Source: Dictyostelium discoideum | Taxonomy: Eukaryota | Direction of reading: 5' to 3' | Assembly: GCA_000004695.1 (NCBI GenBank) | Contig: CM000151.3 | Span: 4,800,001 to 4,864,000 of the forward strand | Length of the DNA: 64,000 nucleotides | Shown here: positions 1-64,000 of the stretch, piece by piece | How the letters are laid out: every line of letters starts with the position of its first letter | Numbering within the stretch: the stretch's first letter is position 1 | Notes under the pieces: generated by a model | Told to the model about the DNA's origin: nothing | What the model saw: the letters and a program-made list of their open reading frames with translations, nothing else | The model's database searches: none | Translations under genes and position numbers: made by a program

Positions 1-166
1 GTGCTGGTGCTGGTTTTGCTAATGGTTTTCCAAAACTCATTTTATATGTATATGTAAGTGTATATTTAAAAATTGAATAAAAATAAAAAAATAAAAAACA
101 ATAAAAAACAATAAACAGATATGAAAAATAATCCAACGAAAAAAAAAAAAAAAATAATCAAGTGAT

Positions 167-213
<47 letters not shown>

Positions 214-485
214 ATAAAAAAAACAAAAATATCTTAAAAAAAAATGGTTTAAAATTGGGTTGGAATCATATTATAAGAAAATTATTTTAGTTTAAATAAT
301 AAAATTTTTTTTTTTTTTTTTTTAAAAAAAATTATTTATTTTTAATTTTTTATTTTTATAATTATTTATTTTTAATTAAATTAACAATAACTGACTTATT
401 TTGGCTTACACAAATTTTTATTTTTTATTTTTTTATTTTCCATAAATAACTATTATTATTATTATTATTATAATTATTATAATTA

Positions 486-1171
486 TTATTTTTCTTCAAA
501 ATTATTTTTATTATTATCATTATTTTCAATTAAAATTAAAGATTCTAAAACTGATTTTGAAGATCTTTTTAAAGGATAAAAATAATCAAACATGTTACCT
601 TCATAACGAAACTCTCTACCGATTGGACAAGCATCTCTAATTTTTAATCTAGTTTCAAGGTTGATCCAACCTTCATCTATTGCAATTTGAGTGAAACGTT
701 TCATTTCGTCTTTTTCAAATTGAGTTAATAAATTAGTTGGTGGTAAATTTGGAGAGTCACCTTGGTAGTTGATTTTGATGATAATACAACTTCTAAATAC
801 AAACCATAGACCATAGGTAGGGTGAATACTCCACATTACATCTTTATCATAAGAGGCGACACCTGCGAAATGACCACATGTTTGAATGTGTACGTATTTA
901 CCACTAGATGGTGAATTGAAATCATAACGAATTTCAAATTCATAAGGTTTAATAAATTGGTTATTTTCAACTACTCCTTCAATCGTATCAATTACAAAAC
1001 AATTCATTGGATCTTTTGGAACATTATTAATTCTCTTTATGTATTGTTCAAAATGTGGCCAAAAATTCTTTGTACATCCAATAATTATACCTGTTGAATC
1101 TTCAATTCCAAAATTATTTAATTTATGAATTGCTGCACCATTATAATCATTTACCTTTTTATTATTATTAT

Positions 1172-1227
<56 letters not shown>

Positions 1228-1553
1228 AATTAATTAATTTTGGCATAAAAAAAAAAAATAAAAAAAGGGTTTAAAAAAAAAAATAACAAATTCAATTAAT
1301 AATTAATTCGAATAAATTAATTGATATTTTAATAATTTTTTAATTTTTTTTTTTTTTTACTAAAATAAAATTCAATTAATGATAAAAATAGAAAAAGGAA
1401 ATTTTAAAAAAAAATAAAATAATAATAATTAATCAGAATGGAGTGAAAAAAAAAAAAAAAAAAAAAATCAAATCAATTTACCCTAAATGGTTCAACAATG
1501 TCAAATCCTTTTTCTTTAAAATCTTTCCTTAGTGATTGAATTAATTGTTCCAT
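486..1553 (-). CDS. MMACHC/cblC-like protein (cyanocobalamin decyanase family). Two exons: 1482..1553 and 486..1154; intron 1155..1481.
   Basis: The ORF 486..1007 continues in frame upstream to 1154 (…KVNDYNGAAIHKLNNFGIEDSTGIIIGCTKNFWPHFEQYIKRINNVPKDPMNCF…). An upstream exon encodes MEQLIQSLRKDFKEKGFDIVEPFR and ends at a GTAAAT donor; the acceptor is AAAAAG|GTAAATGAT. Recalled human MMACHC blocks align: N-terminus MEPKVAELK…FEVYPFQVAWYN, and GVCIHPRFGGWFAIRGVV versus WSIHPTYGLWFVFRSCII. The homopolymer-rich intron is 327 nt. Confidence 0.75.
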
Positions 1554-1686
1554 AATTATTATAATTATTATTGGTGAATTGATATTTTGAATGAGGTTGT
1601 TACTAAATTATTATCTCGTTTTTAAAACTACACATTAATGGGTTTTTTTTTTTTTTTTTTAAATTATTAAGGATAGGATTAAAATG

Positions 1687-1727
<41 letters not shown>

Positions 1728-4700
1728 AAATAAAAAAAAAATAAAAAAAATAAAAAAAAATAAAAAAATAAAAAATAAACCGTTTATTCCATTCCCAAAC
1801 CCGCAATTTTCATCACTTTTTTTTTTTTTTTTTTATTTTAAAACTTATTTGTTGAAATTGTTTATGTTTTGATTTATTTTTTTATTATTATTATTTTTTA
1901 TTTTTTTATAAATCTGGAAATTAGAAAAAGATTTATCCAAATTCTCACAGATACATAAAATCCATCAAATATCAATCTATTTTAAAAATGGTGAACCATT
2001 AATGTAAAATAAACTTTTTTTTTTTATTTTTTTTTTTTAAAAAAAAAAAAAAAAATGAAAAAAAATAAAAAAATAAAAAAATAAATAAATTGTAAAAGTA
2101 CCCATTACACGAAAAAGAATTATTTTAAAATAGTGCTCATTATTGTTGTTTTTGTTAGTTTTTAAGCACTAATAAATCCCTTTTTTTTTTTTTTTTTTTT
2201 TTTTTCTTCACACCCATTTACACATCTAGCACCAACCAAAAACCAATATTTGTAGATATACCATTAAAAATATAAAATGGGGAAAGATTGAGCTGATATC
2301 TCGCTCCAAGTTAATTCATTTTAAGAGACTTTACATATCGAATATTTTTAATTTATGATTAATTAAAAATTTTAAAATAAATAAAATAAAATAATTATTA
2401 AAAAAAAAAGATTGTAATGATTTCAAACATAAAAAAAAAATAACCCACACCAAACCAATCAAAGAATTCATGGATAGAATCTTTTTTTTTTTTTTTTTTA
2501 AATTTTATTAATTTGGTTGAATTGTTTTCCTTTTTATTTTTTTTATTAATTTAAATTATTTTTTTTACTTTATTAAAATAAAAAAAGAAAAAAAAAAAAA
2601 AAAAAATAGTGTGGACCTTTCCATTAAAATAATAACCATCAATTTTTTTTTTAAAGAAGAAAAAAAAAAAAAAAAAAAAAAAAAAGAAAAAAAAATCAAA
2701 ATAATCCCCCACTCCCCTGCCCATTACATTTTTTATAATCATTTTTTTTTTTTTTTTTAAATTTAATTCCAAAACAAAAATTAAAAAATTTTATAATAAA
2801 TCTTTATAATCCCTCTTATTGCTGAGACTAATGTAAGATATACAATTTTTTTTTTTTAAAAAATATTTTTTTTTTTTTTTTTTTTTTTTTTTACCTAAAT
2901 GGTTTGAATTTTTATGCAAAATTCCAAAATCTAAATCACAAAATAGCTGCACCGCAATCAGATAAAAAAAAAAAAATAAAAAAAAAAAAAAAAAATAAAA
3001 TAAAAACCCAATTTTGTTGAAACAAGTTTTAATTGATCATACTTTTTTTAGAAAAAAAAAAAAAAAGAAAAAATTAAAAATAAATAAAATCGGAAAGGAA
3101 AAAAAAATAAAAAAAAAAAACCTATAAAAAAAGAAAAAAAAGTTGGTTCCATTCAATACATATATGTATATTGACTCTATTTTTTCCTTTTTTTTCTTTT
3201 TCCCTTTTTTTTTTTCATTTATTTTTATTTGTTATTTCTTTAGTTAGAAACCTCAATTCAAACAAACCATTTTATGTAAATATTATTTCCTTAAAAATTT
3301 TTTTTTTTTTTTTTTTGAAACATTTTATTATTTTAAAAATTTGAATAGAATTATAATAATTATATTAATAATAATAATAATAATAGTAATAATAAAAGTA
3401 TTATAATAACTCTCTTCTCTCTCATTGTAATAAAATTATTATAAAATTAATAAAACAAATTACTATCCCCCTCTTAAACTGTTTATATTATTACTATTAT
3501 TATTATTTTTATTAATTTTTTAAAATTAAATATAATATTAGTTTAATAATTTTTTTTTTTTTTTTATTTTTTTTTTTTATTTATTATTTTAATTTTTTTT
3601 TTTTTTTTTTCTTTATTAATTTAATTTTTTTTTTTTTCCTCTTATTATTTTTTTTTAAATATTCTATTTTTAATTATTTATTTTTATTATTATTATTATT
3701 TTTATTATTATTATTTTTTTTTTTAATAATTAAAATTAATTTTTTTTAATTGGAATATCAAGTCAATTGTTTGATTTGTACTTTCTTCTTTTTCACACCA
3801 CTTATCAACTGATTTTAACTTAAATTATATTCATTGTTCTTATTTGGCAATAATTTTTTTTTTTTTTTTTGTTTTAGATTTGGAAAAACACACACTCTCA
3901 CTTAATAAATCAATAATTAACCCACAACCACATTGCCACCAACCACAAATACCTCACCAACCCACAAAAAAATACAATACCACTAAAAACCAATTATAAA
4001 GCCTTGTATTATTATTATAATTTTTTATTATAAATTTTCTTAATAATTATTATTATTTTAAATTTTATTTTTTTATTTTTTTTATTTTTTTTTTTAAAAA
4101 AATAAATACTAATCAAACATTTCACACCCCCTACATTTTCTTAATATTTTAATCAAAAAAAAAAAAACAACTACAAAATTATTTATAAATATAGGGTTTA
4201 ACCTTTGGTAAGTTTTATCTATATTAAACCAAATTCTATCTATCTGTTTTTTTATTTTTTTTTTATTTTTTTTTTTTTTTATTTTTTATTTTTTTTTTGT
4301 TTGGTGACCCTTGATTATTGTGTAAAATACATTAATTTTGAGGCATAGTGTTTTTTGTGCTTTCTATCTTTATTGTAGGTTGTTGTTTGTTGAACAACAC
4401 TACCATCATTAAATAAAGATATTTTTCATGATTTAAAAAAAAAAAAAAAAAAAATTCAAAAATAAAAAAAAAATGTGATTTCGGTGAAATAAACCACAAT
4501 TCAACACTTTTACAAATTTAAAAGCACTCAATTTATTTTATTTTATTATTATTATTATTATTTTTTTTTTTTTTTAATCATATTCAATATTCAATATTGA
4601 TTTTAAAAAAAAATCATTAATTGTGGAAATAAAAACTAATAATAAAAAAAAAAAAAAAAAAAATAAAAAAAAAAAAAAAAAAAAAAAAGTTTTAATAATC

Positions 4701-5093
4701 AAAAAAAAAAAAAAAAAAACCACACAGGACACACACAAACTATAAATATTTATTATAAAACTTTCAAATTCTTGTCATCAAAAAAAAAAAAAAAAAACAA
4801 AATTTAAAAAAAAAAAAAAAAATTAAATTTAAACACCATTTATGATCAATGTCTAAATAGTATTTTTAAAAATAAAAATAAAAAATAAAAATTAAAAAAA
4901 AAAAATCAAAAAAAAAAAAAAAACAATTTAATATAAATAATAAATTGTTTGAATAAATTAAATAAATTTGGCAATAACATAAATATATACATATTTAATA
5001 AAATTAATTAATTACCCAACACCACAAAAAACAAACACTAAAAAAAACACAGACACAACTTGTACATCTTTTAATTAGAATAGGGAGGAAAAT

Positions 5094-5125
<32 letters not shown>

Positions 5126-5539
5126 TAAAAATAATAAAAATAATAAAAATAAAAATAATAACAAAAAAATAAGAATAAGGAAATAAAAAAAAAAAAAAAA
5201 AAAAAAAAGTATATTTATATTATACATTCTTTCATTCGTTTATTCAGACTTTTATTTTATTATTTTTTTAAAATTATTTATTTTTTTCATTTCTATTTTT
5301 TTATAAATTATTATTAGTATTTAATATTAATATTATTTTTTTATTTTATTTATTTAATAATTTATTTTTTTATTTATTATTATTTTTTTTTTTTAAATCT
5401 CCTTCCCCCTTTTTTTTTTTTCTTTCAAAAATAACTTTTTACGCATTACTTAAACTATTTATTTATTTATTTGTACATAATACAAATAAAATAATAATAA
5501 TAATAATAATAACAACAACTAATTTTTTTAAAAAATAAT

Positions 5540-5579
<40 letters not shown>

Positions 5580-5682
5580 TACAAACAACCAAAAGTAGCA
5601 ATAACAAATTTCACAACAAGCAAAAACAATAATAAAATAAACATCAAAAACAAGAAAAAAAATATTTATATATATATAAAAA

Positions 5683-5978
5683 ATGATTGTCGAAGTTGAA
5701 TTAGGATTTTTATTATCAACATTATTTTTTACAATTATTTCAATTATTTTATTTTATTTTTTTATTAATAATAAAAATAATTTAATTGATCAATGCCAAG
5801 AAGTAACAAAATTAAATAATAAAGATAATAAAATTGTAAATAATAATAATAATAATTATAATAATAATAATTTTAATAAAATTGAAGAAATTAATGATGA
5901 TAAAAATAAAGAAATTATAAAATTAATTAATAATAGTAATAATAAAAATTTAAAAATTAAAATCCAAGAAATAGATAG

Positions 5979-6030
<52 letters not shown>

Positions 6031-8419
6031 TTAAATAAAAATAGTAATGAAATTTTTAGAAATTTTAAAATATTTAGTGGTTCACTTTTAGTTATTGATC
6101 AAGATTTAAATATTATATCATCATCCGAGAGTGTTAGAGATATTTTCTCAAATATTAATGATATTAATGGTGTGAATCAACAAGTAATTGGTAGTTTACA
6201 AAATTATAGTTTCATAAATTTAGTTCATCAAAAAGATAAAGATAGAGTTTCAACATTTTTAAAATTAAAATTTAAAAATAATAATAATATTAAACATCAA
6301 CAATTTTCTGAAGATATTATTAATGAAAAAGATGAATTAAAAGAAATTCAAATTGAAGATAATAAAGAATTAATTATTATCAATAATAATAATAATAATA
6401 ATAATGATAATGTATTAAAATTTGGAAATAATAATAGTAATAATAGTAGTATTATATTATTTCAAGGAGTTTATCATTTAAATAATACAGATTTATCAAA
6501 ACCATTTAATTTACAAGTTTCAATTTTACCATTTATTTCTGAAAATTATATTGTATTATCATTAAAAGATTTATCACCACCACCATTAAGATTACTTTTA
6601 AATAAAACTTCTTCTGCATTATCACCAAGATCATTATCATCATCTTCATCTTCATCACCATCATCATCGAATAATAATGGTAATACAAACAATAGTGGAT
6701 CATTATCACCAAGATCTTCAAATTCAAATGGTAGTGCAGTTTCACCAAGAAATGTTTCAAGTAATTCAATGTCACCAAGAGGTCAAAATAGTGATCGTAG
6801 TATTTCATCACCAAGAGGTTCATCATCGTCGTCGTCATCATCATCAAATGAATTAGCAATTTCACCTAGAAATAGTAATGGTACAATTTCATCACCAAGA
6901 ACATCAAATCTTTCAATTGAAAGTGTATTAAATAATAAATCAATTGATATGATTTCACATTTATCACATGAACTTAGAACACCAATTCATTCAGTTATTG
7001 CATCTATTCAATTGTTTAGATCAACCATTTTAACAGTTACTCAAAATGAATATTTATCAATTATAGATACATCAGCCAATACATTATTGGAATTGGTATC
7101 CAATGTATTAGATTATAAAAGAATTAGATCAGGAAAGTTAACATTGAATAATGTTGATTTTAATCTTTGTCATGTGATTGAAGATGTTTGTGCAATGGTA
7201 AGTCCACAAGCTCAAGCAAAATCATTACAAATCGCCTCATTTATCTTTATTCATTGTCCATTGAGTTTCTATGGTGATCCAATTAGATTAAGACAAGTTT
7301 TATTGAATTTAATTGGCAATGGTTTAAAGTACACTAATAAAGGTCAAGTTTGTATCTCTGTTGAGCCTGAACAAGTAAATGAACATTGTATGTATTTACA
7401 TTTCCAAGTTAAAGATAGTGGTATCGGTATAAAGGAGGAGAATATGTCAAAATTATTCGCTGGCTTCTCTCAAGTTAATAATGGTGGTACCACACAAGAG
7501 GCATTGGGAAGTGGTTTGGGTTTGGCAATATCCAAGGATTTAGTAGAGTTAATGGGTGGTAAAATTTGGTGTTCTTCAAATGCCACTCAAAATAATGGTG
7601 AAGCTGGTTGTACATTCCATTTCGTTATACCATTGGAAACCAATCCAAAACAATTACCATGTCCAATTCAAAATTTCAATGGTTTATCAGTATTGGTTGT
7701 CGATAAAAATCCATATATTCAAACTGTACTTTGTCAATATTTAGAGGGTTGGAATTGTCAAGTCATTAAAAGTTCCGATATAAAAGAGGCATCAAATAAA
7801 TTAAAAGATCTAAGAAGAGAACAAATTGAAGTGGTTATGATTGATATCGATAATATCGATTTCCGTGATTTCATTCAATTTAAAGATGCTTTTAATCGTT
7901 TGGAATTCGGTAGAATCGGTTTAATTACAATGTCAAGTGATAGATCAATGGTAAATGAAATGGGTTTTGGCACTTCAAAATTAACAAAACCATTCCGTCA
8001 ATCTCATTTAGTAGCTTGTCTATTAGCTAGTATGCCTGAACATTCTTCATCAACTACAAATTGTTTTTCAAATATTGTTGGTATGAATAGTAATATTAAT
8101 AATAATAATAATATTAATAATAATAGTAATAATAATAACAATAATATGCAAACTCATAATAGTAATAGTGTTTATGGTAATGGTAATTATGGTAATTGTA
8201 CTCCATTCTCAAATAACAACAATAGAATTCATATGATGAGTTCAGGTGATAAACCAAGTATTAATAATAGAAGAATGTCAATCTCATTGGGTAAAATTCC
8301 AACTTTTAATTCTGGTGGTTCAAATTCACCAAGAAGTAAAAAATTATTTGAGGAAGTTTTACAACAACAACAACTTCAACAACAACTTCAACAACAACTT
8401 CAACAACAACAACAACTTC

Positions 8420-8470
<51 letters not shown>

Positions 8471-9360
8471 TACAACAACAACAACAACAATTAAATACAA
8501 TTGATGATGATTCAAATAATTATTGTAATACAACAGGTACTATGGATAGTATTGATGAAATTAATAAAAATAATTATAGTGATAGTGAAAGTGATGAATT
8601 AAATGATGATCAAGCACCAATTATAGCACCAGTTCAACAATTATCATTTGGTCGTGTTACTAGAAGACATTCTATTGATATTATTATGTTTGAAAATTCT
8701 AGAGAATTATCAGAATTAAGAAATCTTGAAGATTCAACTAGATATTTGTCACCACGTTCAATGAATAATAATAATGGTAATAATGATAATGGTATCAATG
8801 GTGGTAGTGGAAACTCATTATTTGGATCATCAATTAAAGAAGAGATTGGTGGTACTTCTGATACAAGTTCATTAGCACAATCACCAAATTCATTATCACC
8901 AAGAGCCCCAACAAAGATTATGATATTAGATGATAATCCAGTTAGCTTAAAATTAATGCAACGTATCTTGGAAAGTCGTGGATTCGAATGTTATCCATTC
9001 GATTGCTCAGAGAAAGCCGTTGCTCAATTGGATCAAGTTAATCCTGCCATCATTTTCATGGATTGTGAAATGCCAAAAATGAATGGTTTCGAATGTACTC
9101 AATTAATAAGAAAGAGGGAACAAGAATCACTTTGTCTATTAAAAGATCGTAAGATTATTATTGCTTTGACTGCTCATATTAATCCTGAAATTCAAGTTAA
9201 ATGTTTCGATGCTGGTATGAATGATTTCATCTCAAAACCATTCAAACCACAATGCTTAGAATTAATCCTTAGAAAATGGGAAGATTGTATAAGTAATAAT
9301 CAATTAAATTATAACAATAGTTTAATTAATAATCAAACTACAATTCAAGAGCAAGTTTAA
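5683..9360 (+). CDS. Hybrid sensor histidine kinase (Dictyostelium Dhk family), 1225 aa, single exon.
   Basis: H-box HLSHELRTPIHSV, N-box NLIGNGLKYT, G1 VKDSGIGI, G2 GSGLGLAISKDLVELMGGKIW. The C-terminal receiver domain is IMILDDNPVSLKLMQRIL…IIFMDCEMPKMNGFE…KPF. The N-terminus has a hydrophobic anchor FLLSTLFFTIISIILFYFFI. A degenerate receiver-like segment (LSVLVVDKNPY…VVMIDIDN) sits between the kinase core and the true receiver. Long poly-N, poly-S and poly-Q tracts are present. Which Dhk paralog this is cannot be decided from sequence alone. Confidence 0.9.

Positions 9361-9429
<69 letters not shown>
9361..9429. repeat. (TAA)n microsatellite immediately after the histidine-kinase stop codon
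   Basis: About 23 perfect TAA units. Confidence 0.95.
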
Positions 9430-9625
9430 GACTCATAGTGTATTTTTAATTTTATAAAAAAAAAAAAAAAAAAAATTTGTAAATAATGGTAATAATAATA
9501 AAAAAAAAAATTAATATGTTTGTTCGAAATTTTTAATTAAACAAATAAACAAAAAATAATATTGTAAATAAATAAAAAATAACAATTAAAATTATTTTAA
9601 TTTTCTTTAAATATATTTTTTTATA

Positions 9626-9666
<41 letters not shown>

Positions 9667-9754
9667 TTCAAAAATACGATATATGTTAAAATATTTATCT
9701 TTTTTAATTTTAATTTTTTTTTTTTTATTTTTATTTTTTTTTTATTTGATTTTT

Positions 9755-10120
9755 TTAATTAATAACATCAATAATATTAAATATTGCTGGTTGTTCACTT
9801 TTATTAATATATCCAAAATTAAAATATGTACCATTCTTTAGACCCCCATTTTGACTAATATATTTTGGAAATGAAAATTTATTTGATGAGATTTGTTCTA
9901 CAGACCATACATTTTCCAATTCTAAATTTGATACACCAACAATGGTTGCCCCAAACACTATGGCTTTTCCAGTATTTCTTACCCTTACATCCCAGACTGA
10001 GAATGGTTGACCATTATGATTCCAAGAACTTGTTAGTGCTTGTGATATGGTTAATTGTTGACTAATTACTAATGAAAAAAGGGCAAAGAAAAATAAAATT
10101 AAGAATAATTTTTTGGACAT
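9755..10120 (-). CDS. Small secreted CBM49-type carbohydrate-binding protein
   Basis: Signal peptide MSKKLFLILFFFALFSLVISQ. Then SWNHNGQPFSVWDVRVRNTGKAIVFG…NVWSV…GGLKNGTYFNFGYINKSEQPAIFNII fits the CBM49 consensus pattern (W..G..Y..v.vtNtg…iW…G.….fGyi). Single exon. Confidence 0.6.
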   Translation of the reverse strand: MSKKLFLILFFFALFSLVISQQLTISQALTSSWNHNGQPFSVWDVRVRNTGKAIVFGATIVGVSNLELENVWSVEQISSNKFSFPKYISQNGGLKNGTYFNFGYINKSEQPAIFNIIDVIN

Positions 10121-10228
10121 TGCTTTTTTTTTTTTTTTTTTATATAATTTTATTTTTTTAATAAACTTTTCTTTTTATTTCTAAATTGTTTGTTTGATTA
10201 ATAAAAATAAAAAAAAAATTGTTTAAAT

Positions 10229-10267
<39 letters not shown>

Positions 10268-10740
10268 CCAACTAAATTTATTTGGTTTTTTTTTTTTAAA
10301 ATAATTATTTTACTATAATAAGTAAACCACATAATTTAGGTAAAAAAACACACACCTCAAAATGGATTTTGTTTGTAATTTTAAATTAAAAATAAAAGAA
10401 TTAAAAAAATCATTTTTTAAAATCAACAAAAAACTTTTTTTGTTTTTTCAAACACACCACCAAAAAACAATTTTTTTTTCATTATGATGTTACCTATATT
10501 TTATAAAAATTAATAATTAAAATGAAAAAATATGGGAATTGTTTGGAAAAAACTTTTTTTAAAAAAAAAAACAATTCGGTTAATAATTATTTATTAATTT
10601 TTTTAAATTGTTTAATTGTTAATTTTAAAATTAAATCAAGTGATTGAAAATGGGGGGTACTGAATTCATTTTTTTTTTTTTTCCATTTCTATTTCATTTT
10701 CCTTTTTTTTTTTTTTATTTTTTTATTTTTTTTTTTTTTT

Positions 10741-12557
10741 CTAATTACCAAAATAAAAATTTGAAAAAATAACTAAAACTATTAAAATTGATAAAGTGAT
10801 TAAACAAATTTGTGCAATAATTTTTGAGTATCTTCTTGGAATTAATGATAAACTTTTAAAGTGATTAGTTGTAATATTAGTATTTTCTTCAGTATCTCTT
10901 GTTTCAAGTGAAAGTTCTTTTAATATCTTTTCTTGTTCTGGTGTAAAAAAACTTTCATAATTTTCACCATTTGTAAAACCTTCTTCAATATTATTTAATT
11001 CTATTTGATTTGATTCTAGTCCTTCTTTTCCTTGTTTTTGTTTATTATTTATTTTATTTTCAAATTTTTGTTGTTTATTATAATTATTTAATTTATTTTT
11101 AAAGTTTAAAGATTTTATATAAAGAATAAATGGTATAATGAAATTTGCAATTGAACCAAAGAATAAAGAAGAATAATTTGAAATTATATTTAACCAATCA
11201 CCAGTTTGAAATGGAATTACAATTAACCAAGGTAAAACTATTGAAATTAAATTTGCAATCCAAGTTGGAAAGAATTTATTTTGAGTTAAATTATATCGTA
11301 CAATGATTGAAAAAACTGGTATTGTACTTGCCAATACAATAAAAGGGAATAAATAAACTGATAATTTTGAAAATATATTTGCTTTTTTAGATAAATTAAT
11401 TAAACTAAGAATGGTGGAATTTGGAGACATTGAAGAGAAAGTTAATGCACCAAATACACCAACAATAATGAATAATACCGTTGAAAAACTTGTTGAAATC
11501 CAAACTGATCTTTTTAAATTAACATTTGGTTTAGACTCATTTACCCATGATGGTATAGTTGTAATGAATGCATAATTAAACATACAATTACCAATGATTT
11601 GTGATATACCACTCATATGGTTACCAATAGTTGGTAAATTATCAGTTGATAATCCAATCAAAATGAAAATAACAACCCAACTAATTACAATTACCAACAT
11701 AATGATAACACATGCAATTTGTATGATTATATTATCATTTAAATTAAAGAATGCCAATGGTACAACCAGAACTAGTATAGCTAAATAACCAATTGTTATA
11801 AACATATAATCATCTTGAAATGGTGATCCACCATCACCACTATTCTCAATTACACATATCCACCCATTGGAAAAAGAGATCCCACATGTTTTTTTGAAAA
11901 TAAATACCATTAAACTATCGAAAACTTGTGAACATATGATAATACTTGCAATATTTGTAATGATTAAACTTATATTTATAAATAATTGTGATACTAAATA
12001 CATTGATTTACCAAAATAAAATCTACATATCATTGTAAACTCTATACGTAATGCAAATTTATTATTTCCTGGAATCATTGACATTGATTCTATTATAAAT
12101 AATGCCGATATTCCACTTAAACCTAACATTAAAATATATCCTAATAATGATAAAAACCATCCACCTTGTTGAAATTGATAACTAATATTAACCATTCCTG
12201 GTCCTGTACAATTACCAATTAATAAACATATTCCACCAATTGTTCCACTTTTTTTTTAATTTTTTTTTTAAAACAAATTAATTTTTTTTTTTTTTATATA
12301 ATTTATTAAAATTAATAATAATATATTTATATATATTAATTATATACATACATTGATTTTAAACCAAATTTTTTTTTAAAATCTTCATCTTTTTGTGGGT
12401 TTGGAAAATTCTCTAAAATTTCTTCAGTTGATGATATTGAAGAAGATGAAGTATTTGCTGTATCGTTTGTTGAAATTATTGTTGTTCCACCAGAAGTTTT
12501 TGTTGGATTGGGAAATGAAATTAATTCAACATTTTCATTTGTATTTAAATCACTCAT
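10741..12557 (-). CDS. Transmembrane amino-acid transporter (Aa_trans/SLC36-38-like). Exons 12352..12557 and 10741..12247; intron 12248..12351 (104 nt).
   Basis: The large ORF is multi-TM (about 10 hydrophobic segments). It continues in frame upstream of its annotated Met through KSIGTIGGICLLIGNCTGPGMVNIS…, the Aa_trans N-terminal G-rich motif. The upstream exon (MSDLNTNENVELISFP…KKKFGLKS) ends at a GTATGT donor in phase 2 and joins at AAAAAG|TGGAAC, restoring the frame. Confidence 0.75.
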
Positions 12558-12751
12558 AATACAAATTATTCTTTTTTTTTTTTGATTTTTTTTTGATTTT
12601 TAAAAAAAATAATAATAAAAATAATAATAATAATAAAAATAATAATAATAATAAAAAAAATAATAATAATTTTTTAATAAATAACAATAACAATAAATAA
12701 AAAATAAAAAAATAATTTTAATATTAAAAAATAAAAATTAACAATATTTTT

Positions 12752-12786
<35 letters not shown>

Positions 12787-13639
12787 TGTTATTGTTTAAT
12801 TGCAGTTTTAAATTGTTTTTTTTTTTTTCAATCGCTAATTAAAAAAATGATAGTGGGGAAAAAAAGGGATAAATGGGGTATGAAAGTTGGAAAAATGATG
12901 ATTTTATTGTAATTATTAATATTTTTTTATTTTTTTTTTTGTGTGTGTGTTTTTTTTTTTATTTTTTAATTTTTTTGTTTTTATTTTTAAAACAATATTA
13001 TAAACAACCCAAACCAAATGTGGATCATATTTAAATAATTAAGATTCGTTAGTGATGACTCACACTAAAAAAAAATTAATAGAAAAAAAAAAAAAAAAAA
13101 AAAGAAAAAAAAAGAACAAAAAAAATAAAAAAAAAATAAAAAGACAAAACAAAAATTGATTTTAAGAAATTCAGAAATTCAGAAAAAAGAAAAAAAAAAC
13201 ATTGGTAAAAATTAAAAAGACAAAACAAAAATTGATTTTAAGAAATTCAGAGAAAAAAAAGTAAATGATGATGTTGGAGTACATTTTACACAAAGCACCA
13301 TTTTAATATTATTATTATTATTAATTGATTGTTGTTAAGTTGGTTTAATTCTGATGCATTAATTTAAGTTGAGAGTGGATTAAGTTTTGGTTCAGTTGAA
13401 ATGGGTAATTAATATTTTTTGAAAAAAAAAATATTAATAAGAAAGGATCATTTTCATTTAAATTTTAAAAAACAGAAAAAAAAATTTCAGATTATAATAA
13501 TTTAATATAAATTAGTTAATTAATTGTAAAAAAAAAAAAAATTAAAAAAAATTATAAAAAGTACTTTTTTTTATCTTTGGTAATTATTATTATTTGAATT
13601 TATTTATTAAAAACATAAATAAAAAATTCTAATGTGTGT

Positions 13640-13691
<52 letters not shown>

Positions 13692-13751
13692 GATTAAATC
13701 AAGATTTTAAATTTTTAATCTGGTTTATTTTTTTTATTGAAATTTTATTTA

Positions 13752-13884
13752 TTAACATGAAACTGTTCTATAAATATCCTCGTGCCAAACAAATACATTA
13801 CGTCCACAAGTCATTAACTCTGGTGAAGTTGTACAATTTGTTGGATAGTCTTCGCAATACTATGAAAAATATTAAAAAAAATAT

Positions 13885-13915
<31 letters not shown>

Positions 13916-14016
13916 TTTTAACTATTATCGTTTTTTAAAATTAATTTCAATAAAACTTACCAATACTGATGCTGAAATTAAAAAAATAATTAAATTGGAA
14001 ATTTAAATCGTGTGTT

Positions 14017-14060
<44 letters not shown>

Positions 14061-14729
14061 ATTTAATACATATGTTCACCTTGATCACAATAAAATTTTG
14101 AAAAAGAATTATTTCCTAAAAAAAAAAAAAAAGAATTATTAATTAGTAATCAATTTAAAAAAAAAAAAAAATAATAATAATAATGATAATAATAATAAAT
14201 AATTTTATTACCTAAATGGAAAACAGTATTATTTGTATAAAAATAATACCATTGAGGATTACCTAAACAATTTGGATCAGTAAATTGAGAATATTTATAT
14301 GCATATTCTGGCATACTTGTTGGATTTTCTTTAATTGTAACCAAAACATAATTATATGGTTGATAATACATGTAACCAATATCTGGAACTTTGTAACACT
14401 CATTAGGAAAAAAAAGTTACATCATCTTCTGAATTTGAATTTGAACATGTAATATCAGACCCTTTATATAACTGAAATGTTGCATTTGCATTATCTTTTC
14501 CAAGTGTTTTATAATTATTTAAAGTTGATGTAAAATCACCAATAGCAAAACATTCACCAACAACAAATGCATAACAAACTCCATTTTCACCTTTTGATAC
14601 CGTACATTCATAATCTTCGTATGGTGTCATCTCTACATAATAAACTGATTCAACAACCAATATTGTTGAAAAACAACAAATTATAATAAATAAACAAATA
14701 AAATAAATTAAATTATTATTATTAAACAT
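13752..14729 (-). pseudogene. Secreted Cys-containing family protein, paralog A of the gene at 16957..17847. Probably disrupted. Exon-like parts: 14212..14729, 14080..14115, 13961..13971, 13752..13859.
   Basis: It shares the signal peptide and the STILVVESVYYVEMTPYED…VVGECFA…NPTSMP…NPQWY…FYC module with paralog B. The frame breaks inside an A8/T8 homopolymer at about 14408..14415 (DDVTFFS* followed by +1-frame …ECYKVPDIGYMYYQPYNYV). An AT-rich (TAT)n insertion at 14116..14211 is flanked by GT..AG. The donor after exon 1 is degenerate: GGTGAACATATGT, where paralog B has GGTGAACGTAAGT. The 11-nt micro-exon (CATCAGTATTG) and the terminal exon (YCEDYPTNCTTSPELMTCGRNVFVWHEDIYRTVSC*) are retained. 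Confidence 0.5.
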
Positions 14730-14831
14730 TTTAAAAAACTAAATGTGAAAATAAAAAAAAAATAAAAAAAAAAAAAAACCAAAATAAACCTTATAAAAAA
14801 GTAAATTAATTATGAATAAAAATATAAAATA

Positions 14832-14990
14832 TTAATTTTTTGAATATTTAGATCCTAATACTTTAATGACCCCATCTGATTTTGAGTCAATCTCTTGGTG
14901 ACATTGATCACATTTTTCGTATTTTGTTTTAGTTATGTTTTGAATACATGTTGCACACCATGGTTTACTTTCATATTGATAAAATTCATC
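14832..14990 (-). other. Orphan exon-like ORF encoding a C-x2-C-x11-C-x2-(C/H) zinc-ribbon-like peptide; no start codon found.
   Basis: Translation is …KKIDEFYQYESKPWCATCIQNITKTKYEKCDQCHQEIDSKSDGVIKVLGSKYSKN*. It follows an AG (AAATAG|GATGAA) and an upstream in-frame stop, so it looks like a 3' exon. No convincing upstream exon exists between it and the Gfo/Idh/MocA gene. Confidence 0.2.
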
Positions 14991-15158
14991 TATTTTTTTT
15001 TTTAAAAAAAAAAAAAATTAGTTATCTTTATGAAAATCTTGACGTCATAAAACAAAATAAAATAAAATATCCAAAAATATCTTTTTTTTTTTTTTTTTTT
15101 TAAAAAATAATTTTAAAACTTTATAAAATATCTAAAAATATCTTTTTTTTTTTTTTTT

Positions 15159-16451
15159 TTAAAAAGTTAAAACACTATTTTTTAATCTTGATTTTTCAGA
15201 TTCAAATACTAATTTATGAGAAGCAAGAGTATCATCAGGACCAGATAAAATTTGAGTTGGATCATTTTCAGAGACTGCATAAATAAATGATCTCATGAGG
15301 TAATAATCTGAAGCACCATGATTTGACATTTTTGTATTTTGAATTATTTGTGGTTTAAAGATTTCTTTATCACCAAATCTAAAGTCATCATAGACGATGT
15401 CATAACCATTGTTACATTCTAATTGACCCATTGAACCAAAGATTCTAATTTTACGTACACACATACTCTCTGTGAATGCAACCATACTAAAAGAGGAGAG
15501 AGCACCACCTTCAAATTCTAAATTCACAACTTGCTGATCGACTACGTCATTATCACTCTCATAGACACATCTACCATAGGGACCGTTTTCAATTGCCAAT
15601 TTAACATTCTCTTTTGTTGGCTCTCTATCTGGTACTAGTACATCCCTTTTCCAAGGATAATGCTCTAAATAAATCTTTTGAGCACTGTATGGACACGTTT
15701 TGCTAATTGCGCATTCTACACATCTCTTTGCACTACCAGCATTGGTAGGTTTTTTCTCCTTTTTAAAGTATGTCAAGCTACCAAATGACGATACTTTCTT
15801 GCACTTTTTTCCGCCCATAAAATAATGAATCAAGTCAAGATCATGACACGACTTTGCCAATAGCATGAATGTCGAGGTTGAGAGTTTTCTCCAATTGCCT
15901 CTGACATAGGAATGGGCGTGGTGGTAGTACCCCACAGGCTCCAAATGCTGGATGTTTAGCACCTCCCCTATCAATCCACTGTCTATCAATTGCTTGATTT
16001 TAATATTAACCGGTGAGTATCTCAATACGTGGCAAACAGATAACATGACATTGTTGGCTTTGCAAGCTGATGTAATTCTCTCACAATCTTTTTCAGTGAT
16101 AGCTAATGGTTTCTCTACTAATAAATGATACTTTTTATTAGCAAATGCAATTGCAGGCTCACAATGTAATTGGTCGGGTGTTGCTATTAACACTGCATCT
16201 GCGAATTTATCCATTGATATTATGTCTTTCCAATTTTCAAATATCATATCACTTGATAATCCAAATTCATTACCAAGTGTATCTCTTCTAAATTTAATTG
16301 GATCACATACTGCAACAATCTTTAATCTATTTGGTCTTTCAATTGAATATCTACTATAAACATATCCTCTTTGACCACACCCAATTATTATTAATTTTAC
16401 AATTTTATTATTATCAAATTTCTTTTCTTCATTTTCAATATTATCTTCCAT
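15159..16451 (-). CDS. Gfo/Idh/MocA-family NAD(P)-dependent oxidoreductase (430 aa)
   Basis: N-terminal Rossmann fold KLIIIGCGQRGYVYS…IVAVCDP. The family pattern …EKPLA…DLIHY… is present. Single uninterrupted ORF. Confidence 0.8.
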   Translation of the reverse strand: MEDNIENEEKKFDNNKIVKLIIIGCGQRGYVYSRYSIERPNRLKIVAVCDPIKFRRDTLGNEFGLSSDMIFENWKDIISMDKFADAVLIATPDQLHCEPAIAFANKKYHLLVEKPLAITEKDCERITSACKANNVMLSVCHVLRYSPVNIKIKQLIDSGLIGEVLNIQHLEPVGYYHHAHSYVRGNWRKLSTSTFMLLAKSCHDLDLIHYFMGGKKCKKVSSFGSLTYFKKEKKPTNAGSAKRCVECAISKTCPYSAQKIYLEHYPWKRDVLVPDREPTKENVKLAIENGPYGRCVYESDNDVVDQQVVNLEFEGGALSSFSMVAFTESMCVRKIRIFGSMGQLECNNGYDIVYDDFRFGDKEIFKPQIIQNTKMSNHGASDYYLMRSFIYAVSENDPTQILSGPDDTLASHKLVFESEKSRLKNSVLTF

Positions 16452-16956
16452 TTTTTTTAATAACTATACTTTTTTTATATATAAATAATTATTAGATGTA
16501 GTGGTAAAAAATTAAAGAAAATAAAAAAAAAAAAAAAAAATTAATTAAAAAAAAAAAAAAAAAAAAAAATTAAAAAAAAAAAATTCAGAGAACGTTCAAA
16601 TAAAAACATTTAAACTTTAATGGGATAAATGAAATAATAAAAAAAAAAATAAAAAAAAGGTATAAAAAAAGGTATTAAAAAAAAAAAAGGTAGCTGTTTA
16701 ATTTAAATTTTTTATTTTGTCAAATCATTTTTGTTTTAAGAATGAATAAATAAAAAAAAAAAAAATATTAAAATATTGAAAAAAAAAAAAAAAAAATCAG
16801 CTCAATTATTTTTTTTTATTTGGAATATATTTTAAATAAAATAATCAAGATTTAACTCTTTTTTTTTTTCATTTATAAATTAAAATTATTTTTCATTTTT
16901 TTATTTTTTTTTTTTTTTTTTGGTTTGTATAAAAAAAAAAAAAATATTAATTATAT

Positions 16957-17847
16957 TTAACATGAATCTAAATAGTAAATGGGTTCTTTCCATGCCCATG
17001 CATTACGACTACATGGTCTGTATATATCTGTAGATGTGCAATTACTTGATGAACCTTCACAATACTATTTATAAAAAAAATATATAAAAATATTAGAATA
17101 ATTTTAAAAAACTAGTTTTCCTGTTTTTTTTTTTTTTTTTTTTTTTTTAAACTTACCAATTCGTATGCTAATTTTTATTTATATTATATTTGAATGAAAC
17201 AAATAAAATTTAATTTTATTAGGATCTATAATTTTAATATTTTATAATTTTTTTTTTTAAAAAAAAAAGGTTAAAATATACTTACGTTCACCTTCATCAC
17301 AATAAAATTTACTGAAATCATTATTACCATAATGGAATGTTGTACCATTTGTATAGAAAAAGTACCATTGGGGATTGGTAGCACAATTGGAATCACTATA
17401 TTGTGTGAATTTAAAAGCATACTGTGGCATGCTTGTTGGATTTTCTACAATTGAAACTAAAACATAATTATATATATTTGGATACATATTATTGTCAGCG
17501 TAATTTGGTGCATTATAACAACTTCCTGATTGATAAGTAACATCATTTACTGGATTAGCTTGTGAACATGTTGAATCTGAATTTTGATATTGATGAAATG
17601 TTGCTGTATTATTACCAACACCGCTAAGTGAAATCACATAATTATTAATTATTGGCGCAAAACTACCAACAGCAAAACATTCACCAACAACAAATGCATA
17701 ACCAACTCCACTTTCACCTTTTGAAACTGTACATGCATCATCTTCATATGGTGTCATCTCTACATAATAAACTGACTCAACAACCAATATTGTCGATCCG
17801 ATTAATAACAATAAACTTAAAAAATAAATAATATTTTCAAATTTCAT
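16957..17847 (-). CDS. Secreted Cys-containing family protein, paralog B (intact). Exons 17286..17847, 17157..17167 (11-nt micro-exon) and 16957..17064.
   Basis: Signal peptide MKFENIIYFLSLLLLIGS. Exon 1 ends …FYCDEGE at a GTAAGT donor in phase 1. The micro-exon CATACGAATTG is flanked by TTAG and GTAAGT. The final exon (acceptor AAATAG) encodes YCEGSSSNCTSTDIYRPCSRNAWAWKEPIYYLDSC*. Exon sizes and phases match paralog A. Confidence 0.6.
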
Positions 17848-18449
17848 TTTTTTTTTTTTTTTAATTTTTTTTTTTTATTATTATAATTAATTTGAATTTA
17901 TTTTTATATAAAATGATCAATAATAAAAAAAATTAAAAAAAATTTTAAAAATAAAAAACTAAACAAAAAAAAAAAAAAAATTAAAAAAAATCATTTTTTT
18001 AAGATATTTTGGATAATTCAATTATAAAAAAATAAAATATCTTTTTTTTTTTATTGGAGAAATAATAAGAAAAATCTTTTTTAACACATCACCAATTCTA
18101 TTTTTTTTAGGTGACACCTTTCTTGAAATAAAAAAATAAAAATCCAAAATAAAAAATTCTAATAAAATTTAAAAAAAAAAATAAAAAAAAAAGATTATTT
18201 ATAGGTATATAAAATTTAATACAATGAAAACCTTATTTTAATTAATTTTTTGGGTGTTTAATAAATAAAAAATAATAAAATCTGTGTGTGTTTTTTTTTT
18301 TTTTTTTTTTTTTGTAAAGTGGGTCTTTATTTTTATTTTTATTTTTGTTTTTTATTTTTTATTTTTTATTTTTTATTTTTTATTCATCAAAAAAAAAAAA
18401 AAAAATACCACTTAATAAAAAAAGCTTATAATCAAAAATAAAAAAAAAA

Positions 18450-19598
18450 ATGATTAGTGCAAATATAAAAATTATAGTTTATGGAGGTAAATCTGGTTGG
18501 ATTGGTCAAAAAATTATAGAGTTATTAAAATTAAATGATAATATTGAATATCATATAAGTGACTGTAGACTTGAAAATAGAGAATCAATTTTAACTGAAT
18601 TAGATAAAATTAAACCAACATCAGTAATAAACTGTGCAGGTGTAACTGGAAGACCAAATGTAGACTGGTGTGAAGATAATTAACAAGAAACAATAAGGTA
18701 AAAAAAAAAATATTAAAAATAATTAATTAAATTAGGCAATTTATTTCTTTTTTTTTTTTAAATGAAATAATTTTTTATAATATTTCAAAAACTACTATTT
18801 AAAAATAAAAAGTTACCAAATTTTATTAATTTGTATTTTCTATATAAATTTATTTAAAAGAAAAAAAAAGAAAACTAATTTAATTTTTTTTTTTATTTAT
18901 TTTTTTTTTTTATTTTATTTTTTTTTTTTTTTTATTAATAATTTTTTATTTTTTATTTCATTTTATTTAGATCAAATGTAATTGGTACTTTAAATTTAAT
19001 TGATTGTTGTTATTTAAGATCAATTCATATAACAAATTTTGCAACTGGATGTATTTATAAATATGATGAAAATCATCCAATGTATTCTGGTATTGGATTT
19101 AAAGAAGAGGAAGAATTTAATTATTTCGAATCACATTATAGTGTAACAAAACAAATGGTTGAAAAATTAACAAAACATTATGAAAGTAATACATTAACAT
19201 TAAGATTAAGAATGCCAATATCAGAGAATTTAAATGAACCAAGAAATTTCATTACAAAGATAATAAATTATGAAAGAGTTGTAAATATTCCAAATAGTTG
19301 TACAGTTTTACCAGACCTATTACCAATAGCAATTGATATGTCAATTAAACAAATTAAAGGTGTTTATAATTTCGTTAATCCTGGTGTAATTTCACATAAT
19401 GAAATATTAGATCTTTATACATTATTAATTAATCCAAATTTTAAGTATCAAAATTTCACTGAAATTGAACAATCAAAAATTTTAAAATGTGGTAGATCAA
19501 ATAATCATTTAGATACAACAAAACTTGAATCATTATATCCAACAATACCAAATATTAAAAAATCAATTGAAAATATTTTTTTAAATTCAAAAAAATAA
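18450..19598 (+). CDS. NRS/ER-like bifunctional dTDP/UDP-4-keto-6-deoxyglucose 3,5-epimerase/4-reductase (rhamnose synthase C-terminal type). Exons 18450..18697 and 18971..19598. An in-frame TAA lies at 18681..18683.
   Basis: The match to recalled Arabidopsis NRS/ER is strong along the whole length: KIIVYGGKSGWIGQ…KPTSVINCAGVTGRPNVDWCE…ETIR|SNVIGTLNLIDCC…ATGCIYKYDENHPMYSGIGFKEEE…PRNFITKI…NPGVISHNEILDLY…. The donor is ATAAG|GTAAAA and the acceptor TTATTTAG|A. The stop codon replaces the conserved Lys of CESHKVETIR. Confidence 0.7.
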
Positions 19599-19659
19599 AT
19601 TATTTATTATTTTTTATTATTTTTTTTTTAATTATTTAATTATTTTATTTAGTTTTTTT

Positions 19660-22302
19660 TTAAAATTGATATTTCCATTTTAATGGTACTAAATTAAAAG
19701 AAATATTTGTAATTGATAAATTTGTTTTTAATGAACGTTCAAAAACTTCTTTTGAACGATAAGTTAATTTATTAAAACTAAGATCTAAAACTTGAATATG
19801 AGTATTTGTAGCTAATGATTCAGCAAAGATTATACCAACTTTATCATTTATTTCATTTTCATTCATATTTAAACGAATTAAATGAGTACCATCATTTGCT
19901 AATAATGAAGCAATTGGTAAACTACCTTTATCACCTAAAGAAGTATAAGAGAGTTCTAAATGAATTAATGATCTATTTACTTTTAATGAATCTGCAATTA
20001 ATTGACCAAATTGAGGTGATAACTTGTTTTGACTCATATTTAAAAGTTTTAAAGTTTTATTATTTGATAAAGCCTCTGCGATATATTTGGCACCAGCATA
20101 GTCGATTTGATTACCAGAGATATCCAACGATTTCAATGAACAAGTTGAAGAATTTAATGCACGAGCAATACCCTCTGCAAAACCATTACCTAAACTATTG
20201 GTTGATAGAGATAGGGCAGTAATAGTTTTATTATTCGATAAAGCATCGGCTAATTCCCAACCACCTGAAGTATCGAAAATTCTATTATCGGAAAGATTTA
20301 ATCTTGTAATTGTACTATTAACTTCCAATGCTCTCGCAATCGATATTAAACTTACACCCAATTTATTAGATTTAAAATTAATGTCCACTAATGTAGAAGT
20401 TTTCTTTGAGAGTGTTTTTGAAATCTCTGATGCACTTGCACTTTCTAATTGACAATTTGATAAATTCAATTCATTCAATACGGTGGTGGTTGATTTACCT
20501 AATGATTCGAAAAATACAGCACCCGATTGATCATCGATATGATCCAAATGAACCGATTTCAAAGTACTATTATGAGCCAATGAATTACCAAGCATAATTG
20601 CAGTTTGACCATTGATATAATTTAAACGTAAATAAAGTCTCTCCAATTTATTATTGGTTTTCATTGCTCTTGCCAATGCAATACCACCCTCTGGTGCAAT
20701 ATGATTGTAAAAGAAATCAATGGTTTTCAAACTTGTCTTATTGGTTGACATAAGTTGTGCCAATTTTATAGCTGTTGCATTACCAAGTTTATTACCACGA
20801 AAATCTATCGATTCAATAGTAGTATTCTCTGATAGTGCATTTATAACTGCATCTATTGAATCATCATCTAAATTACCATGACGAAATGATAAATGAGTAA
20901 TGGAAGTATTAATTCTCAATGCATTACCAATTGCCATGAAATTCTCTGGCGAGATCCATTTTTGATAGAATCTAAAATAAGTCATCGAATTTGCAACCTC
21001 AAAGAATTGGGTGAATAAATTTTTACTAAATGAATTTGATAAGATCGGTTTAGTGGTAGCTTTCATGAATTTCTCAGGTACACGATCTGGCATTGTATGT
21101 TTTACAACATTCATAAATTTTTGAAATGTTGATGATTTATCAATATGCATTGCAACATAGTAAAATTTAAATTTCTTACCACCCTCAATTAAACCTTGTG
21201 TTGTCAATTGAATTAATGAACGTAAATGTTTTGGTGATTTAACAGTGAAATAAGTGAATACTTGTGGAGCTAATTTACATCCCCATAATTTACAAACTAA
21301 ACAAATTGTTTCCAATTCTAAATTTGGATTCTTTTTAACTATTATACCATTGCCACTATTACTACCACTATTATTTAAACTATTTAATAATGATGATCCC
21401 AATGGTGAACCACCATCAGAACCTGATGAACCACCTGACATACTTAATTGACCATTGTTGTTGCTTCCGTTATTGGATGCACTTTCACCCTCTGGTGAAC
21501 CACTAAATCTTATCTCTGATTTCTCTAAATCAACTTTATTCTCTATTAAATAATATAAAATCTTTGTTATAACTGTATGTGGTAAATTATTTATATTCAA
21601 TTTATCTGTAGATTTAAAAAATGTTTTACTTAATGATTTCTTTAATTGACCATGTTTTGATTCTTTATTCTCTTTTTCTTTTTTACTTGATCCCAAACTT
21701 GTTGTAATTGTACTTGTTTCATCATCTTCATTAAAATCAACTGCTTTATTTAATTCTACATTTTTATGACGTCTAATATGATGATGTCTATGTTCTTTAT
21801 CTTTATGTTCTTTATCTTTATGTTCTTTATCTTTATCCTTATGTTCTTTATCTTTATCTTTATGTTCTTTATCTTTATGCTTATGTTCTTTATCTTTATG
21901 TTCTTTGTGTTCTTTATCTTTATGTTCTTTATGTTCTTTATGTTCTTTATGTTCTTTATGTTCTTTATGATCATCATTATCATTGGTAGTTGTATCTTCA
22001 AAATCTGATGAATCAGGACTAAGAGTAAGTTCACCTAATCCATCTGGTAAATTTTTATTTTTTTTACTACTTTTCTTTTTATTTGGTGAATGAAATGCTG
22101 ATGCTATGAATGCTAATGGTGATGATGGTCTTCTAGGTTTAGTTTGTGGTGGTGATTTATGAAGTTTTGTATTGTTTATTGTTGATAACTCTTCGGCATT
22201 ATTATCAAACGATGATGATAATCCACCACCTTTTGGTGGGGAATTTTGTGGTATTAATTCTATACTATCCACTAATATTTTTGGTGGTGGTAATTCACTC
22301 AT
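19660..22302 (-). CDS. F-box-like / leucine-rich-repeat (ribonuclease-inhibitor type) protein with an (HKEHKD)n His-Lys-Glu repeat, 880 aa
   Basis: The N-terminal region carries the HKEHKEHKEHKDKEHKEHKDKEHKHKDKEH… repeat. An F-box-like segment is LPHTVITKILYYLIENKV. The C-terminal half is RNI-type LRRs, about 28 residues each, of the form L..L.LS.N.I.D.G...LA.AL..N..L. Single ORF. Confidence 0.85.
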   Translation of the reverse strand: MSELPPPKILVDSIELIPQNSPPKGGGLSSSFDNNAEELSTINNTKLHKSPPQTKPRRPSSPLAFIASAFHSPNKKKSSKKNKNLPDGLGELTLSPDSSDFEDTTTNDNDDHKEHKEHKEHKEHKEHKDKEHKEHKDKEHKHKDKEHKDKDKEHKDKDKEHKDKEHKDKEHRHHHIRRHKNVELNKAVDFNEDDETSTITTSLGSSKKEKENKESKHGQLKKSLSKTFFKSTDKLNINNLPHTVITKILYYLIENKVDLEKSEIRFSGSPEGESASNNGSNNNGQLSMSGGSSGSDGGSPLGSSLLNSLNNSGSNSGNGIIVKKNPNLELETICLVCKLWGCKLAPQVFTYFTVKSPKHLRSLIQLTTQGLIEGGKKFKFYYVAMHIDKSSTFQKFMNVVKHTMPDRVPEKFMKATTKPILSNSFSKNLFTQFFEVANSMTYFRFYQKWISPENFMAIGNALRINTSITHLSFRHGNLDDDSIDAVINALSENTTIESIDFRGNKLGNATAIKLAQLMSTNKTSLKTIDFFYNHIAPEGGIALARAMKTNNKLERLYLRLNYINGQTAIMLGNSLAHNSTLKSVHLDHIDDQSGAVFFESLGKSTTTVLNELNLSNCQLESASASEISKTLSKKTSTLVDINFKSNKLGVSLISIARALEVNSTITRLNLSDNRIFDTSGGWELADALSNNKTITALSLSTNSLGNGFAEGIARALNSSTCSLKSLDISGNQIDYAGAKYIAEALSNNKTLKLLNMSQNKLSPQFGQLIADSLKVNRSLIHLELSYTSLGDKGSLPIASLLANDGTHLIRLNMNENEINDKVGIIFAESLATNTHIQVLDLSFNKLTYRSKEVFERSLKTNLSITNISFNLVPLKWKYQF

Positions 22303-23245
22303 TTTTTAATTTTATTTATATATTTATATACAGGTTTTATTTTTAATTTTATTATTTATTTATTTATTTATTATTGAATATAAAAATATTTTTTTATTAT
22401 TATTTTTTATTTTAATTTTTTTTTTTTTTTAATTATTTATTGGAAAAAAAAGAAAAAATAATAAAACTAATTAAAGTAAAATGTATATGTTTTATACAAA
22501 AATAGTATTATAAATAATTTTTTATAAAAAGAAATGCAAATTTGGTATGACAACGACTGACAGATTTTTTTTTTTTTAAGTGTTTAATTTATGAAAAAAA
22601 GAAAATTAAAAAAAAATGAAATAAAATTAAAAAAAAAAATTAAAAAATTAAAAATAGGTTACAATTTTTTTTTTTTTTTTTTTTTTTTTATTATTTTATT
22701 TTAAATTATTATTATTATAATTATTCTACTTTCTTTATTTTATTTTTTTTTTTTTTTTTTATTATTTTATTTTTTTTTTTTTTATTTTTTTTTTTTTTAA
22801 TGACTTTTAAAGTGATTAGTGGTGAACTGTTTGGAATGAAAATAAAAATAAAATTTTTTGGCAAAGGTTGGATTAAAAAAAAAAAAAAAATAAAAATAAA
22901 AAAAAAAAAAAAAAATAAAAATAAAAATAAAAATTAAATATTTTTTTTGATTATTAGAACCACCAAAACGAAGTGTCTTTTTTTTATGAAAATAAAAAAA
23001 TCAGCTTACGAAAATTTTCAAGATCACAATGCAAATATTTGATATATAACTTTTATTTTATTTAAAAATTTTATAATTGTTTATAATTATTATTTTTTAA
23101 ATTATATTTTCTAACCCTCAAAAACTCATAGTAATCAAATTATCTCAATTCTTAAACAAAAAAAATAAAAAAATAAAAATAATACTTTTAATTAAACCTT
23201 ATTATCAGACTTTCTCACTCATAATATCAAAATAAAAAAAAAAAT

Positions 23246-23276
<31 letters not shown>

Positions 23277-24885
23277 TTTTTTATTTTCAATTAATTTTAA
23301 AAAATCTAAAAATAAACCGACAAAATAACCTCACATTCTTTTCGGGTTACATTTTTAAAATAACTACTAAGGGTGGTAATACAAGCCCTATCGAATTAAA
23401 TTAATAAAAAAAAAAAAAAAAAAAAAAATAATAAAAAAAAAAATTATAATATTAAAAACTAAAATTCTTAATTTAAAACAATTTTTTTTTTTTTTTTTGT
23501 TATTACTGAAATCTGAATCATAATGCAACGACAATTTTTATAATATTTATCTTATGAATCTGAATTTGAATCTGATACATTAATTTTTTATTATAAATAA
23601 TTATTGACACCACTATTTCATTTCCCATTATTTTTTATTGGGAAACAAAAAGCCCTGTTTAGTGATTTCAAAAAAAAAAAAATAATAAAAAAATAAAATG
23701 TGTATATATGTATATTTGAAAAAAAAAAAAAATCAATATTAAAAAATAATTTGAATGGCAACTCATTTTGATTACGTTCAATATTTAAATTTCAATTAGT
23801 TTATAGTTTTTTATTTTTTTTTTATTATTATTTTTTTTTTTTAAAAAAAAAATTATCTCAAGTGATTCAAATAATGATCAGAAAATAAAAAAAAAAAAAA
23901 AAAAAAAATGAAATAATGGCAACAAATCGAACAGGTATGCAATCAAGTTTCAAATAACCATCATGAAATATTTAAAAAAATAATAAAATTAAACAATGGG
24001 CAACAAATCAAACAGATATACAATCCCGTTTCAAATAACCATCAAATAAGCATCAAAAAAAAAAAAAAAAAAAAAAAAATTAAAAATGGTAAACTTATGT
24101 TATGTGGTAATTTAATTTCAAATAAAGATCAAGAAAAATATGGAAAACTAGTAAAAATATTAAAAAAAGTTATTTTTATTTTTATTTTTATTTTTTTTTT
24201 AATTTTTATTTTTTTTTCTTCGATTTCCAAGATTACTTTTCCATCATTTTCATAATAAAATTTAGGCCTATTATTAAATTATTATGATAAAAAAAAAAAA
24301 TAGTGTTGAGGGAAAATATTTTATTTTGCTTTGGTATAAAATTTTTTTTTTATTTTGGTTTACAAATCTCGATGGATATTTAACTCTTTTTTTTGAGAGA
24401 GAGTTTTTTTTTATTTTTTTTTTTAATTTATTTTTGCGCCCACACACAAAGCAACACATACAAAAAAACCATGTCAGTGACCACGTTGACAATTAAAAAA
24501 ATTACATAAAAATAAAAATAATTTAAAATTATTTTTTTTGATTTTTTTTTTTTTTTCCAATTTTTTTTTTTCTTCTCACATTTTTTTTTGAATTTTATTT
24601 TTTATTATTTATATTTTTTTTTAAATTTTATTTTTTTTTTTTTTAAAAATTTCTTTTTTTTTTTTTTTTTTTTTCTCAAAAATTACTTTTTTTTTTTATT
24701 ATTATTTTTGATAAAATAAAATTTTAAAGTTTTATACATATAGTTTTTTAATAAACAAATAATAATAAATAAATAATAATAAATAAATAATAATAAATAA
24801 AATATATAAATAAATATTTTAATAAATATAAAATTTTTTTTCACTTTTTTTTTTTTTTTCTTTTTGTGTATATAAATTAAAAAAA

Positions 24886-24948
24886 ATATAATATAAAATA
24901 TAAAATATAAAATATAAAATATAAAATATAAAATATAAAATATAAAAT
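24886..24948. repeat. (ATAAAAT)n heptanucleotide repeat abutting the bZIP start codon
   Basis: aatataaaatataaaat… repeated about 9 times, ending in ATG. Confidence 0.9.
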
Positions 24949-25156
24949 GGTTGAATTAGAATCAATGTCATCATCAAGCGAATGGTTTTTAAATAATAAC
25001 AGTAATATTCATAATAATACACACAATCATAATCATAATAATAATAATAACAATAATAATATAAATAGTAATAATCACGGCCATAGTGCAAATAGTAGTG
25101 CACACAACCACAACAACAATAATAATAATAATACCAATAATAATAGCAACAATAGC

Positions 25157-25194
<38 letters not shown>

Positions 25195-25762
25195 ACAAAA
25201 TACAAATAATGGTACATTTTTAACACCATTACCTGTATTAACTAATAGTAGTACTGGTTTGGGAAAAAGTATTGATTGGTTATATACAAACACCTCAAAT
25301 ACCGACTCACATAATATAAATTCAAGTAGTAATAAAGTTACAAAACTTTCAAATGGATTTTCTTTATTAAATCAAGATGGTACTCAATCACCATCATGCT
25401 TTTTAAATTTATCCTCAACTGGTAACCACGAAGATCCTGTACAAGTTCCAATGAACAATAATCCACAAGATCTCTTATTCCAATTTAATATTTCACCACA
25501 ATTACAATCACAAAATAATAATAGTAGTAATAATAATAATAACAATAATAACAATGGTAGTAATACTCCATTAAATGGTAGTAATGGTAGTAATAATAAT
25601 TATTCATCACCAATTTCACCAGTACCACAATACCAACACTCTGCTGGTTCTTCACCAATCCAAGAGTATCCATATTATTCACCATCATCATCACCCCATT
25701 CAAATGAATCAACCTCACCAATTACAGTTATTAAAGATAGTGGTAGTATTATAAATCCAATC

Positions 25763-25815
<53 letters not shown>

Positions 25816-26902
25816 TAATAATAACAATAATAATAATAATAAAAACAATTTAAATAATAATACATTCCAATTTTCATCATTAAAAAGTACAACTGGTATT
25901 GCACCACCATTACAAACCGATTATCATTTATTATATAATTTTGTTCAACAAAATTTTTCTGGAAAACCAGAAGATTCATTATTAAACCAAACTTTAAATA
26001 ATAATAATAATAATAATAATAACAATAATAATAATAATAATAATACAACAATCCAAACTTCACCACAACCACTTGTTTTACCACAAATTCAAAATCCATT
26101 TTTACCATATAATATTTCGACTCCAATTTCAGTTCCAAATAATATTTTATCATCAGCTCAATCATCAACAAATTCATCACCAAACAACAACAACAATAAT
26201 AATAATAATAATAACAATATTTTTTCAACTGTTAATAATAATAATAATCTCGTAAATAATAACAGTAATAATATGGAATTAGATGTAGATAAACCATTTT
26301 CACAAGAAAAATTTTATTTACACTTAAAATCAATTGTACCAAGTTTTAATGAAAATTTTGAAGCATCATCTGAATCTGCACAATCTGAATCATCTCAAGA
26401 AAGTGATTATGATGCACTCAATGAACGTAATAGTGGTGTTAAGAAGAGAGGTAGAGATGAAGATCAAATCGATACATCTGGTCAAGTTGTTTTATCACGT
26501 GAACATGTTTTGAAATTATCAAGTAAAGAAATTGAAGAATATGTTTCACGTTTAAAGATGCACCATATTCTTACTCAAGCCGAGGAAAAAGAATTGAAAA
26601 AACAAAGACGTTTAGTAAAGAATCGTGAATATGCTTCACAATCTCGTTCTCGTAGAAAGATTTATGTTGAGAATATTGAAACAAAACTTCAAAAAACAAA
26701 TCAAGATTGTGCTTCAATTAAATCTCAATTAAATTCAGTTAAAGAGGAAAATAAAGCCTTAAAGAAACAATTGTACAGTTTAACTAATACTCTTAAAAGT
26801 AATCCTTCTTTAGCTGAAGCATTTGGAAAAATTTTCTCTCCAATAGGTAATAATAAAACTTCTTCTGCTACATTATTTGTAAGTTTTATTTATTTAATTT
26901 TA

Positions 26903-26943
<41 letters not shown>

Positions 26944-27492
26944 AAATAAAAAAAATATACTAACTTTTTTATAATTTTTAGGTATTTTTCTTTTTATTTA
27001 CATTTACATTTTTATTCCAATCTTCTACAGTTACCTTTAATTCAGAGTATGTTTTATTTTTTTTTAAAATACCATTAGCGTTCATAAAATTTATATTAAT
27101 TTTTTTTTTTTTTCTCTTTTTATAGTAGGGTATCTTCAATTCAACGTAATCTTTTAAGTTTAGAAGAAACTCAAGCAACAGAATGGAACATAAAGAGAGC
27201 CATTCTTGAAGAAACTAAACAATATGTCGATTCTTTGTTAACCTCCTTATATACTTCAAAACTACAATCTTTATCAGAAACTCCTTTAGATACATCTAAT
27301 TATATCATCAACAACAACAATAACGAATCAACTTCCGAAACAACAACAAACAACAAAGTAGTTTCGACATCTAGTGATGATATTTCAAATGTTTTATCAA
27401 ATCTTTCTGTTTCCGATAAAGAAGTTCCTCAAAAGTGTAAAGATTCATCTGATTTAAAATGTGATTCTCCCCCACTTTCACCTTTAAATTAA
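24947..27492 (+). CDS. bZIP transcription factor. Proposed exons 24947..26878, 26982..27046 and 27126..27492; only exon 1 is certain.
   Basis: Canonical bZIP basic region KKQRRLVKNREYASQSRSRRK followed by a leucine zipper (L-x6-L heptads: LQKTNQDCASIKSQLNSVKEENKALKKQLYSL). Long poly-N tracts precede it. Exon 1 ends at GTAAGT (26879). Intron 1 is 103 nt and has TACTAAC at 26958..26964 and acceptor TTTTTAG. Inferred exon 2 encodes the hydrophobic segment VFFFLFTFTFLFQSSTVTFNS. A GTATGT donor at 27047 joins in phase to an acceptor at 27124/27127 and the ORF …RVSSIQRNLLSLEETQATEWNIKRAILEE…SPLN*. Confidence 0.6.
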
Positions 27493-28600
27493 TAAAATTT
27501 TTATTTATTGTTTCATAAATTTTTTTTAGGTTAATCATTTAATCACTTTTTTGTTTAAATATTTCATTTTTTTTTTTTTAACCTTTAATAATATCTTTAC
27601 TACACCCTCATTTAACCCAGTTTTTTATCAATAAAATGACCATAAGATGATTTACAATTGTCTAATGATTGAATATAATTAATATTTACGAAAATGTTAG
27701 AAAAAAATTTAATAATTAATTTTTTACTTAAATTATTTTTTTTAATTAATAATATATTATTTTTATATTTGTTTGTATATATGTCTGTAATACTATAAAT
27801 TGTTATTTATTAGGCATACCCTCTTTTGTAATATTATACATGAGAATGAACAATATTATATACAGAATTATATATTTAATTACAGAAAAAATATAACAAA
27901 CTTTAACTGAGTATTTAAATTTTTTTTGATATTTTTTATATTTTTTTATATATACATAGCCTTCATTTATTTTTTAAGGTAATTAATTTCAAAACAAGAA
28001 AGAATTCTTGAAAAAAAAAAAAAAACTACTTTTATTTCTTTTTTTATTTTCAATTGATCAATCAACAATAACCAATAAAAAGAATAATAAAAAGAATAAA
28101 AAGTAAATGTGAAAAAAAGTTACTATAAAGCAACTAATAATATTTTATTTTTTATTTTTTCAAATTAAACACAATTTTTTTTTTATGTTCCCACCACGAT
28201 TAGTTAATGTTTTTGTGGTGAATTGATGAATTATAAGATTATACCAAAATTATTTTTTATATATTTAATGTACGGATTGTTTTTGATTGATGAGAACAAT
28301 TTAAATAAAAATCAAATTAAAAAAAGTTAATTATATTTTAATTTTTTTATTTTTTAATTTTTTTTTTTGTTTTAATTTCCCCCAACACAAATTTTTTTTT
28401 TTTTTAAAAAATTTTGGTTTTAATGAAAATCGATGTTCCATTGAAATTTTTAGTTGTGTTTGTGAAAAATACTATTTATTTTTTTATAAAATTGAATAAA
28501 AAAAATCCCAAAGAAAAAAAATAAATAAAAAAATAATAATTTATTTTTATTTTTATTTTTTTATTTTTTTATTTTTTTTTTTTTTTTAATTTGTAGTCAA

Positions 28601-28639
28601 ATTATTATTATTATTATTATTATTATTATAATTATTATA

Positions 28640-28678
<39 letters not shown>
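28601..28678. repeat. (ATT)n microsatellite
   Basis: attattatt… with a few ATA variants. Confidence 0.9.
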
Positions 28679-29309
28679 GTTTTTTTTTTTTTTTAGATAT
28701 TCAGTTTTAAATATGTTTGTAAATAAATAAAATTGTAATTAATTAATGAATTTGTAAAAATAGAAAAAAAAAAAAAAAAAAAAACATAAAAATAACCAAT
28801 AAATATCCATAAAAAAAAAAAAAAAAAAAAAAAGGCTTTTTCTGAAGAAAGTTTTTTTTTTTTTTTTTTTGTATATTTATTGTTTATTTCTATCTTTTTT
28901 TTTTTTTTTAGTGATCCACCTTTTTCCCACTTATCGAAAAAAAGGGGTATTTTTTAATATCCTTTCCGTTCCATGTTTTTTTTTAATAATTTCCATATTA
29001 ATATAAAATTTTTTCCATTTTTTTTTTTTTTATTAAATAATAATCTAGGATAAGCGAAATTTTTTTTATTTTTTTTTAAATTATTTTTAATTTATTATTA
29101 ATTAAGGGACCCCGAATTCTATTTATTTATTATTCATTAATTTTTTATTTTTTTTTCTTTTATCCAGGCGAGAAAAAAATAAAAACAAATTTAACACCCT
29201 CATTTTTAAACAGTTATCATCTAAAAATAACATTTTAATAAAATTATAATTTAAAAAAAATAAATAAATAAATAAATAGATTTTATATTTTAAAAAAAAA
29301 AAAAAAAAA

Positions 29310-29356
<47 letters not shown>

Positions 29357-29486
29357 AATAATAATAGTAATAAAAAGAAAAATAATAAATAATAATTATA
29401 ATAAATTTTAAAAACTAAATAAAAATTAATTTGTAATATCCAATTTTATTTATTTATTTATTTAAATATATTATTATTTTTGATTT

Positions 29487-29580
29487 TACTTAATTTAATT
29501 TAATTTGATTCGATTCGATTCTATTCGATTTGATTTAATTTAATTTAATTTAATTTAATTTGATTTGATTTGATTTGATT

Positions 29581-29587
<7 letters not shown>
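29487..29587. repeat. Pentanucleotide (AATTT/GATTT/GATTC)n tandem repeat
   Basis: taatttaatttaatttgattcgattcgattctattcgatttgatttaattt…gatttgatttgatt. Confidence 0.9.
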
Positions 29588-29619
<32 letters not shown>

Positions 29620-30247
29620 CTTTTTTCCATTATTTATAAATATGATGGAAATCTTCCATTTTCCATTTTCCACCATAATTTGAATTATTTTCTCGGAAAT
29701 TGCCAACACTAGTGTTTACTAAATAACAAATACATCCTTATCTCTGTTGATTCCAATTGTGATCAACGTTGTGAAAAATCAGTGGAACTCAATTATGATT
29801 TTTGCTATTTTTTTAAATATTGTCTGTGGACCAACATCCATATTAATTATTTTTAATATTTATAAAAATTATAGTGATGATTCATTATAAGATAAAACAA
29901 CAGAAAATATCACCAATACCATCATCACAACAAACCAAGTTCACCAATTCATCAAAAAAAGAGAATGGTAGAAAACCAATGGGGTGTTGTTGGTGGTGTA
30001 GATTTAGATGCACTTTTAATTCAAGAAAAAGTTTTATGTTGTCGTTATGTGTGGTGGGTCTTATAACAGCTTATGATTTCAATAATGCTTCTATTCAACT
30101 TCACTTCCAATCCAAAAAAAATTTTGGTTTTAGAGTTTGGAAAATGGTTGGTTCAAATGAAAAAATATTGATATTTACCAAGGTAAAAATTCAGAGGTGA
30201 CAAACCCACCAGCACCGCATAAAATTACTCGACCGCCTTAAAAATTA

Positions 30248-30289
<42 letters not shown>

Positions 30290-30752
30290 CAGTTTTAAAA
30301 ATATCTTTTTTTGTTAATTTGATTTGATTAAGATTTTTTTTTTTTTTTTTTTTTTTCAATTTTAAAAAATATCTTTTTTGTTAATTTTTTATATTATTTT
30401 AGTTTTTTTAATTAAAATTATTATAAAAAAAATAATGCCATGGACCAATTGGAATTGTAATTCCATCCTGGTCAATTTTTAAAAGATATCAAAAAAGAAA
30501 TTTACACAAAAAAAAAAAAAAATAAAATAAATAAAAAAATTGCTTCTTACAACCTATTAATTTTTCAATAAGTTTGGGGTATGTTCACATATTCTTATTA
30601 TTTTTTTTATCTAATTTCTTTCAATAGAAAATTTTAAAACTAATATGTCTTTTAAAAGAAAAACACTAAAAAAAATATTTGGGAAATATCACAATCAGAA
30701 ACATATTGGAATCATTTTAAAGATTTATTAAAATAAAAATAAAAAAATAAAT

Positions 30753-30786
<34 letters not shown>

Positions 30787-31028
30787 TTATTAATAACCAC
30801 CAGGGAATTAAAAAAAATATCTGCATTTTCTTTTGAAAACCATTTTTTAAGGGGTTGGACAATATGAAAAATTATAAAAATAAAGCATGAATAAAAAAAA
30901 ATAAAAAAATAAAATAAAATAAAAAAAATTAAATTGGGATTCGAATTAAAAATTAAGAAAAAAAAAACGGTAGCCATGGTTTTTTAGAGCACAACCGCAA
31001 CACCTGGGAGATTTTCACCATAATTTTT

Positions 31029-31061
<33 letters not shown>

Positions 31062-31161
31062 AAGATTTTTTTTTTAAAAAAAATTTTAGGATTTACTTTA
31101 AAATAATTTTTTCATTTTATTTTTTTCATTCAAAATATATTTATATACAAATAATAAAATA

Positions 31162-32096
31162 ATGAGATTCATTGCTTTATTAATTTCATTTTTTGCTTTA
31201 TTAAAAGTTATTAGTGCCATCTCAGGTGTTGATATTTCATCAGCAGTAAGTTTTTTAAATTTCCACCCCTTTTTTTTTTTTTTTTTTTTTTATTCTTCCA
31301 AAACTTAAAAATTTCATCCAATTTTGATTTTAACTAAATATTTTTTTATATAAAATATAATAATAGAGCACCATTGAAAGTTTCACTTGTTTAAAGAGTG
31401 CTGGTTATGATTTTGCTATCATTCGTGCATATGAATCATTAGGTCAAGTTGATCCAAATGGCCCACACAGCGTTTATAATGCTCGTGACGCTGGTATTGA
31501 ATATGTTGTAAGTTATTGTAATTTTAATTTTTATATTTATTTTTAATTTTCAAAAAATATTTAATTAATAATATAAATGCAATAGGACGTTTATATGTTC
31601 CCCTGCCCAACATGCGGTAATGGTGCTGGTCAAGCAGAAACAATGGTTAATTACTTAAAAGGTTACAATGCAAATTATGGTATGGTTTGGTTAGATATTG
31701 AAGGTCCACAATACTGGATGTCACAATCAGAAAATGTTGCATTCTTTGAAAGTTTAGTTGCAGGATTAAAAGCTGAAGGTGCTCATATCGGTGTTTACAC
31801 ATCTGCAAGGTAATTTATTTAATTTTTATTTCTCCATCTCTCTTTTTCAATGTTTATAAACAATTACTAATCTATTAATAATAATTTTTTTTTAAAAAAA
31901 ACAACAGTCAATGGGAACCAATTATGGGTGGATACACTGGTGGTAGCGAATTCCCATTATGGTATGCTCATTATGATGGTAATCCATCTTTCAGCGATTT
32001 CTCACCATTCAATGGTTGGTCAACTCCATCAGTTAAACAATACGATGACACTGGTGACAGCTGTGGTTTAGGTTTCGATTTAAATTGGTACCCATA
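31162..32096 (+). CDS. GH25 (Chalaropsis/Entamoeba-type) lysozyme, secreted. Exons 31162..31245, 31367..31507, 31586..31809 and 31908..32096.
   Basis: Signal peptide MRFIALLISFFALLKVISA. GH25 hallmarks are GVDISSA…FAIIRAYES…, then DVYMFPCP…, then …WLDIEGPQYW…. Donors are GTAAGT, GTAAGT and GTAATT; acceptors are AATAG/AACAG. All introns are AT-rich and about 80-120 nt. Confidence 0.8.
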
Positions 32097-32239
32097 AATT
32101 ATTAAATTAATCAATTAATCAATCATATACGTCTGTAATATATTAATACTCACATATGATTTATTATTTAACTATCCCAATCAAAATTTATTAAAAAAAT
32201 AAAGTTTTTTATAAAAGTTAAAAATTAAAACTATCTTTT

Positions 32240-33020
32240 ATTATTGCGATTATTCAAGATTATGTACCAGTTATTCAACTGGACGTAAATGGTTCAATTT
32301 ACAATGCCAGTATGCTGGTATATATATATACATATGTATATTACTTTTTTTTTTTTTTAATTAGTTTTTTTAACTTTTTTTTTTTTTTATATTTATGAAT
32401 TAACTTTTTTTTTTTTATATTTATGAATTTATTTTTTAATCAGCAGATGGTAATAATTTAAAATTTAATAATTTTAGTTTGAAATGGATATGTTAATCAG
32501 TTTAAGTTAGTTTGGAAGAATGAATATATTCATTATTAATCATTGGAGGTTCAACTAAAGTTTCTTTTTTATTATCAGATTTAAAATTTTAAATTAAATA
32601 CTAATACTATTTTTTCATAGTTTTTTTTTTTTTTTTTTAATTAATACTAATTTATTTTACTTTTTTTATAATTAATTAGTTTGCTCATTACGATGGTAAT
32701 CCTTCATTCAGTGATTTCAGTGGTTTTGGTGGATGGAATTCACCAGCCATTAAACAATATTACAACACTGGTGACAGTTGTGGTTTAGGTTTCGATTTAA
32801 TTTGGTACCCCATAAATTATTAAATCAATCATATATACGTGTGTGTGTTAACCATCACAATCGAAATTTATTAAAAAAATAAAGTGTTTTTATTTTATAA
32901 AAATTAAAAATTAAATTTGTTTTTATTCGTGCTTGTGAATCTACTAGTCAATCAGATGTCAATTGTCCACATTCAGTTTACAATGCTCGTTATGCTGGTA
33001 TCGAATATGTTGATATTTAC
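32240..33020 (+). pseudogene. Decayed tandem partial copies of the upstream GH25 lysozyme gene (exon 2-like, exon 4-like and 3'UTR-like segments)
   Basis: 32243..32320 resembles exon 2 (…NGSIYNASMLV). 32690..32815 encodes FAHYDGNPSFSDFSGFGGWNSPAIKQYYNTGDSCGLGFDLIWYP*, followed by a copy of the lysozyme 3'UTR (ataaattattaaatcaatcatata…aaatttattaaaaaaataaagt). 32926..33012 is a second exon 2-like copy (FVFIRACESTSQSDVNCPHSVYNARYAGIEYV). None has a start codon or intact splice sites. Confidence 0.6.
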
Positions 33021-33581
33021 AAATTTGGCTTGTTAGGTTGACGTTCCTTTACTTTTTTTTTTTATTCCAATATTATTAAAATTTTAATAATTTAAAACCA
33101 TTAATTTAATTTCTGGAAAATTATTATAATTTTCCTTGTTTTTTTTTTTTTTGTTCACATTTACTAAATATAAACAATCATTATCGGCTGCAGTTATTAA
33201 AAAAATAATGAGAAAAAAATTAAAAAATATCTTTTCAATTTTTTTTTTTACAAATTAACGACCAAATAATTTTATTTTTTTTTAATTTTTATTTTTTATT
33301 TTTCATTTTTAAAAACCAACGATCTGATTATAATCTTATAAAATTTCGAGCTATGTATTGAGGAGGCATGCCAATTTCTTTCAAATATTTTTCAAAACCA
33401 TTACATATCAACATTTTTTCTACACAAATTTCATATTTTTTTAATTTTTTTTTTTTTTTAGAAAAATGACCCCGGAATTTATCAAATCATGATATTCAAA
33501 TCTTATTTGTTTTTAAAGGCATCTATATTTTAATCATCATTGGTATTTTTTATCCAATATACACAAAAAAAATTATTATTT

Positions 33582-33622
<41 letters not shown>

Positions 33623-33720
33623 TCATTCTTTTTTTTTTTATTCATTTTTTTATTCATTTTTAATTTTTTATTTATTTATTTATTTTATAATATAAAAAAA
33701 AATAAAAATAAAAAATAAAA

Positions 33721-33981
33721 ATGAAATTAATAATAAATAATTTTTTATTATTATTTTTAATTTTTTTATCAATCTCAATTCAATTTGTAAAATCAATTAA
33801 TCCACCACAAGATGAATTTGATTGTTTAATTAATATTATAAATAAATTTAATTATAAAACATTTGATTCATATAAAGATATTACTAAAATTTGTTCATTA
33901 ACTACTTGGGTGACTTGTGATTCAACAACAGGTTCTGTAAAATCGTATGTATAAATTTAAATTTAAAAATATATATTTTAG

Positions 33982-34015
<34 letters not shown>

Positions 34016-37000
34016 AATAAACACAATACTTTTTTTTTTTATTTGATCACTAATTATTAATTTTTAAAAATTAAAAAAAAAAAAAGATTTATTCTATCAA
34101 ATTTACAATATAATAATTATGAACAAGCAATTTCATCAGATTTTTCATGTTTACCAAATATTGAAACTTTAGCAATTTATTATCAAAATGTTTCAAAAGA
34201 ATTAATTTATTTTAAATCACCAAAACTTACAAAATTAACATTTTTTAATACACAAGTTTTAGGTGGCGCTGCACTTGATCAACCATTTGAAAAATTTGAT
34301 GATTTGTAAATATACATTACTACTATTATTATAAATTTAATTTTGTTTAGATATATAAAACTAATTATTTATGTTTTTTTTTTTTTTTTTTTTTTAATAA
34401 TATTTATGTAATTTTTTTCATAAAAACCATCAATAGATCAATAACTAATTGTAAAGGTTTAGATATAAATACACCATTTAAATTTTCATACTTTAATAAA
34501 GTAACTAGATTTATGATGAGTGGTTTATATGCACAACTTGAATTTGATTCGTTAGCATTTAAAAATAAAACTTCTTTCCATTTATCAGGTTCAAATTACC
34601 CAGATTTAACAGGTTATACTGGTATTCAACAAGCAGAATTTGAATTTGATGATACTTTTAAATTGGATTCAATATCAAATTTTGCAAAGTATACAAGTTT
34701 TGGAAGGCTTATAGTTTATCATTATTCAAATATTAAAATACCATTTTATTTTTCTCAAAATACTAAAATATATTCACTTTGGTTAGCTACTGGTGGTTCA
34801 ACATTTACATCTCCTTATGAAACACCAACCACAATGATTGATTTATCATCCACAAGGTATACTGATTTTTTAATTGGTGGCTTTACAAATGAAAATTTAA
34901 ATGGCAAATTTCCATTTATTATGCCATCAACTTGTTCTAATTTAAACTTTAATAGTAATAATTTAACCATTCTTCCAAATGATATTGTTTGTAAAACTGT
35001 TTCATTTCAAAATAATGGTATAAATTCAGAGTTACCTAAATTCATTGGTAAAGCAGATTCATATGATTTAAAAAATAATAAATTTACTGGGTAACTATAT
35101 ATATATATTTAGATAAACTTTTAAAAAAATATAATATATTATATTATATTGATACTAATATTTTTAAAAATATAATATGTATATACTTTATATAGTACTA
35201 TTGATCAATCATGGTGTTCAACTGAATTAGTTATAAATAATAATAAATTAATTGGAAAAATACCATCATGTTATAGTTGTTATTTAAATGCACCAAAACC
35301 ATCAGGTGGGTTAATAGCAATGTATGATAGATTTACAGGTGGTAATAGTTTTACAAATTTAAATAAAACCGCTGTTACATGTACAACATTTGCGCCCCAA
35401 GTAAAATGGTTATCATCAAATTCAATCAGTGTTACTGGTATTGATATTGGCTTTGATCCAAACATATGGTTATTTAATGGTGGTGTAAAAGTTATGCAAT
35501 CAATAAATTCATCTCCTGGTCAATATCCTCAATTAATACTTTATAGCCCAACTTTAACAGGTGAAACATTTACAATTAATTTCCAATATCCAATCAATTA
35601 TGTTTTTACATTCCCAAAAGTTTCAAAAAATCCACTAGTAACTTCAGCTTCAATCAATGGTAAATTATATACTTTTAATGGTACTTATTTTTCAAGTCAT
35701 ATGAGACATCAATACCAAGATATTAGAGTCAAAGGTTCTTTATGTACTATTGTATCAACTGACTTTTATTCCGTTACCTGTAGTGCAAATCTTGTCATTG
35801 ATTCAGCTTTAAAGATGGTTAATATTACAACTGGGCAAGATTATAACAAAAAAACAACAATTTACATTAGAATTGATGGTTTGGTTTCAAATGATCATCG
35901 TTGTCCAAATGATTGTTCAGGTAATCAAGGTATTTGTGATTTAAGTACTGGTACTTGTTATTGTGAATCAGGTTACTCTGGTAGCGATTGCTCTTTTAAA
36001 AATTGTGGATCTTCAGTTCCAGATTGTAATGGAGCAGGTACATGTAATGGTGCAACTGGTTTATGTACTTGTGATAGTACTCACGTTGGTGACTATTGTC
36101 AGTATTCAACTTCTGCTTGTCCAAATAATTGTGGTGGTTCAGCTTATGGTACTTGTAATGCAAATAAAACATGTACCTGTAATGCTGGTTTTGCTGGTGT
36201 AGATTGTTCAAAACCAACTCAATGTGTTAATAATTGCTCAGGTAATGGTGTATGTGTAAATGGTTTCTGTCAATGTTTTGATGGTTATGGAGATAGTTCT
36301 TGTAGTGCCAAGATTTTAAATTGTCCAGTTGGTGCAGGTGGAGCTCCATGTAATGGATTTTATGGAGCATGTAACCCTGCAACAGGAGTTTGCACTTGTA
36401 GGGATGGTTATCAAGGTAGCGCATGTGATGATCGTTTAATTCAATGTCCAGTTGCAATGAATTCAATAGTTTGTAATCGTTTAGATATTAATTGGTGTGA
36501 TACAACTACAGGTAAATGTCAATGTGATCCAAATTTCCAAGGTGTTGATTGTTCATTACCATTGGTTCAATGTCCATTATATGGTGGTAAAGTTTGCGGT
36601 GGATTTGGTACATGTAATAATCAAACTGGTGTTTGTTCATGTGACGGTTCCCATCAAGGTGCTGATTGTTCATTACCATTTATTCAATGTCCATTAAATG
36701 GTGGTAAAGTTTGCGGTGGATTTGGTACTTGTAATAATCAAACTGGTGTTTGTACATGTGACGGTTCTCATCAAGGTACTAGTTGCTCTTTACCATTTGT
36801 TCAATGTCCAATATCTTTTTTAAATCCATGTGGTGGTTCAAAAAGAGGTAATTGTAATAATCAAATTGGTGTTTGTAATTGTTTAGCTGGATATCAAGGT
36901 CTTGATTGTTCATTACCATTTATTAAATGCCCAACAATTAATTCAAATGATTGTAGTGGATTTGGTTCATGTAATAATCAAACTGGTATATGTGCCTGTG

Positions 37001-39855
37001 ATAGTTCTCACCAATCTACTGATTGTTCATTACCATTTATTCAATGTCCATTAAATGGTGGTAAAGTTTGTAGCAGTTTTGGTACTTGCGATAATCAAAT
37101 TGGTATTTGTACATGTGATGGTTCTCATCAAGGTAATGATTGTTCAAAAACTTTTGTTCAATGTCCATCAGTTAATTCAAATTCATGTAGTGGATTTGGT
37201 TCATGTAATAATGAAACTGGTGCTTGTTCATGTAATTCAGGTAGATTAAATAATGATTGCTCTGGTATTCAATGTGATGTTCCAAATTGTAATAGCCATG
37301 GTACATGTAATAATACTATTGGAAAATGTCAATGTGATAGTTCTCATCAAGGTAGTGACTGTAGTACTCCTTTTATTGATTGTCCATCTATAAATTTAAA
37401 TGATTGTAGTGGATTTGGTTCATGTAATAATCAAACTGGTACATGTACTTGTAATTCAGGTAAAACTTTATCAGATTGCACAGGTATTCAATGTAGTGTC
37501 CCAGATTGTAATGGTCATGGTACATGTGATACAAATATTGGTAAATGTCAATGTGATAGTTCCCATCAAGGTGCTGATTGTTCATTACCATTGGTTCAAT
37601 GTCCATTATATGGTGGTAAAGTTTGCGGTAATTTTGGTACTTGTAATAATCAAACTGGTGTTTGTTCATGTGATAGTTCTCATCAAGGTAGTGACTGTTC
37701 ATCACCATTTGTTAAATGTCCAACTGTAAATTCAAATGATTGTAGTGATTTTGGTTCATGTAATAATCAAACAGGTTCATGTAGTTGTGATAGTTCACAT
37801 CAGGGTGCTGATTGTTCATTACCATTTATTCAATGTCCAATATATTCAAATTCTTTATGTGGTGGTTCATCATTTGGCTCATGTAATAATCAAACTGGTG
37901 TTTGTACCTGTGATGGTTCTCAACAAGGTGCTGATTGTTCATTACCACTAATTCAATGCCCATCAATAAATTCAAAAGATTGTAGTGGTTTTGGTTCATG
38001 TAATAATGAAACTGGTATTTGTTCATGTAATTTAGGTAGATTAAATAATGATTGCTCTGGTATTCAATGTGGTTCTCCAAATTGTAATGGTCATGGTACA
38101 TGTGATACTACTCTTGGTGTATGTAAATGTGATAGTTCTCATCAAGGTAATGATTGTTCATTACCATTTATTAAATGCCCATCTATTAATTCAAATGATT
38201 GTAGTGGATTTGGTTCATGTAATAATCAAACTGGAGTTTGTTCATGTAATTCAGGTAGAGCTTTATCAGATTGTTCAGGTATTGAATGTAGTGTTCCAAA
38301 TTGTAATAATGGAGGTGTTTGTGATACTAGTATTGGTAAATGTCAATGTGATAGTTCTCATCAAGGTAATGATTGTAATATTCCATTAATCCAATGTCCA
38401 AATTTATGTAGTGGATTTGGTTCATGCAATAATCAAACTGGTATTTGCTCATGTAATTCAGGTAGATTAAATAATGATTGTTCAGGTATTCAATGTGATG
38501 TTCCAAATTGTAATAGCCATGGTACATGTGACATTACTATTGGTAAATGTCAATGTTTAAAAAATACATGGTCAGGTTCAGATTGTTCAATTCCATATCA
38601 AGTTATTAGATCGGTTAATGAATCAACAACAGCAGGTGGTGAAGCAACTTTTGAAGGTGTTTTTGGAGATGTTCATCAAGGTATTAAAATGCAAATTGGT
38701 GGTATTGATTGTCCAATAATATTTAATTCATCAACTATTATTAAATGTATGGCACCAGAAGGTAACGGAATTAAAAAAGTAACATTATTCCAAAATGATA
38801 TTTATTATACCTATGATAAATATAAATATAAAGCAATTGAATTGTCATGTCCATCAAATTGTTTAGGTAATGGTATTTGTAATACATCAACTGGAGAATG
38901 TAAATGTAATTCAGGTTATGGATCATACGATTGTTCTCCAATAATCAATAATGGTGGTGGTGGTGGTTTAGGTGAAACCCCCAATAGTAATAGTAATAGT
39001 GGTGAACTAGTTATCCCACCAAAATCAAATACTACATTAAATGAAGAAACAGGTGGTACAAATATTGTTAATCAAAAAACAAATTTCCAAATTTACTTTA
39101 AATCACTTTATGAAATTGATTATAGTGGTCAAATCGTTAAAACATATAAATTAGAAAATAATTGGGTAATTAATAATGATTCAAATAACAATGATCAATG
39201 TACATTTACTCAAACTATTGATAATGGTTGTAATATTACATCTAGAATTGATGAAATAAATGATGAAAATGGTAAAAAATTTGAATTTGCAGGTACAAGT
39301 TTCACAGTTTCAAATGGAGGTATTAAATTTACAATCACCATTGATAATTATCAATATCAAAGTAATTTAAATACATTAACTTTAGATTTTGTATCATCAG
39401 TTGGTGAAATTCAAGATACTCAAAACAACAATGAATGTAATTCAAAAGATACTGAAATCGATACAAGTAATGTAAATGATTTATCATCATCAAATTTCAA
39501 TTATATTAAAATATCAAAGAACAACAAAATTCTAAGTGGTAGATTTATTAATAGATTGTTATCAAATGGTAAAGCTACATTCTTTACAACATCGGTTAGA
39601 AATGAAAGTAATTCAATCATTGTTTCATTAAATTTACCACATTGTTCACAATGTATTATTGATCCTGACTTTTCAGTATTATTATCATCAGATTTTGTTT
39701 CAAATTGTCCATCAGTTGTTGATAAACGTAAATCATATATTGTACCAGTTTCAGTTGTTGCTTCAGTTGTTGGTGCCGTATCAGTTGCTTCTGCTGGTTT
39801 CCTCATTCGTAAAAAAATGATTGAAAGAAAATTCTTTAAAACCTATAGTAATTAA
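33721..39855 (+). CDS. Large type-I membrane receptor-like protein: signal peptide, plant-type LRRNT cap, LRRs, about 25 EGF/tenascin-like Cys repeats, an IPT/TIG-like domain and a C-terminal TM. Exons 33721..33944, 34087..34305, 34437..35090 and 35196..39855.
   Basis: Exon 1 has the signal peptide and an LRRNT_2-like cap (…DCLINII…CSLTTWVTCDSTTGSVKS). Exons 2-3 have LRR-like L..L.L..N.L.G.IP units and end …LKNNKFTG. Exon 4 holds the 1511-aa ORF with a 40-aa unit repeated about 25 times (CSLPFIQCPLNGGKVCGGFGTCNNQTGVCTCDGSHQGADCS). An IPT-like segment is GGIDCPIIFNSSTIIKCMAPEGNG. The TM is VPVSVVASVVGAVSVASAGFLI followed by RKKMIERK. Splice phases are all consistent (donors GTATGT, GTAAAT, GTAACT; acceptors AAAAAG, CAATAG, TATAG). 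Confidence 0.75.
36540..38560 (+). repeat. Tandem array of about 120-bp coding repeats (EGF-like units) inside the LRR-EGF gene
   Basis: Near-identical DNA units such as gattgttcattaccatttattcaatgtccattaaatggtggtaaagtttgcggtggatttggtacttgtaataatcaaactggtgtttg recur about 17 times. They generate spurious ORFs on other frames and strands. Confidence 0.85.
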
Positions 39856-40289
39856 TAAATAAATTAATATTATCACTTCCAAATATAAAATATTATTTTT
39901 ATTTTGAAAAGTTAAATTATTTTGTAAATATTATAAAAGATTGGATTTAAAATTTTTGGATATTGCCAAGATGTGCAGGATTTAATAATAGATGATTTTT
40001 GTTGGTGTCTGGATGGGAGCTAAATAAACTTTTAAAAGTTTTTTTTTGTTTTAGGTCTATGAGTTTTTTTTTTTTCGATTTTAGCTCCCCACTGTTTTAT
40101 TTATTATTTTTTTTCAAGAGCATTGTTTTAACCTTTGTTTTTTATATTTAGATCTCCAGGAAGATTTTATACAACCACCAATCACCAGGAAGATTTTTTT
40201 TTTTTTTTTTGTTTTTATTAAATACACATTTAAAAAATAATGAGTACCTGATGAATTATTACTAACTTTATCTATTTTCATTTATAAAG

Positions 40290-40760
40290 AAACAAATATA
40301 GATTGATATTTTAAATACTTTAAATCCTTATTATGTATTTTTAGAATATTATGGATATGGAATAGATGATAATAAAGAAAATTATTATATCTATATGGAA
40401 TGATTTGAAGGTGCAGAATCAATTAGAGAAAATTTAAATGGCTATAAATTTAGTGAAAGGAAAATTGATGATATTTCATTTAATGTTTTATATGCAATAA
40501 AACATTTACATGATGGCAATAATATAGCACATTGAGATATAAAGAGTGATCATAAACTATTGATATATGATAATAATCGTTTTGCCGGTAGTAATAATAT
40601 ATAAAATATTTCGATTAATTGATTGGTTGTTCAATAACATTGGAATAATACAAAATATAGCACAAGAGTTGGTACAGATCTATATATGGCACCAGAAGTT
40701 AAATTAATTTAACAAAATGGTAAAGCATCTCGTAAATCTGATATATGGTTGGTTTTATCC
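40290..40760 (+). pseudogene. Protein-kinase pseudogene fragment (subdomains V-IX) with several in-frame stops and a frameshift
   Basis: Translation gives YYIYME*FEGAESIRENL…LYAIKHLHDGNNIAH*DIKSDHKLLIYDNNRFAGSNNI*, then +1 frame …STRVGTDLYMAPEVKLI*QNGKASRKSDIW. These match HRDIKSDN (VIb), DFG-like, GTDLYMAPE (VIII) and SDIWS (IX), but with stops replacing key residues. Confidence 0.6.
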
Positions 40761-40990
40761 CCCTTCCCTATATGCAGTAATGGTGCAGGTCAAGTAGAAA
40801 CAATCGTAAAAAAATCCATCTTTTTGGATTCACTGGTGTTAGCGAATTCCCATTATGGTATGCTCATTATGATGGTAATCCATCTTTCAGCGATTTCTCA
40901 CCATTCAATGGTTGGTCAAGTCCATCAGTTAAACAATATGATGACACTGGTGACAGTTGTGGTTTAGGTTTCTATTTAAATTGGTATCCA
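40750..40990 (+). pseudogene. Ectopic GH25 lysozyme fragment (exon 3 start fused to an exon 4-like segment)
   Basis: …LSPFPICSNGAGQVETIVKK (compare YMFPCPTCGNGAGQAETMVNYLK) joins directly to GFTGVSEFPLWYAHYDGNPSFSDFSPFNGWSSPSVKQYDDTGDSCGLGFYLNWYP, which is near-identical to exon 4 of the gene at 31908..32096. The middle of exon 3 and the intron are missing. Confidence 0.6.
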
Positions 40991-41278
40991 TTAATCAATA
41001 ATTTAAAAAAAGTATTTTTATTTATAATTATAGGTCAATACCTTAATTTTAATTTTTTAAACACTCCAAAAAAAAATTTTTTTTTTATCTCAATTTCTTA
41101 AAATCTTAATTTCTTTTTTTATTATAAATAAGCAAAAAAAAAAAAAAAAAAAAAAAGTTTATAAAATTTGTACCCAAAAATAAATTATAGTGAGAAAATT
41201 GTTAATTTTCATTTTTATATTTTTTTTTTTTTTATTTTTTTGTTTTACTTTTTTATTTATTTAGAATTTACTACATTT

Positions 41279-41545
41279 CTAAAATCTTTTTTTAAGGATT
41301 GGATTTGATTGATTAACATAACCATTATTGGTTTTAGTGAAATTGCTTTCGTCATAAAAAACTTCTTCTTGTTGTTCATCTTCTTGTTGTTGATGATGAT
41401 TATTAATTTGTTGTGATATTTTATTTGAAATATTTGAACCAATTGAATTTATATTATTACCAATTGAATTTAAATTTTTATTTATAGTATCATCAACTTT
41501 ATTAAGATTAACAAAACCATTATTATTGTTATTATTAGTATTAGT

Positions 41546-41578
<33 letters not shown>

Positions 41579-42480
41579 TGAATAATTTTGATTTGGAATA
41601 CCTGGTGATGGTTGTTTTTTATTTGTGGCTAAATCTAAAATTTGAGTAAAAAGTTGTTGTGAAATTTTAATTATATTTTCAATGATTGGTTTCATTACAA
41701 CAATAATATTATTTAAAAGATCTTGAGATTGTTGACCTGTATTTTGTGGTTTCTTACCATACAAAATGTATGGTAAAAGTAAAGTTGAATATACAACCAA
41801 TACAATAATTGTATATCCAGAGAAAAATATACCAATAAAACCTAAAACTCCTAAAACAATTGATGTTTGAATATTAAACTAAAATAAATAAAAAAATAAA
41901 AAAAATAAAAAAAACAAAAATTAATTAGATAACCATAAAGTGTGTATTTGTATGTAAAGAGAGACAGGGGGACACTTACTTTAGTTGGATTAACATGTCT
42001 AAATCTATTCAATTCTGATAATGAATCACTGAATGCAAATTTTACTTTAACTATTAAATTGATAATATCTTCATAACTATCTTTTGAATCTTGAGTTGGC
42101 TATGTTAAAAAAATAAAAAAAAAAAATAAAAAAAAAAATTAGTATGGGATAAAAGAGAAAAAAATAAAAAATAAAAATAAAAATAAAAAAAATTAAAAAC
42201 TTACAATAACTCTTGTAATTGATTTTAAGTTAAAATTTAAAATTATAGTATGTAAAATTAAAATGAATGAAATGAAAAAACTAAAAAAAGAAAGTGCTGA
42301 TGTATTGAAATTTTTAAAATAGTATAAAATAAAAGATACTAATATAAAAAGTACACCAAAATCTATGGGTCTATTTAAAAGTAAAACATTTTTACTATAT
42401 TTAACTAAATCTTGATGGTCTTTAAATGTATCTTCTAATTGTTTTTTAAACTGTGCTTTTTTATGTAAAATTGATGACAT
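41279..42480 (-). CDS. Membrane protein with two long hydrophobic hairpin segments (reticulon/DP1-like topology). Exons 42205..42480, 41980..42099 and 41279..41878.
   Basis: Exon 1 (…IDFGVLFILVSFILYYF…ALSFFSFFISFILILHTIILNF…KSITRVI) ends at GTAAGT. Exon 2 (PTQDSKDSYEDIINLIVKVKFAFSDSLSELNRFRHVNPTK) runs from CATAG to GTAAGT. Exon 3 starts after ATTTATTTTAG and encodes FNIQTSIVLGVLGFIGIFFSGYTIIVLVVYSTLLLPYILYGKK… plus a poly-N tail. All junctions are phase 0. The topology (about 45-aa hydrophobic, about 55-aa loop, about 35-aa hydrophobic, tail) is reticulon-like; family assignment is tentative. Confidence 0.55.
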
Positions 42481-43411
42481 TTTTTTTTTTTTTTTTATTT
42501 TCTATTTTTTATTTTATTTAATTTAATTTTATTTTTATGATACTAATTGTCAATTAATTTAATGAAGGTATGAAAGAAAAAAATAAAAAAATAAAAAATT
42601 AAACCTTGCAATTTTTTGAAAAAAAAAAAAATTAAAAAAAAATATAAAAAAAAAAAAAATCACTCACTAATTTAAACAAAAAAAAAAGTAAGAAAAAAAA
42701 AAAAAAAAAAAAATTAAAAAAAAAAAAAAAAAAAAAAAAATGAAAAAAAAAAAATAAAAATAAAAAATAATTTAAGTGTACAAATCCGATTTCAAAGACA
42801 TTGATAAATTAAAATTGAGTCAACACTTTTTTTAATCTGGAGTTATGTTATGCAATCAATATCCAATATTGATATTTTTTATTTTTTTTATTTTTTTTAT
42901 TTTTTTTTTTTATTTTTTTTATTTTTTTCCAATTAGAATTGTTTATTTGAAATCTTTTATTTTTAATTATATTTATTTTTTTTTTCTTTTTTTATTTATT
43001 TATTTATTAATTTTATTCAATATATATTTTTTTGTTGTTTTTTTTTTTTTTTTTTATTTGATTTAAATTGTTTTTTATATTTTATTTTTTATTTTTTTTT
43101 TTGATCAGCGCAAGTAATCTGTGAGATTTTTGGAAAAAAAAAAAAAAAAAAAACTCAACTCCGACTTGCAAATCTACACAATTCATCCCAACAATTATTT
43201 TAAAAAAAAAATAAAAGATAAATAAAAATAAAAATAAATAATAAAAATAAAAACAAATAAATATGTTTTAAAACATTCATTGGGATTTAAACAGTGGTTT
43301 TTGGTAAATTTCAAAAAAAAAAAAAAAAAAAAAAATTAAAAATAAAAAAAAGATTTTTTTTTTTTTTTTTTGAAATGACCGTTATATTAATTAAAAATTA
43401 AAAATAAAAAA

Positions 43412-43448
<37 letters not shown>

Positions 43449-43460
43449 AAAAAAAAGAAA

Positions 43461-43491
<31 letters not shown>

Positions 43492-43633
43492 TTTTTATCA
43501 CATCAAAACACACCCCACAATAACAATACCTATAACAATAAATAATTTATCTATAATAAGTAATTGTAATATCAAGTAATCTATATTTTAAAAGATTTCA
43601 TTTTATAATTAATCTTTAGAGGATTAAATTTAT

Positions 43634-43672
<39 letters not shown>

Positions 43673-43748
43673 GAGTAAATTTAAAGAAATAATTGGTACC
43701 AATTATTTTTTTCTTTTTTTTTTTTTTTTTTATTTATTATTATTTTTT

Positions 43749-43788
<40 letters not shown>

Positions 43789-44838
43789 TATTTCCTTTAA
43801 ATTTATTTCTATTTTTATTTATTTATTATTATTATTTTGTTTTTTTTTTTTTTTTTTATTACACATAAACACCCCATCTATCGGAATACCCCCAAAAAAA
43901 CACTTTTTTTATTAGGCAAAATAGAAAAAAAAAAATAAAAAATAAAAAATAATAATACCTATTTATATCCAGTAATAAAAAATAAAAATAAATTAATAAA
44001 TAAAAATACTTAAATTTGACATAAATAACAGTTTGTTACGATAGAATCAGAGTAAATATATATATATATATAAAAATAAAATAAATAAATAAATTTGAAC
44101 AAACAACAAAAAAAAAAAAAAAAAAAATCACCACTTTACTCAGATTTATGGTTTCAAAATTTATTATATTTATTTAATATATTATATAAAAATATTAATA
44201 ATACAAAACCTTTACATATAAAAAACCAATTTTTTATTTTTTTTTTTTATTTTTTTTTTTTTTTTATTTTTTATTTTTTTTTTTTATTTTTTTTTTTTTA
44301 ATTTGTTGATTAATTAACAATACCACACCCCAACAACTCACAATAAAATACTCTCAATATTGTTATTTTTGAATTTCTACATAATAAATTTACATTAAAT
44401 AATTTCAGCGGAAAAAAAAATTTATATGATCACATATTAAGTTTTTGTGTTTCCATAAAATAATAATAATAATTTGTATGCTCAATAACTCATTCAAATT
44501 TTTTTCTCTTTTTATTAATATTTTTTAATTCAATTAATTTTTTTTTTATTTTTTATTTTTTTAAAATATTTTTTTAATTGAATTAATTTTTTTATTTTTA
44601 ATTTTTTTTAATTGTTTTTATTTTTATTTTTTTTTTATTTATTTTCTATTTTATTTTTTTTTAAAATTACTAATATTCCAACATCATATTATTTATATAC
44701 ATATATATTTCTAGATTTTCAAATTCTTTTCCTAAAAAAAAACTTTTTTTAAATAAAAAAAAAAAAACCAACCAAAAAAAAAAAAAAAACAACAACTTAA
44801 AGTAAATTTAAAATTTACTTTTAAATTTTTATTTTTCT

Positions 44839-45336
44839 ATGATGTCCTATTCAATACAAGAGAGGACAAATAGTAATAATACTACCAATAGTATTAATAG
44901 TAATAATAATAATATTAATAATAATAATAATAATATTAATAATAATAATAATAATATTATTAATAATAATATAATGAATGGGAAACAACAACAACAAAAT
45001 TTTAATAATTGGATTTCTGGTAATAGTATCAGCATAAATCCAATTGGAAATAATAGTAATAATAATAATACAAGTAATTTAATTCATTTAAATAATGGTA
45101 GTGATATTTTAAGTGGAAGTGGAAGCACAAGTAGTAGATTTTTTGTAAATAATGGAAATGGTAAAGTTTTAGGTTTAAATAGTTTTAGTGCAATTGATTC
45201 ATTAGACTATAGAAATAAATTAGTGGGGCCTATACCTCAACCTCAACAATCTTTACAACAACCACCAAATTCTAATAATAATAATAATAATAATAGTATA
45301 AGTAATAATAGTAATAATAATATCAATAATAATATC

Positions 45337-45410
<74 letters not shown>

Positions 45411-45676
45411 TAACAATAATAATAATAATGATAATAATAGTAATTACCAACAACAACAATTATATATACAACAAAAATTATTACAACAACAAAATATATT
45501 TAATCAACCTTTTCACCATGATAATTTTATAAATTCATCTGAAGATATAAAGATAGCAACACAAACAGCAAATGCAAATTATATACAACAACAAATTCTT
45601 TTAAATGTAGCTTCTACAGGTGTAAATAATAATAATAATAATATAAATAGTAATAATAGTAATAATAATAGTAGTA

Positions 45677-45745
<69 letters not shown>

Positions 45746-46087
45746 GTAATAATAATAATAGTAGTAATAGTAATAATACTACAAATAATGGTAACAATAG
45801 TCAAAAATATAATAGTTTAAATGGTTCCAGTAATGGCACCAATAATTTTGTAAATAGTTTAAATAATGTAGATGATAATAATTTAAAAATAAATGGGATT
45901 TATAATATAAATAATAATAATAATATAAATAATAATAATAATATAAATAATAATAATAATAATAACAATAATAATAATAATAGTAATATAAATAAAAGTA
46001 ATATGAACAGTAATAGTAATAATAGTTTAAATGGTAATATTAATATTAATGGAAATAGTGCAAATATTATAAATAACAATAGTAGTA

Positions 46088-46162
<75 letters not shown>

Positions 46163-46432
46163 GTAATAATAATAATAATAATAATAGTAATAATAATATA
46201 AATGGATTGATAAATCATTCACCAAGTTTAGGTTTAAGACCAATTTCTCCATCAAATATATCTCAATTGTTTTCTATATCACAAATTGTTCAACCACCAA
46301 TATCTTCAGCGTTTGACATGGAAAATAATAATAAATATTCTTTTGATTATGACTTTGGTTTACCACAACCTCAATTTTTCACAACACAACCACCTCAACA
46401 ACAAAAAACTTTACAACAATTCCAATTACACC

Positions 46433-46494
<62 letters not shown>

Positions 46495-46798
46495 CTTCAC
46501 CAACAACAATTTAAACAACCAGTACCACAAAAATCACCACAAATCCTTCACCAGCCCTCAATTAGCAGTATTCACCAAAATAATAATAATAATAATAATA
46601 TCGATTTCTTATCACAACAAATCAACCAAATTCAGTTACAACAACAATCACCCAATATTCAACCATCAAATAAATCTCTTTCACCACCCCAAAATTTACA
46701 AAATGGTTTAAATAATAGCAATAATAATATAATTACAAATTATAGTACAAATAATAATAATAATAATAATAATACAAATAATAATTATAATAATAGTA

Positions 46799-46843
<45 letters not shown>

Positions 46844-48156
46844 GCAATAATACTAATATTACAGCTGCAACTGCCATTCAACAGGCAGCAGTAGCACAAC
46901 AACAAGCAGCTGCTGCTCAACAGGAACAGCTCAGACAAGAACAATTAAAACAACAAGAGCAAGCAAAACAACAACAAGAGCAAGCAAAACAGCAACAACA
47001 ACAACAATTATTACAACAACAAGAGCAAGCAAAACAACAACAGGAGCAAGCAAGACAACAACAAGAGCAAGCAAAAATTCAACAAGTTCAACCAACATCA
47101 TCGTCATCACCAACACCATCACCAACACCTTCACCAACATTATTGAATAGTAACCAAGATTTATCAAACTTTTTGGACGAAACAAACTTCCCAACATTAA
47201 ATAATTCAAATAAGGATTTAAGAAAGAGTCAAACTTCAACCATCAACATACCACAATCACCAGTTACAAATGGACTTTCATCTTCACAAGATGATAAATT
47301 GAAGAGCAGAAAGAAATTGGAAACAAGTCAAGGTGGTTTAAATAGTTCAAAAGATTCCTTGGCAACTGCCATCACCAAATCAATGGCTGCCAATTCATCA
47401 CCCACCAGTGTTACCACTACTGTCTCCATCAATGGTAGTGGTTCTAATAGTTTGAGTACAAGCGCAACAAATATTAACACCTCCACTCAAGAAAGTGAAA
47501 AAATCAAATTATCTTGGTTTGAATTCCAAACACTTTCAAATTCAATTGGAGATGGTGAAGATGAAGATCATTTACCAAGTAGAGTACTTTGGGTAGGAAA
47601 TATTGGTATGGACGTTTCAGAAGATGATTTGAAATATGAATTTGGCTCATTTGGTGAGTTAGAAAGTGTACGTATCTTACATAATAAATATTGTGCTTTT
47701 GTAAACTTTAAAGATACCAACGAAGCAATCAATGCTAAAAAAGGAATGCATAATCAAGTTTTGGGTAGCCAATACATCGTTGTAAACTTTAGACATCCAA
47801 AATCTGATGATTTTATCAATGGTGTCCCAGTTGTACCAATCACAACACCAGAAACCCTCAACTCTATATCAAGAGCAATTTACATTGGTAATGTAAGTGA
47901 TAACCTTCCAGAGAAGGAAATAAGAAAAGAATGTGAAAAATATGGTGAAATTGAAAGCATTCGTATCTTAAGAAAAAAAGCTTGTGCCTTTGTAAACTTT
48001 ATGAACATTCCAAATGCTACTGCTGCTTTACAAACTTTAAACGGTAAAAAATTAGGTGATACTATCGTTAGAGTTAATTATGGTAAAGTTAGTCAAAGTA
48101 CAACTAATACAAATTCAAATAATACTGGAAATAAGAAATCAAATAAAAAGAAATAA
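44839..48156 (+). CDS. N/Q-rich RNA-binding protein with two C-terminal RRM domains (1105 aa)
   Basis: RRM1 is VLWVGNIGMDVSEDDLKYEFGSFGELESVRILHNKYCAFVNFKDTNEAINAKKGMHNQVLGSQYIVVNF. RRM2 is IYIGNVSDNLPEKEIRKECEKYGEIESIRILRKKACAFVNFMNIPNATAALQTLNGKKLGDTIVRVNY. The N-terminal 800 aa are poly-N/poly-Q low complexity. Single ORF. Confidence 0.85.
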
Positions 48157-48527
48157 ACAAAAAACAAAAAAAAAAAAACAAAAAAAAAAAATTATTATAC
48201 AGCTGCTTAATCACATATACATATACACACACACACACAATCACATATCATCCATTCATATAAAATTATAACTAAATATTTTAAATAAATAATAAATAAA
48301 AAAAAAAAAAAAAAAAAAATTATTATTGGTTTTGTTTGATCTTTTATATACAATTTTTTTCAGTACTTTTTTTAATTATGAAGATACAATTTAATCTTTT
48401 TAAAAATAATTACAAATTAATTATTTATTTTAACAATTAGATTGGTAAAAAATTTAAGGATTATTTTGTGTTAAAATTGAGAACCAACATATGTCTTCCA
48501 TTAAAATATTCAGTGGTTTTTTTTTTT

Positions 48528-48960
48528 TTAAATATTTGGTTTAATAACAACTATAACATCATTATTTGATATATTAAAATCATTTGGGGTTAGATGAGGT
48601 GGTAGTTCAAGGCCGTTGTATTGAAATTTAAGTACATATTCAGTGGTAATTCCTAACTTTTGATAAATTTGACACATTAATTTACAAAGTAGAGCTTTGT
48701 TTGAAATTTTGAATACTAATTCTTCATTTAAATGATTGATATGACATTTAATATGAATAAAATGTTTTTCATTATCTTTACAAGTTGTATTTGTACTTGA
48801 GTTTGTATTTTCATTTTTATCATTTGAAAAAGTTTGTTGCTTTTCTTTTTCTTGTTCTTGAAGTGATGTTGATGTTTGTGGAATAGGGGTGAAGTTATTA
48901 TTAAGTTGTTGATTTTGTAATTCATTTGTAGTAAATTCATTATTATTATTTTTATTATCA

Positions 48961-49029
<69 letters not shown>

Positions 49030-49921
49030 TTTTTATTATTATTATTATTATCATTTGTATTATTATTATAATTATTATTATCATTTGTATTATTATAATT
49101 TGTAATTATATTATTAATAGTTTGAATTGGATTTAAACCAAAAGTCCAAATTGAAAGATTGGGTTGATCATTAAAGAATTTGGTATATAAATCCAAAGTG
49201 AAATAAAATCTTTCTAATTTAAATTTTTTTAATTGTCCAATTGAGATCATTTCAAAATTACCACCATCAATTGACATTGAGTTTGAGTATACTAAATTTA
49301 AACCGATTTGATCACAAAATTCTTTATAGATCTTAAGGTTTTCATAATGTTTTCTCCAAATTTCATCTAAAAAGTGAGGTGAAAAAATAAACTTTGAAAA
49401 TAAACCTTTTTCAAATACTTTTAATGTTAAGAATCTTGTGTATTCAGATTTGAAAATATTATATACTTTACTTGGTACATCCAATTCTTGTAAAATGTCT
49501 GCAATATTTATAGTTTTGTAAATCTTTCTTTCAATATCTAAAATTTCAATTCTCTTATTTAGTTTGTTTTCAAAAAATGAAATTTCAGAATCTAATTGTG
49601 ATGGAAATAATGAATTGGCTTCATTTGTACTTTTTGGTTTTTTAAATTCTACAATTGATAATTCTAATGATTCGGATTCACTAACTAACTCATTGTTAAT
49701 ACCATTTTCTGTTGTTGTTGCTGTTGCTGTTGTTGTTGTTGTTGTTGTCGTTTTAATGTTATTCTCTTCTGACTGCTTCATTATTTTACTTTCTTCATTA
49801 TTTTCATCTTTACCATTATAACTATCGTTAACTTTATTATTATTAGTTTGATTTATCTTTTTTAATTTTGTTGTTTGTTCTTCCTCAAAGGAGTTTTGTC
49901 TCTTCTTATTTCTGTTATGTA

Positions 49922-49973
<52 letters not shown>

Positions 49974-51359
49974 TTGATTATTATTATTATTATGATTATT
50001 ATTTTGATTATTATTTTGATTATTATTAAGAATAGATTCCCAAGGATTACCAGTTAATAAAAGTTTATAATAGGATTTTGGAGTGTCAGATGATTTATTT
50101 TCAGAGAAAATTTTTTGATTCGATAAAACTCTCTCTAATTTTGGTTTAAAAATATCTAATGAAAGATCTTGATTGATTAAACCAAGTAAATGTTTATGAA
50201 GATTAATGTAACCAATTAAATATTCTTTTTTAATGTATCCTCTTTCTTCATGAAAATTTCTTGAATTTAATTGCTGATGTAAAGCAAATGCAGAAATTGA
50301 TACAACCTTTTCAAATAAATAACTTGTTGGTGATAGTAAACCTTGTACCAATATTGGTGGTTTACCATATAAACATAAATAACATCTACAAACTAATATT
50401 ACATTTGGTAATGTTATATAAAATGAATTTTGGTTTGCTTTGATTTTACACTGATTGCAATGACATATTGGTTCATATGTTGGTAAATGAAAATTTTCTA
50501 ATCTTATCTCACTACTATTGCTCTTGCCACCACTAACACTTCCACTGCTGACATTACCACTCCTACTTCTACTCCTACTTATAATTCCACTACCAGCAAT
50601 ATTATTATTATTATTACTATTATTATTATTATCTTCACTATTATCTGATAATAACTGATTTAATTTACTTAATGTGTTAGGAATTCTAGATTCTAAAAAG
50701 TATTGGTATATAAGTTTTAATCTATTTAAATCAAAAGTATTTTTTAAATGTTGAGTTTCGGCATCAAATTTTTTAAATAGTTTTATTCTTGTCTTTATTT
50801 CATTGTCAGGAAAGGTGTCAACTATTTTACCTTTCCACATGTATGTATGATGATAGTCTCCATTATGACCACAAATAACCATTTGTATTTTACTTGATAT
50901 TAATTTTTTATCTGTTTCATTATTTTCAATATCTGTTACATCATTTTCAATATTAATTTCATGTTCATCATAATCATTATTATCATCATCTTCTTCTTTT
51001 TCTTCTTTTTCTTCTTTTTCTTCTTTTTCTTTTTCTTCTTTTTCTTCTTCTTCTACTACTACTAATTCTTCTTGTTCTTCTTTGATATGATTGTCTCTAT
51101 TATTAGCGGTGGTATTAATTTTATTTAAATTTTTAATTTTAGTTTCAGTTTGGTGTAAATTATTATCATCATCAATATCTTGAGTTTCATTGGAATTGCT
51201 TGCATGGTTTAAACTACTAAGTTTTCTTCTTATCCTTTTTAAAATTGAATTTCTCATACCACTATTATCTAAACCTAATTGTTTAGCTGCTTCTCTTATA
51301 TTTAGGTATGAGAGTTTTTCAATCTCTATATAATCTAAATGGAAAACATTTTTAGACAT
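48528..51359 (-). CDS. SAP-domain protein with a C-terminal ubiquitin-like (SUMO/Rad60-SLD-type) domain, 943 aa
   Basis: N-terminal SAP motif LSYLNIREAAKQLGLDNSGMRNSILKRIRRKL. An acidic EEKE repeat and poly-N follow. The C-terminal beta-grasp-like segment is FIHIKCHINHLNEELVFKISNKALLCKLMCQIYQKLGITTEYVLKFQYNGLELPPHLTPNDFNISNNDVIVVI. Single ORF. Confidence 0.75.
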
Positions 51360-51489
51360 TGAATAGATACATGTAATCGGATGCTATTGTTTATTGTTTA
51401 TTGTTGTCAGAAGTATCAATTAAACTGAAAAAAAAATAAAAAAAATTGAAAAAAAAAAAAAACTAAATGATAAATAAATAAAAAAAAAA

Positions 51490-51552
<63 letters not shown>

Positions 51553-52121
51553 CAGAAAACAAAAAATTTCAATTAATTTTTGAAATATTATTATTATTAT
51601 TATAAATCCTATTCACTATTTAAATCATTCCACAAAGTAACAATTTCTATTTTTTTGTTATTTGAATAAATTTATTTATTTTTAATAATTTAGATATATG
51701 ATCAAAAAATCACTTTGAAAATTGTGGACAATAATAAAAAAAAAAAAAAATAATTTATTGTTTATTTTTATCTTTGTAAATATTTTCTAAAAATACCAAA
51801 AATAAAATAAAATAAAACTTTTTTTTTTTTTTTTTTTTTTTCTTTTTTAATTTTTTTGTTATTGGTTTAAAATTATTTATTTATTTAATATTTTCGATAT
51901 ATATATTGATCTAATATTAACTTTGAAAATTGTGAATAAAAAAAAATAAAAATAAAAAAAAAATAAAAATAAAAAAAAATAAAAATAAATATTAAAGTGT
52001 GGGGTAGAAGATTTTGAAATTTTATATAGTTGTAAATTATTATTTATATACATTTTTTTTTTTTATTTATTTTTTTATTTTTTTTGTTTTATATTTTTTT
52101 TATTGGTTGCATAATTTAATT

Positions 52122-52526
52122 TTAAGGACATTCAGGGCAACATGAAGTTGATTTCTTAATTGGAGCACCATTTGGGCATTGAATTGGTGGACATTCATAT
52201 ATTGAACAATCATTTACACAAGTTGAACAACAACCTAATTCAGTCATAATAGAGAAAGTACCATTTTCACATTTTTCATCTGTACATTCAACTAAATCAC
52301 AATTTATTTTACAAACTGGACAACACATATCAGAATTAATTGGCATTGCTCTCCATCTATATTGAACTTCATTTTCTTTACATTTTAATTTTTGACAAGA
52401 TACACCAGAACAATCAAATTTTTTTGAAGGTTGACTATTAACAAAAAATGATGAACATTGGAAATAATTATTTGTGGTTAATAATAAAATTATTAATAAA
52501 GAAAAAATTTTACAATTTAATTTCAT
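52122..52526 (-). CDS. Secreted Cys-rich protein of the 'CCPxC' repeat family (134 aa)
   Basis: Signal peptide MKLNCKIFSLLIILLLTTNNYFQ. About 24 Cys with repeated …CCPVC…, …CCSTC… and …CCPECP motifs (VWC-like ends). Paralogous to the repeat protein at 53650..55199. Confidence 0.65.
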   Translation of the reverse strand: MKLNCKIFSLLIILLLTTNNYFQCSSFFVNSQPSKKFDCSGVSCQKLKCKENEVQYRWRAMPINSDMCCPVCKINCDLVECTDEKCENGTFSIMTELGCCSTCVNDCSIYECPPIQCPNGAPIKKSTSCCPECP

Positions 52527-53053
52527 TTTTAAAAATTATTGGTATTGTGTTGTTGTTGTATTATTTAAAAAATACTAAATTTGTTTTTTTAAATATTTTT
52601 TTTTACTAAAAAAATTAGAATTGAAATATATAAAATGAAAAAAAAAATTTATTTAAATATTTATTTATTTGTATAAAAAAGTTTTTTTTTTTTTTTTTTT
52701 TATTTTTAAAAAAAAAAAAAAAAGATTTTAAAATAAAAAATATTATTCCGATATGATGTTTTGTAATTTGATTTTATACAAAATTAAATTTATATAGTCA
52801 TTACAAACGTTCAATAAAAAAATAAAATTAAAAATAAAAAAAAATTAAAAAATAAATAAAAAAATAAATAATAGATTATCAAAAACAAAATTATTTATGT
52901 CGAATTTTAAACACCACAATTATGGTGGTACATCATTTTTGGTAAAAAAAAATTATCACAAAGTAAAAATAAATTATTGGTGGTAATAAGTTAAAAATTG
53001 ACTTCCTTTTTATTATTATTTTTATTTTTATTTTTTTTTTTTTAAACCATTTT

Positions 53054-53084
<31 letters not shown>

Positions 53085-53649
53085 TTAAAAAAAAAAGAAT
53101 TTATATGTATCAAGTATAAATTTTAATCATTAATCGGGGGTCCAAAAATAAATTTAATTTTAAATTTTTTTTTTTTATATATCGTTTTAATCAGAATTAG
53201 ATCTTTTTTTATTTTTTTTTTTTGAATATATTTATATAAATTACTAATTTTATAATATATAGGAAAAAATGGTTGTTTCCTTTTTTGATTATTTTTTTTC
53301 TTTTTAAATGATACATCTAACAATTCAAAGTTTTTTCAATTAAATTACAAATATTTTAATCATTATCTACATTTTTAAAATTTTTTTTTTTTTTTTTTCC
53401 TAAACATTTCAAAAAAAAAAAAAAATAAAATAAAATAAAATTAAAATGATATATAAATTAAATTAAATAAAATAATAAAAATGCCCTTATTTAGTTTGAA
53501 AGTTTATTTTTATCTTTTTTTTTTATCTTTTTTATTTTTTTTATTTTCTGATTAAAATAATTATTTTATTTAATTTTTTTTTTTTTTTAATTTAATTACT
53601 AATATATATTTATATATTTAAAAAAAAAAGAAAAGATTAAGTATATTTT

Positions 53650-54790
53650 TTAAGCCATTTCAACTGGTATAGAGTCACATGTTGGGCAACATTGACCTGG
53701 TAATTTTGTACCAACACATTCTGGGCACATAATTCCAGTACAATCTGGGTTTGGTCTACAAATTGGACAACATCTCTCTGGTGGAGTGTAAAGTGACTCG
53801 TTGGCATTACATTTTGGAACAGGACATTGAACAGCTGCACAATTTACTGGTGGACATTTGTAGCAACACTCATTTGGATTCTTTGTTGGTTTTGCACCAT
53901 CTTCACAAACTGGCATGGCACATTTTACAGTGGTACAATCTGGTCCAACTGGAATTGTATCACAAGTTGGACAACATTGACCTGGTTCAATGTGACCTAC
54001 ACATGCTGGACATATGGCGTCGGTGCAATTTGGATTTGGTCTACAAATTGGACAACATTTTCCTGGTGGTGTGTAAAGATGTTCATTTTCATTACACAAT
54101 GGTCTCATACATCTAACGGTACTGCAATCAACTGCTGGACATTTGTAGCAACATTCATTTGGGTTTTTGATTGGTTTGGAACCATCTTCACATACTGGCA
54201 TGGCACATTTTACAAGGGTGCAGTCTTGTTTACATCTATCACAACATTCACCTTCTGGTTTATAAGGTACCCATCCAATCATACAATCTACTATTGGACA
54301 TAAAGTATTTGTGCAATCTAATGTTGGGTTTGGTCTACAAATTGGACAACATCTCTCTGGTGGAGTGTAAAGTGACTCGTTGGCATTACATTTTGGAACA
54401 AGACATTGAACAGCTGCACAATTTACTGGTGGACATTTGTAGCAACACTCATTTGGGTTCTTTGTTGGGGTTGCACCATCTTCACATACTGGCATTGCAC
54501 ATTTTACAGTGGTACAATCTTGTTTACATTTTGTGCAACATTCACCCTCTGGTTTATAAGGGACCCATCCAATCATACAATCAACAATTGGACAAAGTAC
54601 TAATGCACAAGGATTAACTGGTTTCTTTACACATGTTGGACAACATTCACCAACTGGTACTTGTGAAATATATCCTGGTGCACATTTTGGAATTCCACAT
54701 TGAATTGCACTGCATTCTCTTTGACAAATTTGACAACATTGACTAAAAAAAAAAATAATATTATTAATAATTTTATTTTATTTTATTTTA

Positions 54791-54822
<32 letters not shown>

Positions 54823-55199
54823 TAAATTAATTATATATACCCTTCTGGTTTTTTCAAATAGTAACCCTTTTTACATTTTGGAGTATAACAATCTACCAAA
54901 CTACAATCTAACATACAACTTTCACAACATTCACTAAATATTAAATAAATAAAAAATTAAATAATTAAAAAAGTTAATTTTTTTTTTTTTATTTTTTTTT
55001 TAATCTGATTTTGTAAAATAGTAATTTACCCTTTCTTTTTATATGGTACTTGACCTTCGGTACAATTTGCAGCCATACAACGTACTAATCTACAATCAAT
55101 TCTACTTTCTTGACCTTCGGTTTCATTTTCATCACCAAAAACGAATAGTGAACAAAAAACCAATACTAAAAATAAAGAAAAAATTAATTTTAATTTCAT
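53650..55199 (-). CDS. Secreted Cys-rich repeat protein (about 450 aa). Exons 55030..55199, 54841..54933 and 53650..54742.
   Basis: Exon 1 has the signal peptide MKLKLIFSLFLVLVFCSLFVFG and ends at GTAAAT in phase 2. Exon 2 (ECCESCMLDCSLVDCYTPKCKKGYYLKKPE) runs from TATTTAG to GTATAT. Exon 3 holds a roughly 55-aa unit repeated 3 or more times: CAMPVCEDGATPTKNPNECCYKCPPVNCAAVQC.VPKCNANESLYTPPERCCPICRPNP. ORFs on the opposite strand are artifacts of the repeat. Confidence 0.65.
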
Positions 55200-56308
55200 T
55201 TTATAACAATATTTTAAATTTATTGAAATTTGTAAATAATAATAATAAAATGATGAATAGGGAAAAGAAAAAAAAAAAAAAAAAAAAAAAATAAAATTTA
55301 AAAAAAGACAAGTTTTTTATATTAAAATTTTAAAATTAAAATTAATGGAATAAAATAATTAAATTTAAAAAAAAAAAAAATTATTATTTATAATCTTTTG
55401 ATAAATTTGGAAATCATTTAGAAATTTAATAAAAATTTTTATAATTCCTTTGCAAAGATAATAAATTTTTATTTTTTTTTTTGTTTTTTTTTTTTTTTTT
55501 GTTATAATATTTGCAGTAAATTTAAATTAGTGGGGTTCTTACGATCACACGTTCAAAGAAAAAGTTAAAAAAATGAATTTATTGTGTTTTTTTTTATTAT
55601 CGTTAATAGACAAGATAAAAGGGTTTTTTTTTTTATTTTTATTATTTTTTTTAAATTATTTTTTTATTTTTTTATTTTTTTTTTTTTTCTTTTACTATTT
55701 CAAATAAAAATAGATTTTTAAAAATAATTTTAATTGGTCAAATCGATTTTTATGTATTATCTAAAAAAAAAAAAAAACAAAAACAAAAATTTTGATTGGA
55801 GGTTAATTAATTACATATACAAATAATATATTTAAAAGAAAAAAAAAATGAATAATTATACTTATAACCCTTTATAAGGTTATATTGAACTTGATTGGTG
55901 GCGTCATTTAAAATCAAATTTAGAAATAATAATGAATACTAACATACCTACATATTTATTTATATTGCAGACTATTAAAGTTAAAATTGTATAAAATCGT
56001 TAATTAAACAAAAATCTATTATAAATAAAAAATCAATAAAAAAAAAATAAAAAAAATTAAAAATAAAATAAATTATTATTTTAACAAAATAATAAAAAAA
56101 AAAACAAATGATTTTTTAAATTTATATCTATTTTTTTTTCTCCAATTATTATTTTTATTATTTTTTTTTTATTATTTTTTTTTTTTCAAGATAACTTGCA
56201 AACCTTTGAAAAAAAAAAATAAATAAAAAAATTAAATAAATCTATTTCAAATAAAATTGTTTGGTTATTTTTTTTTTTTTAAATTTTTTTTAATTTTTAA
56301 TTTTTTTA

Positions 56309-57823
56309 TTATTTAACTCTTTTAAAATAAACCTTATATTCAACAAATACTTGACTTGATTCATAAACAATATATTCACGAAGTTGTAAAGCAGCTTTTG
56401 GACCATAATTTGGTTTTGATTCACCAATGACACTATTGTAAATATTGATATTATTTGGTTTCTTTGGTTCAGTTCTACGACCATTCCAAAATTGACCAGG
56501 ACCATTACCACGGAAAACATTTTCAACCAAGCAATCACCCATAACCACACGACAAACCAATAAACAAACTTCATCACTTGGTTTACATTTACAAGAGGTA
56601 GCTTGGAAACCACTACAAGTACAAGCACCTCCATGACAATATTGATTTGATTTTGATGAATTCTCTGCAAAGTAAAGCCCAGCACCAAACATACCATCCA
56701 AAGAGCAAAATCTTGGATCGAAACCAAACTTTGCAATACCAGCAACTGATGAAACGTTTAAACCATGGAATAAGAATAATTCATTGGCTTTCTTATCCAA
56801 TTCCGGACTACCAGGAATATTGGTGATAACACTATGAATTGGTGGACATGACCCATTGTTATCATCGAGAATCTTTTGTTTTCTTGCATGATAACTAACC
56901 CATAACATTGGATTTTGCACTCTAACAACACGGGTAACCTTTAAATCATTGAAAACAATTGGTGATAATGTACCCATACCTTTATGATTACTTGAAATGG
57001 TTTGACTAAATAATTTACTCATCCATTGGAACTCATTCTCATGTGGTTTCACATCAACCTCTTTATAATTCATTGAGTCTACATCTGTCCATGTATTTGG
57101 GCATTTTATAATACTTGAAATTGAAATTGTACTCATTGTTGATGTTAATGTTGGTTTTTGAGTTGTTGATATTGTTGCACCATTACTTGCTATCATTTGA
57201 CCTTTACTACTTGATCTTGTTACTGGTGCAGTTGATGTGGTGGTAGTAGTTGTGGGTGTTGCAGTAGTAGTAGTGGCATGAGAAGCGGCCATAGCATTCG
57301 CAGCAGTTGCAGCATTCGAAATCTGTTGTGATTTTGTTAATTTTTTCGCTGGTCTAACTTTTAATGGATCTTCTCTCTTTAAATTTCTTCTCTTGGATTC
57401 ATCATCATACCTTCTTTGTAACATATTTTGGAAATCAACAAAACGTTCTTTATCAACCTTTAATTTCTTTTTACCAATTGAAAATGCTTTCTCTAATTTC
57501 TTACGCATATTCATATCGTCATACTCTACCCAAACATCTTGATGACCACCACCTTTGCTTGGTCCACCACCTGAATCACCTGCCCAAAACCATCTTGCTA
57601 TATAATCTTCATCATCTTCATCATCATCACTATCATCACTAACATCACTATCACTACTATCACTACTACTATCACTATTCTCACTATCTGTATCACTATC
57701 ATCACTACTTATTATTTTTCTTCTTCTTTTTGATGTTGCATTTGTAGTTGGTGGTGGTAATGTTGATCCTGGTATACTTTTTTTTTTTTATTTATATAAG
57801 TATGTAATTATTATTATTATTAC

Positions 57824-57893
<70 letters not shown>

Positions 57894-58281
57894 TTTATTT
57901 TCATTTTTATACATACATTTCTTGTCTTTCAACAGTTCTCATTTTATTTAAATCATCATATCTTGTTTGAACCATTTTTTTAAAATCTATATATCTTTCT
58001 TTATCAAGTTTGAATCTTAAATATTTTAAAACTTTTGGTTTCAAAAGATGCATTTGATATTGAGATTCGATCTCTGAATTTAATTTACTATCATATTCTA
58101 CTAAAATATCTTGGGAAGCTCCAACTCCCGAATCACCTGCCCAACACCATTGAATCTTTTTTTGTGCAACAACAGCTGTTGCTGCAACTGGTATATTTAT
58201 AGTGGTTGGTATTGCTGTTGTTGCTGATGATGACTGTGTAACTGCATTTGATGCTGTCACTGGTTTCTTTTTTGGTGGCAT
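56309..58281 (-). CDS. WWE-WWE-PARP protein: two tandem WWE domains plus an ADP-ribosyltransferase (PARP) catalytic domain. Exons 57917..58281 and 56309..57776; intron 57777..57916.
   Basis: WWE1 is IQWCWAGDSGVGASQDILVEYD…YIDFKKMVQTRYDDLNKMRTVERQ. WWE2 is ARWFWAGDSGGGPSKGGGHQDVWVEYDD…FVDFQNMLQRRYDDESKRRNLKR. PARP H-Y-E signature: LFHG…, GLYFAENSSKSNQY, REYIVYE. Exon 1 ends at a GTATGT donor in phase 2. The acceptor AAAAAAG|TATACC restores the frame. The intron contains an (ATT)n run. The ORF upstream of 57514 is continuous, confirming the join. Confidence 0.8.
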
Positions 58282-58318
58282 TTAATTTTAATTTTTAATT
58301 TTTAATTTTTAATTTTTA

Positions 58319-58354
<36 letters not shown>

Positions 58355-58451
58355 CCAATTCAACAAAAATTATTATTATTATTATTATATATTTCTATTG
58401 TTTTCTATAAACTAAATAAAAAAAATATTAAAAAAAAATAATTTTAAAAAA

Positions 58452-58482
<31 letters not shown>

Positions 58483-58909
58483 GCGCAAAATTCAAAGAAA
58501 TATCCATTTTCAAATTAAAAAAATTAAAAAAATCTAATTCATTTTTTAATTAAAACAAATAATTATTATTGTTTTAATTTATAAATAGAATTTTTTTGTT
58601 GATTAAATATTTTGGAAAATAAACAACTTTATATTTTTTTTTTTTTTTTTTCAACGATTAATTTAGAAAAAAAAAAAATCGTTATTAAAATTCAAAACAC
58701 AAAATGAATGGTTATCATTTTTGATATTTTTTATTTTTTAATAAAAAATTTTATTTTTACAATTATATTTTTTTGTAATTGTTTTTTTATTTTTAAGAAT
58801 ACTTAAAGAAAAAATAGATTTAAAAAAAAATAAAAAAAAAAAAAAAACAAAATTGATTTGATTGAATTATCTTTTTTTTTTTTAACGTCAAATTTGGATC
58901 TATAAATAT

Positions 58910-58942
<33 letters not shown>

Positions 58943-59813
58943 CAAGATTAATTTAGTTTGATTTAAAAAAAATAATAAAAAAAAAAAATAAAAAAATAAA
59001 AAAATAAAAAAATAAAAATAAACCAATTTAATAAAATCAAATAAATTATTTTTGTATTTTTTTGTATATAAAAAGATATTTCCTTCAAGATATTATTTAA
59101 AATGGTTTCAGAATTTAAAATGAATGGTGAATAATAAAATTTTAAAAATAACACTTTGATTTTAAAAAATTAAATAGAAAAAAAAAAAAAAAAAAAAAAA
59201 ACAGATATCATTTGAGTTTTCTATATACTAGATAAATATAAAAAATAAATAAATCATTGGTAAAAAAAAACAATAATAATAATAATAATAGCATACTAAA
59301 TAACTTAAAGTCTCTTGAATCTATTAATAAACTGTTATATTTTGTGCATATTATTATATTTTTGAAAATATAAAAAAACATAAATTGGTGGAGGTGTGTG
59401 GGTGGTGTGTGGGTGGTGGTGGTGGTTGTAAATTTTTTTGAAGGAATATATTCCTAATAAATTTTGTTTTTTTTTATTTTATAAAAAATAGAAAATACCA
59501 AATTCTCTGTATATACAAAAAAAATTTGGCATTTTTTTTTTTTTTTTTTTTAACCACTAATCTGTAAAAAAAATTATGTTCATTTATCACGCAATATGTT
59601 TTTTTTATTTATTTTTTAATGAAAAAAAAAAAATAAATACAAAAATAAATTTATTTTTTTAAATATTTACTTCATTATGTTATTTAAATAAATAGTGATT
59701 CTCATAAAAATGAGTTTAATAAAAAATAAAAATTGTTTTATACCAAAAAAAATATTTTCAGGTTTGTTTTTTTCTTTTTTTTATTAAAAATGATTAATAA
59801 TTATAATTAATAA

Positions 59814-59847
<34 letters not shown>

Positions 59848-59889
59848 ACAATAGAAAAAGATGATTTTATATTTATACCATGTGATGGA

Positions 59890-61380
59890 GTGATTCAAGA
59901 AAAATTTGAAAAAATTGCTTTATCTTTTGAAAGTCCGAAATTAAATGAAATTAATTTTCATAAAAAGGTTAAAATTATCTATTTTTTAGATGATTATCAA
60001 CATGAAATAAAAAAAGAAATGTTACCAAGTTCAATTATTAGTATTATTTTTTATAATATTAAAAATATTTTATCAAGTGATAGTATACCAGATACTGTTA
60101 AATTTTTGGGTTTTAATGGATACAAACACCAAATTACCAATGAAATTGTTAAAGGTTCAGTTACATCATTGGGGGTAGGTGGTGACATGGGGTATCCATT
60201 GGATAAACATTTATTAAATGGTTCCTCAATCAAAACATTATGTTTTGATGGTAATTATTCACATCAAATTACAAATGATAGTATTATCGATCATTTAGAT
60301 TATTTATGTTTAATGAAAACCAAGTTTCCATTAAATGAAAAATCTTTAAAAAATCCATTAAATATTTATCCACCAACCATTCCAAAAAATATTTCTTTCT
60401 ATGAAACATATAAATTCCCAATACCTGGTACAATATTCCCAAAAATTGAATCCACCATAATTACATTTAATATTAATATAACTGATATTCGTCAACCAAT
60501 AACAAGTAAACTTTTCCAAGATTTACCAATTAACTATAATGTTTATATTGGATGGGGTTATAGACACAAATTAGATGAATGTACCATTGATAGTAAAATA
60601 AGATTTTTGGGTATTGGCGATGTTGTTCATCCAGTACCAGAAACATTCCTTGGTATAAGGGTTAAGTTTTATAGTGGCTATTCTCACCAAATTAAACCTT
60701 TCCCTAATAATGCATCATTGCGTGAATTAGCTTTGGGTAATGTTAAATATCCAATAACCAAAGATACAATACCATCACCATGGGGTGTTGGTGAATTATC
60801 AATTGATAAAGGCTATGATTTTAAACTTACACCAGACCTATTTGAAAATGTAAGAGCTTTAAAACTTATTGATATTAAATCAACTGTTTTTACCAAACAT
60901 TCATTACCAAAATCAAATTGTGTCCTTGCTAAAGTTTCATTAATATCTTTACAAATCCCATTTGATTTAAGCTTTTTCCCAACTGATATCATTAATACAA
61001 TGTTAATTCATAATGTTTCTCAAGTGATTGGCACTAATCAATTACCAAAATCATTAACATCTTTATCACTAATTAAAGTAAAATTGGATCCAAAATTAAC
61101 TATCCCAAAATCAGTATCACATTTAAAAATTGAAGAAATTGATAGACCACTTACAAAGGAATCAATCCCAAACAATTTAGAAGTTTTTGAACTTCTTAAT
61201 TATAAATTCCCAATATCAAAGGAATTATTCCCAGATACCGTTCATTACATTGTAATTGGTGAAACAATTAATCCATTCACAATCGAAATGATTCCCACAA
61301 GTTTAAAACATTTAGTTAGTGCACATGATTATAAATTTTTACCATTTGATAAACCATTACTAAAGTATTATTATCAATAG
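59890..61380 (+). CDS. FNIP-repeat protein (Dictyostelium-type FNIP repeats), about 496 aa; the true start is uncertain.
   Basis: Repeated roughly 22-aa units of the form lP.s…L.fg..FN..I, for example LPSSIISIIFYNIKNIL…IPDTVKFLGFNGYKHQITNEIVKGSVTSLGVGGDMGYPLDKHLLNGSSIKTLCFDGNYSHQI. The ORF-track start is a GTG. The first in-frame ATG lies about 43 codons in, so the initiation site or a 5' exon is unresolved. Confidence 0.75.
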   Translation: MIQEKFEKIALSFESPKLNEINFHKKVKIIYFLDDYQHEIKKEMLPSSIISIIFYNIKNILSSDSIPDTVKFLGFNGYKHQITNEIVKGSVTSLGVGGDMGYPLDKHLLNGSSIKTLCFDGNYSHQITNDSIIDHLDYLCLMKTKFPLNEKSLKNPLNIYPPTIPKNISFYETYKFPIPGTIFPKIESTIITFNINITDIRQPITSKLFQDLPINYNVYIGWGYRHKLDECTIDSKIRFLGIGDVVHPVPETFLGIRVKFYSGYSHQIKPFPNNASLRELALGNVKYPITKDTIPSPWGVGELSIDKGYDFKLTPDLFENVRALKLIDIKSTVFTKHSLPKSNCVLAKVSLISLQIPFDLSFFPTDIINTMLIHNVSQVIGTNQLPKSLTSLSLIKVKLDPKLTIPKSVSHLKIEEIDRPLTKESIPNNLEVFELLNYKFPISKELFPDTVHYIVIGETINPFTIEMIPTSLKHLVSAHDYKFLPFDKPLLKYYYQ

Positions 61381-61439
61381 TTTTTTATATATTAATTTCA
61401 AGACCAATTTTTTAATTTTAAATCTAAATTTTTTAATCC

Positions 61440-62040
61440 ATTTAAATAAATTTAATATAATTTTTGTGTATTTTGGAGGCAAGTTATCTCCAATTGTTTG
61501 TTTTATTGTGTTTATGGACCATGTTAATTCTTAGGCAGACCAATTCTCGGACTAAGGGGTTCAGATGTAGCTTTAGTGCGACTTGTTAACCACAACGATG
61601 AGCTCCCATTAATATACTAAATAATTCTAGATAATCCTTAATAATGAATAAAAAAAACTTGGTTATCTTTTCCAAAATTTAAAGTATTCTAGCCCGGGCC
61701 AAAGATCCATTCTTAAAGACATTGGCGTATCTCAACTCCCCTTCAAAGATCAACATGAGGGAACCAGCTGAACACATCTTCTTCAAATGCTAATCCCACC
61801 TTAATAACCCAACTCTTTATAAACTAAATATAACAAAAAGTAGGACAAAAACTCACCTGGAATACCAAAATCTTAAGCCACCTGGACATATCAATAACAT
61901 CCAACACACTGTATTTTTTCTCCATCCTATTTGAAAACTTATGGAGAAAAAGAACACCAACAAAGAATCGTCCTAATCCATAAAAACAAATAATCAATTA
62001 ACCAAAAAAGTCCATTTTTTATTTTTTTTTTGAAACTAGC
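61440..62040. other. GC-richer (about 40% GC), homopolymer-poor non-coding island; candidate ncRNA or mobile-element remnant
   Basis: No ORF longer than about 35 codons on either strand. It contains CCCGGGCC, GGACTAAGGGGTTCAGATG and ACTCACCTGG, which are atypical for dictyostelid intergenic DNA. Confidence 0.3.
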
Positions 62041-62263
62041 CAGGGATTAATGAGTATTTTACAATAAAAAATGAATCGATGTAATATAAACAGTGAGAAA
62101 TTTAATAAGGTATGCATTTGAGGAATGAAGAAATTTTTCGTTTCCACTACTTCCCCTAAAAATATGTCACTGTGTATGTTACTATTGATGATAGTAAAAA
62201 AAATGATATTATTAGTATCAATTATTTTATTTTTAATTTTTATTTATTTATTTATTTATTCAT

Positions 62264-62299
<36 letters not shown>

Positions 62300-62328
62300 A
62301 ATTATACAAAATTTTAATTTAAAAAATT

Positions 62329-64000
62329 TTAAAAATTTAATTTAACATTTAAAACTTTTGAAAAGAAATTAAAGATATCAGCTATTTCATTATTTTGTTT
62401 TGATAAACCTTTACCAGCACCATGACCAGAATCTTTATCAACTCTAATTAAAAGTGGAGTATCAACTTTTTTACCAAGTTGATATTGTAATTCAGAGATG
62501 AATTTATAAGAGTGAGCAGGAATGACACGATCATCATGGTCACCAGTACAAAGCATAATTGATGGATATTGATTTGAATCCTTTGGGACATTATTTAGAG
62601 GAGAATATTTAATGAGTACATCAAAATCATCAGGATTATCACTTCTACCATAATCAGAGACCCAATTACTACCGATAGTATGAAGATGGAATCTTAGCAT
62701 ATCCATAACACCAACGTCTGCTACAACACATTTAAATAGATCAGGACGTTGATTTGAAATTGCACCCATTAACAAACCACCATTACTACCACCTCTTACG
62801 GCCAATTTGTTTTGGTTTGTATAGTTTTCCTTTATCAAATATTCAGCGGCACCAATAAAATCATCAAAGCAATTTTGCTTATTCTTTTTTGAACCAGCCT
62901 CATGCCAAGCTTTACCATACTCACCACCACCTCTAATGTTTGCAATTACAAAGATACCATTGAATTTATTTAAAAAGTAAATATTTCTAATTGAGAATGA
63001 TTGAGTGTAAGAGATATTGAAACCACCATAACCAGTCATATAGGTTGGAGCATTACCACTGGTGATATCTGTGGTCTTCTTATAGGCTATAAACATTGGA
63101 ATCTTTGTTTTATCCTTTGGAGATTCATAAAAGACTTGTTTACATTCATAATCTGATGATTTGAAGCCTTCAATGTGTGGTTCTTTAAAGAGTAACAATT
63201 CATCATTCTTTGAATCCATATAATAAGTTACCGATGGTGAAACTAAATTTGAAAAGTTTATAAAGATATGATCATGATACTCAGTGGCTGATAATGAAGC
63301 ACTTCCAGGGCCTGGTAATTTAATATCCTTTAAATATTTACCATTGAAATCATATACTTCAATGATATCTTGAACATGTTTTTGATAGGAAACGTAGAAT
63401 TTCTCTTGAGAGGAACGACTAACCGATTCCAATACATAGTCTTTCTCTGGAATGATCTCTTTAAACTCTAATTTACTCTTTGAATTTGGTACGATTGGTT
63501 GATCATCATTCAATTGAATTGAGATTAATCTATTGAATGGTGCAGATAAATTGGTTAAAAAGAAATATTCACCTTGTTTAGTATTTGTAATATAATAATA
63601 ACAAGCATCGAAATTATCTATGAGGGCCTCGACTTTAAAGGCTGATTTATTTGCAATTGCCTCTTGGAAATTTCTAATTACATATAGATTATGCTCAACA
63701 TTGCAGTCCCTGAAAGCGCTGATAAACAAAGAGCTATGGTCATGAGAGAACTCAGTACCAAATATCCATTGTGGGTTCTCTGGACATTCGAAAACCACTC
63801 TATCAAACGACTCATTGGCATCACCTAATTTATGATAATAAACTTTATTATTCAAGTTGGTGTCGGTTTCAGTGCCTTTATCATCATCGGATACTTTTTC
63901 CGGTTTTGGATATCGATTATAGATGAAACCAGTCTCATTCTCATCCCATTTAATCGAAGTAAATTTACACCAATTTATTGAATCTGGTAGATCCACAACT
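62329..64000 (-). CDS. dpoA: Prolyl oligopeptidase (S9A). The 3' 555 codons are present; the N-terminus lies beyond the window end.
   Basis: Catalytic Ser motif GGSNGGLLMGA, Asp…DHDDRVIPAHSYKF, and the C-terminal …GHGAGKGLSKQNNEIADIFNFFSKVLNV. These match POP/PREP family C-termini (human PREP …ADHDDRVVPLHSLKF…). A beta-propeller region lies upstream. The dpoA symbol is given because this is the classic S9A POP of Dictyostelium, but it was not verified. Confidence 0.85.
   Translation of the reverse strand, partial: VVDLPDSINWCKFTSIKWDENETGFIYNRYPKPEKVSDDDKGTETDTNLNNKVYYHKLGDANESFDRVVFECPENPQWIFGTEFSHDHSSLFISAFRDCNVEHNLYVIRNFQEAIANKSAFKVEALIDNFDACYYYITNTKQGEYFFLTNLSAPFNRLISIQLNDDQPIVPNSKSKLEFKEIIPEKDYVLESVSRSSQEKFYVSYQKHVQDIIEVYDFNGKYLKDIKLPGPGSASLSATEYHDHIFINFSNLVSPSVTYYMDSKNDELLLFKEPHIEGFKSSDYECKQVFYESPKDKTKIPMFIAYKKTTDITSGNAPTYMTGYGGFNISYTQSFSIRNIYFLNKFNGIFVIANIRGGGEYGKAWHEAGSKKNKQNCFDDFIGAAEYLIKENYTNQNKLAVRGGSNGGLLMGAISNQRPDLFKCVVADVGVMDMLRFHLHTIGSNWVSDYGRSDNPDDFDVLIKYSPLNNVPKDSNQYPSIMLCTGDHDDRVIPAHSYKFISELQYQLGKKVDTPLLIRVDKDSGHGAGKGLSKQNNEIADIFNFFSKVLNVKLNF

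Follow-up and report, generated by a model that had tools for sequence, protein, structure and literature searches.

The window analysed here (a 64-kb stretch of Dictyostelium discoideum DNA, of AX4 or a strain almost identical to it, numbered from its first letter) very probably carries two tandem PF11912 paralogues with a genuine 11-nt micro-exon, of which copy B would be functional and mis-modelled in the reference, and copy A would be dead in the AX4 lineage. The micro-exon finding amounts to a correction of the AX4 model of copy B; it is a useful annotation fix, the biology is ordinary, and current concepts are unchanged. In the proposed scheme A and B would be old tandem paralogues with a common arrangement, i.e., exon 1, an intron, the 11-nt exon, a further intron and a 108-nt last exon.

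Copies A and B are predicted to be tandem paralogues belonging to a family of secreted, Cys-rich proteins. They lie on the minus strand on either side of an intronless gene of the GFO/IDH/MocA oxidoreductase family (15159-16451, also minus strand), which supplies the synteny context, and the gene order B-GFO-A was conserved in six of the loci compared (L002, L004, L005, L007, L008 and L009). A fragment at 14833-14990 that looked LIM-like by eye was rejected, as it gave no significant Pfam match. The preliminary description had linked this Cys signature to no family, which proved wrong: by the Pfam HMM and a published description (PMC7886984) the two copies are assigned to the already known PF11912 (DUF3430, CfaA_B_C, the "Bad" bacteriolytic family). 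Copy B scored 115.8 bits (E 3.6e-33) and a repaired copy A 88.8 bits, the gathering cut-off being 28.6 bits. The Bad family has 54 genes in D. discoideum, and bacteriolytic activity has been demonstrated for BadA only (PMC7886984), which was assayed at acidic pH. PF11912 is a large family of dictyostelids, whose all-beta proteins bear signal peptides and are rich in disulfides; some act bacteriolytically in phagosomes (BadA), others are counting-factor-associated. The N-terminus of copy B is signal-peptide-like, with the hydrophobic stretch IIYFLSLLLLIGSTILVV after MKFEN and a helix at residues 3-18 of the AF2 model. The products had been described as containing about ten Cys, and in alignments with 13 and 19 members all ten of copy B fell in invariant or near-invariant PF11912 columns (C39, 57, 94, 110, 155, 183, 193, 209 and 226 invariant; C200 at least 90% conserved).

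Copy B is the AX4 gene DDB_G0274987 (minus strand; coordinates checked by script). Most of the PF11912 domain, together with the signal-peptide-like N-terminus, is encoded by its exon 1 (17286-17847, 562 nt), whose product is identical to residues 1-187 of XP_644278 (P0006) and whose phase-1 end reads GAAC/GTAAGT. Exon 1 is followed by intron 1 (17168-17285; 118 nt, 9% GC, GTAAGT..TTAG), by the micro-exon CATACGAATTG (17157-17167, 11 nt; TTAG upstream and GTAAGT downstream), which together with the preceding C encodes P-Y-E-L, by intron 2 (17065-17156; 92 nt, GTAAGT..ATAG), and by a last exon of 108 nt including the stop (16957-17064), which reads YCEG...SC* and carries four family-invariant or near-invariant Cys. 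When copy B was spliced with the micro-exon, 681 nt were obtained, i.e., 226 aa plus stop; when the micro-exon was left out, the last exon was out of frame. The last four of the ten Cys depend on the micro-exon frame. An exact look-up of the spliced 226-aa protein in the protein collection gave no match. The initial claim that both genes need an 11-nt exon to stay in frame (17157-17167 in B, 13961-13971 in A) was confirmed by splicing both, and the acceptors (TTAG in B, TTCAG in A), the GTAAGT donors and the 108-nt last exons, from YCEG (B) or YCED (A) to C*, were all found as described.

The pattern AG-N11-GTAAGT occurred at only two sites in the 64-kb window, which were the two micro-exons (expected 0.49). 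Among nine orthologous copy B loci, 19 of the 20 columns made up of TAG, the 11 nt and GTAAGT were invariant; in the same orthologues the figure for intron interiors was about 16% (17/109 columns in the interior of intron 1). The micro-exon itself was invariant in 10 of its 11 columns, with a synonymous TAC/TAT change as the sole difference, and in the intact copy A orthologues its variation was again synonymous only (TTA/TTG). Its GC content was 36%, versus 9% for the intron. Furthermore, EPYELYCEG or EPLQLYCED was present in annotated proteins of at least eight sister genomes, whose models may themselves be homology-based, and the newer GenBank models of sister strains and species include the micro-exon. 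In the intronless homologues of Cavenderia and Acytostelium the equivalent residues are encoded contiguously. At the protein level, the micro-exon residues lie in the AF2 beta-strand 188-194, where pLDDT exceeds 90 (84.9 for the model), and the Pfam match reaches residue 212 only in the micro-exon frame, so that profile positions 1-197 are covered with the micro-exon (115.8 bits) versus 1-174 in the reference protein (98.6 bits). We infer that the micro-exon is included in AX4 mRNA. It would be ordinary coding sequence that contributes P-x-x-L to a beta-strand flanked by two invariant cysteines, and, given sites that fit the AG and GTAAGT consensus and neighbouring introns of roughly 100 nt, splicing would remove two adjacent short introns. 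Searches of the literature on micro-exons in Dictyostelium found no describing paper, and those on the DDB_G0274987 identifier and on new genome assemblies turned up nothing pertinent.

The AX4 reference protein of DDB_G0274987 lacks the micro-exon. Its junction (17282/17064) uses a GTATAT donor 4 nt further downstream, and the last exon is read out of frame. That this two-exon model is right, with a single intron, no micro-exon and a lineage-specific Cys-less C-terminus, strikes us as very improbable. The model is the one deposited in GenBank/UniProt (XP_644278, Q554P5), it has GT..AG boundaries and an open frame, and the out-of-frame reading of the last exon is open in all orthologues, so that a stop-codon test does not separate the models. 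However, adopting it means giving up four invariant or near-invariant Cys and 23 Pfam profile positions, and it relies on a donor that is weaker than both GTAAGT sites. It also leaves unexplained a 19/20-conserved 11-mer with its splice sites within an intron of 16% conservation, as well as the restriction of variation to synonymous changes in the micro-exon frame only, and it is contradicted by all the newer orthologue models and by the paralogue structure. In a different reading the micro-exon would be a regulated cassette whose skipping gives a frameshifted, off or Cys-less tail, the reference being the skipped isoform. Since 11 nt is not a multiple of three, skipping could indeed act as an on/off switch, and the skipped frame is uninterrupted up to its stop in every orthologue, but the donors on both sides match the GTAAGT consensus perfectly, the reference isoform would require a shifted donor and not just skipping, and no conserved intronic elements flanking the micro-exon were visible in the orthologue alignment; we regard this reading as unlikely. 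The micro-exon appears to be constitutive, the 33-residue reference C-terminus of DDB_G0274987 appears to be wrong, and copy B is predicted to be the functional gene in AX4, with a mistaken reference model. The reference C-terminus begins NIVKVHQVIAHLQ..., and the C-terminal peptides that distinguish the two models are YCEGSSSNCTSTDIYRPCSR for the micro-exon model and NIVKVHQVIAHLQIYTDHVVVMHGHGK for the reference.

Copy A, also on the minus strand, starts with an ATG at 14729, and its exon 1a (14212-14729) carries a +1 frameshift, so that the ORF stops at 14403 after 108 codons. The frameshift is in a T8 run (14408-14415), where the ancestral sequence is ACTTATTTTGCT (V-T-Y-F-A-N). Downstream are intron X (14116-14211; 96 nt, phase 1, GTAATA..TTTAG, with TACTAAT conserved close to the 3′ end), exon 1b (14074-14115, 42 nt, (G)NNSFSKFYCDQGE), and the dead 5′ splice site of intron 1 (14068-14073), which reads ATATGT and is GTATGT or GTAGGT in the orthologues. 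The micro-exon CATCAGTATTG (13961-13971; P-S-V-L) has TTCAG upstream and GTAAGT downstream, and is followed by intron 2 (13860-13960; 101 nt, GTAAGT..CATAG) and the 108-nt last exon (13752-13859; YCED...SC*). In the orthologues the copy A micro-exon is CATTACAATTG or CATTGCAATTG (P-L-Q-L). When one T was deleted and the sequence spliced, copy A gave 225 aa with 58% identity to B (E 2e-89). In the intact orthologues the variable sites of the last exon were distributed 4/1/14 over the codon positions, which indicates purifying selection on its frame.

Of the three lesions put forward for copy A in the preliminary description, the frameshift in T8 is real; it is not a slip in an older homopolymer, the T8 having arisen by substitutions plus one inserted base. 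The first donor is indeed dead through a G-to-A change at +1, from an ancestral GTATGT and not GTAAGT. The third, a (TAT)n insertion, was no lesion at all, and is a conserved GT..AG intron that is spliced out of the intact D. cf. discoideum and D. citrinum proteins. The suggestion of a recent pseudogenisation holds, since both lesions are also present in the independent D. discoideum assembly L004 (GCA_054883475.1), which has the T8 with its flanking substitutions and the ATATGT in common with the window, and both are absent from six intact orthologues (221-227-aa ORFs in three related species). A U12-type AT-AC reading of ATATGT was rejected on two counts, namely an AG at the end of the intron and a motif that differs from ATATCC; Dictyostelium is not known to have a minor spliceosome. 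The AX4-lineage substitutions in copy A were 4 S:15 N and included the loss of a family-invariant Gly; compared with 12 S:10 N in two sister lineages, the surplus of nonsynonymous substitutions was marginal (p = 0.053, Fisher), in a fast-evolving family where the ratio between species is 23 S:55 N.

Could copy A still be functional in AX4, the frameshift being a homopolymer sequencing or assembly error and a cryptic donor replacing the mutated one? Length errors are common in homopolymers, a GT is available 4 nt 3′ of the lost donor, and in strain FIT a 183-aa product is still predicted here by an automated annotation. The independently assembled strain, however, has the same T8, flanking substitutions and ATATGT, and use of the cryptic donor would lengthen the exon by 4 nt, which leaves the frame broken. 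To reach 183 aa, any constructible model has to cut out conserved sequence containing Cys and to translate poly(A) intron, and brute-force GT..AG splice models of copy A, with the cryptic donor or with extra introns, yielded no sensible product. In addition, the AX4 micro-exon of copy A has three changes in 11 nt, against none or one in the intact orthologues, and the gene is deleted outright in two sister strains. Function of copy A in AX4 is thus hardly credible to us, and, as judged from its sequence, copy A is a recent pseudogene in the AX4 lineage.

Copy A has intron X in D. discoideum, D. cf. discoideum and D. citrinum, and the intact annotated proteins (P0003, P0012 and P0014) have it removed by splicing. 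D. dimigraforme copy A, all B copies and L012 lack it. L012 is an orthologue of DDB_G0290143, the one paralogue outside the A/B pair in which gene structure was compared; its single intron matches intron 1 in codon and phase, and exon 2 starts with CATACGAA... Intron 2 is absent from DDB_G0290143. Because this nearest outside paralogue has the upstream intron only, the micro-exon is probably a by-product of the second intron, which follows an older intron (phase 1) after only 11 nt and would have isolated them. A series of stepwise gains may be envisaged, with the phase-1 intron shared with DDB_G0290143, intron 2 acquired in the A/B ancestor and intron X in copy A only, and we offer it tentatively, as somewhat short of an even chance. 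Intron X was possibly gained after the split from D. dimigraforme; in a tree built from three genes next to the locus, the D. discoideum group, D. citrinum and D. dimigraforme formed a near-trichotomy, which is compatible with gain and with loss. The start of intron X (G/GTAATAA) resembles the start of the downstream exon (G/GAAATAA).

With respect to the fate of the duplicates, copy A would have been intact in the common ancestor, and D. dimigraforme, D. citrinum and D. cf. discoideum still have it intact. In the AX4/FIT lineage two changes would have disabled it, namely the +1 frameshift, with its stop after 108 codons, and the loss of the intron-1 donor through G-to-A at its +1 position. 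In the D. discoideum strains FIR and FIW about 1.2 kb is deleted, including nearly all of copy A, of which the last ~70 nt remain, and D. firmibasis is without copy A. Copy B looks decayed in D. dimigraforme. Taken together, the lesions of copy A, the strain deletions, the absence from D. firmibasis and the decay of B in D. dimigraforme point to birth-and-death turnover of a fast-evolving secreted family. The locus had at the outset been called a snapshot of gene-family turnover, and this description stands, with death by point mutation, deletion and reciprocal loss within one species complex. The decay is reciprocal, affecting A in D. discoideum and B in D. dimigraforme.

In practical terms, DDB_G0274987 expressed, tagged or modelled from the reference would carry a mis-folded tail without four structural cysteines, and further members of the 54-gene family may have the same annotation error. 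The locus would offer a clean, well-dated case of duplicate-gene turnover and of micro-exon origin from two closely spaced introns. If the introns are gains and not losses elsewhere, the A/B clade would represent a rare, datable, sequence-resolved recent spliceosomal intron gain in Amoebozoa, and would also show how micro-exons arise.

When compared with known systems, copy B resembles the family of BadA/B/C and CfaA/B/C (PF11912) in its length of about 220 aa, its hydrophobic signal-like N-terminus, its ten Cys at invariant columns and its Y/FxxxxC motifs, and both this family and copies A and B are restricted to dictyostelids. The identity of DDB_G0274987 to the other retrieved PF11912 representatives was 25-47%. 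The nearest AX4 paralogue outside the pair, DDB_G0290143 (47% identity, same domain), resembles copy B in that an intron interrupts the same codon in the same phase as intron 1 and is followed by the same CATACGAA; unlike copy B, it has no second intron, so that the 11 nt lie inside its last exon. It also lacks the intron X of copy A, and the reference model of this paralogue covers the full length (135.7 bits, profile 1-205).

Micro-exons overlooked by gene predictors are a general class in animals, plants and fungi. The micro-exon of copy B shares with this class its very short length, which is not a multiple of three, its canonical sites and its deep conservation, and likewise it was missed by first-generation annotation, leading to a frameshifted C-terminus. 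It differs from the neural or otherwise regulated cassettes of animals in that it appears to be constitutive, a by-product of two introns 11 nt apart in a compact, short-intron genome. Finally, half of DUF3430 has been proposed to be similar to the MiAMP1/beta-barrelin antimicrobial peptide fold (PMC7886984), with which copy B has in common that it is rich in Cys and aromatic residues, all-beta in the AF2 model, and predicted to be secreted.

The two minus-strand paralogues, for whose cysteine signature the preliminary description had named no family, belong as ordinary members to a family already described, and copy B has been annotated as a gene. Copy B matched Pfam PF11912 (CfaA_B_C, formerly DUF3430) with 115.8 bits and the repaired copy A with 88.8 bits, at a cut-off of 28.6. 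In dictyostelids the family numbers ~160 proteins (54 in D. discoideum), all with a signal peptide, and is characterized by eight or more conserved cysteines together with Y/FxxxxC motifs (PMC7886984). A bacteriolytic fraction is enriched in BadA, BadB and BadC, and the activity rises with BadA overexpression and falls with BadA depletion (PMC7886984). An exhaustive HMMER search returned only 16 cluster representatives (50% identity), and 10/10 of those looked up were dictyostelid; across alignments of 13 and 19 family members nine cysteines were invariant and one was near-invariant.

Both gene structures, including the 11-nt internal exons, were confirmed where they had been placed from the sequence alone (all features are on the minus strand; window G+C ~20%). 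Exon 1 of copy B (17847..17286, 562 nt, phase 1, ending GAAC/GTAAGT) has a translation identical to the D. discoideum AX4 protein XP_644278 (DDB_G0274987), which identifies the window as AX4 or a strain nearly identical to it. It is followed by the micro-exon CATACGAATTG (17167..17157, 11 nt), with TTAG before and GTAAGT after it, and by the last exon (17064..16957, 108 nt). The spliced sequence is 681 nt (226 aa), and leaving out the 11 nt throws the last exon out of frame. In copy A the start ATG is at 14729, and the frame meets a TAA after a T8 run at 14408..14415, which leaves an unrepaired ORF of 108 aa (14403..14729). A 96-nt GT..AG segment, here called intron X, spans 14211..14116; the exon stops at 14074, with ATATGT next, and then come the micro-exon CATCAGTATTG (13971..13961, flanked by TTCAG and GTAAGT) and the last exon (13859..13752, 108 nt). 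Once one T is removed and the introns are spliced, copy A yields 225 aa with 58% identity to copy B (E 2e-89). The two micro-exons are the only places in the 64-kb window where the pattern AG-N11-GTAAGT occurs (2 observed, 0.49 expected). As a separate observation, the AX4 copy B last exon (16957..16990) encodes KEPIYYLDSC, where 9/9 other genomes have H for P and A, S or T for D (e.g., KEHIYYLASC); this two-residue difference holds even against strain FIT, which is 99.8% identical, and reflects either laboratory-strain-specific mutations or reference-sequence errors.

The micro-exon is real coding sequence that was missed by the AX4 reference model of copy B. This reference protein (P0006, 220 aa) is the same as the micro-exon model over residues 1-187 and then continues as ...CDEGERNIVKVHQVIAHLQIYTDHVVVMHGHGKNPFTI, a tail that corresponds to the use of a GTATAT donor 4 nt downstream, with the micro-exon skipped and translation of the last exon in the +1 frame. 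In all the newer GenBank annotations (D. discoideum FIR and FIW, D. cf. discoideum FIY and FIZ, D. citrinum FIU and FIV, and D. firmibasis) ...CDEGEPYELYCEGSS...SC is present. The micro-exon is already in the GenBank models of sister genomes. Nine orthologous loci were fetched and the 3' part of copy B was aligned. When invariant columns were counted over the window plus eight orthologous loci (nine sequences, D. dimigraforme omitted), the TAG + 11 nt + GTAAGT block gave 19/20, the interior of intron 1 (upstream) 17/109 and that of intron 2 (downstream) 13/83. The sole variable site in the micro-exon and its splice sites was TAC/TAT, synonymous in the proposed frame, and TTA/TTG, also synonymous, was the sole variation in the copy A micro-exon among intact orthologues. 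G+C was 36% in the micro-exon versus 9% in the flanking introns. In the intronless homologues of Cavenderia fasciculata (L010) and Acytostelium subglobosum (L011) the equivalent residues are contiguous (NPMQQIC and QPYETHC, respectively) and lie between two invariant cysteines. The reference protein matched the Pfam profile over positions 1-174 (98.6 bits) and the micro-exon model over 1-197 (115.8 bits), and a structure model placed the four micro-exon residues in strand 188-194, where the surrounding region has pLDDT >90. A search for stops in the reference frame across orthologues found the frame open in all of them and was the only test that did not separate the two models. Taken together, the comparisons argue strongly that the micro-exon would be included in the mRNA. 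A literature search found no paper on Dictyostelium micro-exons.

Copy A had been described as freshly pseudogenised, with three lesions. In an alignment of seven genomes, the T8 run (ACTTTTTTTTCC) was common only to the window and L004, from a D. discoideum strain assembled independently (FIT, GCA_054883475.1; 98.7% identity to the window in copy A and 99.8% in copy B), so that the frameshift in the homopolymer is real and not peculiar to one assembly. In the remaining five the stretch is AC-N-TAT-T[T/A]T-GC-N (V-T-Y-F/Y-A-N) and stays in frame. The lesion arose by substitutions and one extra base rather than by slippage of a pre-existing T8. The ATATGT donor was likewise found only in the window and L004; the first donor is indeed mutated, but its prior form was not the proposed GTAAGT, all the others having GTATGT or GTAGGT. 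The AX4-lineage copy A also carries three changes in the otherwise nearly invariant 11-nt micro-exon, an in-frame codon deletion, and 4 synonymous to 15 nonsynonymous lineage-specific substitutions, among them a family-invariant Gly changed to Cys; the ratio for two sister lineages is 12:10 (Fisher p = 0.053, marginal). In the last exon of intact orthologues variable sites fall 4/1/14 by codon position, which indicates that copy A is constrained where intact. One pipeline called a 183-aa copy A product in strain FIT; in a brute-force search, all the GT..AG models for it excised conserved sequence and translated poly(A).

The third claimed lesion, a '(TAT)n insertion', corresponds to intron X, which runs from GT to AG and has a conserved TACTAAT close to the 3' end. 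Two strains each of D. cf. discoideum and D. citrinum have it in copy A, where the spliced ORFs are intact (222-227 codons) and the annotated proteins splice it out; it is absent only from D. dimigraforme copy A, all B copies and the paralogue in L012, the D. cf. discoideum DDB_G0290143 locus. Intron X is an extra intron of the A lineage and not damage. On this comparative evidence copy A would be a true, recent pseudogene, and 'freshly pseudogenised' is a fair description of an inactivation within the D. discoideum complex. Intron X (14116..14211; equivalents in L002, L005, L008 and L009) starts G/GTAATAA and the next exon G/GAAATAA, and the 3' part of the AX4 intron contains AATAATTCTTTTT, identical to the downstream exon start; a local duplication origin would fit this likeness, and chance in AT-rich DNA could also produce it.

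The locus has a conserved gene order, epimerase - B - GFO/IDH/MocA oxidoreductase - A - amino-acid transporter - CBM49, from which copies have been lost in more than one lineage. D. discoideum FIR and FIW are without copy A: their homology to the window breaks off at ~15047 and picks up again at 13817, a deletion of ~1.2 kb that takes nearly all of copy A (L001 ~10626..10845; L003 ~10640..10716), with TTATGAC/TAATGAC microhomology at the junction. The last ~70 nt of its last exon are kept behind an expanded (ATTTT)n and have one derived synonymous change (CAC) in common with AX4. In D. firmibasis neither the oxidoreductase nor copy A is present at the syntenic position. In D. dimigraforme copy B (L007 4520..5450) the ATG is out of frame (ATGTTTTGA), and one T fewer would restore a signal peptide; the micro-exon acceptor is GG, not AG, the last exon is unusually diverged, and the annotated product ends at 170 aa. 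Hence copy B looks decayed and copy A intact, the reverse of AX4, although the extra T could be an assembly error. In a neighbour-joining tree of three flanking genes D. firmibasis lay outside a near-trichotomy of D. dimigraforme, D. citrinum and the D. discoideum group, with AX4/FIT, FIR/FIW and FIY ~3.5% apart. The tree and the locus comparison place the inactivation of copy A within the D. discoideum complex, either once with later deletion or twice. Between the paralogues, the intronless oxidoreductase gene occupies 15159..16451 (minus), and between this gene and copy A a TAG acceptor is followed by an open exon-like segment at 14833..14990 (minus). This segment encodes DEFYQYESKPWCATCIQNITKTKYEKCDQCHQEIDSKSDGVIKVLGSKYSKN*, with a CxxC...CxxC/H pattern and no significant match in Pfam; strain FIT shares it with the window at 100% identity, none of the other eight loci has it, and the FIT annotation joins it to the oxidoreductase (477 aa vs 430). 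The segment probably represents a gene fragment that was inserted in this lineage only.

The first-stage finding is sound and mostly correct. To it are added the error in the AX4 reference model of copy B, the independent confirmation of the copy A lesions, the reclassification of the supposed insertion as a conserved intron, a lineage-specific and reciprocal loss pattern at the A/B locus, and a two-intron origin for the micro-exon. The closest paralogue outside the A/B pair, DDB_G0290143, was examined through its orthologue in L012. Its one intron, of 89 nt (...AAAC/GTAGGT...AATAG/CATACGAAAATTTGTGTGAG), lies exactly at the codon and phase of intron 1 of A and B, so that the 11-nt exon is the stretch between this older intron and a second one 11 nt downstream; since both copies have the second intron, it is older than their duplication. 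Introns are missing altogether from the more distant homologues, a distribution that favours sequential intron gain, with loss in the other lineages as a possible alternative. Exon 2 of DDB_G0290143 starts with the same CATACGAA and passes without interruption into the Cys codon.

Follow-up and report, generated by a model that had tools for sequence, protein, structure and literature searches.

Among the described enzymes closest to the gene considered here, NRS/ER of Arabidopsis thaliana (At1g63000; PDB 4QQR) is a stand-alone protein, not fused to a dehydratase, and its single RmlD-like SDR domain combines a GxxGxxG motif, a Thr/Tyr/Lys triad, and a Cys/Lys pair. Bacterial RmlD (dTDP-4-dehydrorhamnose reductase; PDB 1VL0 and 8G22) performs the 4-keto reduction step but is a reductase only, requiring a separate RmlC epimerase and dTDP substrates. 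A third relative is L780, the UGER of Acanthamoeba polyphaga mimivirus and a UDP-L-rhamnose synthase (PDB 7JID), in which Cys108 and Lys175 are the epimerisation residues, validated by mutagenesis (PMC9614988). We analyzed a 64,000-nucleotide stretch of chromosome 2 of the Dictyostelium discoideum AX4 reference (hereafter, the window), which holds a stand-alone gene with all of the listed features of the plant enzyme and with Cys and Lys at the positions equivalent to the catalytic pair of L780. The reading frame of this gene is broken by one TAA codon, whose origin is the main subject of this study.

Gene structure and enzyme family

The gene occupies positions 18450-19598 of the window on the forward strand. 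Exon 1 (18450..18697, +) comprises codons 1-82 and two bases of codon 83 and carries the GxxGxxG NAD(P)-binding motif. It is followed by a 273-nt intron of 7% GC (18698..18970, +), with GT at 18698 and AG at 18969-18970, and by exon 2 (18971..19598, +), which extends from the remainder of codon 83 to the stop codon at 19596-19598 and encodes Thr108, Cys110, Tyr139-x3-Lys143, and Lys179. Joined together, the exons give 291 codons with a single internal stop, the TAA of codon 78 (18681..18683, +), in which position 18681 is T. Bases 18678-18686 read AAT TAA CAA within the wider context GAT AAT TAA CAA GAA ACA ATA AG/GTAAAA (the slash marks the end of exon 1), and the spliced peptide around the stop is ...VDWCEDN*QETIRSNVIGT....

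In the AX4 annotation, the locus appears as two separate genes. DDB_G0274989 (XP_644279.1; 18450..18683, +; 77 aa) is the ORF that runs from the ATG at 18450 to the TAA, and DDB_G0274991 (XP_644280.1; 19080..19598, +; 172 aa) begins at the internal Met120; in a database search, the 172-aa ORF at 19080-19598 was 100% identical to the latter. Residues 78-119 are absent from both ORFs, which cover residues 1-77 and 120-291, and hence both lack Thr108 and Cys110. We found no mention of either gene, or of the site of the stop, in the literature searched. Look-ups of the exact products of the two ORFs matched no record, and members derived from reads were absent from the protein clusters. The original prediction stated that no choice of splice donor could bypass the stop, on the ground that no GT lies between the preceding Cys codon and the TAA. 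This is correct in substance, but a GT does exist inside the Cys codon (18670-18671, GTGAAG). Its use with the acceptor at 18969-18970 removes 28 nt and shifts the frame. We therefore rejected an alternative splice that skips codon 78: this is the only nearby GT, and the residues concerned are kept in all orthologs.

The 291-codon product was queried for domain and structure matches with X at codon 78. It aligned over residues 4-284 with residues 11-288 of the Arabidopsis NRS/ER chain (E = 2.6e-96), in agreement with the predicted two-exon NRS/ER homolog, and the X fell on the Lys of CESHKVETIR, which is where the TAA (CEDN*QETIR) had been placed from the sequence alone. L780 matched residues 5-285 (E = 1.5e-58); this viral enzyme is more distant than the plant one and has small insertions around the equivalent of codons 68-80. 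Pfam PF04321 (RmlD_sub_bind) and PF01370 (Epimerase) both exceeded their cut-offs. Bacterial RmlD, which shares PF04321, gave weak and partial matches (E = 4e-5 to 3e-4).

The expected catalytic residues are all present in the AX4 sequence and conserved among 13 aligned orthologs. The nucleotide-binding motif reads YGGKSGWIGQ (G13-x-x-G16-x-x-G19), with G16 and G19 invariant and G13 nearly so. T108, Y139, and K143 are invariant and align with the plant ATGC and YSKTK motifs; from general knowledge of SDR enzymes, we take them to be the reductase triad. C110 and K179 are likewise invariant and align with Cys108 and Lys175 of L780. Judged by its sequence, the locus forms a single two-exon gene, whose product is a 291-aa NRS/ER (UGER)-type UDP-4-keto-6-deoxy-D-glucose 3,5-epimerase/4-reductase, predicted to be the last enzyme of UDP-L-rhamnose synthesis. 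The enzyme family is well known, and the gene is unremarkable within it.

Comparison with orthologs and with AX2-214

Annotated full-length proteins of 290-292 aa are found in seven further assemblies from the D. discoideum/citrinum complex, in D. dimigraforme, and in D. firmibasis, with more distant orthologs in Polysphondylium, Tieghemostelium, and Entamoeba. A comparison with other dictyostelids had been proposed as a check on the stop, and its outcome is uniform: codon 78 encodes Lys in 13/13 aligned orthologs and is AAA in 4/4 orthologous DNA loci compared. An apparent CAA at this codon in D. firmibasis is an offset from a one-codon deletion, and its protein reads CEDNKQETIR. The position and phase of the intron are common to four independently annotated orthologs, with lengths of 81-308 nt, and the end of exon 1 (AATAAG/GTAAAA) is identical in four orthologs. 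Synteny also holds at the orthologous loci, with a CfaA_B_C-family gene upstream and a leucine-rich-repeat gene downstream. With pairwise dN/dS of 0.14-0.25 in the dictyostelid clade, the sequences indicate that the gene is conserved under purifying selection across dictyostelids and is ordinary and selectively maintained. The AX4 copy has no sign of decay. We rejected a decaying unitary pseudogene, given the single stop, the lack of any change besides 18681, the low dN/dS, and the intact catalytic residues.

The most informative comparison was with the assembly ACTFIT (GCA_054883475.1), which is labelled D. discoideum. The ACTFI* assemblies are those of Holland et al. (2025; PMC12745789), who sequenced nine wild isolates picked as distant from AX4 together with AX2-214, and who retained only AX2-214, CR116C, and OT3A as D. 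discoideum. The proteins of the other two assemblies with this label, ACTFIR and ACTFIW, form a pair ~95% identical to AX4, and the ACTFIW locus has ~91% DNA identity to AX4 with gaps included. Since this pair accounts for two of the three retained strains, ACTFIT is probably AX2-214, an assignment made by elimination and not read off the assembly record. Ax2 and AX4 are both descendants of DdB/NC4, and the axeB deletion-insertion is identical in the two, which points to a common axenic ancestor (Bloomfield et al. 2015, PMC4374526). Because that ancestor is shared, real differences between AX2 and AX4 should be nearly absent.

The DNA comparison between AX4 and ACTFIT covered window positions 1-29607 (29.6 kb), over which identity was 99.4-99.6%. 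Across the whole gene, including the 273-nt intron (1,149 bp), the sole difference is at 18681, where the window has T and ACTFIT, with AAA as its codon, has A. The ACTFIT protein accordingly has Lys78 and equals that of the window at all 290 other residues. The suggestion that a single A-to-T change would suffice to create the stop is thereby borne out. Position 18681 is also A in the CR116C/OT3A-type and cf. discoideum loci.

In total, AX4 and ACTFIT differ in the 29.6 kb by 24 clean-flank substitutions (~8e-4 per base) and 25 indel events. All but one of the indel events (24/25) are deletions in ACTFIT of 1-16 bases, nearly all in long A/T homopolymers, a pattern that could come from length collapse in the Nanopore-based ACTFIT assembly or from over-extension in the Sanger reference. 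The substitutions comprise 22 transversions and only 2 transitions, compared with 55-61% transitions in the divergence among lineages in the same region (transitions:transversions of 164:106, 192:158, and 221:141); the probability of at most two transitions among 24 is 1e-7 to 2e-6. The substitutions between AX4 and ACTFIT are thus not evolutionary in character. We found no prior description of such a transversion-only spectrum in the literature searched.

The direction of the differences is equally one-sided. Polarization was limited to the five of 24 sites with reliably aligned outgroup loci (16967, 16982, 18426, 18681, and 27129), and at every one of them the derived base is in AX4 and the ancestral base in ACTFIT. 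Chance errors in ACTFIT could not have produced the ancestral base on five occasions. Among the 19 unpolarized differences, some, such as those at homopolymer borders and in a cluster at 28.3-29.2 kb, may be errors of the Nanopore-based assembly. The three coding differences are all AX4-derived and radical at conserved residues, namely K78 to stop and, in a neighboring gene, H to P and A to D. Random transversions in this AT-rich coding sequence create a stop in 9.5% of cases, so one nonsense change among three coding errors is unremarkable.

Two further patterns were considered. Discrepancies are somewhat clustered near the stop, but not significantly so (P = 0.06-0.14, suggestive only), and we did not take this local clustering as a sign of a faulty read. 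At 20/24 sites versus 13/24, the base in AX4 is a copy of the adjacent one, a difference that is no more than suggestive in DNA so AT-rich.

Other discrepancies and features lie near the gene. The AX4-only transversions at 16967 and 16982 (minus strand) fall in the terminal exon of the CfaA_B_C-family gene that lies upstream, whose C-terminus reads ...KEPIYYLDSC* in AX4 and ...KEHIYYLASC* in AX2-214 and the ACTFIW locus; cf. discoideum and D. firmibasis likewise retain the His. Both changes are probably further errors of the reference, which affect the neighboring gene model. This gene was compared by its terminal exon, and a one-intron model for it did not fit. Two more AX4/ACTFIT transversions, at 18323 and 18426 (+), lie in intergenic DNA immediately 5' of the ATG, and outgroups mark the latter as AX4-derived. 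Downstream, positions 19660-22302 (-) encode an 880-aa leucine-rich-repeat protein with a long HKEHKEHKDKEHK low-complexity tract; it has the same length in ACTFIT, with no substitutions over it, and is 845-865 aa long in other lineages. Farther along, at 28335-29197, 11 AX4/AX2 transversions and small indels are densely clustered in AT-rich intergenic DNA, with many of the transversions at the borders of C- or T-runs; no tRNA gene was found in this interval. We also observed that the ACTFIW and cf. discoideum loci differ from window positions 8000-27500 by ~3-4% mismatches (~91% identity with gaps), in genes and spacers alike. This divergence is far above usual within-species diversity and is consistent with the discussion of cryptic species by Holland et al. 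(2025; PMC12745789).

Origin of the stop codon

The rate of real mutation provides a yardstick for the number of differences. With 2.9e-11 spontaneous mutations per site and generation (Saxer et al. 2012, PMC3466296), fewer than 0.1 real AX2/AX4 substitutions are expected in 29.6 kb, and fewer than 0.003 in the 873-bp coding sequence since the AX2/AX4 split for 1e5 generations. In the same study, resequenced AX4 lines had 1,916 departures from the reference in common, which were ascribed to reference errors or stock differences (PMC3466296). That number corresponds to 0.6-1.7e-4 per callable site, comparable in magnitude to the 1.8e-4 per genic bp observed here. The coverage of the AX4 reference is given as 8x by Holland et al. 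(PMC12745789).

The original prediction had left three explanations unranked: a strain-specific nonsense allele or recent pseudogene, a sequencing error, and translation from two separate pieces. The present data favor the sequencing error. With 24 substitutions where fewer than 0.1 are expected, an excess of transversions, and AX4-derived bases at 5/5 polarizable sites, an artefact is favored over a mutation at 18681, and we consider it very probable that the AX4 reference, sequenced at 8x by the Sanger method, reads TAA at codon 78 through an error of base calling or cloning. In the mechanism that we propose, one wrong base, T for A at 18681, would have entered the Sanger shotgun reference of AX4 chromosome 2 as one of many transversion-type discrepancies along this stretch, and it would in turn have led the AX4 annotation to cut one gene into DDB_G0274989 and DDB_G0274991.

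The nonsense allele is retained as a minority rival. It could be a real and very recent mutation of the AX3/AX4 lineage, arising after the split from AX2 and leaving AX4 a UDP-L-rhamnose null, whose transcript would yield the 77-aa fragment and probably undergo nonsense-mediated decay. The stop does stand in the public reference and in two RefSeq gene models, the change is confined to the AX4 sequence with AAA in AX2-lineage DNA, and the lack of further changes is what one would expect of a mutation dating back only decades. Cells in axenic culture could plausibly do without an enzyme that makes a glycan precursor, and AX3, the parent of AX4, had a history separate from that of AX2 after their common ancestor, in which such a change could in principle have occurred. 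We nonetheless regard this as unlikely. Beyond the very low expected number of substitutions in the coding sequence, 18681 belongs to a set of 22 transversions that cannot be real mutations and that are AX4-derived wherever they can be polarized. The mutagen used to obtain AX3, nitrosoguanidine, produces G:C>A:T transitions, and an A>T change is unlike these. Far less credible is a natural polymorphism, in which a nonsense allele segregating in wild D. discoideum would have been carried by NC4. The intact codon in other isolates of the D. discoideum complex is formally compatible with it on the first comparison alone. The assembly with AAA, however, has only the 2 transitions relative to AX4 in 29.6 kb, while the next lineage differs by ~1.5% at clean-flank sites. 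That assembly is almost certainly AX2-214, which descends from the same NC4 clone, and NC4 therefore carried AAA.

The remaining explanation, functional recoding, treats the stop as meaningful, either through programmed readthrough of the TAA or through a two-part enzyme built from the 77-aa and 172-aa proteins. The base after the stop is C (the next codon being CAA), TAA-C is among the leakier stop contexts in eukaryotes, and both ORFs are annotated as genes. Against readthrough, the stop is not conserved, as the orthologs with Lys include a near-identical conspecific, and no in-frame alternative splice bypasses codon 78. The third proposal of the original prediction, two separately translated pieces, fails on the absence of residues 78-119 from both ORFs: without catalytic Thr108 and Cys110, the active site is not rebuilt. 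We judge recoding in either form to be highly improbable.

Implications and related sequences

If the stop is a reference error, as we favor, the proper annotation is a single 291-aa NRS/ER-type gene in place of DDB_G0274989 and DDB_G0274991, a model that would supply D. discoideum with what looks like a complete last enzyme of UDP-L-rhamnose synthesis. More broadly, premature stops or odd residues in gene models on AX4 chromosome 2 call for a check against AX2-214 before they are given a biological reading. No work on UDP-L-rhamnose in dictyostelids surfaced in our literature searches. By tblastn, neither the window nor the loci L001-L004 (which include those of ACTFIW and cf. discoideum) yielded a UDP-glucose 4,6-dehydratase partner, and a database search seeded with a chlamydial dehydratase was swamped by bacterial-type matches and returned no dictyostelid. 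A tgds gene is presumably annotated in D. discoideum. Should the TAA prove real in AX4, this strain (and perhaps AX3) would be a spontaneous null for UDP-L-rhamnose synthesis and AX2 the wild type, an unrecognized glycan-precursor difference between the two most used Dictyostelium laboratory strains. The UDP-4-keto-6-deoxyglucose of AX4 could then serve only rhamnose-independent roles, of which the UXS1-rescue function of the TGDS product, recently shown (PMC12488480), is an example.

Related NRS/ER sequences from other sources were also encountered. Four metatranscriptome proteins of 408-497 aa (P0003, P0004, P0005, and P0036) contain head-to-tail tandem NRS/ER units within one ORF, in the order partial unit, linker, full unit. 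Their arrangement suggests polyprotein-type or tandem-array transcripts of a eukaryotic source; a reading of these longer matches as RHM-like fusions was rejected in favor of tandem NRS/ER repeats. In addition, a Rhabdochlamydiaceae contig (JAHZTO010002862.1; L005:4355-8332) carries an operon with an NDP-glucose 4,6-dehydratase, an NRS/ER-type epimerase/reductase, a GT61 glycosyltransferase, and methyltransferases, next to which comes an ABC transporter. Its NRS/ER-type protein has 59% identity to the Dictyostelium protein, and the presence of a eukaryote-like rhamnose synthase in an amoeba-associated chlamydia may reflect gene transfer.

Set beside Arabidopsis NRS/ER, which it resembles in domain content and stand-alone organization, the Dictyostelium gene differs in being an amoebozoan ortholog for a putative enzyme, and in that its AX4 copy has TAA at the codon for the CESHKVETIR Lys. 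Set beside the known discrepancies of the AX4 reference (Saxer et al. 2012), the case is similar in being a single-base difference, which at this locus yields a premature stop and two fragment gene models.

Follow-up and report, generated by a model that had tools for sequence, protein, structure and literature searches.

What kind of transcription factor does this Dictyostelium discoideum locus encode, and could a bZIP protein be tethered to a membrane in an organism where none has been recognized? Dictyostelium serves as a model for ER stress in which only the IreA branch is known, while a large number of its genes for ER chaperones respond without IreA; ATF6 orthologues have been sought there unsuccessfully, and characterization of the 19 bZIPs has been suggested (2018 review). 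No description of a membrane-tethered bZIP in Dictyostelium was found in the searchable literature, which, together with the failed search for ATF6, agrees with the preliminary description of this DNA, according to which such an architecture is not generally appreciated in this organism. The gene lies in a 64-kb window, the whole stretch of DNA analysed here, within which no tRNA genes were found.

Gene model and conservation of the layout

24947-26878, + strand: exon 1, whose open reading frame begins with the ATG at 24947 and reaches the GTAAGT donor in phase 0
26879-26981, + strand: intron 1, 103 nt, phase 0, with GTAAGT…TACTAAC…TTTTTAG; 5.8% G+C
26982-27046, + strand: exon 2, 65 nt, encoding the rest of the predicted membrane helix and a juxtamembrane, putatively luminal linker
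27047-27125, + strand: intron 2, in phase 2 and 79 nt long; GTATGT donor and tandem acceptor TATAG/TAG; 13.9% G+C
27126-27492, + strand: exon 3, encoding the putative luminal tail up to the stop codon TAA at 27490-27492; in-frame continuation through the split codon GA/T (Asp)

A three-exon gene model is supported. Conceptual splicing of 24947-26878, 26982-27046 and 27126-27492 in frame yields a 787-aa product in which a long N-rich N-terminus is followed by a bZIP domain (aa 524-610), a hydrophobic helix (aa 641-656) and a 131-aa tail. Exon 1 comprises exactly 644 codons and covers the N/Q/S-rich N-terminal region, the bZIP domain and the first four residues of the membrane helix (ATLF); the N-terminus itself, MVELESMSSSSEW, has a counterpart in an upstream open frame of D. 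purpureum. Intron 1, which has an A-run inside, cuts the helix-coding region between …TLF and VFF… and carries TACTAAC at 26958-26964, 17 nt ahead of the acceptor TTTTTAG/G; the donor at 26879, the 103-nt length, the TACTAAC and the acceptor first described for it are all present in the sequence. Exon 2 translates into VFFFLFTFTFLFQSSTVTFNS plus 2 nt, its share of the helix being VFFFLFTFTFLF (26982-27017). The in-phase junction proposed from this 65-nt exon and its GTATGT donor at 27047 is borne out by the sequence, and exon 3 runs on to its stop codon; an alternative acceptor at 27129 instead of 27126 would likewise keep the frame (…FNSEVSS…). An AATAAA at 27491-27496 overlaps the TAA of the gene, and G+C content is 21-30% in the exons against 6-14% in the introns. 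The 787-aa product has no exact match in a collection of 15 billion proteins, from which the organism's own annotated protein is absent, and none of the organism's proteins turned up among the homologues; the bzp genes are tabulated in the supplement of PMC6873476.

Splice-like hexamers are frequent in this AT-rich DNA, and it is from conservation that we infer the junctions 26878/26982 and 27046/27126. D. purpureum and Acytostelium subglobosum have both introns at the same places and in the same phases; intron 1 is absent in Cavenderia fasciculata, which does have the phase-2 intron a few codons 5' of the RxLL motif discussed below. Since D. purpureum and A. subglobosum share these positions and phases, and since the encoded peptide is conserved across Amoebozoa, the gene model goes beyond chance. 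In Cavenderia a single exon encodes both the bZIP and the helix, and the link between the two is thus independent of splice prediction. A comparison of D. discoideum with D. purpureum at the nucleotide level could not tell exon from intron, as AT-rich sequence prevails in either, and does not enter the evidence; the D. purpureum protein is 54% identical over 99% of the C-terminal 344 aa, the tail included.

D. purpureum, Acytostelium and Cavenderia have orthologues of the same layout, which recurs in transcript-derived homologues from Physarum, Vermistella and Luapelamoeba. All 21 first-round homologues have a basic motif, followed 73-140 aa later by a helix in every one except a frameshift-like fragment. 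An exhaustive profile search, with the exon-1 part of the protein as row 1 of the profile, gave 95 cluster representatives at E ≤1e-30, and such a helix is present in 119 of the 129 top representatives. Every family member that has a name is amoebozoan, and several come from transcriptomes. This family shows putatively membrane-tethered bZIPs to be widespread in Amoebozoa. A word-index profile search matched only amoebozoan or environmental sequences, a fish XBP1 (weakly) and one plant bZIP, and did not reach ATF6, CREB3 or bZIP28.

The DNA-binding module and the predicted membrane helix

26516-26776, + strand: DNA-binding and dimerization module (aa 524-610; Pfam), consisting of a Maf-type extended homology region, basic region and zipper
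26621-26647, + strand: basic-region signature NREYASQSR (aa 559-567; family alignments)

The open frame had been read as having a textbook bZIP basic region and zipper. The domain passes Pfam bZIP_Maf, its best-scoring model (37 bits against a cut-off of 22, E 5.1e-9, profile positions 6-89 of 92), as well as bZIP_1 (33 bits against 27.6, E 6.5e-8); the zipper, however, is not very leucine-rich, its d positions being read from the sequence as I, T, I, V, L and L. In the AF2 model of an orthologue the bZIP helix has a pLDDT >90. Seven of the nine positions of NREYASQSR are invariant in the family, the variable ones being S and Q (given as aa 554 and 555), and the signature has Tyr where most bZIPs carry Ser, as in the Maf motif NxxYAxxCR. 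When the family profile was compared with solved structures, the closest protein was a CREB3-like chain, 6iak_A (E 1.5e-12), itself sharing 95% identity with a fragment of a bird CREB3; MafG was matched (E 3.4e-10) in an alignment that begins where the extended homology region does and takes in the zipper. Comparison with a CREB3 alignment by hhalign gave 99% probability and E 9e-18 over 82 columns, the alignment ending before the helix. Foldseek returned nothing at E <1 for the AF2 model against the PDB, its top hit, the NF-E2 DNA-binding domain, being not significant.

C-terminal to the zipper a single transmembrane helix is predicted, with the N-terminus on the cytosolic side (type II). The hydrophobic run, ATLFVFFFLFTFTFLF (aa 641-656), has 16 residues and spans the exon 1/exon 2 junction; the segment is present as had been claimed, but it falls short of the approximately 17 residues given for it and does not lie wholly in exon 2. 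The Kyte-Doolittle maximum over 17 residues reaches 2.17 at the helix, which is the sole candidate in the protein, with roughly -2 kcal/mol where the runner-up among its segments has +11. In the family alignment its L and F positions are at least 90% conserved, Lys residues N-terminal to it match the positive-inside rule, and the orthologue's AF2 model predicts a helix for this segment. Cleavage of ATF6 and SREBP by S2P needs a helix-destabilizing Asn or Pro in the membrane helix. Neither residue was found within the D. discoideum helix; in orthologues one or the other is confined to the luminal end of the helix, as Pro in …FLFP and …LLP and as Asn in …FWDN and …LFFN.

The putative luminal motif and possible routes of release

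27145-27156, + strand: RNLL (aa 673-676), a candidate site-1-protease-type motif, 16 residues past the helix
27181-27252, + strand: putative luminal helix EWNIKRAILEETKQYVDSLLTSLY (aa 685-708), kept in the dictyostelid orthologues as …ILEETKxY/F…

Substrates of S1P carry R-x-(hydrophobic)-L, as exemplified by RHLL in ATF6, RSVL in SREBP2 and RSLL in OASIS. RNLL fits the consensus known for site-1-protease from ATF6, CREB3 and plant bZIP17/28 and is a candidate cleavage site. The pattern R.LL is present in 60 of the 145 members of the family, where shuffling gives 3.0 ± 1.7, and R.[LVI]L in 53 of the 75 members of the NREYA subgroup, to which the D. discoideum protein belongs; about half of the wider family is without a clear RxLL. 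Where present, the motif is located 14-25 aa past the helix, with a peak at 15-25 aa, and is followed by E/D; its Arg is at least 90% conserved (alignment A1). This conserved RxLL past the helix in amoebozoan bZIPs is a new observation. In the AF2 model the site of RNLL is a loop of low confidence; for the putative luminal helix, the model of the D. purpureum protein gives a pLDDT near 90 (residues 267-297). The 131-aa tail has no Pfam match and shows no apparent similarity to the luminal sensor domain of ATF6.

How could such a protein act? With a probability of about 0.62, we take it to be a type II membrane-tethered bZIP, most likely of the ER, that is released by S1P/S2P-style regulated proteolysis. 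The order of a bZIP, one transmembrane helix and a short luminal tail, already proposed in the preliminary description, is backed by the orthologues, the transcript-derived homologues, the RxLL motif and the CREB3-like nearest structure. The N-terminal activation region and the bZIP would lie on the cytosolic side, with the helix at aa 641-656 anchoring the protein, most likely in the ER, and the 131-aa tail in the lumen. Upon a signal, with stress in the ER or the secretory pathway as the obvious candidate, the protein would exit the ER, by analogy with ATF6, CREB3/OASIS and plant bZIP17/28. A subtilisin-type protease with S1P specificity would then cut after RNLL in the predicted flexible loop, and the shortened stub would be cleaved inside the membrane, sending an N-terminal fragment of ~640 aa to the nucleus, where it would bind DNA as a dimer. 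For this bZIP we infer topology, ER residence, cleavage, proteases, signal and target genes alike; on S1P or S2P in Dictyostelium, nothing was found in the searchable literature.

A tethered bZIP might also acquire its active form by other means, a group of three variants that we consider unlikely even when taken jointly. Regulated skipping of the 65-nt exon 2 would place an in-frame TAG right after …TLF and leave a soluble 644-aa bZIP; because the tandem acceptor TATAG/TAG is conserved, skipping produces this immediate stop in D. discoideum and D. purpureum alike. Cavenderia, however, has no intron inside its helix-coding region, so exon skipping cannot be the family-wide mechanism. The Maf/CNC-like character of the DNA-binding region would fit extraction followed by proteasome- or DDI-type clipping, as for Nrf1, a CNC factor that is tethered to the ER and freed without S1P/S2P, but the anchor helix of Nrf1 is N-terminal, not C-terminal. 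The remaining variant is cleavage by a rhomboid, signal peptide peptidase or presenilin. While a helix without internal Asn or Pro favors release by such alternative routes, the position-specific conservation of RxLL past the helix is hard to explain without a luminal protease. The same motif, conserved in a predicted flexible loop, argues against a bZIP that works while permanently bound to the inner nuclear membrane or the ER, where it would bind DNA or sequester partner bZIPs without ever being released. Architecture alone is no proof of release, and a 16-residue helix with a small tail would suit diffusion to the inner nuclear membrane; yet all characterized bZIPs in which a helix lies C-terminal to the bZIP are, to our knowledge, released by proteolysis, and permanent tethering, which runs against this precedent, seems improbable.

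Could exon 1 instead be the whole gene, giving a soluble nuclear bZIP through intron retention or intronic polyadenylation just past 26878, with the hydrophobic exon a mere accident? Read-through of intron 1 does stay open to 26974 (a 675-aa ORF), AATAAA-like strings occur in AT-rich introns, and T-rich DNA easily gives Phe-rich peptides, TTT being a Phe codon. However, the helix, the RxLL and the putative luminal helix are kept across Amoebozoa, including GC-richer species and transcript-derived sequences, the Cavenderia helix is contiguous with the bZIP, and the intron positions are conserved; we regard an accidental exon as very improbable. One may also imagine that the gene is the missing substrate of IreA (IRE1), in which unconventional cytoplasmic splicing would remove or shift out the hydrophobic segment, as in XBP1 or plant bZIP60, but we deem this extremely unlikely. 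In its favor, bZIP60 shares the order of the present protein, with a transmembrane helix also downstream of the bZIP, fish XBP1 is a weak match of the family profile, and the target bZIP of Dictyostelium IreA is listed as unknown (2018 review). Against it, no CNGNNGN heptamer closed by a stem of at least 3 bp was found in the whole spliced or unspliced transcript, and of the four bare heptamers none is near the helix, in contrast to the twin stem-loops of HAC1, XBP1 and bZIP60; the conserved luminal RxLL, moreover, points to proteolysis.

What would proteolytic release of a tethered bZIP, our preferred reading, imply for Dictyostelium? It is conceivable, though doubtful at present, that this gene and its Amoebozoa-wide family represent a missing arm of the response to ER or secretory stress in Dictyostelium, one of ATF6 type and independent of IreA, and that S1P/S2P-type bZIP release is ancestral. 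If so, such release would predate the amoebozoan-opisthokont split and perhaps, given plant bZIP17/28, go back to all eukaryotes. Ancestrally, it would have been coupled to a DNA-binding module that mixes Maf-type features (the extended homology region and the basic-region Tyr) with CREB3-type ones, and the Maf-like module would have originated outside animals. The Amoebozoa-wide spread of putatively membrane-tethered bZIPs thereby bears on the age of this signalling design. For such questions the locus offers a concrete candidate, with a conserved predicted membrane helix, a conserved S1P-type motif, an RNLL that can be mutated, and a haploid, genetically tractable host.

Comparison with known systems

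Where does the protein belong among the known membrane-tethered factors? Most likely, it is a new amoebozoan member of the membrane-tethered bZIPs, whose design is already known from ATF6/CREB3. With the CREB3/OASIS proteins (CREB3 and CREB3L1-4) it shares the succession of an extended basic region (LT.xEE..LKK.RR), a zipper, a linker of ~20-40 aa and a single helix, as well as an R-x-[LV]-L motif ~20 aa into a short luminal tail; in the extended basic region, LTQAEEKELKKQRRLVKN of the Dictyostelium protein is paired with LTKAEERLLKKVRRKIRN in the alignment to 6iak_A, the CREB3-like chain. Among the features listed for OASIS proteins are an extended basic region N-terminal to the bZIP core, a Tyr at bZIP position 27 and the signature NKxSAxxSR (PMC4736632). 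By the same criteria, Tyr573 of the Dictyostelium protein falls on position 27, whereas its signature reads NREYASQSR, and for the 30 residues further upstream the counterpart is the extended homology region of Maf and not CREB3. As its signature departs from NKxSAxxSR, we do not assign the protein to the CREB3 family and call it CREB3-like in architecture only; orthology to CREB3/OASIS is not claimed.

ATF6 and the plant factors bZIP17 and bZIP28, sensors of the UPR that S1P and S2P cleave, are likewise type II bZIPs, and their luminal RxxL/RxLL site follows the helix by 15-30 aa. By this likeness, the role to be expected of the Dictyostelium protein would be in an ER-stress branch independent of IRE1, of the kind still missing there (2018 review). 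The luminal sensor domains of ATF6 and bZIP28 are, however, roughly 270 aa long, whereas the Dictyostelium tail has 131 aa and no Pfam match, the likeness to these proteins being one of description and not of direct alignment. Tail length alone makes orthology to ATF6 unlikely, and the D. discoideum helix, unlike that of ATF6, has no internal Asn or Pro. With its short tail and Maf-like DNA-binding region, the protein is not, strictly speaking, orthologous to ATF6.

Among the Maf/CNC bZIPs (MafG, MafB, NF-E2 and Nrf1/2), the Mafs resemble it in the basic-region Tyr (NRGYAASCR in MafG, NREYASQSR here) and in an extended homology region that aligns, but they are soluble and carry Cys before the final Arg, where the Dictyostelium protein has Ser. 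Nrf1 differs in its N-terminal anchor and in a release that does not proceed by S1P/S2P. Within Dictyostelium itself, MrfA, the MYRF orthologue, is the only membrane-tethered transcription factor described in the searchable literature; it would share the tether with the present protein but, having neither a bZIP nor an RxLL, combines an Ndt80-type DNA-binding domain with auto-proteolytic release.

Gene model and its conservation

The DNA of the window is highly AT-rich and of the Dictyostelium type, and the features that the preliminary description ascribed to the candidate bZIP gene are all present in its sequence. The gene and its neighbours are arranged as follows.

Features of the window (neighbouring genes by Pfam)
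5683-9360, +: hybrid histidine kinase (HisKA, HATPase_c, receiver), 1225 aa
24947-26878, +: bZIP gene, exon 1; ATG at 24947, 644 codons, phase-0 end at a GTAAGT donor (26879)
26879-26981, +: intron 1, 103 nt, 5.8% G+C; TACTAAC at 26958-26964, acceptor TTTTTAG
26982-27046, +: exon 2, 65 nt, encoding VFFFLFTFTFLFQSSTVTFNS plus two bases
27047-27125, +: intron 2, 79 nt; GTATGT donor, tandem acceptor TATAG/TAG
27126-27492, +: exon 3, frame kept up to a TAA stop overlapped by AATAAA
35320-39855, +: ComC-type EGF-repeat protein, 1511 aa
48528-51359, -: 943-aa ORF, no Pfam match
62329-63996, -: prolyl oligopeptidase

Pfam further identifies an amino-acid transporter, a GFO/IDH/MocA oxidoreductase, and LRR, RRM, PARP-domain and FNIP-repeat proteins in the window. 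A tandem repeat of ATATAAAAT (about seven copies, 24890-24946) runs right up to the ATG of this gene's first exon.

Conceptual translation of the three spliced exons yields 787 residues. The run of about 17 hydrophobic residues originally placed in exon 2 does exist, but comprises 16 residues (ATLFVFFFLFTFTFLF, aa 641-656) and spans the exon 1/2 junction. Two further corrections concern intron 2, which has a second in-frame acceptor 3 nt downstream of the first, and the zipper, described as textbook, in which we read just two leucines among six d positions.

An exact look-up of the 787-aa product in the protein collection returned no match. The Dictyostelium purpureum orthologue XP_003293287 is 54% identical across 99% of the C-terminal 344 aa, and its annotation shows both introns in matching position and phase. 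In Acytostelium subglobosum the phase-0 intron recurs, with …SLF before it and VF… after it, and a phase-2 intron lies a few codons ahead of the RxLL motif. Cavenderia fasciculata lacks the first intron, encoding bZIP and hydrophobic helix in one unbroken exon, and retains the second. The same order of parts recurs in transcript-derived proteins of Physarum polycephalum, Vermistella, Luapelamoeba and many soil metatranscriptome contigs. Comparative support for the gene model is thus strong, and we consider the model together with membrane anchoring of its product highly probable.

Two public models deserve comment. The N-terminus of XP_003293287 (372 aa; positions 1-1260 of the D. purpureum locus on GL871350.1) looks truncated, the same frame being open upstream to MVEVESLSNSNSW…, which matches MVELESMSSSSEW… of the window and the conserved SPIQ island. 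The 1131-aa model of Heterostelium album XP_020430780 (family protein P0045), with 692 residues past the membrane helix versus 118-168 in other dictyostelids, is probably an annotation fusion with a neighbouring gene.

Predicted membrane helix, R-x-L-L motif and family

Residues 1 to about 500 are rich in N, Q and S, with short islands kept among dictyostelids. They precede Pfam matches to bZIP_Maf (aa 524-610, E 5e-9, almost the full model) and bZIP_1 (aa 547-609), both above cut-off. There is only one candidate membrane helix, with a Kyte-Doolittle maximum of 2.17 over 17 residues and an approximate insertion energy of about -2 kcal/mol versus +11 for the next best segment. Lysines ahead of it in all orthologues fit an N-in (type II) orientation. 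The 131-aa tail beyond has two N-x-S/T sequons and two cysteines, and no match in Pfam. When the D. purpureum orthologue is modelled with AlphaFold2 (30 sequences, mean pLDDT 67), two short helices lie upstream of the basic region, basic region and zipper form one continuous helix (pLDDT >90), the hydrophobic segment is helical, RNLL falls within a low-confidence loop, and a luminal helix, EWKRAILEETKQYIDNLV…, is confidently predicted.

The new element of our analysis is a conserved R-x-L-L motif, found here as IQRNLLSLEE sixteen residues past the helix. Most of the 21 first-round homologues have R-x-[LVI]-L at 14-25 residues past the helix, in the versions RNLL, RHLL, RSLL, RRLL, RYLL and RVLL; the arginine is at least 90% conserved in the trimmed alignment. 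Of 145 family members whose helix is followed by 40 residues or more, 60 carry R.LL, versus 3.0 ± 1.7 (maximum 9) in shuffles of the same 60-residue segments; its position peaks at 15-25 residues past the helix, followed by Glu/Asp. Site-1 protease (S1P) recognizes RHLL in ATF6, RSVL in SREBP2, RSLL in OASIS and RRLL/RRIL in plant bZIP17/28, a pattern which the family motif matches, also in distance from the membrane. Bird CREB3 fragments show an equivalent arrangement (…SFCLILSPS…ELRVLS…), and an unnamed CREB3-like protein from the same search has …RSRTLLQ….

When 1.84 billion cluster representatives were searched exhaustively with an HMM, 95 proteins matched at E <=1e-30, and at E <=1e-10 the number rose to 1171. 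New proteins with the basic motif among the top hits numbered 129, and a strong hydrophobic helix follows it in 119; for the members listed, helix and motif are some 75-120 residues apart, except in one outlier (152). All named members are Amoebozoa (Heterostelium, Polysphondylium, Vermistella, Luapelamoeba, Dictyostelium, Acytostelium, Cavenderia, Physarum). Family proteins P0045-P0178 fall into an NREYA subgroup, which includes the gene studied here and in which luminal tails are short and 53 of 75 members carry R.[LVI]L, and an NRESA subgroup with mostly longer luminal tails (roughly 170-340 residues), R.[LVI]L in 24 of 70 and a very conserved helix motif, …CLLIVLFSFGLFFN. The NRESA subgroup looks nearer to ATF6 or bZIP28 in size.

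CREB3-like and Maf-like features of the DNA-binding region

Searched against all sequences in the PDB, both the protein and its family profile match 6iak_A best (E 1.5e-12), in an alignment that takes in a CREB3-style extension on the N-terminal side of the basic region (LT.AEE..LKK.RR). A homology search showed this 441-aa entry, deposited as 'Uncharacterized protein', to be a CREB3-type membrane bZIP; its bZIP-to-helix fragment shares 95% identity with a fragment of bird CREB3. Comparison with a small CREB3 alignment by hhalign gave 99% probability (E 9e-18, 82 columns), ending ahead of the helix. For the next PDB matches, MafG and MafB (E 3e-10), the alignment begins right where the Maf extended homology region begins, and the basic region has the Maf-type tyrosine, in NREYASQSR as against NRGYAASCR in MafG. 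Of the published OASIS criteria (PMC4736632), the signature NKxSAxxSR is absent from the basic region, and the tyrosine at position 27 is present. A fold search with the orthologue model added no information. We therefore describe the protein by its architecture, as CREB3/ATF6-like with a DNA-binding module that seems to mix CREB3-like and Maf-like features, and file it in neither family.

Proposed release from the membrane and known systems

The evidence best supports a type II bZIP of the ER membrane that would be released by luminal and then intramembrane cleavage: a cut at RNLL would be followed by one within the membrane, sending the N-terminal ~640 residues to the nucleus. We put S1P/S2P-type release (S2P, site-2 protease) at a probability of about 0.6; its weak points are a D. 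discoideum helix without internal Asn/Pro and a motif missing in about half of the wider family, and our literature search for S1P or S2P in dictyostelids found nothing. A role as an ATF6-like stress sensor is a tentative proposal, and a doubtful one.

Permanent tethering of the factor is a rival to such release. Another route is exon 2 skipping, which in D. discoideum as in D. purpureum would bring an in-frame TAG immediately behind …TLF, so that the product would be a soluble bZIP of 644 aa lacking the helix; the NAGNAG-type TATAG/TAG is conserved between the two (window 27121-27128; D. purpureum locus 2078-2085). As Cavenderia has no such exon, however, skipping cannot be the family-wide route. 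That exon 1 alone encodes a soluble main product is very unlikely in view of the conserved introns, the single exon for bZIP and helix in Cavenderia and the transcript-derived homologues. Splicing by IreA, the Dictyostelium IRE1, is disfavoured since the transcript has no stem-closed CNGNNGN loop.

A 2018 review of Dictyostelium ER stress reported that attempts to identify orthologues of ATF6 and PERK had been unsuccessful, and recommended characterizing the 19 bZIPs in search of functional homologues of ATF6/XBP1. In a survey of the transcription factors of dictyostelids, the MrfA family is the only one for which transmembrane domains are mentioned. Our search of the Dictyostelium literature for ATF6, CREB3, membrane-tethered bZIPs and site-1/site-2 proteases, outside of which lay most subscription journals and database annotations, so that prior notice elsewhere is possible, found no such factor described. 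The gene makes an IreA-independent stress branch a directly testable question. This kind of system is already well known in animals and plants; the gene is a new member, from Amoebozoa, whose DNA-binding module is unusual.

Follow-up and report, generated by a model that had tools for sequence, protein, structure and literature searches.

In Dictyostelium discoideum, a large gene for a surface protein with leucine-rich repeats (LRRs) and EGF repeats lies next to a GH25 lysozyme gene, which raises the question whether the two form a locus for the recognition and killing of bacteria, as an earlier note on this DNA had proposed, or whether their juxtaposition is of a different nature. The window analysed here comprises 64,000 nucleotides (assembly GCA_000004695.1, contig CM000151.3, positions 4,800,001 to 4,864,000 of the forward strand), and all coordinates given below refer to it.

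The gene itself is already known and annotated; its product is a large ComC-family protein of the cell surface. A gene model with four exons (33721-39855, + strand) yields a translation of 1918 amino acids that is 100% identical to the D. discoideum AX4 protein XP_644286.1/EAL69981.1/Q86AS3. The gene is very probably DDB_G0274177, an assignment based on the adjacency of identifiers and accessions and on the description 'EGF-like domains' and not on a sequence match. Domain analysis bears out the earlier structural reading of an LRR region, an EGF array, an IPT domain and a transmembrane helix with a short tail, and gives the full order as signal peptide, cysteine-capped LRR domain, two beta-sandwiches, 24 EGF units, IPT/TIG domain, one further EGF unit, supersandwich, transmembrane helix and basic tail:

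33721..33944, + strand: exon 1, signal peptide and most of the cysteine-containing cap (model translation identical to XP_644286.1)
33721-33795, + strand: signal peptide, residues 1-25 (hydrophobic segment at residues 1-23)
exon 1 into exon 2, to 34138, + strand: N-terminal cap, residues 26-92 (motif kept throughout the ComC family)
34087..34305, + strand: exon 2, last part of the cap and beginning of LRR_ComC (splice sites read from the sequence)
34139-35250, exons 2-4, + strand: LRR_ComC domain, residues 93-384 (Pfam PF24141, E=5.1e-86)
34437..35090, + strand: exon 3, middle of LRR_ComC including the first plant-type NxLxGxIP repeats (gene model)
35196..39855, + strand: exon 4, remainder of the protein to the stop codon (long open reading frame and gene model)
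35380..35877, + strand: two ComC beta-sandwich domains, residues 428-505 and 512-593 (Pfam PF24142, E=2.1e-14; PF24143, E=3.9e-12)
35902..38586, + strand: 24 contiguous six-cysteine EGF units, residues 602-1496 (Pfam EGF_2 and EGF_TEN; regex segmentation)
36571..38586, + strand: recently expanded sub-array, EGF units 7-24, three subtypes (TRF; pairwise identities)
38269..38475, + strand: block of two EGF units, residues 1391-1459, missing from GCA_054859385.1 (protein and DNA alignments)
38602..38826, + strand: IPT/TIG domain, residues ~1502-1576 (Pfam TIG; Foldseek)
38848..38934, + strand: 25th EGF unit, residues 1584-1612 (regex segmentation; column kept in family members)
39025..39681, + strand: ComC supersandwich domain, residues 1643-1861 (Pfam PF22933, E=2e-86)
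39736..39852, + strand: transmembrane helix, residues ~1880-1904, and 14-residue basic tail (hydropathy; family alignment)

Judged by sequence, Pfam places all parts other than the EGF units with the ComC family, namely the LRR_ComC domain, both beta-sandwiches and the supersandwich, the IPT/TIG domain standing apart. The match to PF24141 spans the full model (1-288), and the beta-sandwiches reach 54.5 bits (PF24142) and 46.9 bits (PF24143) at a cut-off of 27. The architecture, a PDFS motif, the transmembrane helix and the short basic tail are common to about 45 relatives, which bear between 1 and 20 EGF units, so that the 25 units found here represent the highest number. Those relatives for which a species name was looked up all belong to group 4 of Dictyostelium. 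Thus far, the type I surface glycoproteins of the ComC family have been seen in dictyostelids only, and the family appears to be restricted to the group-4 dictyostelids, as is comC (PMC4931340 Table 3).

The gene is a paralog of comC and not comC itself. ComC (DDB_G0271692), which has 1501 amino acids and 14 EGF units (PMC4931340 supplement) and is described in dictyBase as similar to MEGF11, shares with it the order of domains from the LRRs to the supersandwich, the LNLPHC..IIDPDFSVL motif, the single transmembrane helix and the short basic tail. However, the gene analysed here encodes 25 EGF units, resides at a different chromosomal position and is probably expressed not in development but when growth resumes; moreover, identity to the 1513-amino-acid D. 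purpureum ortholog of comC is only about 33% over the N-terminal 600 residues. Identity with comC or its orthologs was rejected on the grounds of length (1918 amino acids), EGF number and this low N-terminal identity.

With respect to the LRR head, the last four or so repeats (residues ~318-392) fit the plant-type consensus LxxLxLxxNxLxGxIP, as had been noticed before, while the greater part of the domain is irregular and peculiar to the family. In the PDB, sequence matches (phmmer, residues ~295-390, E from 2e-7 to 0.16) were confined to ectodomains of plant LRR kinases, among them 9uob (2e-7), TMK1 (2e-4), PRK3 and PRK6. The description of the N-terminus as a plant LRR cap holds at the level of motifs, since C-x6/7-C, V-x-C-D and TG-x-V are present and kept across the ComC family, but not at the level of domain models, as LRRNT_2 (PF08263) does not match the cap in Pfam even at E<=10. 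Thus, the likeness to plant LRR receptor kinases (TMK1 4hq1, PRK3 5wls, PRK6 5y9w) consists of the terminal repeats and of the cap layout Cys-x6/7-Cys ... V-x-C-D ... G-x-V, whereas the Dictyostelium protein has neither an LRRNT_2 nor a standard LRR_8 match nor, by Pfam, a kinase domain, and continues after the LRRs with EGF, TIG and supersandwich domains. The predicted structure of the N-terminal region has a pLDDT of 40.8, too low to define the geometry of the LRRs.

At the other end of the ectodomain, the presumed IPT-like domain proved real: scanned alone, the segment matches Pfam TIG (PF01833) with E=4.4e-6 and 27 bits (cut-off 20.9), and its model (pLDDT 70-83) superposes in Foldseek on the IPT domains of plexin (A1), MET and EBF with an rmsd of 1.8-2.9 A. 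The C-terminal structure prediction is weak overall (pLDDT 59.5), and the low-confidence model of the supersandwich weakly resembles those of YidC-periplasmic, polysaccharide-lyase and kojibiose-phosphorylase domains. The family-wide motif LNLPHC..CIIDPDFSVL precedes the transmembrane helix (upstream of 39736..39852). There are only two hydrophobic segments, the N-terminal signal (residues 1-25) and the helix at residues ~1880-1904, and the latter is followed by a basic cytoplasmic tail of 14 residues, RKKMIERKFFKTYSN, in agreement with the single helix and short basic tail proposed earlier. This tail contains no signalling domain and neither an NPxY nor a YxxL motif, and no EMI domain was matched by Pfam in the protein. 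Long runs of six-cysteine, non-calcium EGF units in a type I membrane protein are also typical of the tenascin, teneurin and MEGF arrays including CED-1/Draper/MEGF10; however, these engulfment receptors differ from the present protein in that it lacks both the EMI domain and the tail motifs, and arrays of the tenascin/teneurin/MEGF type differ in that it carries an LRR head and, close to the membrane, a module specific to ComC.

The EGF array comprises 25 six-cysteine units, 24 of them contiguous (residues 602-1496) and one located past the TIG domain (residues 1584-1612). They are of the tenascin/teneurin type without calcium-binding motif (Pfam EGF_2 in 25 stretches, 1.6e-112, with strong scores also for the teneurin EGF models, EGF_TEN), and the 24-unit array harbours 14 N-x-S/T sequons. 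While the count of about 25 units made in the earlier note was correct, its estimate of about 90% DNA identity over some 2 kb was too high: among units 7-24 identity amounts to 76-91% within and 55-70% between subtypes, with a mean of 66% over all pairs, and for units 1-6 no comparison gave more than 50-69%. Tandem repeat analysis (TRF) of the sub-array gave periods of 117 and 219 nt with 73-80% matches. It is shown that the array grew by tandem duplication of blocks of 39 and 73 amino acids, and that it is still changing through unequal exchange and conversion between units. In line with the unit-number polymorphism that had been predicted, the wild-strain assembly GCA_054859385.1, which contains no Ns at this locus, lacks residues 1391-1459, i.e., 69 amino acids or exactly two EGF units, with the reading frame kept; in a second divergent strain the number of units equals that of AX4. 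Unit 16 carries a tract in which AX4 and the wild strains differ in subtype, the pattern that conversion among units would leave. The gene as a whole is under purifying selection (dN/dS 0.36 against wild strains), which is relaxed in the EGF array, where dN/dS is 0.45-0.50 in units 7-24 as compared to 0.06-0.11 in the sandwich and TIG regions.

Among the type I surface proteins of Dictyostelium, the Tgr adhesion and allorecognition proteins are likewise polymorphic and contain IPT/TIG domains (PMC4931340 Table 4), but here there is a single TIG domain, the variability arises in the EGF spacer through changes in repeat number and through conversion, and no partner gene is encoded alongside. By analogy with comC, whose mutant has an aggregation defect that is rescued in chimeras and hence a non-cell-autonomous phenotype (PMC4931340 supplement), the protein might act in cell-cell communication or adhesion at the multicellular stage, possibly discriminating self from non-self via its variable array. 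The complete ComC architecture, the apparent group-4 restriction shared with comC and the polymorphism between strains would fit such a role. However, the entire locus differs from AX4 to a similar extent in the divergent strains, and therefore the polymorphism is not gene-specific; in addition to the limited identity to the comC ortholog, the probable gene was picked in a published screen for its 'minimal expression during development' (PMC7190356), so that a comC-like function seems rather unlikely.

At the locus, the following GH25 sequences are found:

31162..32097, + strand: intact GH25 lysozyme gene, the neighbour, 4 exons, 212 amino acids (gene model; 100% match to AX4 GH25)
32680-32811, + strand: GH25 pseudo-fragment, residues 169-212 (tblastn; frame translation)
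32916-33026, + strand: GH25 pseudo-fragment, residues 44-80 (tblastn; frame translation)
40826..40990, + strand: second copy of the last GH25 exon, residues 158-212, 93% identical, downstream of the receptor gene

The supposed GH25 lysozyme array hence reduces to one intact gene, XP_644284.1/Q86KC1 or DDB_G0274181 (identifier and description from the PMC7078664 supplement), and three non-functional fragments, one of which lies beyond the receptor gene. In D. discoideum an 8.7-kb block bearing the receptor gene sits between two copies of the last GH25 exon, and the copy at 40826-40990 is followed by sequence that matches the 3' flank of GH25 in D. citrinum. By synteny, the block is missing in six of the six other lineages examined. 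Around the syntenic GH25 gene, tblastn revealed nothing ComC-like at a distance of up to 10 kb in D. cf. discoideum, D. citrinum, D. firmibasis or D. dimigraforme, and the genes that come directly after GH25 there are those that lie downstream in D. discoideum; the best, non-syntenic GH25 matches of D. purpureum and P. violaceum have no ComC-like neighbour. One other ComC-family member that was examined lacks a lysozyme neighbour, and the remaining genes around the locus (histidine kinase, bZIP, RRM protein, PARP) are unrelated. The ComC-family gene is present at the lysozyme locus in AX4 and in three other D. discoideum assemblies. The adjacency is therefore a recent rearrangement specific to D. 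discoideum and not a conserved sensing and killing unit.

Two wild-strain annotations (KAM9966855.1, KAM9965337.1) independently join GH25 exons and fragments to the receptor exons, as if lysozyme and ComC-like ectodomain formed one fused product in these strains. In AX4, however, the GH25 gene has its own stop codon (32095-32097) and the receptor starts 1.6 kb further downstream with an ATG and a signal peptide of its own, and the joined models skip this signal peptide and take decayed GH25 fragments as exons, as is typical of automated over-merging; a genuine fusion is thus extremely improbable.

Published expression data bear on the remaining possibilities. DDB_G0274177 has almost no expression during development and is transiently induced once developing cells are fed again (PMC7190356, Table 1 and text); it emerged from a screen for early re-feeding genes in which induction on bacteria as well as in liquid medium was favoured, and its knockout shows normal re-induction of PCNA (PMC7190356). 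The induction on re-feeding also fits a role in prey contact. Transcripts of the lysozyme gene DDB_G0274181 decrease about 4-fold on bacteria (logFC -2.09, in a single bacterial condition), and DDB_G0274177, the probable identifier of the receptor gene, does not appear for any of the tested bacteria among the genes with |logFC|>2 (published RNA-seq, PMC7078664 Table S2).

A variable pattern-recognition or phagocytic receptor for bacteria that is functionally coupled to the adjacent GH25 gene could draw on the plant-type repeats at the end of the LRR domain, on the unit-number polymorphism and raised dN/dS of the array, on the re-feeding rather than developmental expression of the probable gene and on the detection of the GH25 protein in phagosomes (PMC3756923); LRR proteins of D. 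discoideum have also been proposed, without demonstration, as pattern-recognition receptors (PMC5758549). Yet the adjacency is absent from all six lineages named above and stems from a block with duplicated GH25 exon sequence on either side, the genes of this eukaryote have separate promoters amid otherwise unrelated neighbours, and the 14-residue tail has no signalling domain. Furthermore, the published lists for the lysozyme gene and the probable receptor gene on bacteria may speak against coupling, and variation is concentrated in the spacer, with a dN/dS of 0.09 in the analysed portion of the head (LRR end and sandwiches). The recognition and killing locus of the earlier note is accordingly improbable, given the missing adjacency and the lack of a cytoplasmic signalling domain. 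Less probable still would be a very recent capture of the ComC-family protein into a lysozyme gene pair of D. discoideum s.s., with its length-variable EGF stalk and plant-type LRR head serving prey or particle contact when feeding resumes and the new linkage to the phagosomal lysozyme representing a feeding-related gene cluster at an early stage.

With moderate confidence, the gene is best regarded as a ComC paralog encoding a glycosylated surface protein for adhesion or recognition that has no signalling domain of its own and to which the lysozyme is unrelated. The LRR head would provide a putative binding surface, held tens of nanometres off the membrane by the N-glycosylated, non-calcium EGF array as a long spacer, and the module of TIG, EGF and supersandwich domains may serve as the anchor near the membrane. 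Because its tail has neither a signalling domain nor a known motif, the protein is probably no self-sufficient receptor but an adhesin or ligand, or else the subunit of a complex that does the binding, and the adjoining lysozyme would be an unrelated phagosomal enzyme. If the gene is indeed DDB_G0274177, its induction on re-feeding, its near-silence in development and the normal PCNA re-induction in the knockout suggest that growth-phase cells may use it, redundantly, for adhesion or recognition at their surface.

The gene at 33721-39855 (+), lying in a window of D. discoideum DNA with a G + C content of about 20%, consists of four exons (33721-33944, 34087-34305, 34437-35090 and 35196-39855), delimited by splice sites read by eye from the sequence, which together encode a product of 1918 aa. 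As this product is identical at every residue to the AX4 protein XP_644286.1 (EAL69981.1, UniProt Q86AS3; 8.48-Mb contig), named 'EGF-like domain-containing protein' in the database, the gene is real and the coordinates proposed for it in an earlier note are exact. In the model KAM9945394.1 from an AX4-like strain the first 1917 residues are the same, and a 40-residue extension that replaces the final Asn and the stop codon (39850-39855) presumably reflects an additional intron predicted at the last codon. Just 5' of the start codon lies a T-rich tract of some 100 nt (33584-33686), and intron 1 contains a run of 40 A (33982-34021); both are typical of Dictyostelium non-coding sequence, although of unusual length.

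All parts of Q86AS3 other than the EGF units match Pfam families built around Dictyostelium ComC:

aa 93-384, LRR_ComC (Pfam E = 5e-86)
aa 428-505, first ComC beta-sandwich (Pfam E = 2.1e-14)
aa 512-593, second ComC beta-sandwich (Pfam E = 3.9e-12)
aa 1643-1861, ComC supersandwich (Pfam E = 2e-86)

According to a cysteine-pattern scan, 24 contiguous EGF units (aa 602-1496) are followed by a 25th at aa 1584-1612, and an IPT/TIG domain lies between units 24 and 25 (27 bits, E = 4.4e-6, segment scanned alone). In a moderate-confidence model this segment superposes on the IPT domains of plexin, MET and EBF at 1.8-2.9 Å; the C-terminal structure model (pLDDT 59.5) supports the TIG assignment only, its fold matches for the supersandwich being weak (rmsd 7-12 Å). 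For the N-terminal 578 aa, AlphaFold2 had 4 sequences to build on and gave an unusable model (pLDDT 40.8), which was kept out of the fold search. Apart from the signal peptide, the sole hydrophobic segment is a TM helix (about aa 1880-1904), and the C-terminal tail reads RKKMIERKFFKTYSN. There are 28 N-glycosylation sequons, 11 of them as a CNN[QE]TG motif within the EGF units.

When the N-terminal 602 aa were used as query in an exhaustive HMMER search, 58 cluster representatives passed E <= 1e-3, with identities of at most 36%. About 45 of these relatives have the full layout, in which 1-20 EGF units are combined with the PDFS motif, one TM helix and a tail that is short and basic; the unit count is highest in Q86AS3, and every relative whose name was looked up comes from group-4 Dictyostelium species. 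In a separate homolog search the same N-terminal query yielded one match and missed its own cluster, and the C-terminal query yielded four; sibling-species orthologs were not among the proteins retrieved. The gene comC itself is DDB_G0271692, codes for 1501 aa with 14 EGF units, and has a D. purpureum ortholog of 1513 aa; comC mutants show aberrant aggregation and streaming and sporulate only in chimeras with the wild type (PMC4931340 supplement). Since the D. purpureum ortholog is among the HMMER matches with only 33% identity to the N-terminal query, and since comC differs in length and unit number, sequence comparison identifies the Q86AS3 gene as a paralog of comC and not as comC.

The N-terminal cap and the LRRs had been described as plant-like. 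No significant match to LRRNT_2 or to the standard LRR families was obtained in Q86AS3, even at E <= 10. However, the PDB sequence matches are exclusively plant LRR-kinase ectodomains (9uob, 2e-7; TMK1, 2e-4; PRK3; PRK6), aligning over the last four LRRs, which fit NxLxGxIP, and the cap motif (C-x6/7-C, V-x-C-D/N, TG-x-V) is kept across ComC-family N-termini. At the level of motifs the resemblance is therefore real, and it is a trait of the whole ComC family and not of this gene.

With respect to the EGF array, Tandem Repeats Finder (TRF) detects repeats with a period of 117 or 219 nt, the matches amounting to 73-80%. Pairwise alignment separates the old, divergent units 1-6 from units 7-24 (36571-38586), which fall into three subtypes with 76-91% DNA identity within and 55-70% between subtypes, the average of all pairwise values being 66%. 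The previously proposed value of about 90% over 2 kb is thus too high, although a recent tandem expansion is clear.

The 90% cluster of Q86AS3 contains models from three other D. discoideum assemblies, one AX4-like and two divergent. Both divergent-strain models are fused to the upstream lysozyme. The deposited fusions, which join GH25, GH25 fragments and the ComC-like gene (2159 aa at 10001-18706 of locus L001 and 2071 aa at 6001-14651 of locus L006, each from one of these wild strains), bypass the signal peptide of the ComC-like protein and are probably due to over-merging by the annotation pipeline. With the fusion disregarded, one divergent strain matches AX4 in unit number, and the other lacks aa 1391-1459, i.e., exactly two EGF units (69 aa) in frame; its 4.9-Mb contig contains no Ns at this locus. 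The suggestion that unit number is variable is thereby supported by one of the two informative strains.

Differences between AX4 and the wild strains concentrate at units 15 and 16, whose first half is of subtype A in AX4 and of subtype B in the wild strains, in a conversion-like tract. In comparison with the wild strains, dN/dS amounts to 0.45-0.50 for units 7-24, while the LRR end together with the sandwiches gives about 0.09 and the TIG region 0.06-0.11. Hyper-polymorphism specific to this gene was considered and ruled out, as the flanks of the divergent strains are as far from AX4 as the gene itself.

The gene had also been placed next to a GH25 lysozyme array, which reduces to one intact gene and fragments:

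31162-32097 (+), intact GH25 gene, 212 aa, XP_644284.1/Q86KC1, 'Probable GH family 25 lysozyme 2', upstream of the ComC-like gene
32680-32811, GH25 fragment, upstream
32916-33026, GH25 fragment, aa 44-80, upstream
40826-40990, GH25 fragment, last exon copy, downstream

The intact gene is DDB_G0274181 (PMC7078664 supplement), and its protein has been found in phagosomes (PMC3756923). Loci around GH25 homologs were compared in D. cf. discoideum, D. citrinum, D. firmibasis, D. dimigraforme, D. purpureum and P. violaceum. The first four have the same flanking genes as D. discoideum: upstream of GH25 a bZIP gene, a gene for a cytosolic LRR protein and an epimerase gene, and directly after it genes for a reticulon-homology protein and an RRM protein as well as a large gene. 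In these four syntenic loci tblastn found no ComC-like sequence, whether the query was the N-terminal, the EGF or the C-terminal part of Q86AS3. For D. purpureum and P. violaceum, the best-matching GH25 genes lie at non-syntenic loci, and these too lack a ComC-like gene. What is extra in D. discoideum is a stretch of 8.7 kb (32118-40825) flanked by two GH25 last-exon copies, of which the downstream one retains the 3' flank found after the D. citrinum GH25 gene. The adjacency of GH25 and the ComC-like gene is therefore young and confined to D. discoideum, and could have originated either by insertion in D. discoideum or by deletions in the other lineages through recombination between repeats.

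Three copies of the GH25 last exon (31906-32097, 32680-32811 and 40826-40990) lie in direct orientation, and the aa 44-80 fragment is present once; the 8.7-kb block with the ComC-like gene sits between the first and last of the three copies, and the last one keeps the ancestral 3' flank known from D. citrinum. This arrangement suggests ectopic recombination among GH25 copies. When the intact GH25 genes of the divergent strains (L001 10001-11000, L006 6001-7060) are compared with AX4, the middle exons show 56-78% protein identity, the last exon is 89% identical and the flanking DNA about 90%. Sibling species carry an inverted GH25 pair at the syntenic site, so that this mosaic may be due to exchange between GH25 copies. 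A third, distant GH25 copy, suspected from locus-tag gaps in D. citrinum and D. firmibasis as a donor locus, proved to be simply the adjacent copies. In D. firmibasis the block of the reticulon-homology and RRM genes is inverted (11619-18713 of its GH25 locus, L007, vs 41244-48187 in the window); D. discoideum, D. citrinum, D. dimigraforme and D. cf. discoideum have the other orientation.

The proposal of a recognition/killing locus is unsupported, as the adjacency is young and restricted to D. discoideum, with no ComC-like sequence at the syntenic GH25 loci of the four other lineages. At the one other ComC-family gene examined there is no lysozyme neighbour. The remaining genes of the window are functionally unrelated to the ComC-like gene; among them are a hybrid histidine kinase with receiver domain (5683-9360, +), a bZIP transcription factor with very long Asn tracts (24947-26974, +) and a PARP catalytic-domain protein (56309-57514, -).

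We infer that the ComC-like gene is DDB_G0274177, because this identifier is described by 'EGF-like domains', the ComC-like gene is the sole EGF gene within several genes either side, and the lysozyme EAL69983 is DDB_G0274181, the ComC-like gene being EAL69981, while identifiers of tandem neighbours are two apart in the D. discoideum genome. The latter rule is based on alyA, alyB and alyC, which we take to be adjacent. Their identifiers appear in the PMC7078664 supplement. DDB_G0274177 was picked for strong early induction in dedifferentiation and minimal developmental expression in a screen that gave preference to induction in liquid medium as well as on bacteria, and its knockout in AX2 showed normal PCNA re-induction (Nichols et al., PMC7190356). 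It does not occur in the complete |logFC| > 2 gene list for any bacterium, and the lysozyme DDB_G0274181 is down in one bacterial condition (logFC -2.09), within a peptidoglycan-catabolism gene set that is down on Klebsiella (Lamrabet et al., PMC7078664).

Q86AS3 is best read as a predicted glycosylated surface adhesion/recognition molecule of the ComC family that lacks its own signalling domain and in which an LRR head would be carried on a long, length-variable EGF spacer. Cells that go back to growth probably make use of it, and its role is probably a redundant one. The gene itself adds nothing beyond existing annotation and is of low importance outside it, being in the AX4 reference with family-specific domains already in Pfam, and for its probable identifier a knockout has already been published that showed no phenotype in the sole assay done. 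The useful points are the lysozyme adjacency, shown to be a young D. discoideum-specific rearrangement, so that gene neighbourhood is not to be read as function at this locus, and the strain-variable EGF array, which makes Q86AS3 a clean case of unequal exchange altering both the length and the composition of the EGF array of a surface protein from strain to strain.

What the first reader, a model, noticed from the sequence alone, without database searches (positions are those of the whole stretch)
56309..58281. Tandem-WWE PARP with a Cys-rich insertion in the catalytic domain
Two WWE domains (WCWAGDSG… and WFWAGDSGGG…) are split by a 140-nt intron and precede a PARP catalytic domain with an intact H-Y-E triad (LFHG / YFAENSSKSNQY / REYIVYE). 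Between the conserved Tyr and the following beta-strand (CLLVCRVVMG) lies a roughly 22-residue insertion with five Cys (CHGGACTCSGFQATSCKCKPSDEV). This could be a metal-binding or redox loop, which would be unusual for PARP domains. WWE domains bind iso-ADP-ribose, so the protein could read and write poly-ADP-ribose. The first WWE is only revealed once the upstream 124-aa ORF is joined through GTATGT…AG.
Basis: partly seen in the sequence, partly recalled or inferred. Interest (0 to 1): 0.6.

Follow-up and report, generated by a model that had tools for sequence, protein, structure and literature searches.

The report
Dictyostelium pARTf: tankyrase-like PARP, zinc loop
This is the annotated Dictyostelium discoideum gene pARTf, a two-WWE ADP-ribosyltransferase whose "odd" cysteine-rich loop sits where animal tankyrases have their known zinc-binding loop, so it is mostly explained; the one new point is a variant ligand pattern that is widespread in protists.

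Summary
The minus-strand gene has exon 1 at 58281-57917, a 140-nt GTATGT..AG intron, and exon 2 at 57776-56309. It encodes 610 aa identical to D. discoideum AX4 XP_644292.1/Q86KC8, which is pARTf (DDB_G0274389). An intronless public read contig carries the exact junction.

The protein has two WWE domains and a PARP domain with H459/Y490/E589. Five Cys lie in residues 502-525.

The catalytic domain is tankyrase-like by sequence (PDB E=1e-19, against 5e-7 for the next family). It is also tankyrase-like by predicted fold: the top 50 Foldseek hits are all tankyrase. The Cys-rich stretch falls in the loop where tankyrases bind a structural zinc, and its length differs from theirs by one residue. 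It is therefore not unusual for this branch of PARPs.

Only H503, C507, C517 and C519 are conserved, giving H-x3-C-x9-C-x-C. Tankyrase has C-x2-H-x4-C-x2-C. A sister pattern, C-P-x-C...C-x-C, is common in protist relatives.

The WWE domains keep the core ligand residues (RNF146 Q153 and R163 equivalents) but not the iso-ADP-ribose specificity residues.

Verdict: a known gene carrying a new variant of a known zinc loop. Interest is moderate to low.

The parts
57917..58281 (-). Exon 1 of pARTf (ATG at 58281; codons 1-121 plus 2 nt of codon 122)
   Evidence: Exact protein match to XP_644292.1. Transcript contig L001 aligns 58346..57913.
57777..57916 (-). Intron: 140 nt, GTATGT...AG, almost pure (AAT)n, 5% GC
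   Evidence: Absent from the intronless contig L001, which holds the exact junction 50-mer.
56309..57776 (-). Exon 2 of pARTf (third base of codon 122 to the stop codon at 56311..56309)
58282..58346 (-). 5' UTR, at least 65 nt, AT-rich
   Evidence: The transcript contig L001 starts 65 nt upstream of the ATG and aligns to 58346.
57925..58152 (-). WWE domain 1 (residues 44-119)
   Evidence: Pfam PF02825 best stretch 44-119. AF2 folded module 41-125, pLDDT about 87-93. No significant PDB sequence hit.
57611..57742 (-). Acidic Ser/Asp-rich disordered linker between the WWE domains (residues 134-177)
   Evidence: pLDDT below 50. Only sub-threshold low-complexity Pfam hits (Rpc31, DNA_pol_phi).
57368..57595 (-). 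WWE domain 2 (residues 183-258), with a Gly-rich insert GGGPSKGGGHQD
   Evidence: Pfam WWE second stretch. The only significant PDB hits are the RNF146 WWE, 3v3l E=6.8e-5. AF2 module 181-260.
56312..57121 (-). Tankyrase-like ADP-ribosyltransferase (PARP) catalytic domain (residues 341-610)
   Evidence: Pfam PARP 370-605. phmmer against PDB: TNKS2 1.8e-19, next family PARP14 5.5e-7. AF2 pLDDT 81.9, pTM 0.85. Foldseek top 50 all tankyrase 1/2.
56765..56767 (-). Catalytic His459 (LFHG)
   Evidence: Invariant in A1 and A2, at least 90% in A3.
56672..56674 (-). Catalytic Tyr490 (GLYFA)
   Evidence: Invariant in A1, A2 and A3.
56375..56377 (-). Catalytic Glu589 (LREYIVY), aligned to the Glu of TNKS2 'LAEYVIY'
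   Evidence: HMMER alignment with TNKS2. TNKS2 catalytic triad H1031/Y1060/E1138 per PMC12940019. At least 90% conserved.
56567..56638 (-). Cys-rich loop, residues 502-525; predicted zinc-binding loop
   Evidence: Aligns onto the tankyrase zinc loop region. Conservation.
56633..56635 (-). His503, predicted zinc ligand 1
   Evidence: At least 90% in A1. In 69 non-redundant relatives with Cys(+6) and a later C-x-C, every one has His(+2) or Cys(+3).
56621..56623 (-). Cys507, predicted zinc ligand 2
   Evidence: At least 90% conserved in A1 and in the 58-sequence A3.
56591..56593 (-). Cys517, predicted zinc ligand 3
   Evidence: At least 90% conserved in A1, A2 and A3. Aligned to TNKS2 C1089 by HMMER.
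56585..56587 (-). Cys519, predicted zinc ligand 4
   Evidence: At least 90% conserved in A1, A2 and A3.

Best explanation
The locus is the Dictyostelium discoideum gene pARTf (DDB_G0274389, chromosome 2). It is a two-exon gene for a 610-aa protein built as three folded modules joined by disordered linkers: WWE1, an acidic linker, WWE2, a Thr/Ser-rich linker, and the catalytic domain.

The catalytic module is a tankyrase-type ADP-ribosyltransferase with an intact H459/Y490/E589 triad, so it most likely transfers ADP-ribose from NAD+. Poly- or oligo-ADP-ribosylation is possible but not shown.

The Cys-rich stretch after Tyr501 is this lineage's version of the structural zinc-binding loop that tankyrases carry in the same place. 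The predicted ligands are His503, Cys507, Cys517 and Cys519 (H-x3-C-x9-C-x-C). This is the same 3Cys+1His composition as tankyrase's C-x2-H-x4-C-x2-C, in a different order and spacing and without the tankyrase G-loop. Its inferred role is to hold the loop next to the NAD+ pocket in shape. As reported for tankyrase, it may also make the enzyme sensitive to oxidation. C502 and C509 are lineage-specific extras.

The two WWE domains, the second most like the RNF146 WWE, probably bind an ADP-ribose-derived ligand. That would tether the enzyme to already modified proteins or to its own automodification, giving reader-writer coupling. Their specificity for iso-ADP-ribose as opposed to ADP-ribose is open.

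Shown here: gene structure, transcript junction, domain identity, conservation pattern. Inferred: zinc binding, enzymatic activity, WWE ligand.
For: Identity and gene model:
- Exact match to XP_644292.1/Q86KC8.
- The Citarelli supplement lists DDB0232241 = DDB_G0274389 = pARTf at chr2 4856309-4858281 with the same peptide.
- The junction 50-mer is present in an intronless contig.

Tankyrase-type catalytic domain:
- PDB phmmer gives TNKS2 1.8e-19 and TNKS1 about 1e-16, against PARP14 5.5e-7 and PARP1/2 about 1e-5.
- The AF2 model has pLDDT 81.9 and pTM 0.85.
- The Foldseek top 50 are all tankyrase, E about 1e-15, target TM 0.79-0.85.
- GMFGAGLYFAENSSKSNQY is nearly identical to TNKS2.

Zinc loop:
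- HMMER aligns the loop onto the TNKS2 zinc loop.
- The tankyrase loop is an established CHCC zinc site needed for structural integrity (PMC8941426).
- H503, C507, C517 and C519 are at least 90% conserved in 20 homologues, while C502 and C509 vary.
- C507, C517 and C519 are at least 90% conserved in 58 diverse relatives with 7% mean column identity, on a par with H459, Y501 and E589.
- Of 69 non-redundant relatives with Cys(+6) and a later C-x-C, all have His(+2) or Cys(+3). This is the pattern expected of a four-ligand site with an interchangeable first ligand.
- The sister pattern C-P-x-C-G...C-x-C resembles a classic zinc knuckle (established knowledge).
- The spacer between the ligand pairs varies from 9 to 22 residues while the ligands stay fixed.
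- The Naegleria TNKS-like ART is likewise reported with a zinc motif and no G-loop (PMC9688111 Fig. S3).

WWE domains:
- Pfam finds two stretches.
- WWE2 hits only the RNF146 WWE significantly.
- The Q153 and R163 equivalents are invariant.
- 15 of 58 relatives carry WWE and 3 of 58 carry PBZ, another PAR reader.

Modular build: three confident modules and pLDDT below 50 in the linkers.
Against: - No metal or activity measurement exists, and I could not inspect model coordinates to check ligand geometry.
- Loop pLDDT is only about 67-73.
- Ligand positions do not superpose one-to-one on tankyrase. In the HMMER alignment only C517 pairs with a tankyrase ligand (C1089). C509, which is not conserved, pairs with C1081, and F512 sits opposite H1084. 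Homology of the sites, as opposed to two zinc sites evolved in the same loop, is therefore inferred.
- The WWE residues that give RNF146 its iso-ADPr specificity are not conserved. WWE1 has no significant match to any solved WWE.
- An H-Y-E triad does not guarantee polymerase activity. From my own knowledge, not checked here, PARP3 and PARP4 carry H-Y-E but act as mono-transferases.
Confidence: 0.65

Rival explanations
1. The Cys cluster is primarily a redox switch. Either it forms reversible disulfides, or it is a zinc site whose main purpose is to be oxidised. Hydrogen peroxide would then turn the transferase off.
For: Tankyrase-1's zinc-coordinating Cys are reported to be oxidised by H2O2, with zinc release and loss of activity (PMC5489516). 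The D. discoideum group has extra Cys in and beside the loop: C502, C509, C526, C530, C537.
Against: - The conserved set is 3 Cys plus 1 His, or 4 Cys with a CPxC knuckle. That is typical of zinc coordination rather than disulfide pairs.
- The extra Cys are not conserved.
- The protein has no signal peptide-like start and carries basic NLS-like stretches (PPKKKP, KRRRK), so it should sit in a reducing compartment (inference).
- Sowa and Lehtio conclude the tankyrase motif has a structural role (PMC8941426).
Confidence: 0.12
2. The protein is a mono-ADP-ribosyltransferase or a pseudo-enzyme. Its WWE domains serve as protein-protein modules or bind a non-PAR nucleotide, so there is no read-write coupling on poly-ADP-ribose.
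For: - WWE residues equivalent to RNF146 Y107, R110 and W114 are W, D and V/I.
- A Trp at the Tyr107 position and acidic residues in the distal-phosphate region are features of HUWE1 and TRIP12, which prefer ADPr over iso-ADPr (PMC11269756).
- WWE1 is divergent.
- The SAM domain that strongly boosts tankyrase activity is absent (PMC8941426; Pfam).
Against: - The H-Y-E triad and the NAD+-site motifs are intact and nearly invariant across the family.
- The catalytic domain's nearest solved relatives are true polymerases.
- The WWE core residues, the Q153 and R163 equivalents, are invariant.
- Relatives repeatedly recruit PAR/ADPr readers: WWE in 15 of 58 and PBZ in 3 of 58.
Confidence: 0.2
3. 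The Cys-rich stretch is a lineage-specific, functionally neutral insertion, or a chance clustering of Cys, in D. discoideum.
For: Two of the five Cys (C502, C509) are indeed restricted to close relatives.
Against: - The chance of such clustering is about 0.005.
- H503, C507, C517 and C519 are conserved across Dictyostelia and other Amoebozoa (Thecamoeba, Stenamoeba, Luapelamoeba), CRuMs (Rigifila), Ancyromonadida (Fabomonas) and a kinetoplastid (Apiculatamorpha).
- The loop is matched in length by tankyrase.
Confidence: 0.02

Closest known systems
Animal tankyrases (TNKS1/PARP5a, TNKS2/PARP5b; Citarelli clade 4) - catalytic ART domain with the CHCC zinc-binding loop
   Same: - Best sequence and fold match.
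- Near-identical GMFGAGxYFAENSSKSNQY donor-site motif.
- H-Y-E triad, and no PARP1-type helical regulatory domain.
- A Cys/His-rich loop of the same length (within one residue) between the second Tyr and the CRV strand, with 3Cys+1His conserved.
   Different: - No ankyrin repeat clusters and no SAM domain; two WWE domains instead.
- Ligand order and spacing are H-x3-C-x9-C-x-C, not C-x2-H-x4-C-x2-C.
- No Gly-rich G-loop.
- About 20 extra residues between the CRV strand and the catalytic Glu.
- Left unplaced in any PARP clade by Citarelli 2010.
Naegleria fowleri tankyrase-like ART (NfTNKSL, XP_044559609.1; Sowa and Lehtio 2022)
   Same: A protist tankyrase-like ART domain with a putative zinc motif and no G-loop (PMC9688111). 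It shows that the motif is not restricted to true tankyrases.
   Different: NfTNKSL is reported to have no other domains; pARTf has two WWE domains. I did not retrieve its sequence, so I could not assign its ligand pattern to class A or class B.
RNF146/Iduna WWE domain (PDB 3V3L), the poly-ADP-ribose reader that acts downstream of tankyrase
   Same: It is the only significant solved-structure match of WWE2, E=6.8e-5. The QxR...RR core, with the Q153 and R163 equivalents, is shared.
   Different: - No RING domain.
- Tyr107, Arg110 and Trp114 are replaced by Trp, Asp and Val/Ile.
- WWE2 has a Gly-rich insert in the beta-loop-beta region.
Animal WWE-containing PARPs (clade 3E: PARP7/TIPARP, PARP11, PARP12, PARP13/ZAP; also PARP14)
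   Same: WWE domain(s) N-terminal to a C-terminal PARP domain.
   Different: - Those enzymes have H-Y-I/L/V triads (Citarelli 2010). pARTf keeps Glu.
- The catalytic domain is much closer to tankyrase than to PARP14, 1e-19 against 5e-7.
- The two WWEs are separated by a disordered acidic linker of about 55 residues and show no confident inter-domain packing (pTM 0.46).

Membership tests
PARP/ARTD catalytic domain (Pfam PF00644) | Profile match above the curated threshold | tested here: met
   70.7 bits against a cut-off of 26.7, residues 370-605.
PARP/ARTD catalytic domain (Pfam PF00644) | H-Y-E catalytic triad | tested here: met
   H459, Y490 and E589 are present and conserved. E589 aligns with the Glu of TNKS2 'LAEYVIY'.
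PARP/ARTD catalytic domain (Pfam PF00644) | NAD+-dependent ADP-ribosyl transfer activity | not testable with these tools
   Needs an enzyme assay.
Tankyrase (PARP5a/b, clade 4) | Catalytic domain most similar to tankyrase among PARPs | tested here: met
   phmmer against PDB: TNKS2 1.8e-19, next family 5.5e-7. Foldseek top 50 are all tankyrase.
Tankyrase (PARP5a/b, clade 4) | N-terminal ankyrin repeat clusters | tested here: not met
   No ankyrin Pfam hit at E<=1.
Tankyrase (PARP5a/b, clade 4) | SAM polymerisation domain | tested here: not met
   No SAM Pfam hit. The AF2 model shows only WWE, WWE and ART modules.
Tankyrase (PARP5a/b, clade 4) | CHCC zinc motif with C-x2-H-x4-C-x2-C spacing, preceded by the G-loop | tested here: not met
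   The loop is present and of equal length. The conserved residues are H-x3-C-x9-C-x-C, and there is no G-loop.
Tankyrase-like ART with a zinc-binding loop (broad sense, including NfTNKSL) | Four conserved Cys/His ligands in the loop after the second donor-site Tyr | tested here: met
   H503, C507, C517 and C519 are at least 90% conserved. All 69 relatives tabulated have a complete four-ligand set.
Tankyrase-like ART with a zinc-binding loop (broad sense, including NfTNKSL) | Actual zinc occupancy | not testable with these tools
   Needs metal analysis or an experimental structure. The tool does not expose model coordinates.
WWE domain (Pfam PF02825) | Profile match above threshold, in two copies | tested here: met
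   55.8 bits against a cut-off of 21.1, two stretches. Both fold confidently in AF2.
iso-ADP-ribose-specific WWE (RNF146 type) | Adenine/proximal-phosphate residues Gln153 and Arg163 | tested here: met
   Q and R are invariant in all 16 family WWE segments aligned.
iso-ADP-ribose-specific WWE (RNF146 type) | Tyr107 hydroxyl, with Arg110 and Trp114 contacting the distal ribose and phosphate | tested here: not met
   W, D and V/I occupy these columns. The roles of these residues are taken from PMC11269756.
Clade 3E WWE-PARPs (PARP7/11/12/13) | Third triad residue replaced (H-Y-I/L/V), with mono-ART-type catalytic domain affinity | tested here: not met
   Glu is retained, and the catalytic domain is far closer to tankyrase.

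The most novel reading that the evidence does not exclude
The pARTf-type enzyme would be a surviving form of an ancient, pre-metazoan "self-reading" tankyrase-type writer. In it, an RNF146-like WWE reader and a zinc-loop ART are fused in one chain.

This architecture occurs in Dictyostelia, Thecamoeba (Amoebozoa) and Rigifila (CRuMs). Relatives with the same loop pattern, whose domain architecture I did not resolve per protein, occur in Ancyromonadida and a kinetoplastid.

The animal tankyrase-RNF146 partnership would then be the split, two-protein descendant of this coupling. The tankyrase CHCC motif would be one derived variant of an ancestral H/C-C-C-C zinc loop that doubles as an oxidation sensor.
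Probability: 0.15. Interest if true: 0.6.

Novelty: new variant of a known kind. Interest (0 to 1): 0.35.

Why it matters
The tankyrase zinc loop has been described as unique to tankyrases, and its function is still debated: structural, or redox-regulatory. Until recently only one non-animal example had been noted, in Naegleria.

This locus shows that a genetically tractable model organism, Dictyostelium, carries a tankyrase-type catalytic domain with a rearranged ligand set (HCCC). It also shows that two related ligand patterns are widespread in protists. Together these give an evolutionary series for asking which features of the loop matter.

The fusion with RNF146-like WWE domains makes the writer-reader coupling testable in a single protein. 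None of this changes current understanding of PARPs. It places a known but uncharacterised gene in its correct family context.

Tried and rejected
- Alternative acceptor AG two codons downstream (exon 2 starting at 57768): it runs into a stop within about 20 codons by manual translation of the sequence, so rejected. Intron retention gives a stop after 124 aa.
- "Cwf15/Cwc15 domain" reported for this protein by Citarelli 2010: current Pfam gives no such hit. The acidic linker gives only sub-threshold low-complexity matches, Rpc31 and DNA_pol_phi. I treat it as a compositional artefact.
- WWE1 against PDB: nothing significant; ZAP WWE2 scored E=0.84.
- Wang et al. 2012 (PMC3278890) is not held. 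The RNF146 residue roles come from PMC11269756 instead. The RNF146 sequence I recalled from memory was verified as 100% identical to 3v3l_A.
- The AFDB Foldseek library was unavailable.
- Text searches for DDB_G0274389 found nothing. The Perina supplement held as text did not contain pARTf, so the "unusual grouping" in that paper could not be examined further.
- Neighbouring genes and a tRNA scan show no functional link to ADP-ribosylation, which is expected for a eukaryotic chromosome.
- Zinc-ligand geometry in the AF2 model could not be measured because coordinates are not exposed.
Full report
**What is at the coordinates.** The window is extremely AT-rich (22% GC overall) and the coding exons are 31-34% GC. 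On the minus strand an ATG at 58281 opens a 365-nt exon that ends at 57917. A 140-nt intron follows (57916..57777). It begins GTATGT, ends AG, is almost pure (AAT)n at 5% GC, and puts a stop in frame at once. Exon 2 runs from 57776 to the stop at 56311..56309. Joining them gives 1833 nt in frame and a 610-aa protein.

That protein is an exact full-length match to Dictyostelium discoideum AX4 XP_644292.1 / EAL70087.1 / UniProt Q86KC8. The supplement of Citarelli et al. 2010 lists DDB0232241 = DDB_G0274389 = "pARTf, chromosome 2, position 4856309 to 4858281" with the same peptide. The window is therefore chr2 4,800,001-4,864,000, and the finding's coordinates are exactly the annotated gene.

A 1902-nt contig assembled from public reads (Logan SRR24091729_1301) is intronless, starts 65 nt upstream of the ATG, and contains the exact 50-mer across the predicted 57917|57776 junction.

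**Domains.** Pfam finds two WWE stretches (55.8 bits, cut-off 21.1) and a PARP catalytic domain (70.7 bits, cut-off 26.7). A full-length AlphaFold2 model shows three confident modules: 41-125, 181-260 and 341-610. They are separated by segments with pLDDT below 50 (1-39, 134-177, 261-337), and the overall pTM is 0.46. The protein is thus beads on a string, with no confident packing between the two WWE domains. WWE1 lies wholly within exon 1, and the intron sits just after it.

**The catalytic domain is tankyrase-type.** A phmmer search of PDB sequences with residues 346-610 gives these E-values:
- tankyrase-2: 1.8e-19
- tankyrase-1: about 1e-16
- PARP14/15, the next family: 5e-7 to 3e-6
- PARP1/2: about 1e-5

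The motif GMFGAGLYFAENSSKSNQY is almost identical to TNKS2. An AlphaFold2 model of residues 340-610 has pLDDT 81.9 and pTM 0.85. Its 50 best Foldseek matches in the PDB are all tankyrase 1/2 catalytic domains, with E about 1e-15 and target TM 0.79-0.85. H459, Y490, Y501 and E589 are present, and E589 aligns with the Glu of TNKS2 'LAEYVIY'.

The protein is nevertheless not a tankyrase in the strict sense, because it has no ankyrin repeats and no SAM domain. This agrees with the literature. [quoted passage not shown]

**The Cys-rich stretch.** Residues 502-525 (CHGGACTCSGFQATSCKCKPSDEV) hold 5 of the protein's 12 Cys. The chance that any 24-aa window does so is about 0.005.

HMMER aligns this stretch onto the tankyrase loop [20 protein letters not shown]. 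That loop is the crystallographically established Cys-His-Cys-Cys zinc-binding motif (TNKS2 C1081/H1084/C1089/C1092). [quoted passage not shown] It is also reported to be oxidation-sensitive (PMC5489516).

From the conserved Tyr to the CRV strand, the two proteins differ in length by one residue. The stretch is therefore an "insertion" only relative to PARP1-type domains.

**Which residues matter.**
- In 20 homologues (Dictyostelia, other amoebae, environmental sequences), H503, C507, C517 and C519 are at least 90% conserved. C502 and C509 are not: C509 is A, N, S or other residues outside the D. discoideum group.
- In 58 much more diverse relatives (mean column identity 7%), C507, C517 and C519 remain at least 90% conserved. 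That is on a par with H459, Y501 and E589.
- An all-against-library HMMER search found 2514 relatives at E<=1e-3.
- Among the best 150 plus the earlier hits, the loop after the SNQY anchor falls into four patterns:
  - Class A, Y-x-H-x3-C...C-x-C, the pARTf type.
  - Class B, Y-x2-C-P-x-C-G...C-x-C, which resembles a zinc knuckle.
  - The tankyrase pattern, C-P-x-H-x4-C-x2-C, preceded by the G-loop.
  - A short loop without ligands.
- A tabulation that did not presuppose the first ligand took 69 non-redundant sequences with Cys at +6 and a later C-x-C. Every one has His at +2 (28) or Cys at +3 (41). None lacks both.
- The spacer between the two ligand pairs varies from 9 to 22 residues while the ligands stay fixed.

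This is the signature of a four-ligand metal site with an interchangeable first ligand. I infer that H503, C507, C517 and C519 bind one zinc ion.

The site is not a positional copy of the tankyrase motif. In the HMMER alignment only C517 pairs with a tankyrase ligand (C1089), and the tankyrase G-loop is missing. The same has been reported for the Naegleria fowleri tankyrase-like ART, which has the zinc motif but no G-loop (PMC9688111 Fig. S3). That paper does not mention Dictyostelium or Amoebozoa. No searchable paper holds DDB_G0274389 in its text.

**Distribution.** Source names place the patterns as follows:

| Pattern | Organism | Group |
|---|---|---|
| WWE + class A | Thecamoeba quadrilineata | Amoebozoa |
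| WWE + class A | Rigifila ramosa | CRuMs |
| Class A | Stenamoeba stenopodia | Amoebozoa |
| Class A | Luapelamoeba hula | Amoebozoa |
| Class A | Fabomonas tropica | Ancyromonadida |
| Class A | Apiculatamorpha spiralis | Kinetoplastea |
| Class B | Planoprotostelium fungivorum | Amoebozoa |

One Apiculatamorpha isoform is auto-annotated "K10799 TNKS". Of the 58 relatives scanned, 15 carry WWE and 3 carry PBZ, another poly-ADP-ribose reader. Single cases carry RING, BRCT, a PARG-like domain and others. The tankyrase-type ART with a zinc loop is thus an old and widespread eukaryotic module that has repeatedly been joined to ADP-ribose readers.

**The WWE domains.** WWE2's only significant solved-structure matches are the RNF146 WWE (3v3l, E=6.8e-5). 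WWE1 has none. The RNF146 sequence I used was verified as identical to 3v3l_A, with numbering index 1 = residue 99.

In an alignment of 16 family WWE segments with RNF146, the Gln153 and Arg163 equivalents are invariant. Tyr107 is Trp, Arg110 is Asp and Trp114 is Val/Ile in all of them, and WWE2 has a Gly-rich insert in that beta-loop-beta region. According to PMC11269756, Tyr107, Arg110, Trp114 and Lys175 confer iso-ADPr specificity. In the ADPr-preferring HUWE1 and TRIP12, a Trp replaces Tyr107 and the distal-phosphate region carries acidic residues.

Binding of an ADP-ribose-type ligand is therefore plausible. Specificity for iso-ADP-ribose, and hence true poly-ADP-ribose reading, is not established.

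**Most likely mechanism.** pARTf is a probable nuclear protein; the nuclear location is inferred from the PPKKKP and KRRRK basic motifs. It is an NAD+-dependent ADP-ribosyltransferase of the tankyrase type. A structural zinc site (H503/C507/C517/C519) stabilises the loop adjoining the donor site. Two flexibly tethered WWE domains would bring the enzyme to ADP-ribosylated targets or to its own modification. The gene model, domain identities and conservation are shown here. Zinc binding, activity type and WWE ligand are inferred.

The rivals are:
- a redox-switch role for the loop, which is compatible with a zinc site;
- mono-transferase activity with WWE domains that do not read PAR;
- a neutral lineage-specific insertion, which the conservation data refute.

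**Verdict.** The gene and its WWE-WWE-PARP architecture are already known. The "unusual" loop is the counterpart of a known tankyrase feature. What appears not to have been described is the HCCC variant in Dictyostelium and the breadth of the class A and class B zinc-loop patterns among protists. I rate it a new variant of a known kind, with interest 0.35.

Noticed in passing
window 1-64000: The window corresponds to D. discoideum chromosome 2, about 4,800,001-4,864,000. This follows from the pARTf coordinates 4856309-4858281 in the Citarelli 2010 supplement, which match window 56309-58281.
   Followed up: partly
window 5683-9360 (+): A 1225-aa ORF encodes a hybrid histidine kinase: HisKA, HATPase_c and a response-regulator receiver domain.
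   Followed up: no
window 35320-39855 (+): A 1511-aa ORF carries many EGF/teneurin-type EGF repeats and ComC beta-sandwich and supersandwich domains. It is a ComC-like Dictyostelium extracellular protein.
   Followed up: no
window 44839-48156 (+); 48528-51359 (-); 53650-54576 (-): A 1105-aa ORF has C-terminal RRM domains. Two further long ORFs (943 aa and 308 aa) have no Pfam match at E<=1e-5.
   Followed up: no
window 19660-22302 (-); 24947-26974 (+); 59890-61380 (+); 62329-63996 (-); 10741-12195 (-): Other neighbours are an LRR protein, a bZIP transcription factor, a FNIP-repeat protein, a prolyl oligopeptidase (S9) fragment ORF and an amino-acid transporter ORF. No tRNA genes are found in the window.
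   Followed up: no
window 57611-57742 and 56900-57330 (-), compared with P0001, P0026, P0027, P0029, P0030: pARTf length varies among D. discoideum isolates: 607, 610, 611, 620, 621 and 631 aa. The differences seen in alignment A1 and in the translation of contig L001 fall in the acidic Ser/Asp linker and the Thr-rich linker. This looks like repeat-length polymorphism in the disordered regions.
   Followed up: partly
window 57520-57570 (-), residues 191-202: WWE2 carries a Gly-rich insert, GGGPSKGGGHQD, in the loop that contacts the distal phosphate in RNF146. Many family WWE2-type domains share it (GGGPxKGGGHQD). Its role is unknown, and it could be a phosphate-binding element.
   Followed up: partly
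L001 1882-1902: The Logan transcript contig ends in Illumina adapter sequence (AGATCGGAAGAGC...). This creates an artificial C-terminus (…KRDRKSVV) in the called 611-aa protein P0029.
   Followed up: yes
relatives P0036-P0150: Many protist tankyrase-like ART domains carry a C-P-x-C-G...C-x-C pattern in the same loop (42 of the sequences examined). Some are fused to PBZ, RING, BRCT or a PARG-like domain. This wider family seems not to be described beyond the single Naegleria example.
   Followed up: partly
window 58300-58400 and 58440-58500 (-): Upstream of the ATG lie long (AAT)n/(ATT)n arrays, an (AAATT)n-like array ('aaattaaaaattaaaaatt…') and a poly-T run of more than 30 nt. Part of this region is in the 5' UTR of the transcript contig.
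   Followed up: no
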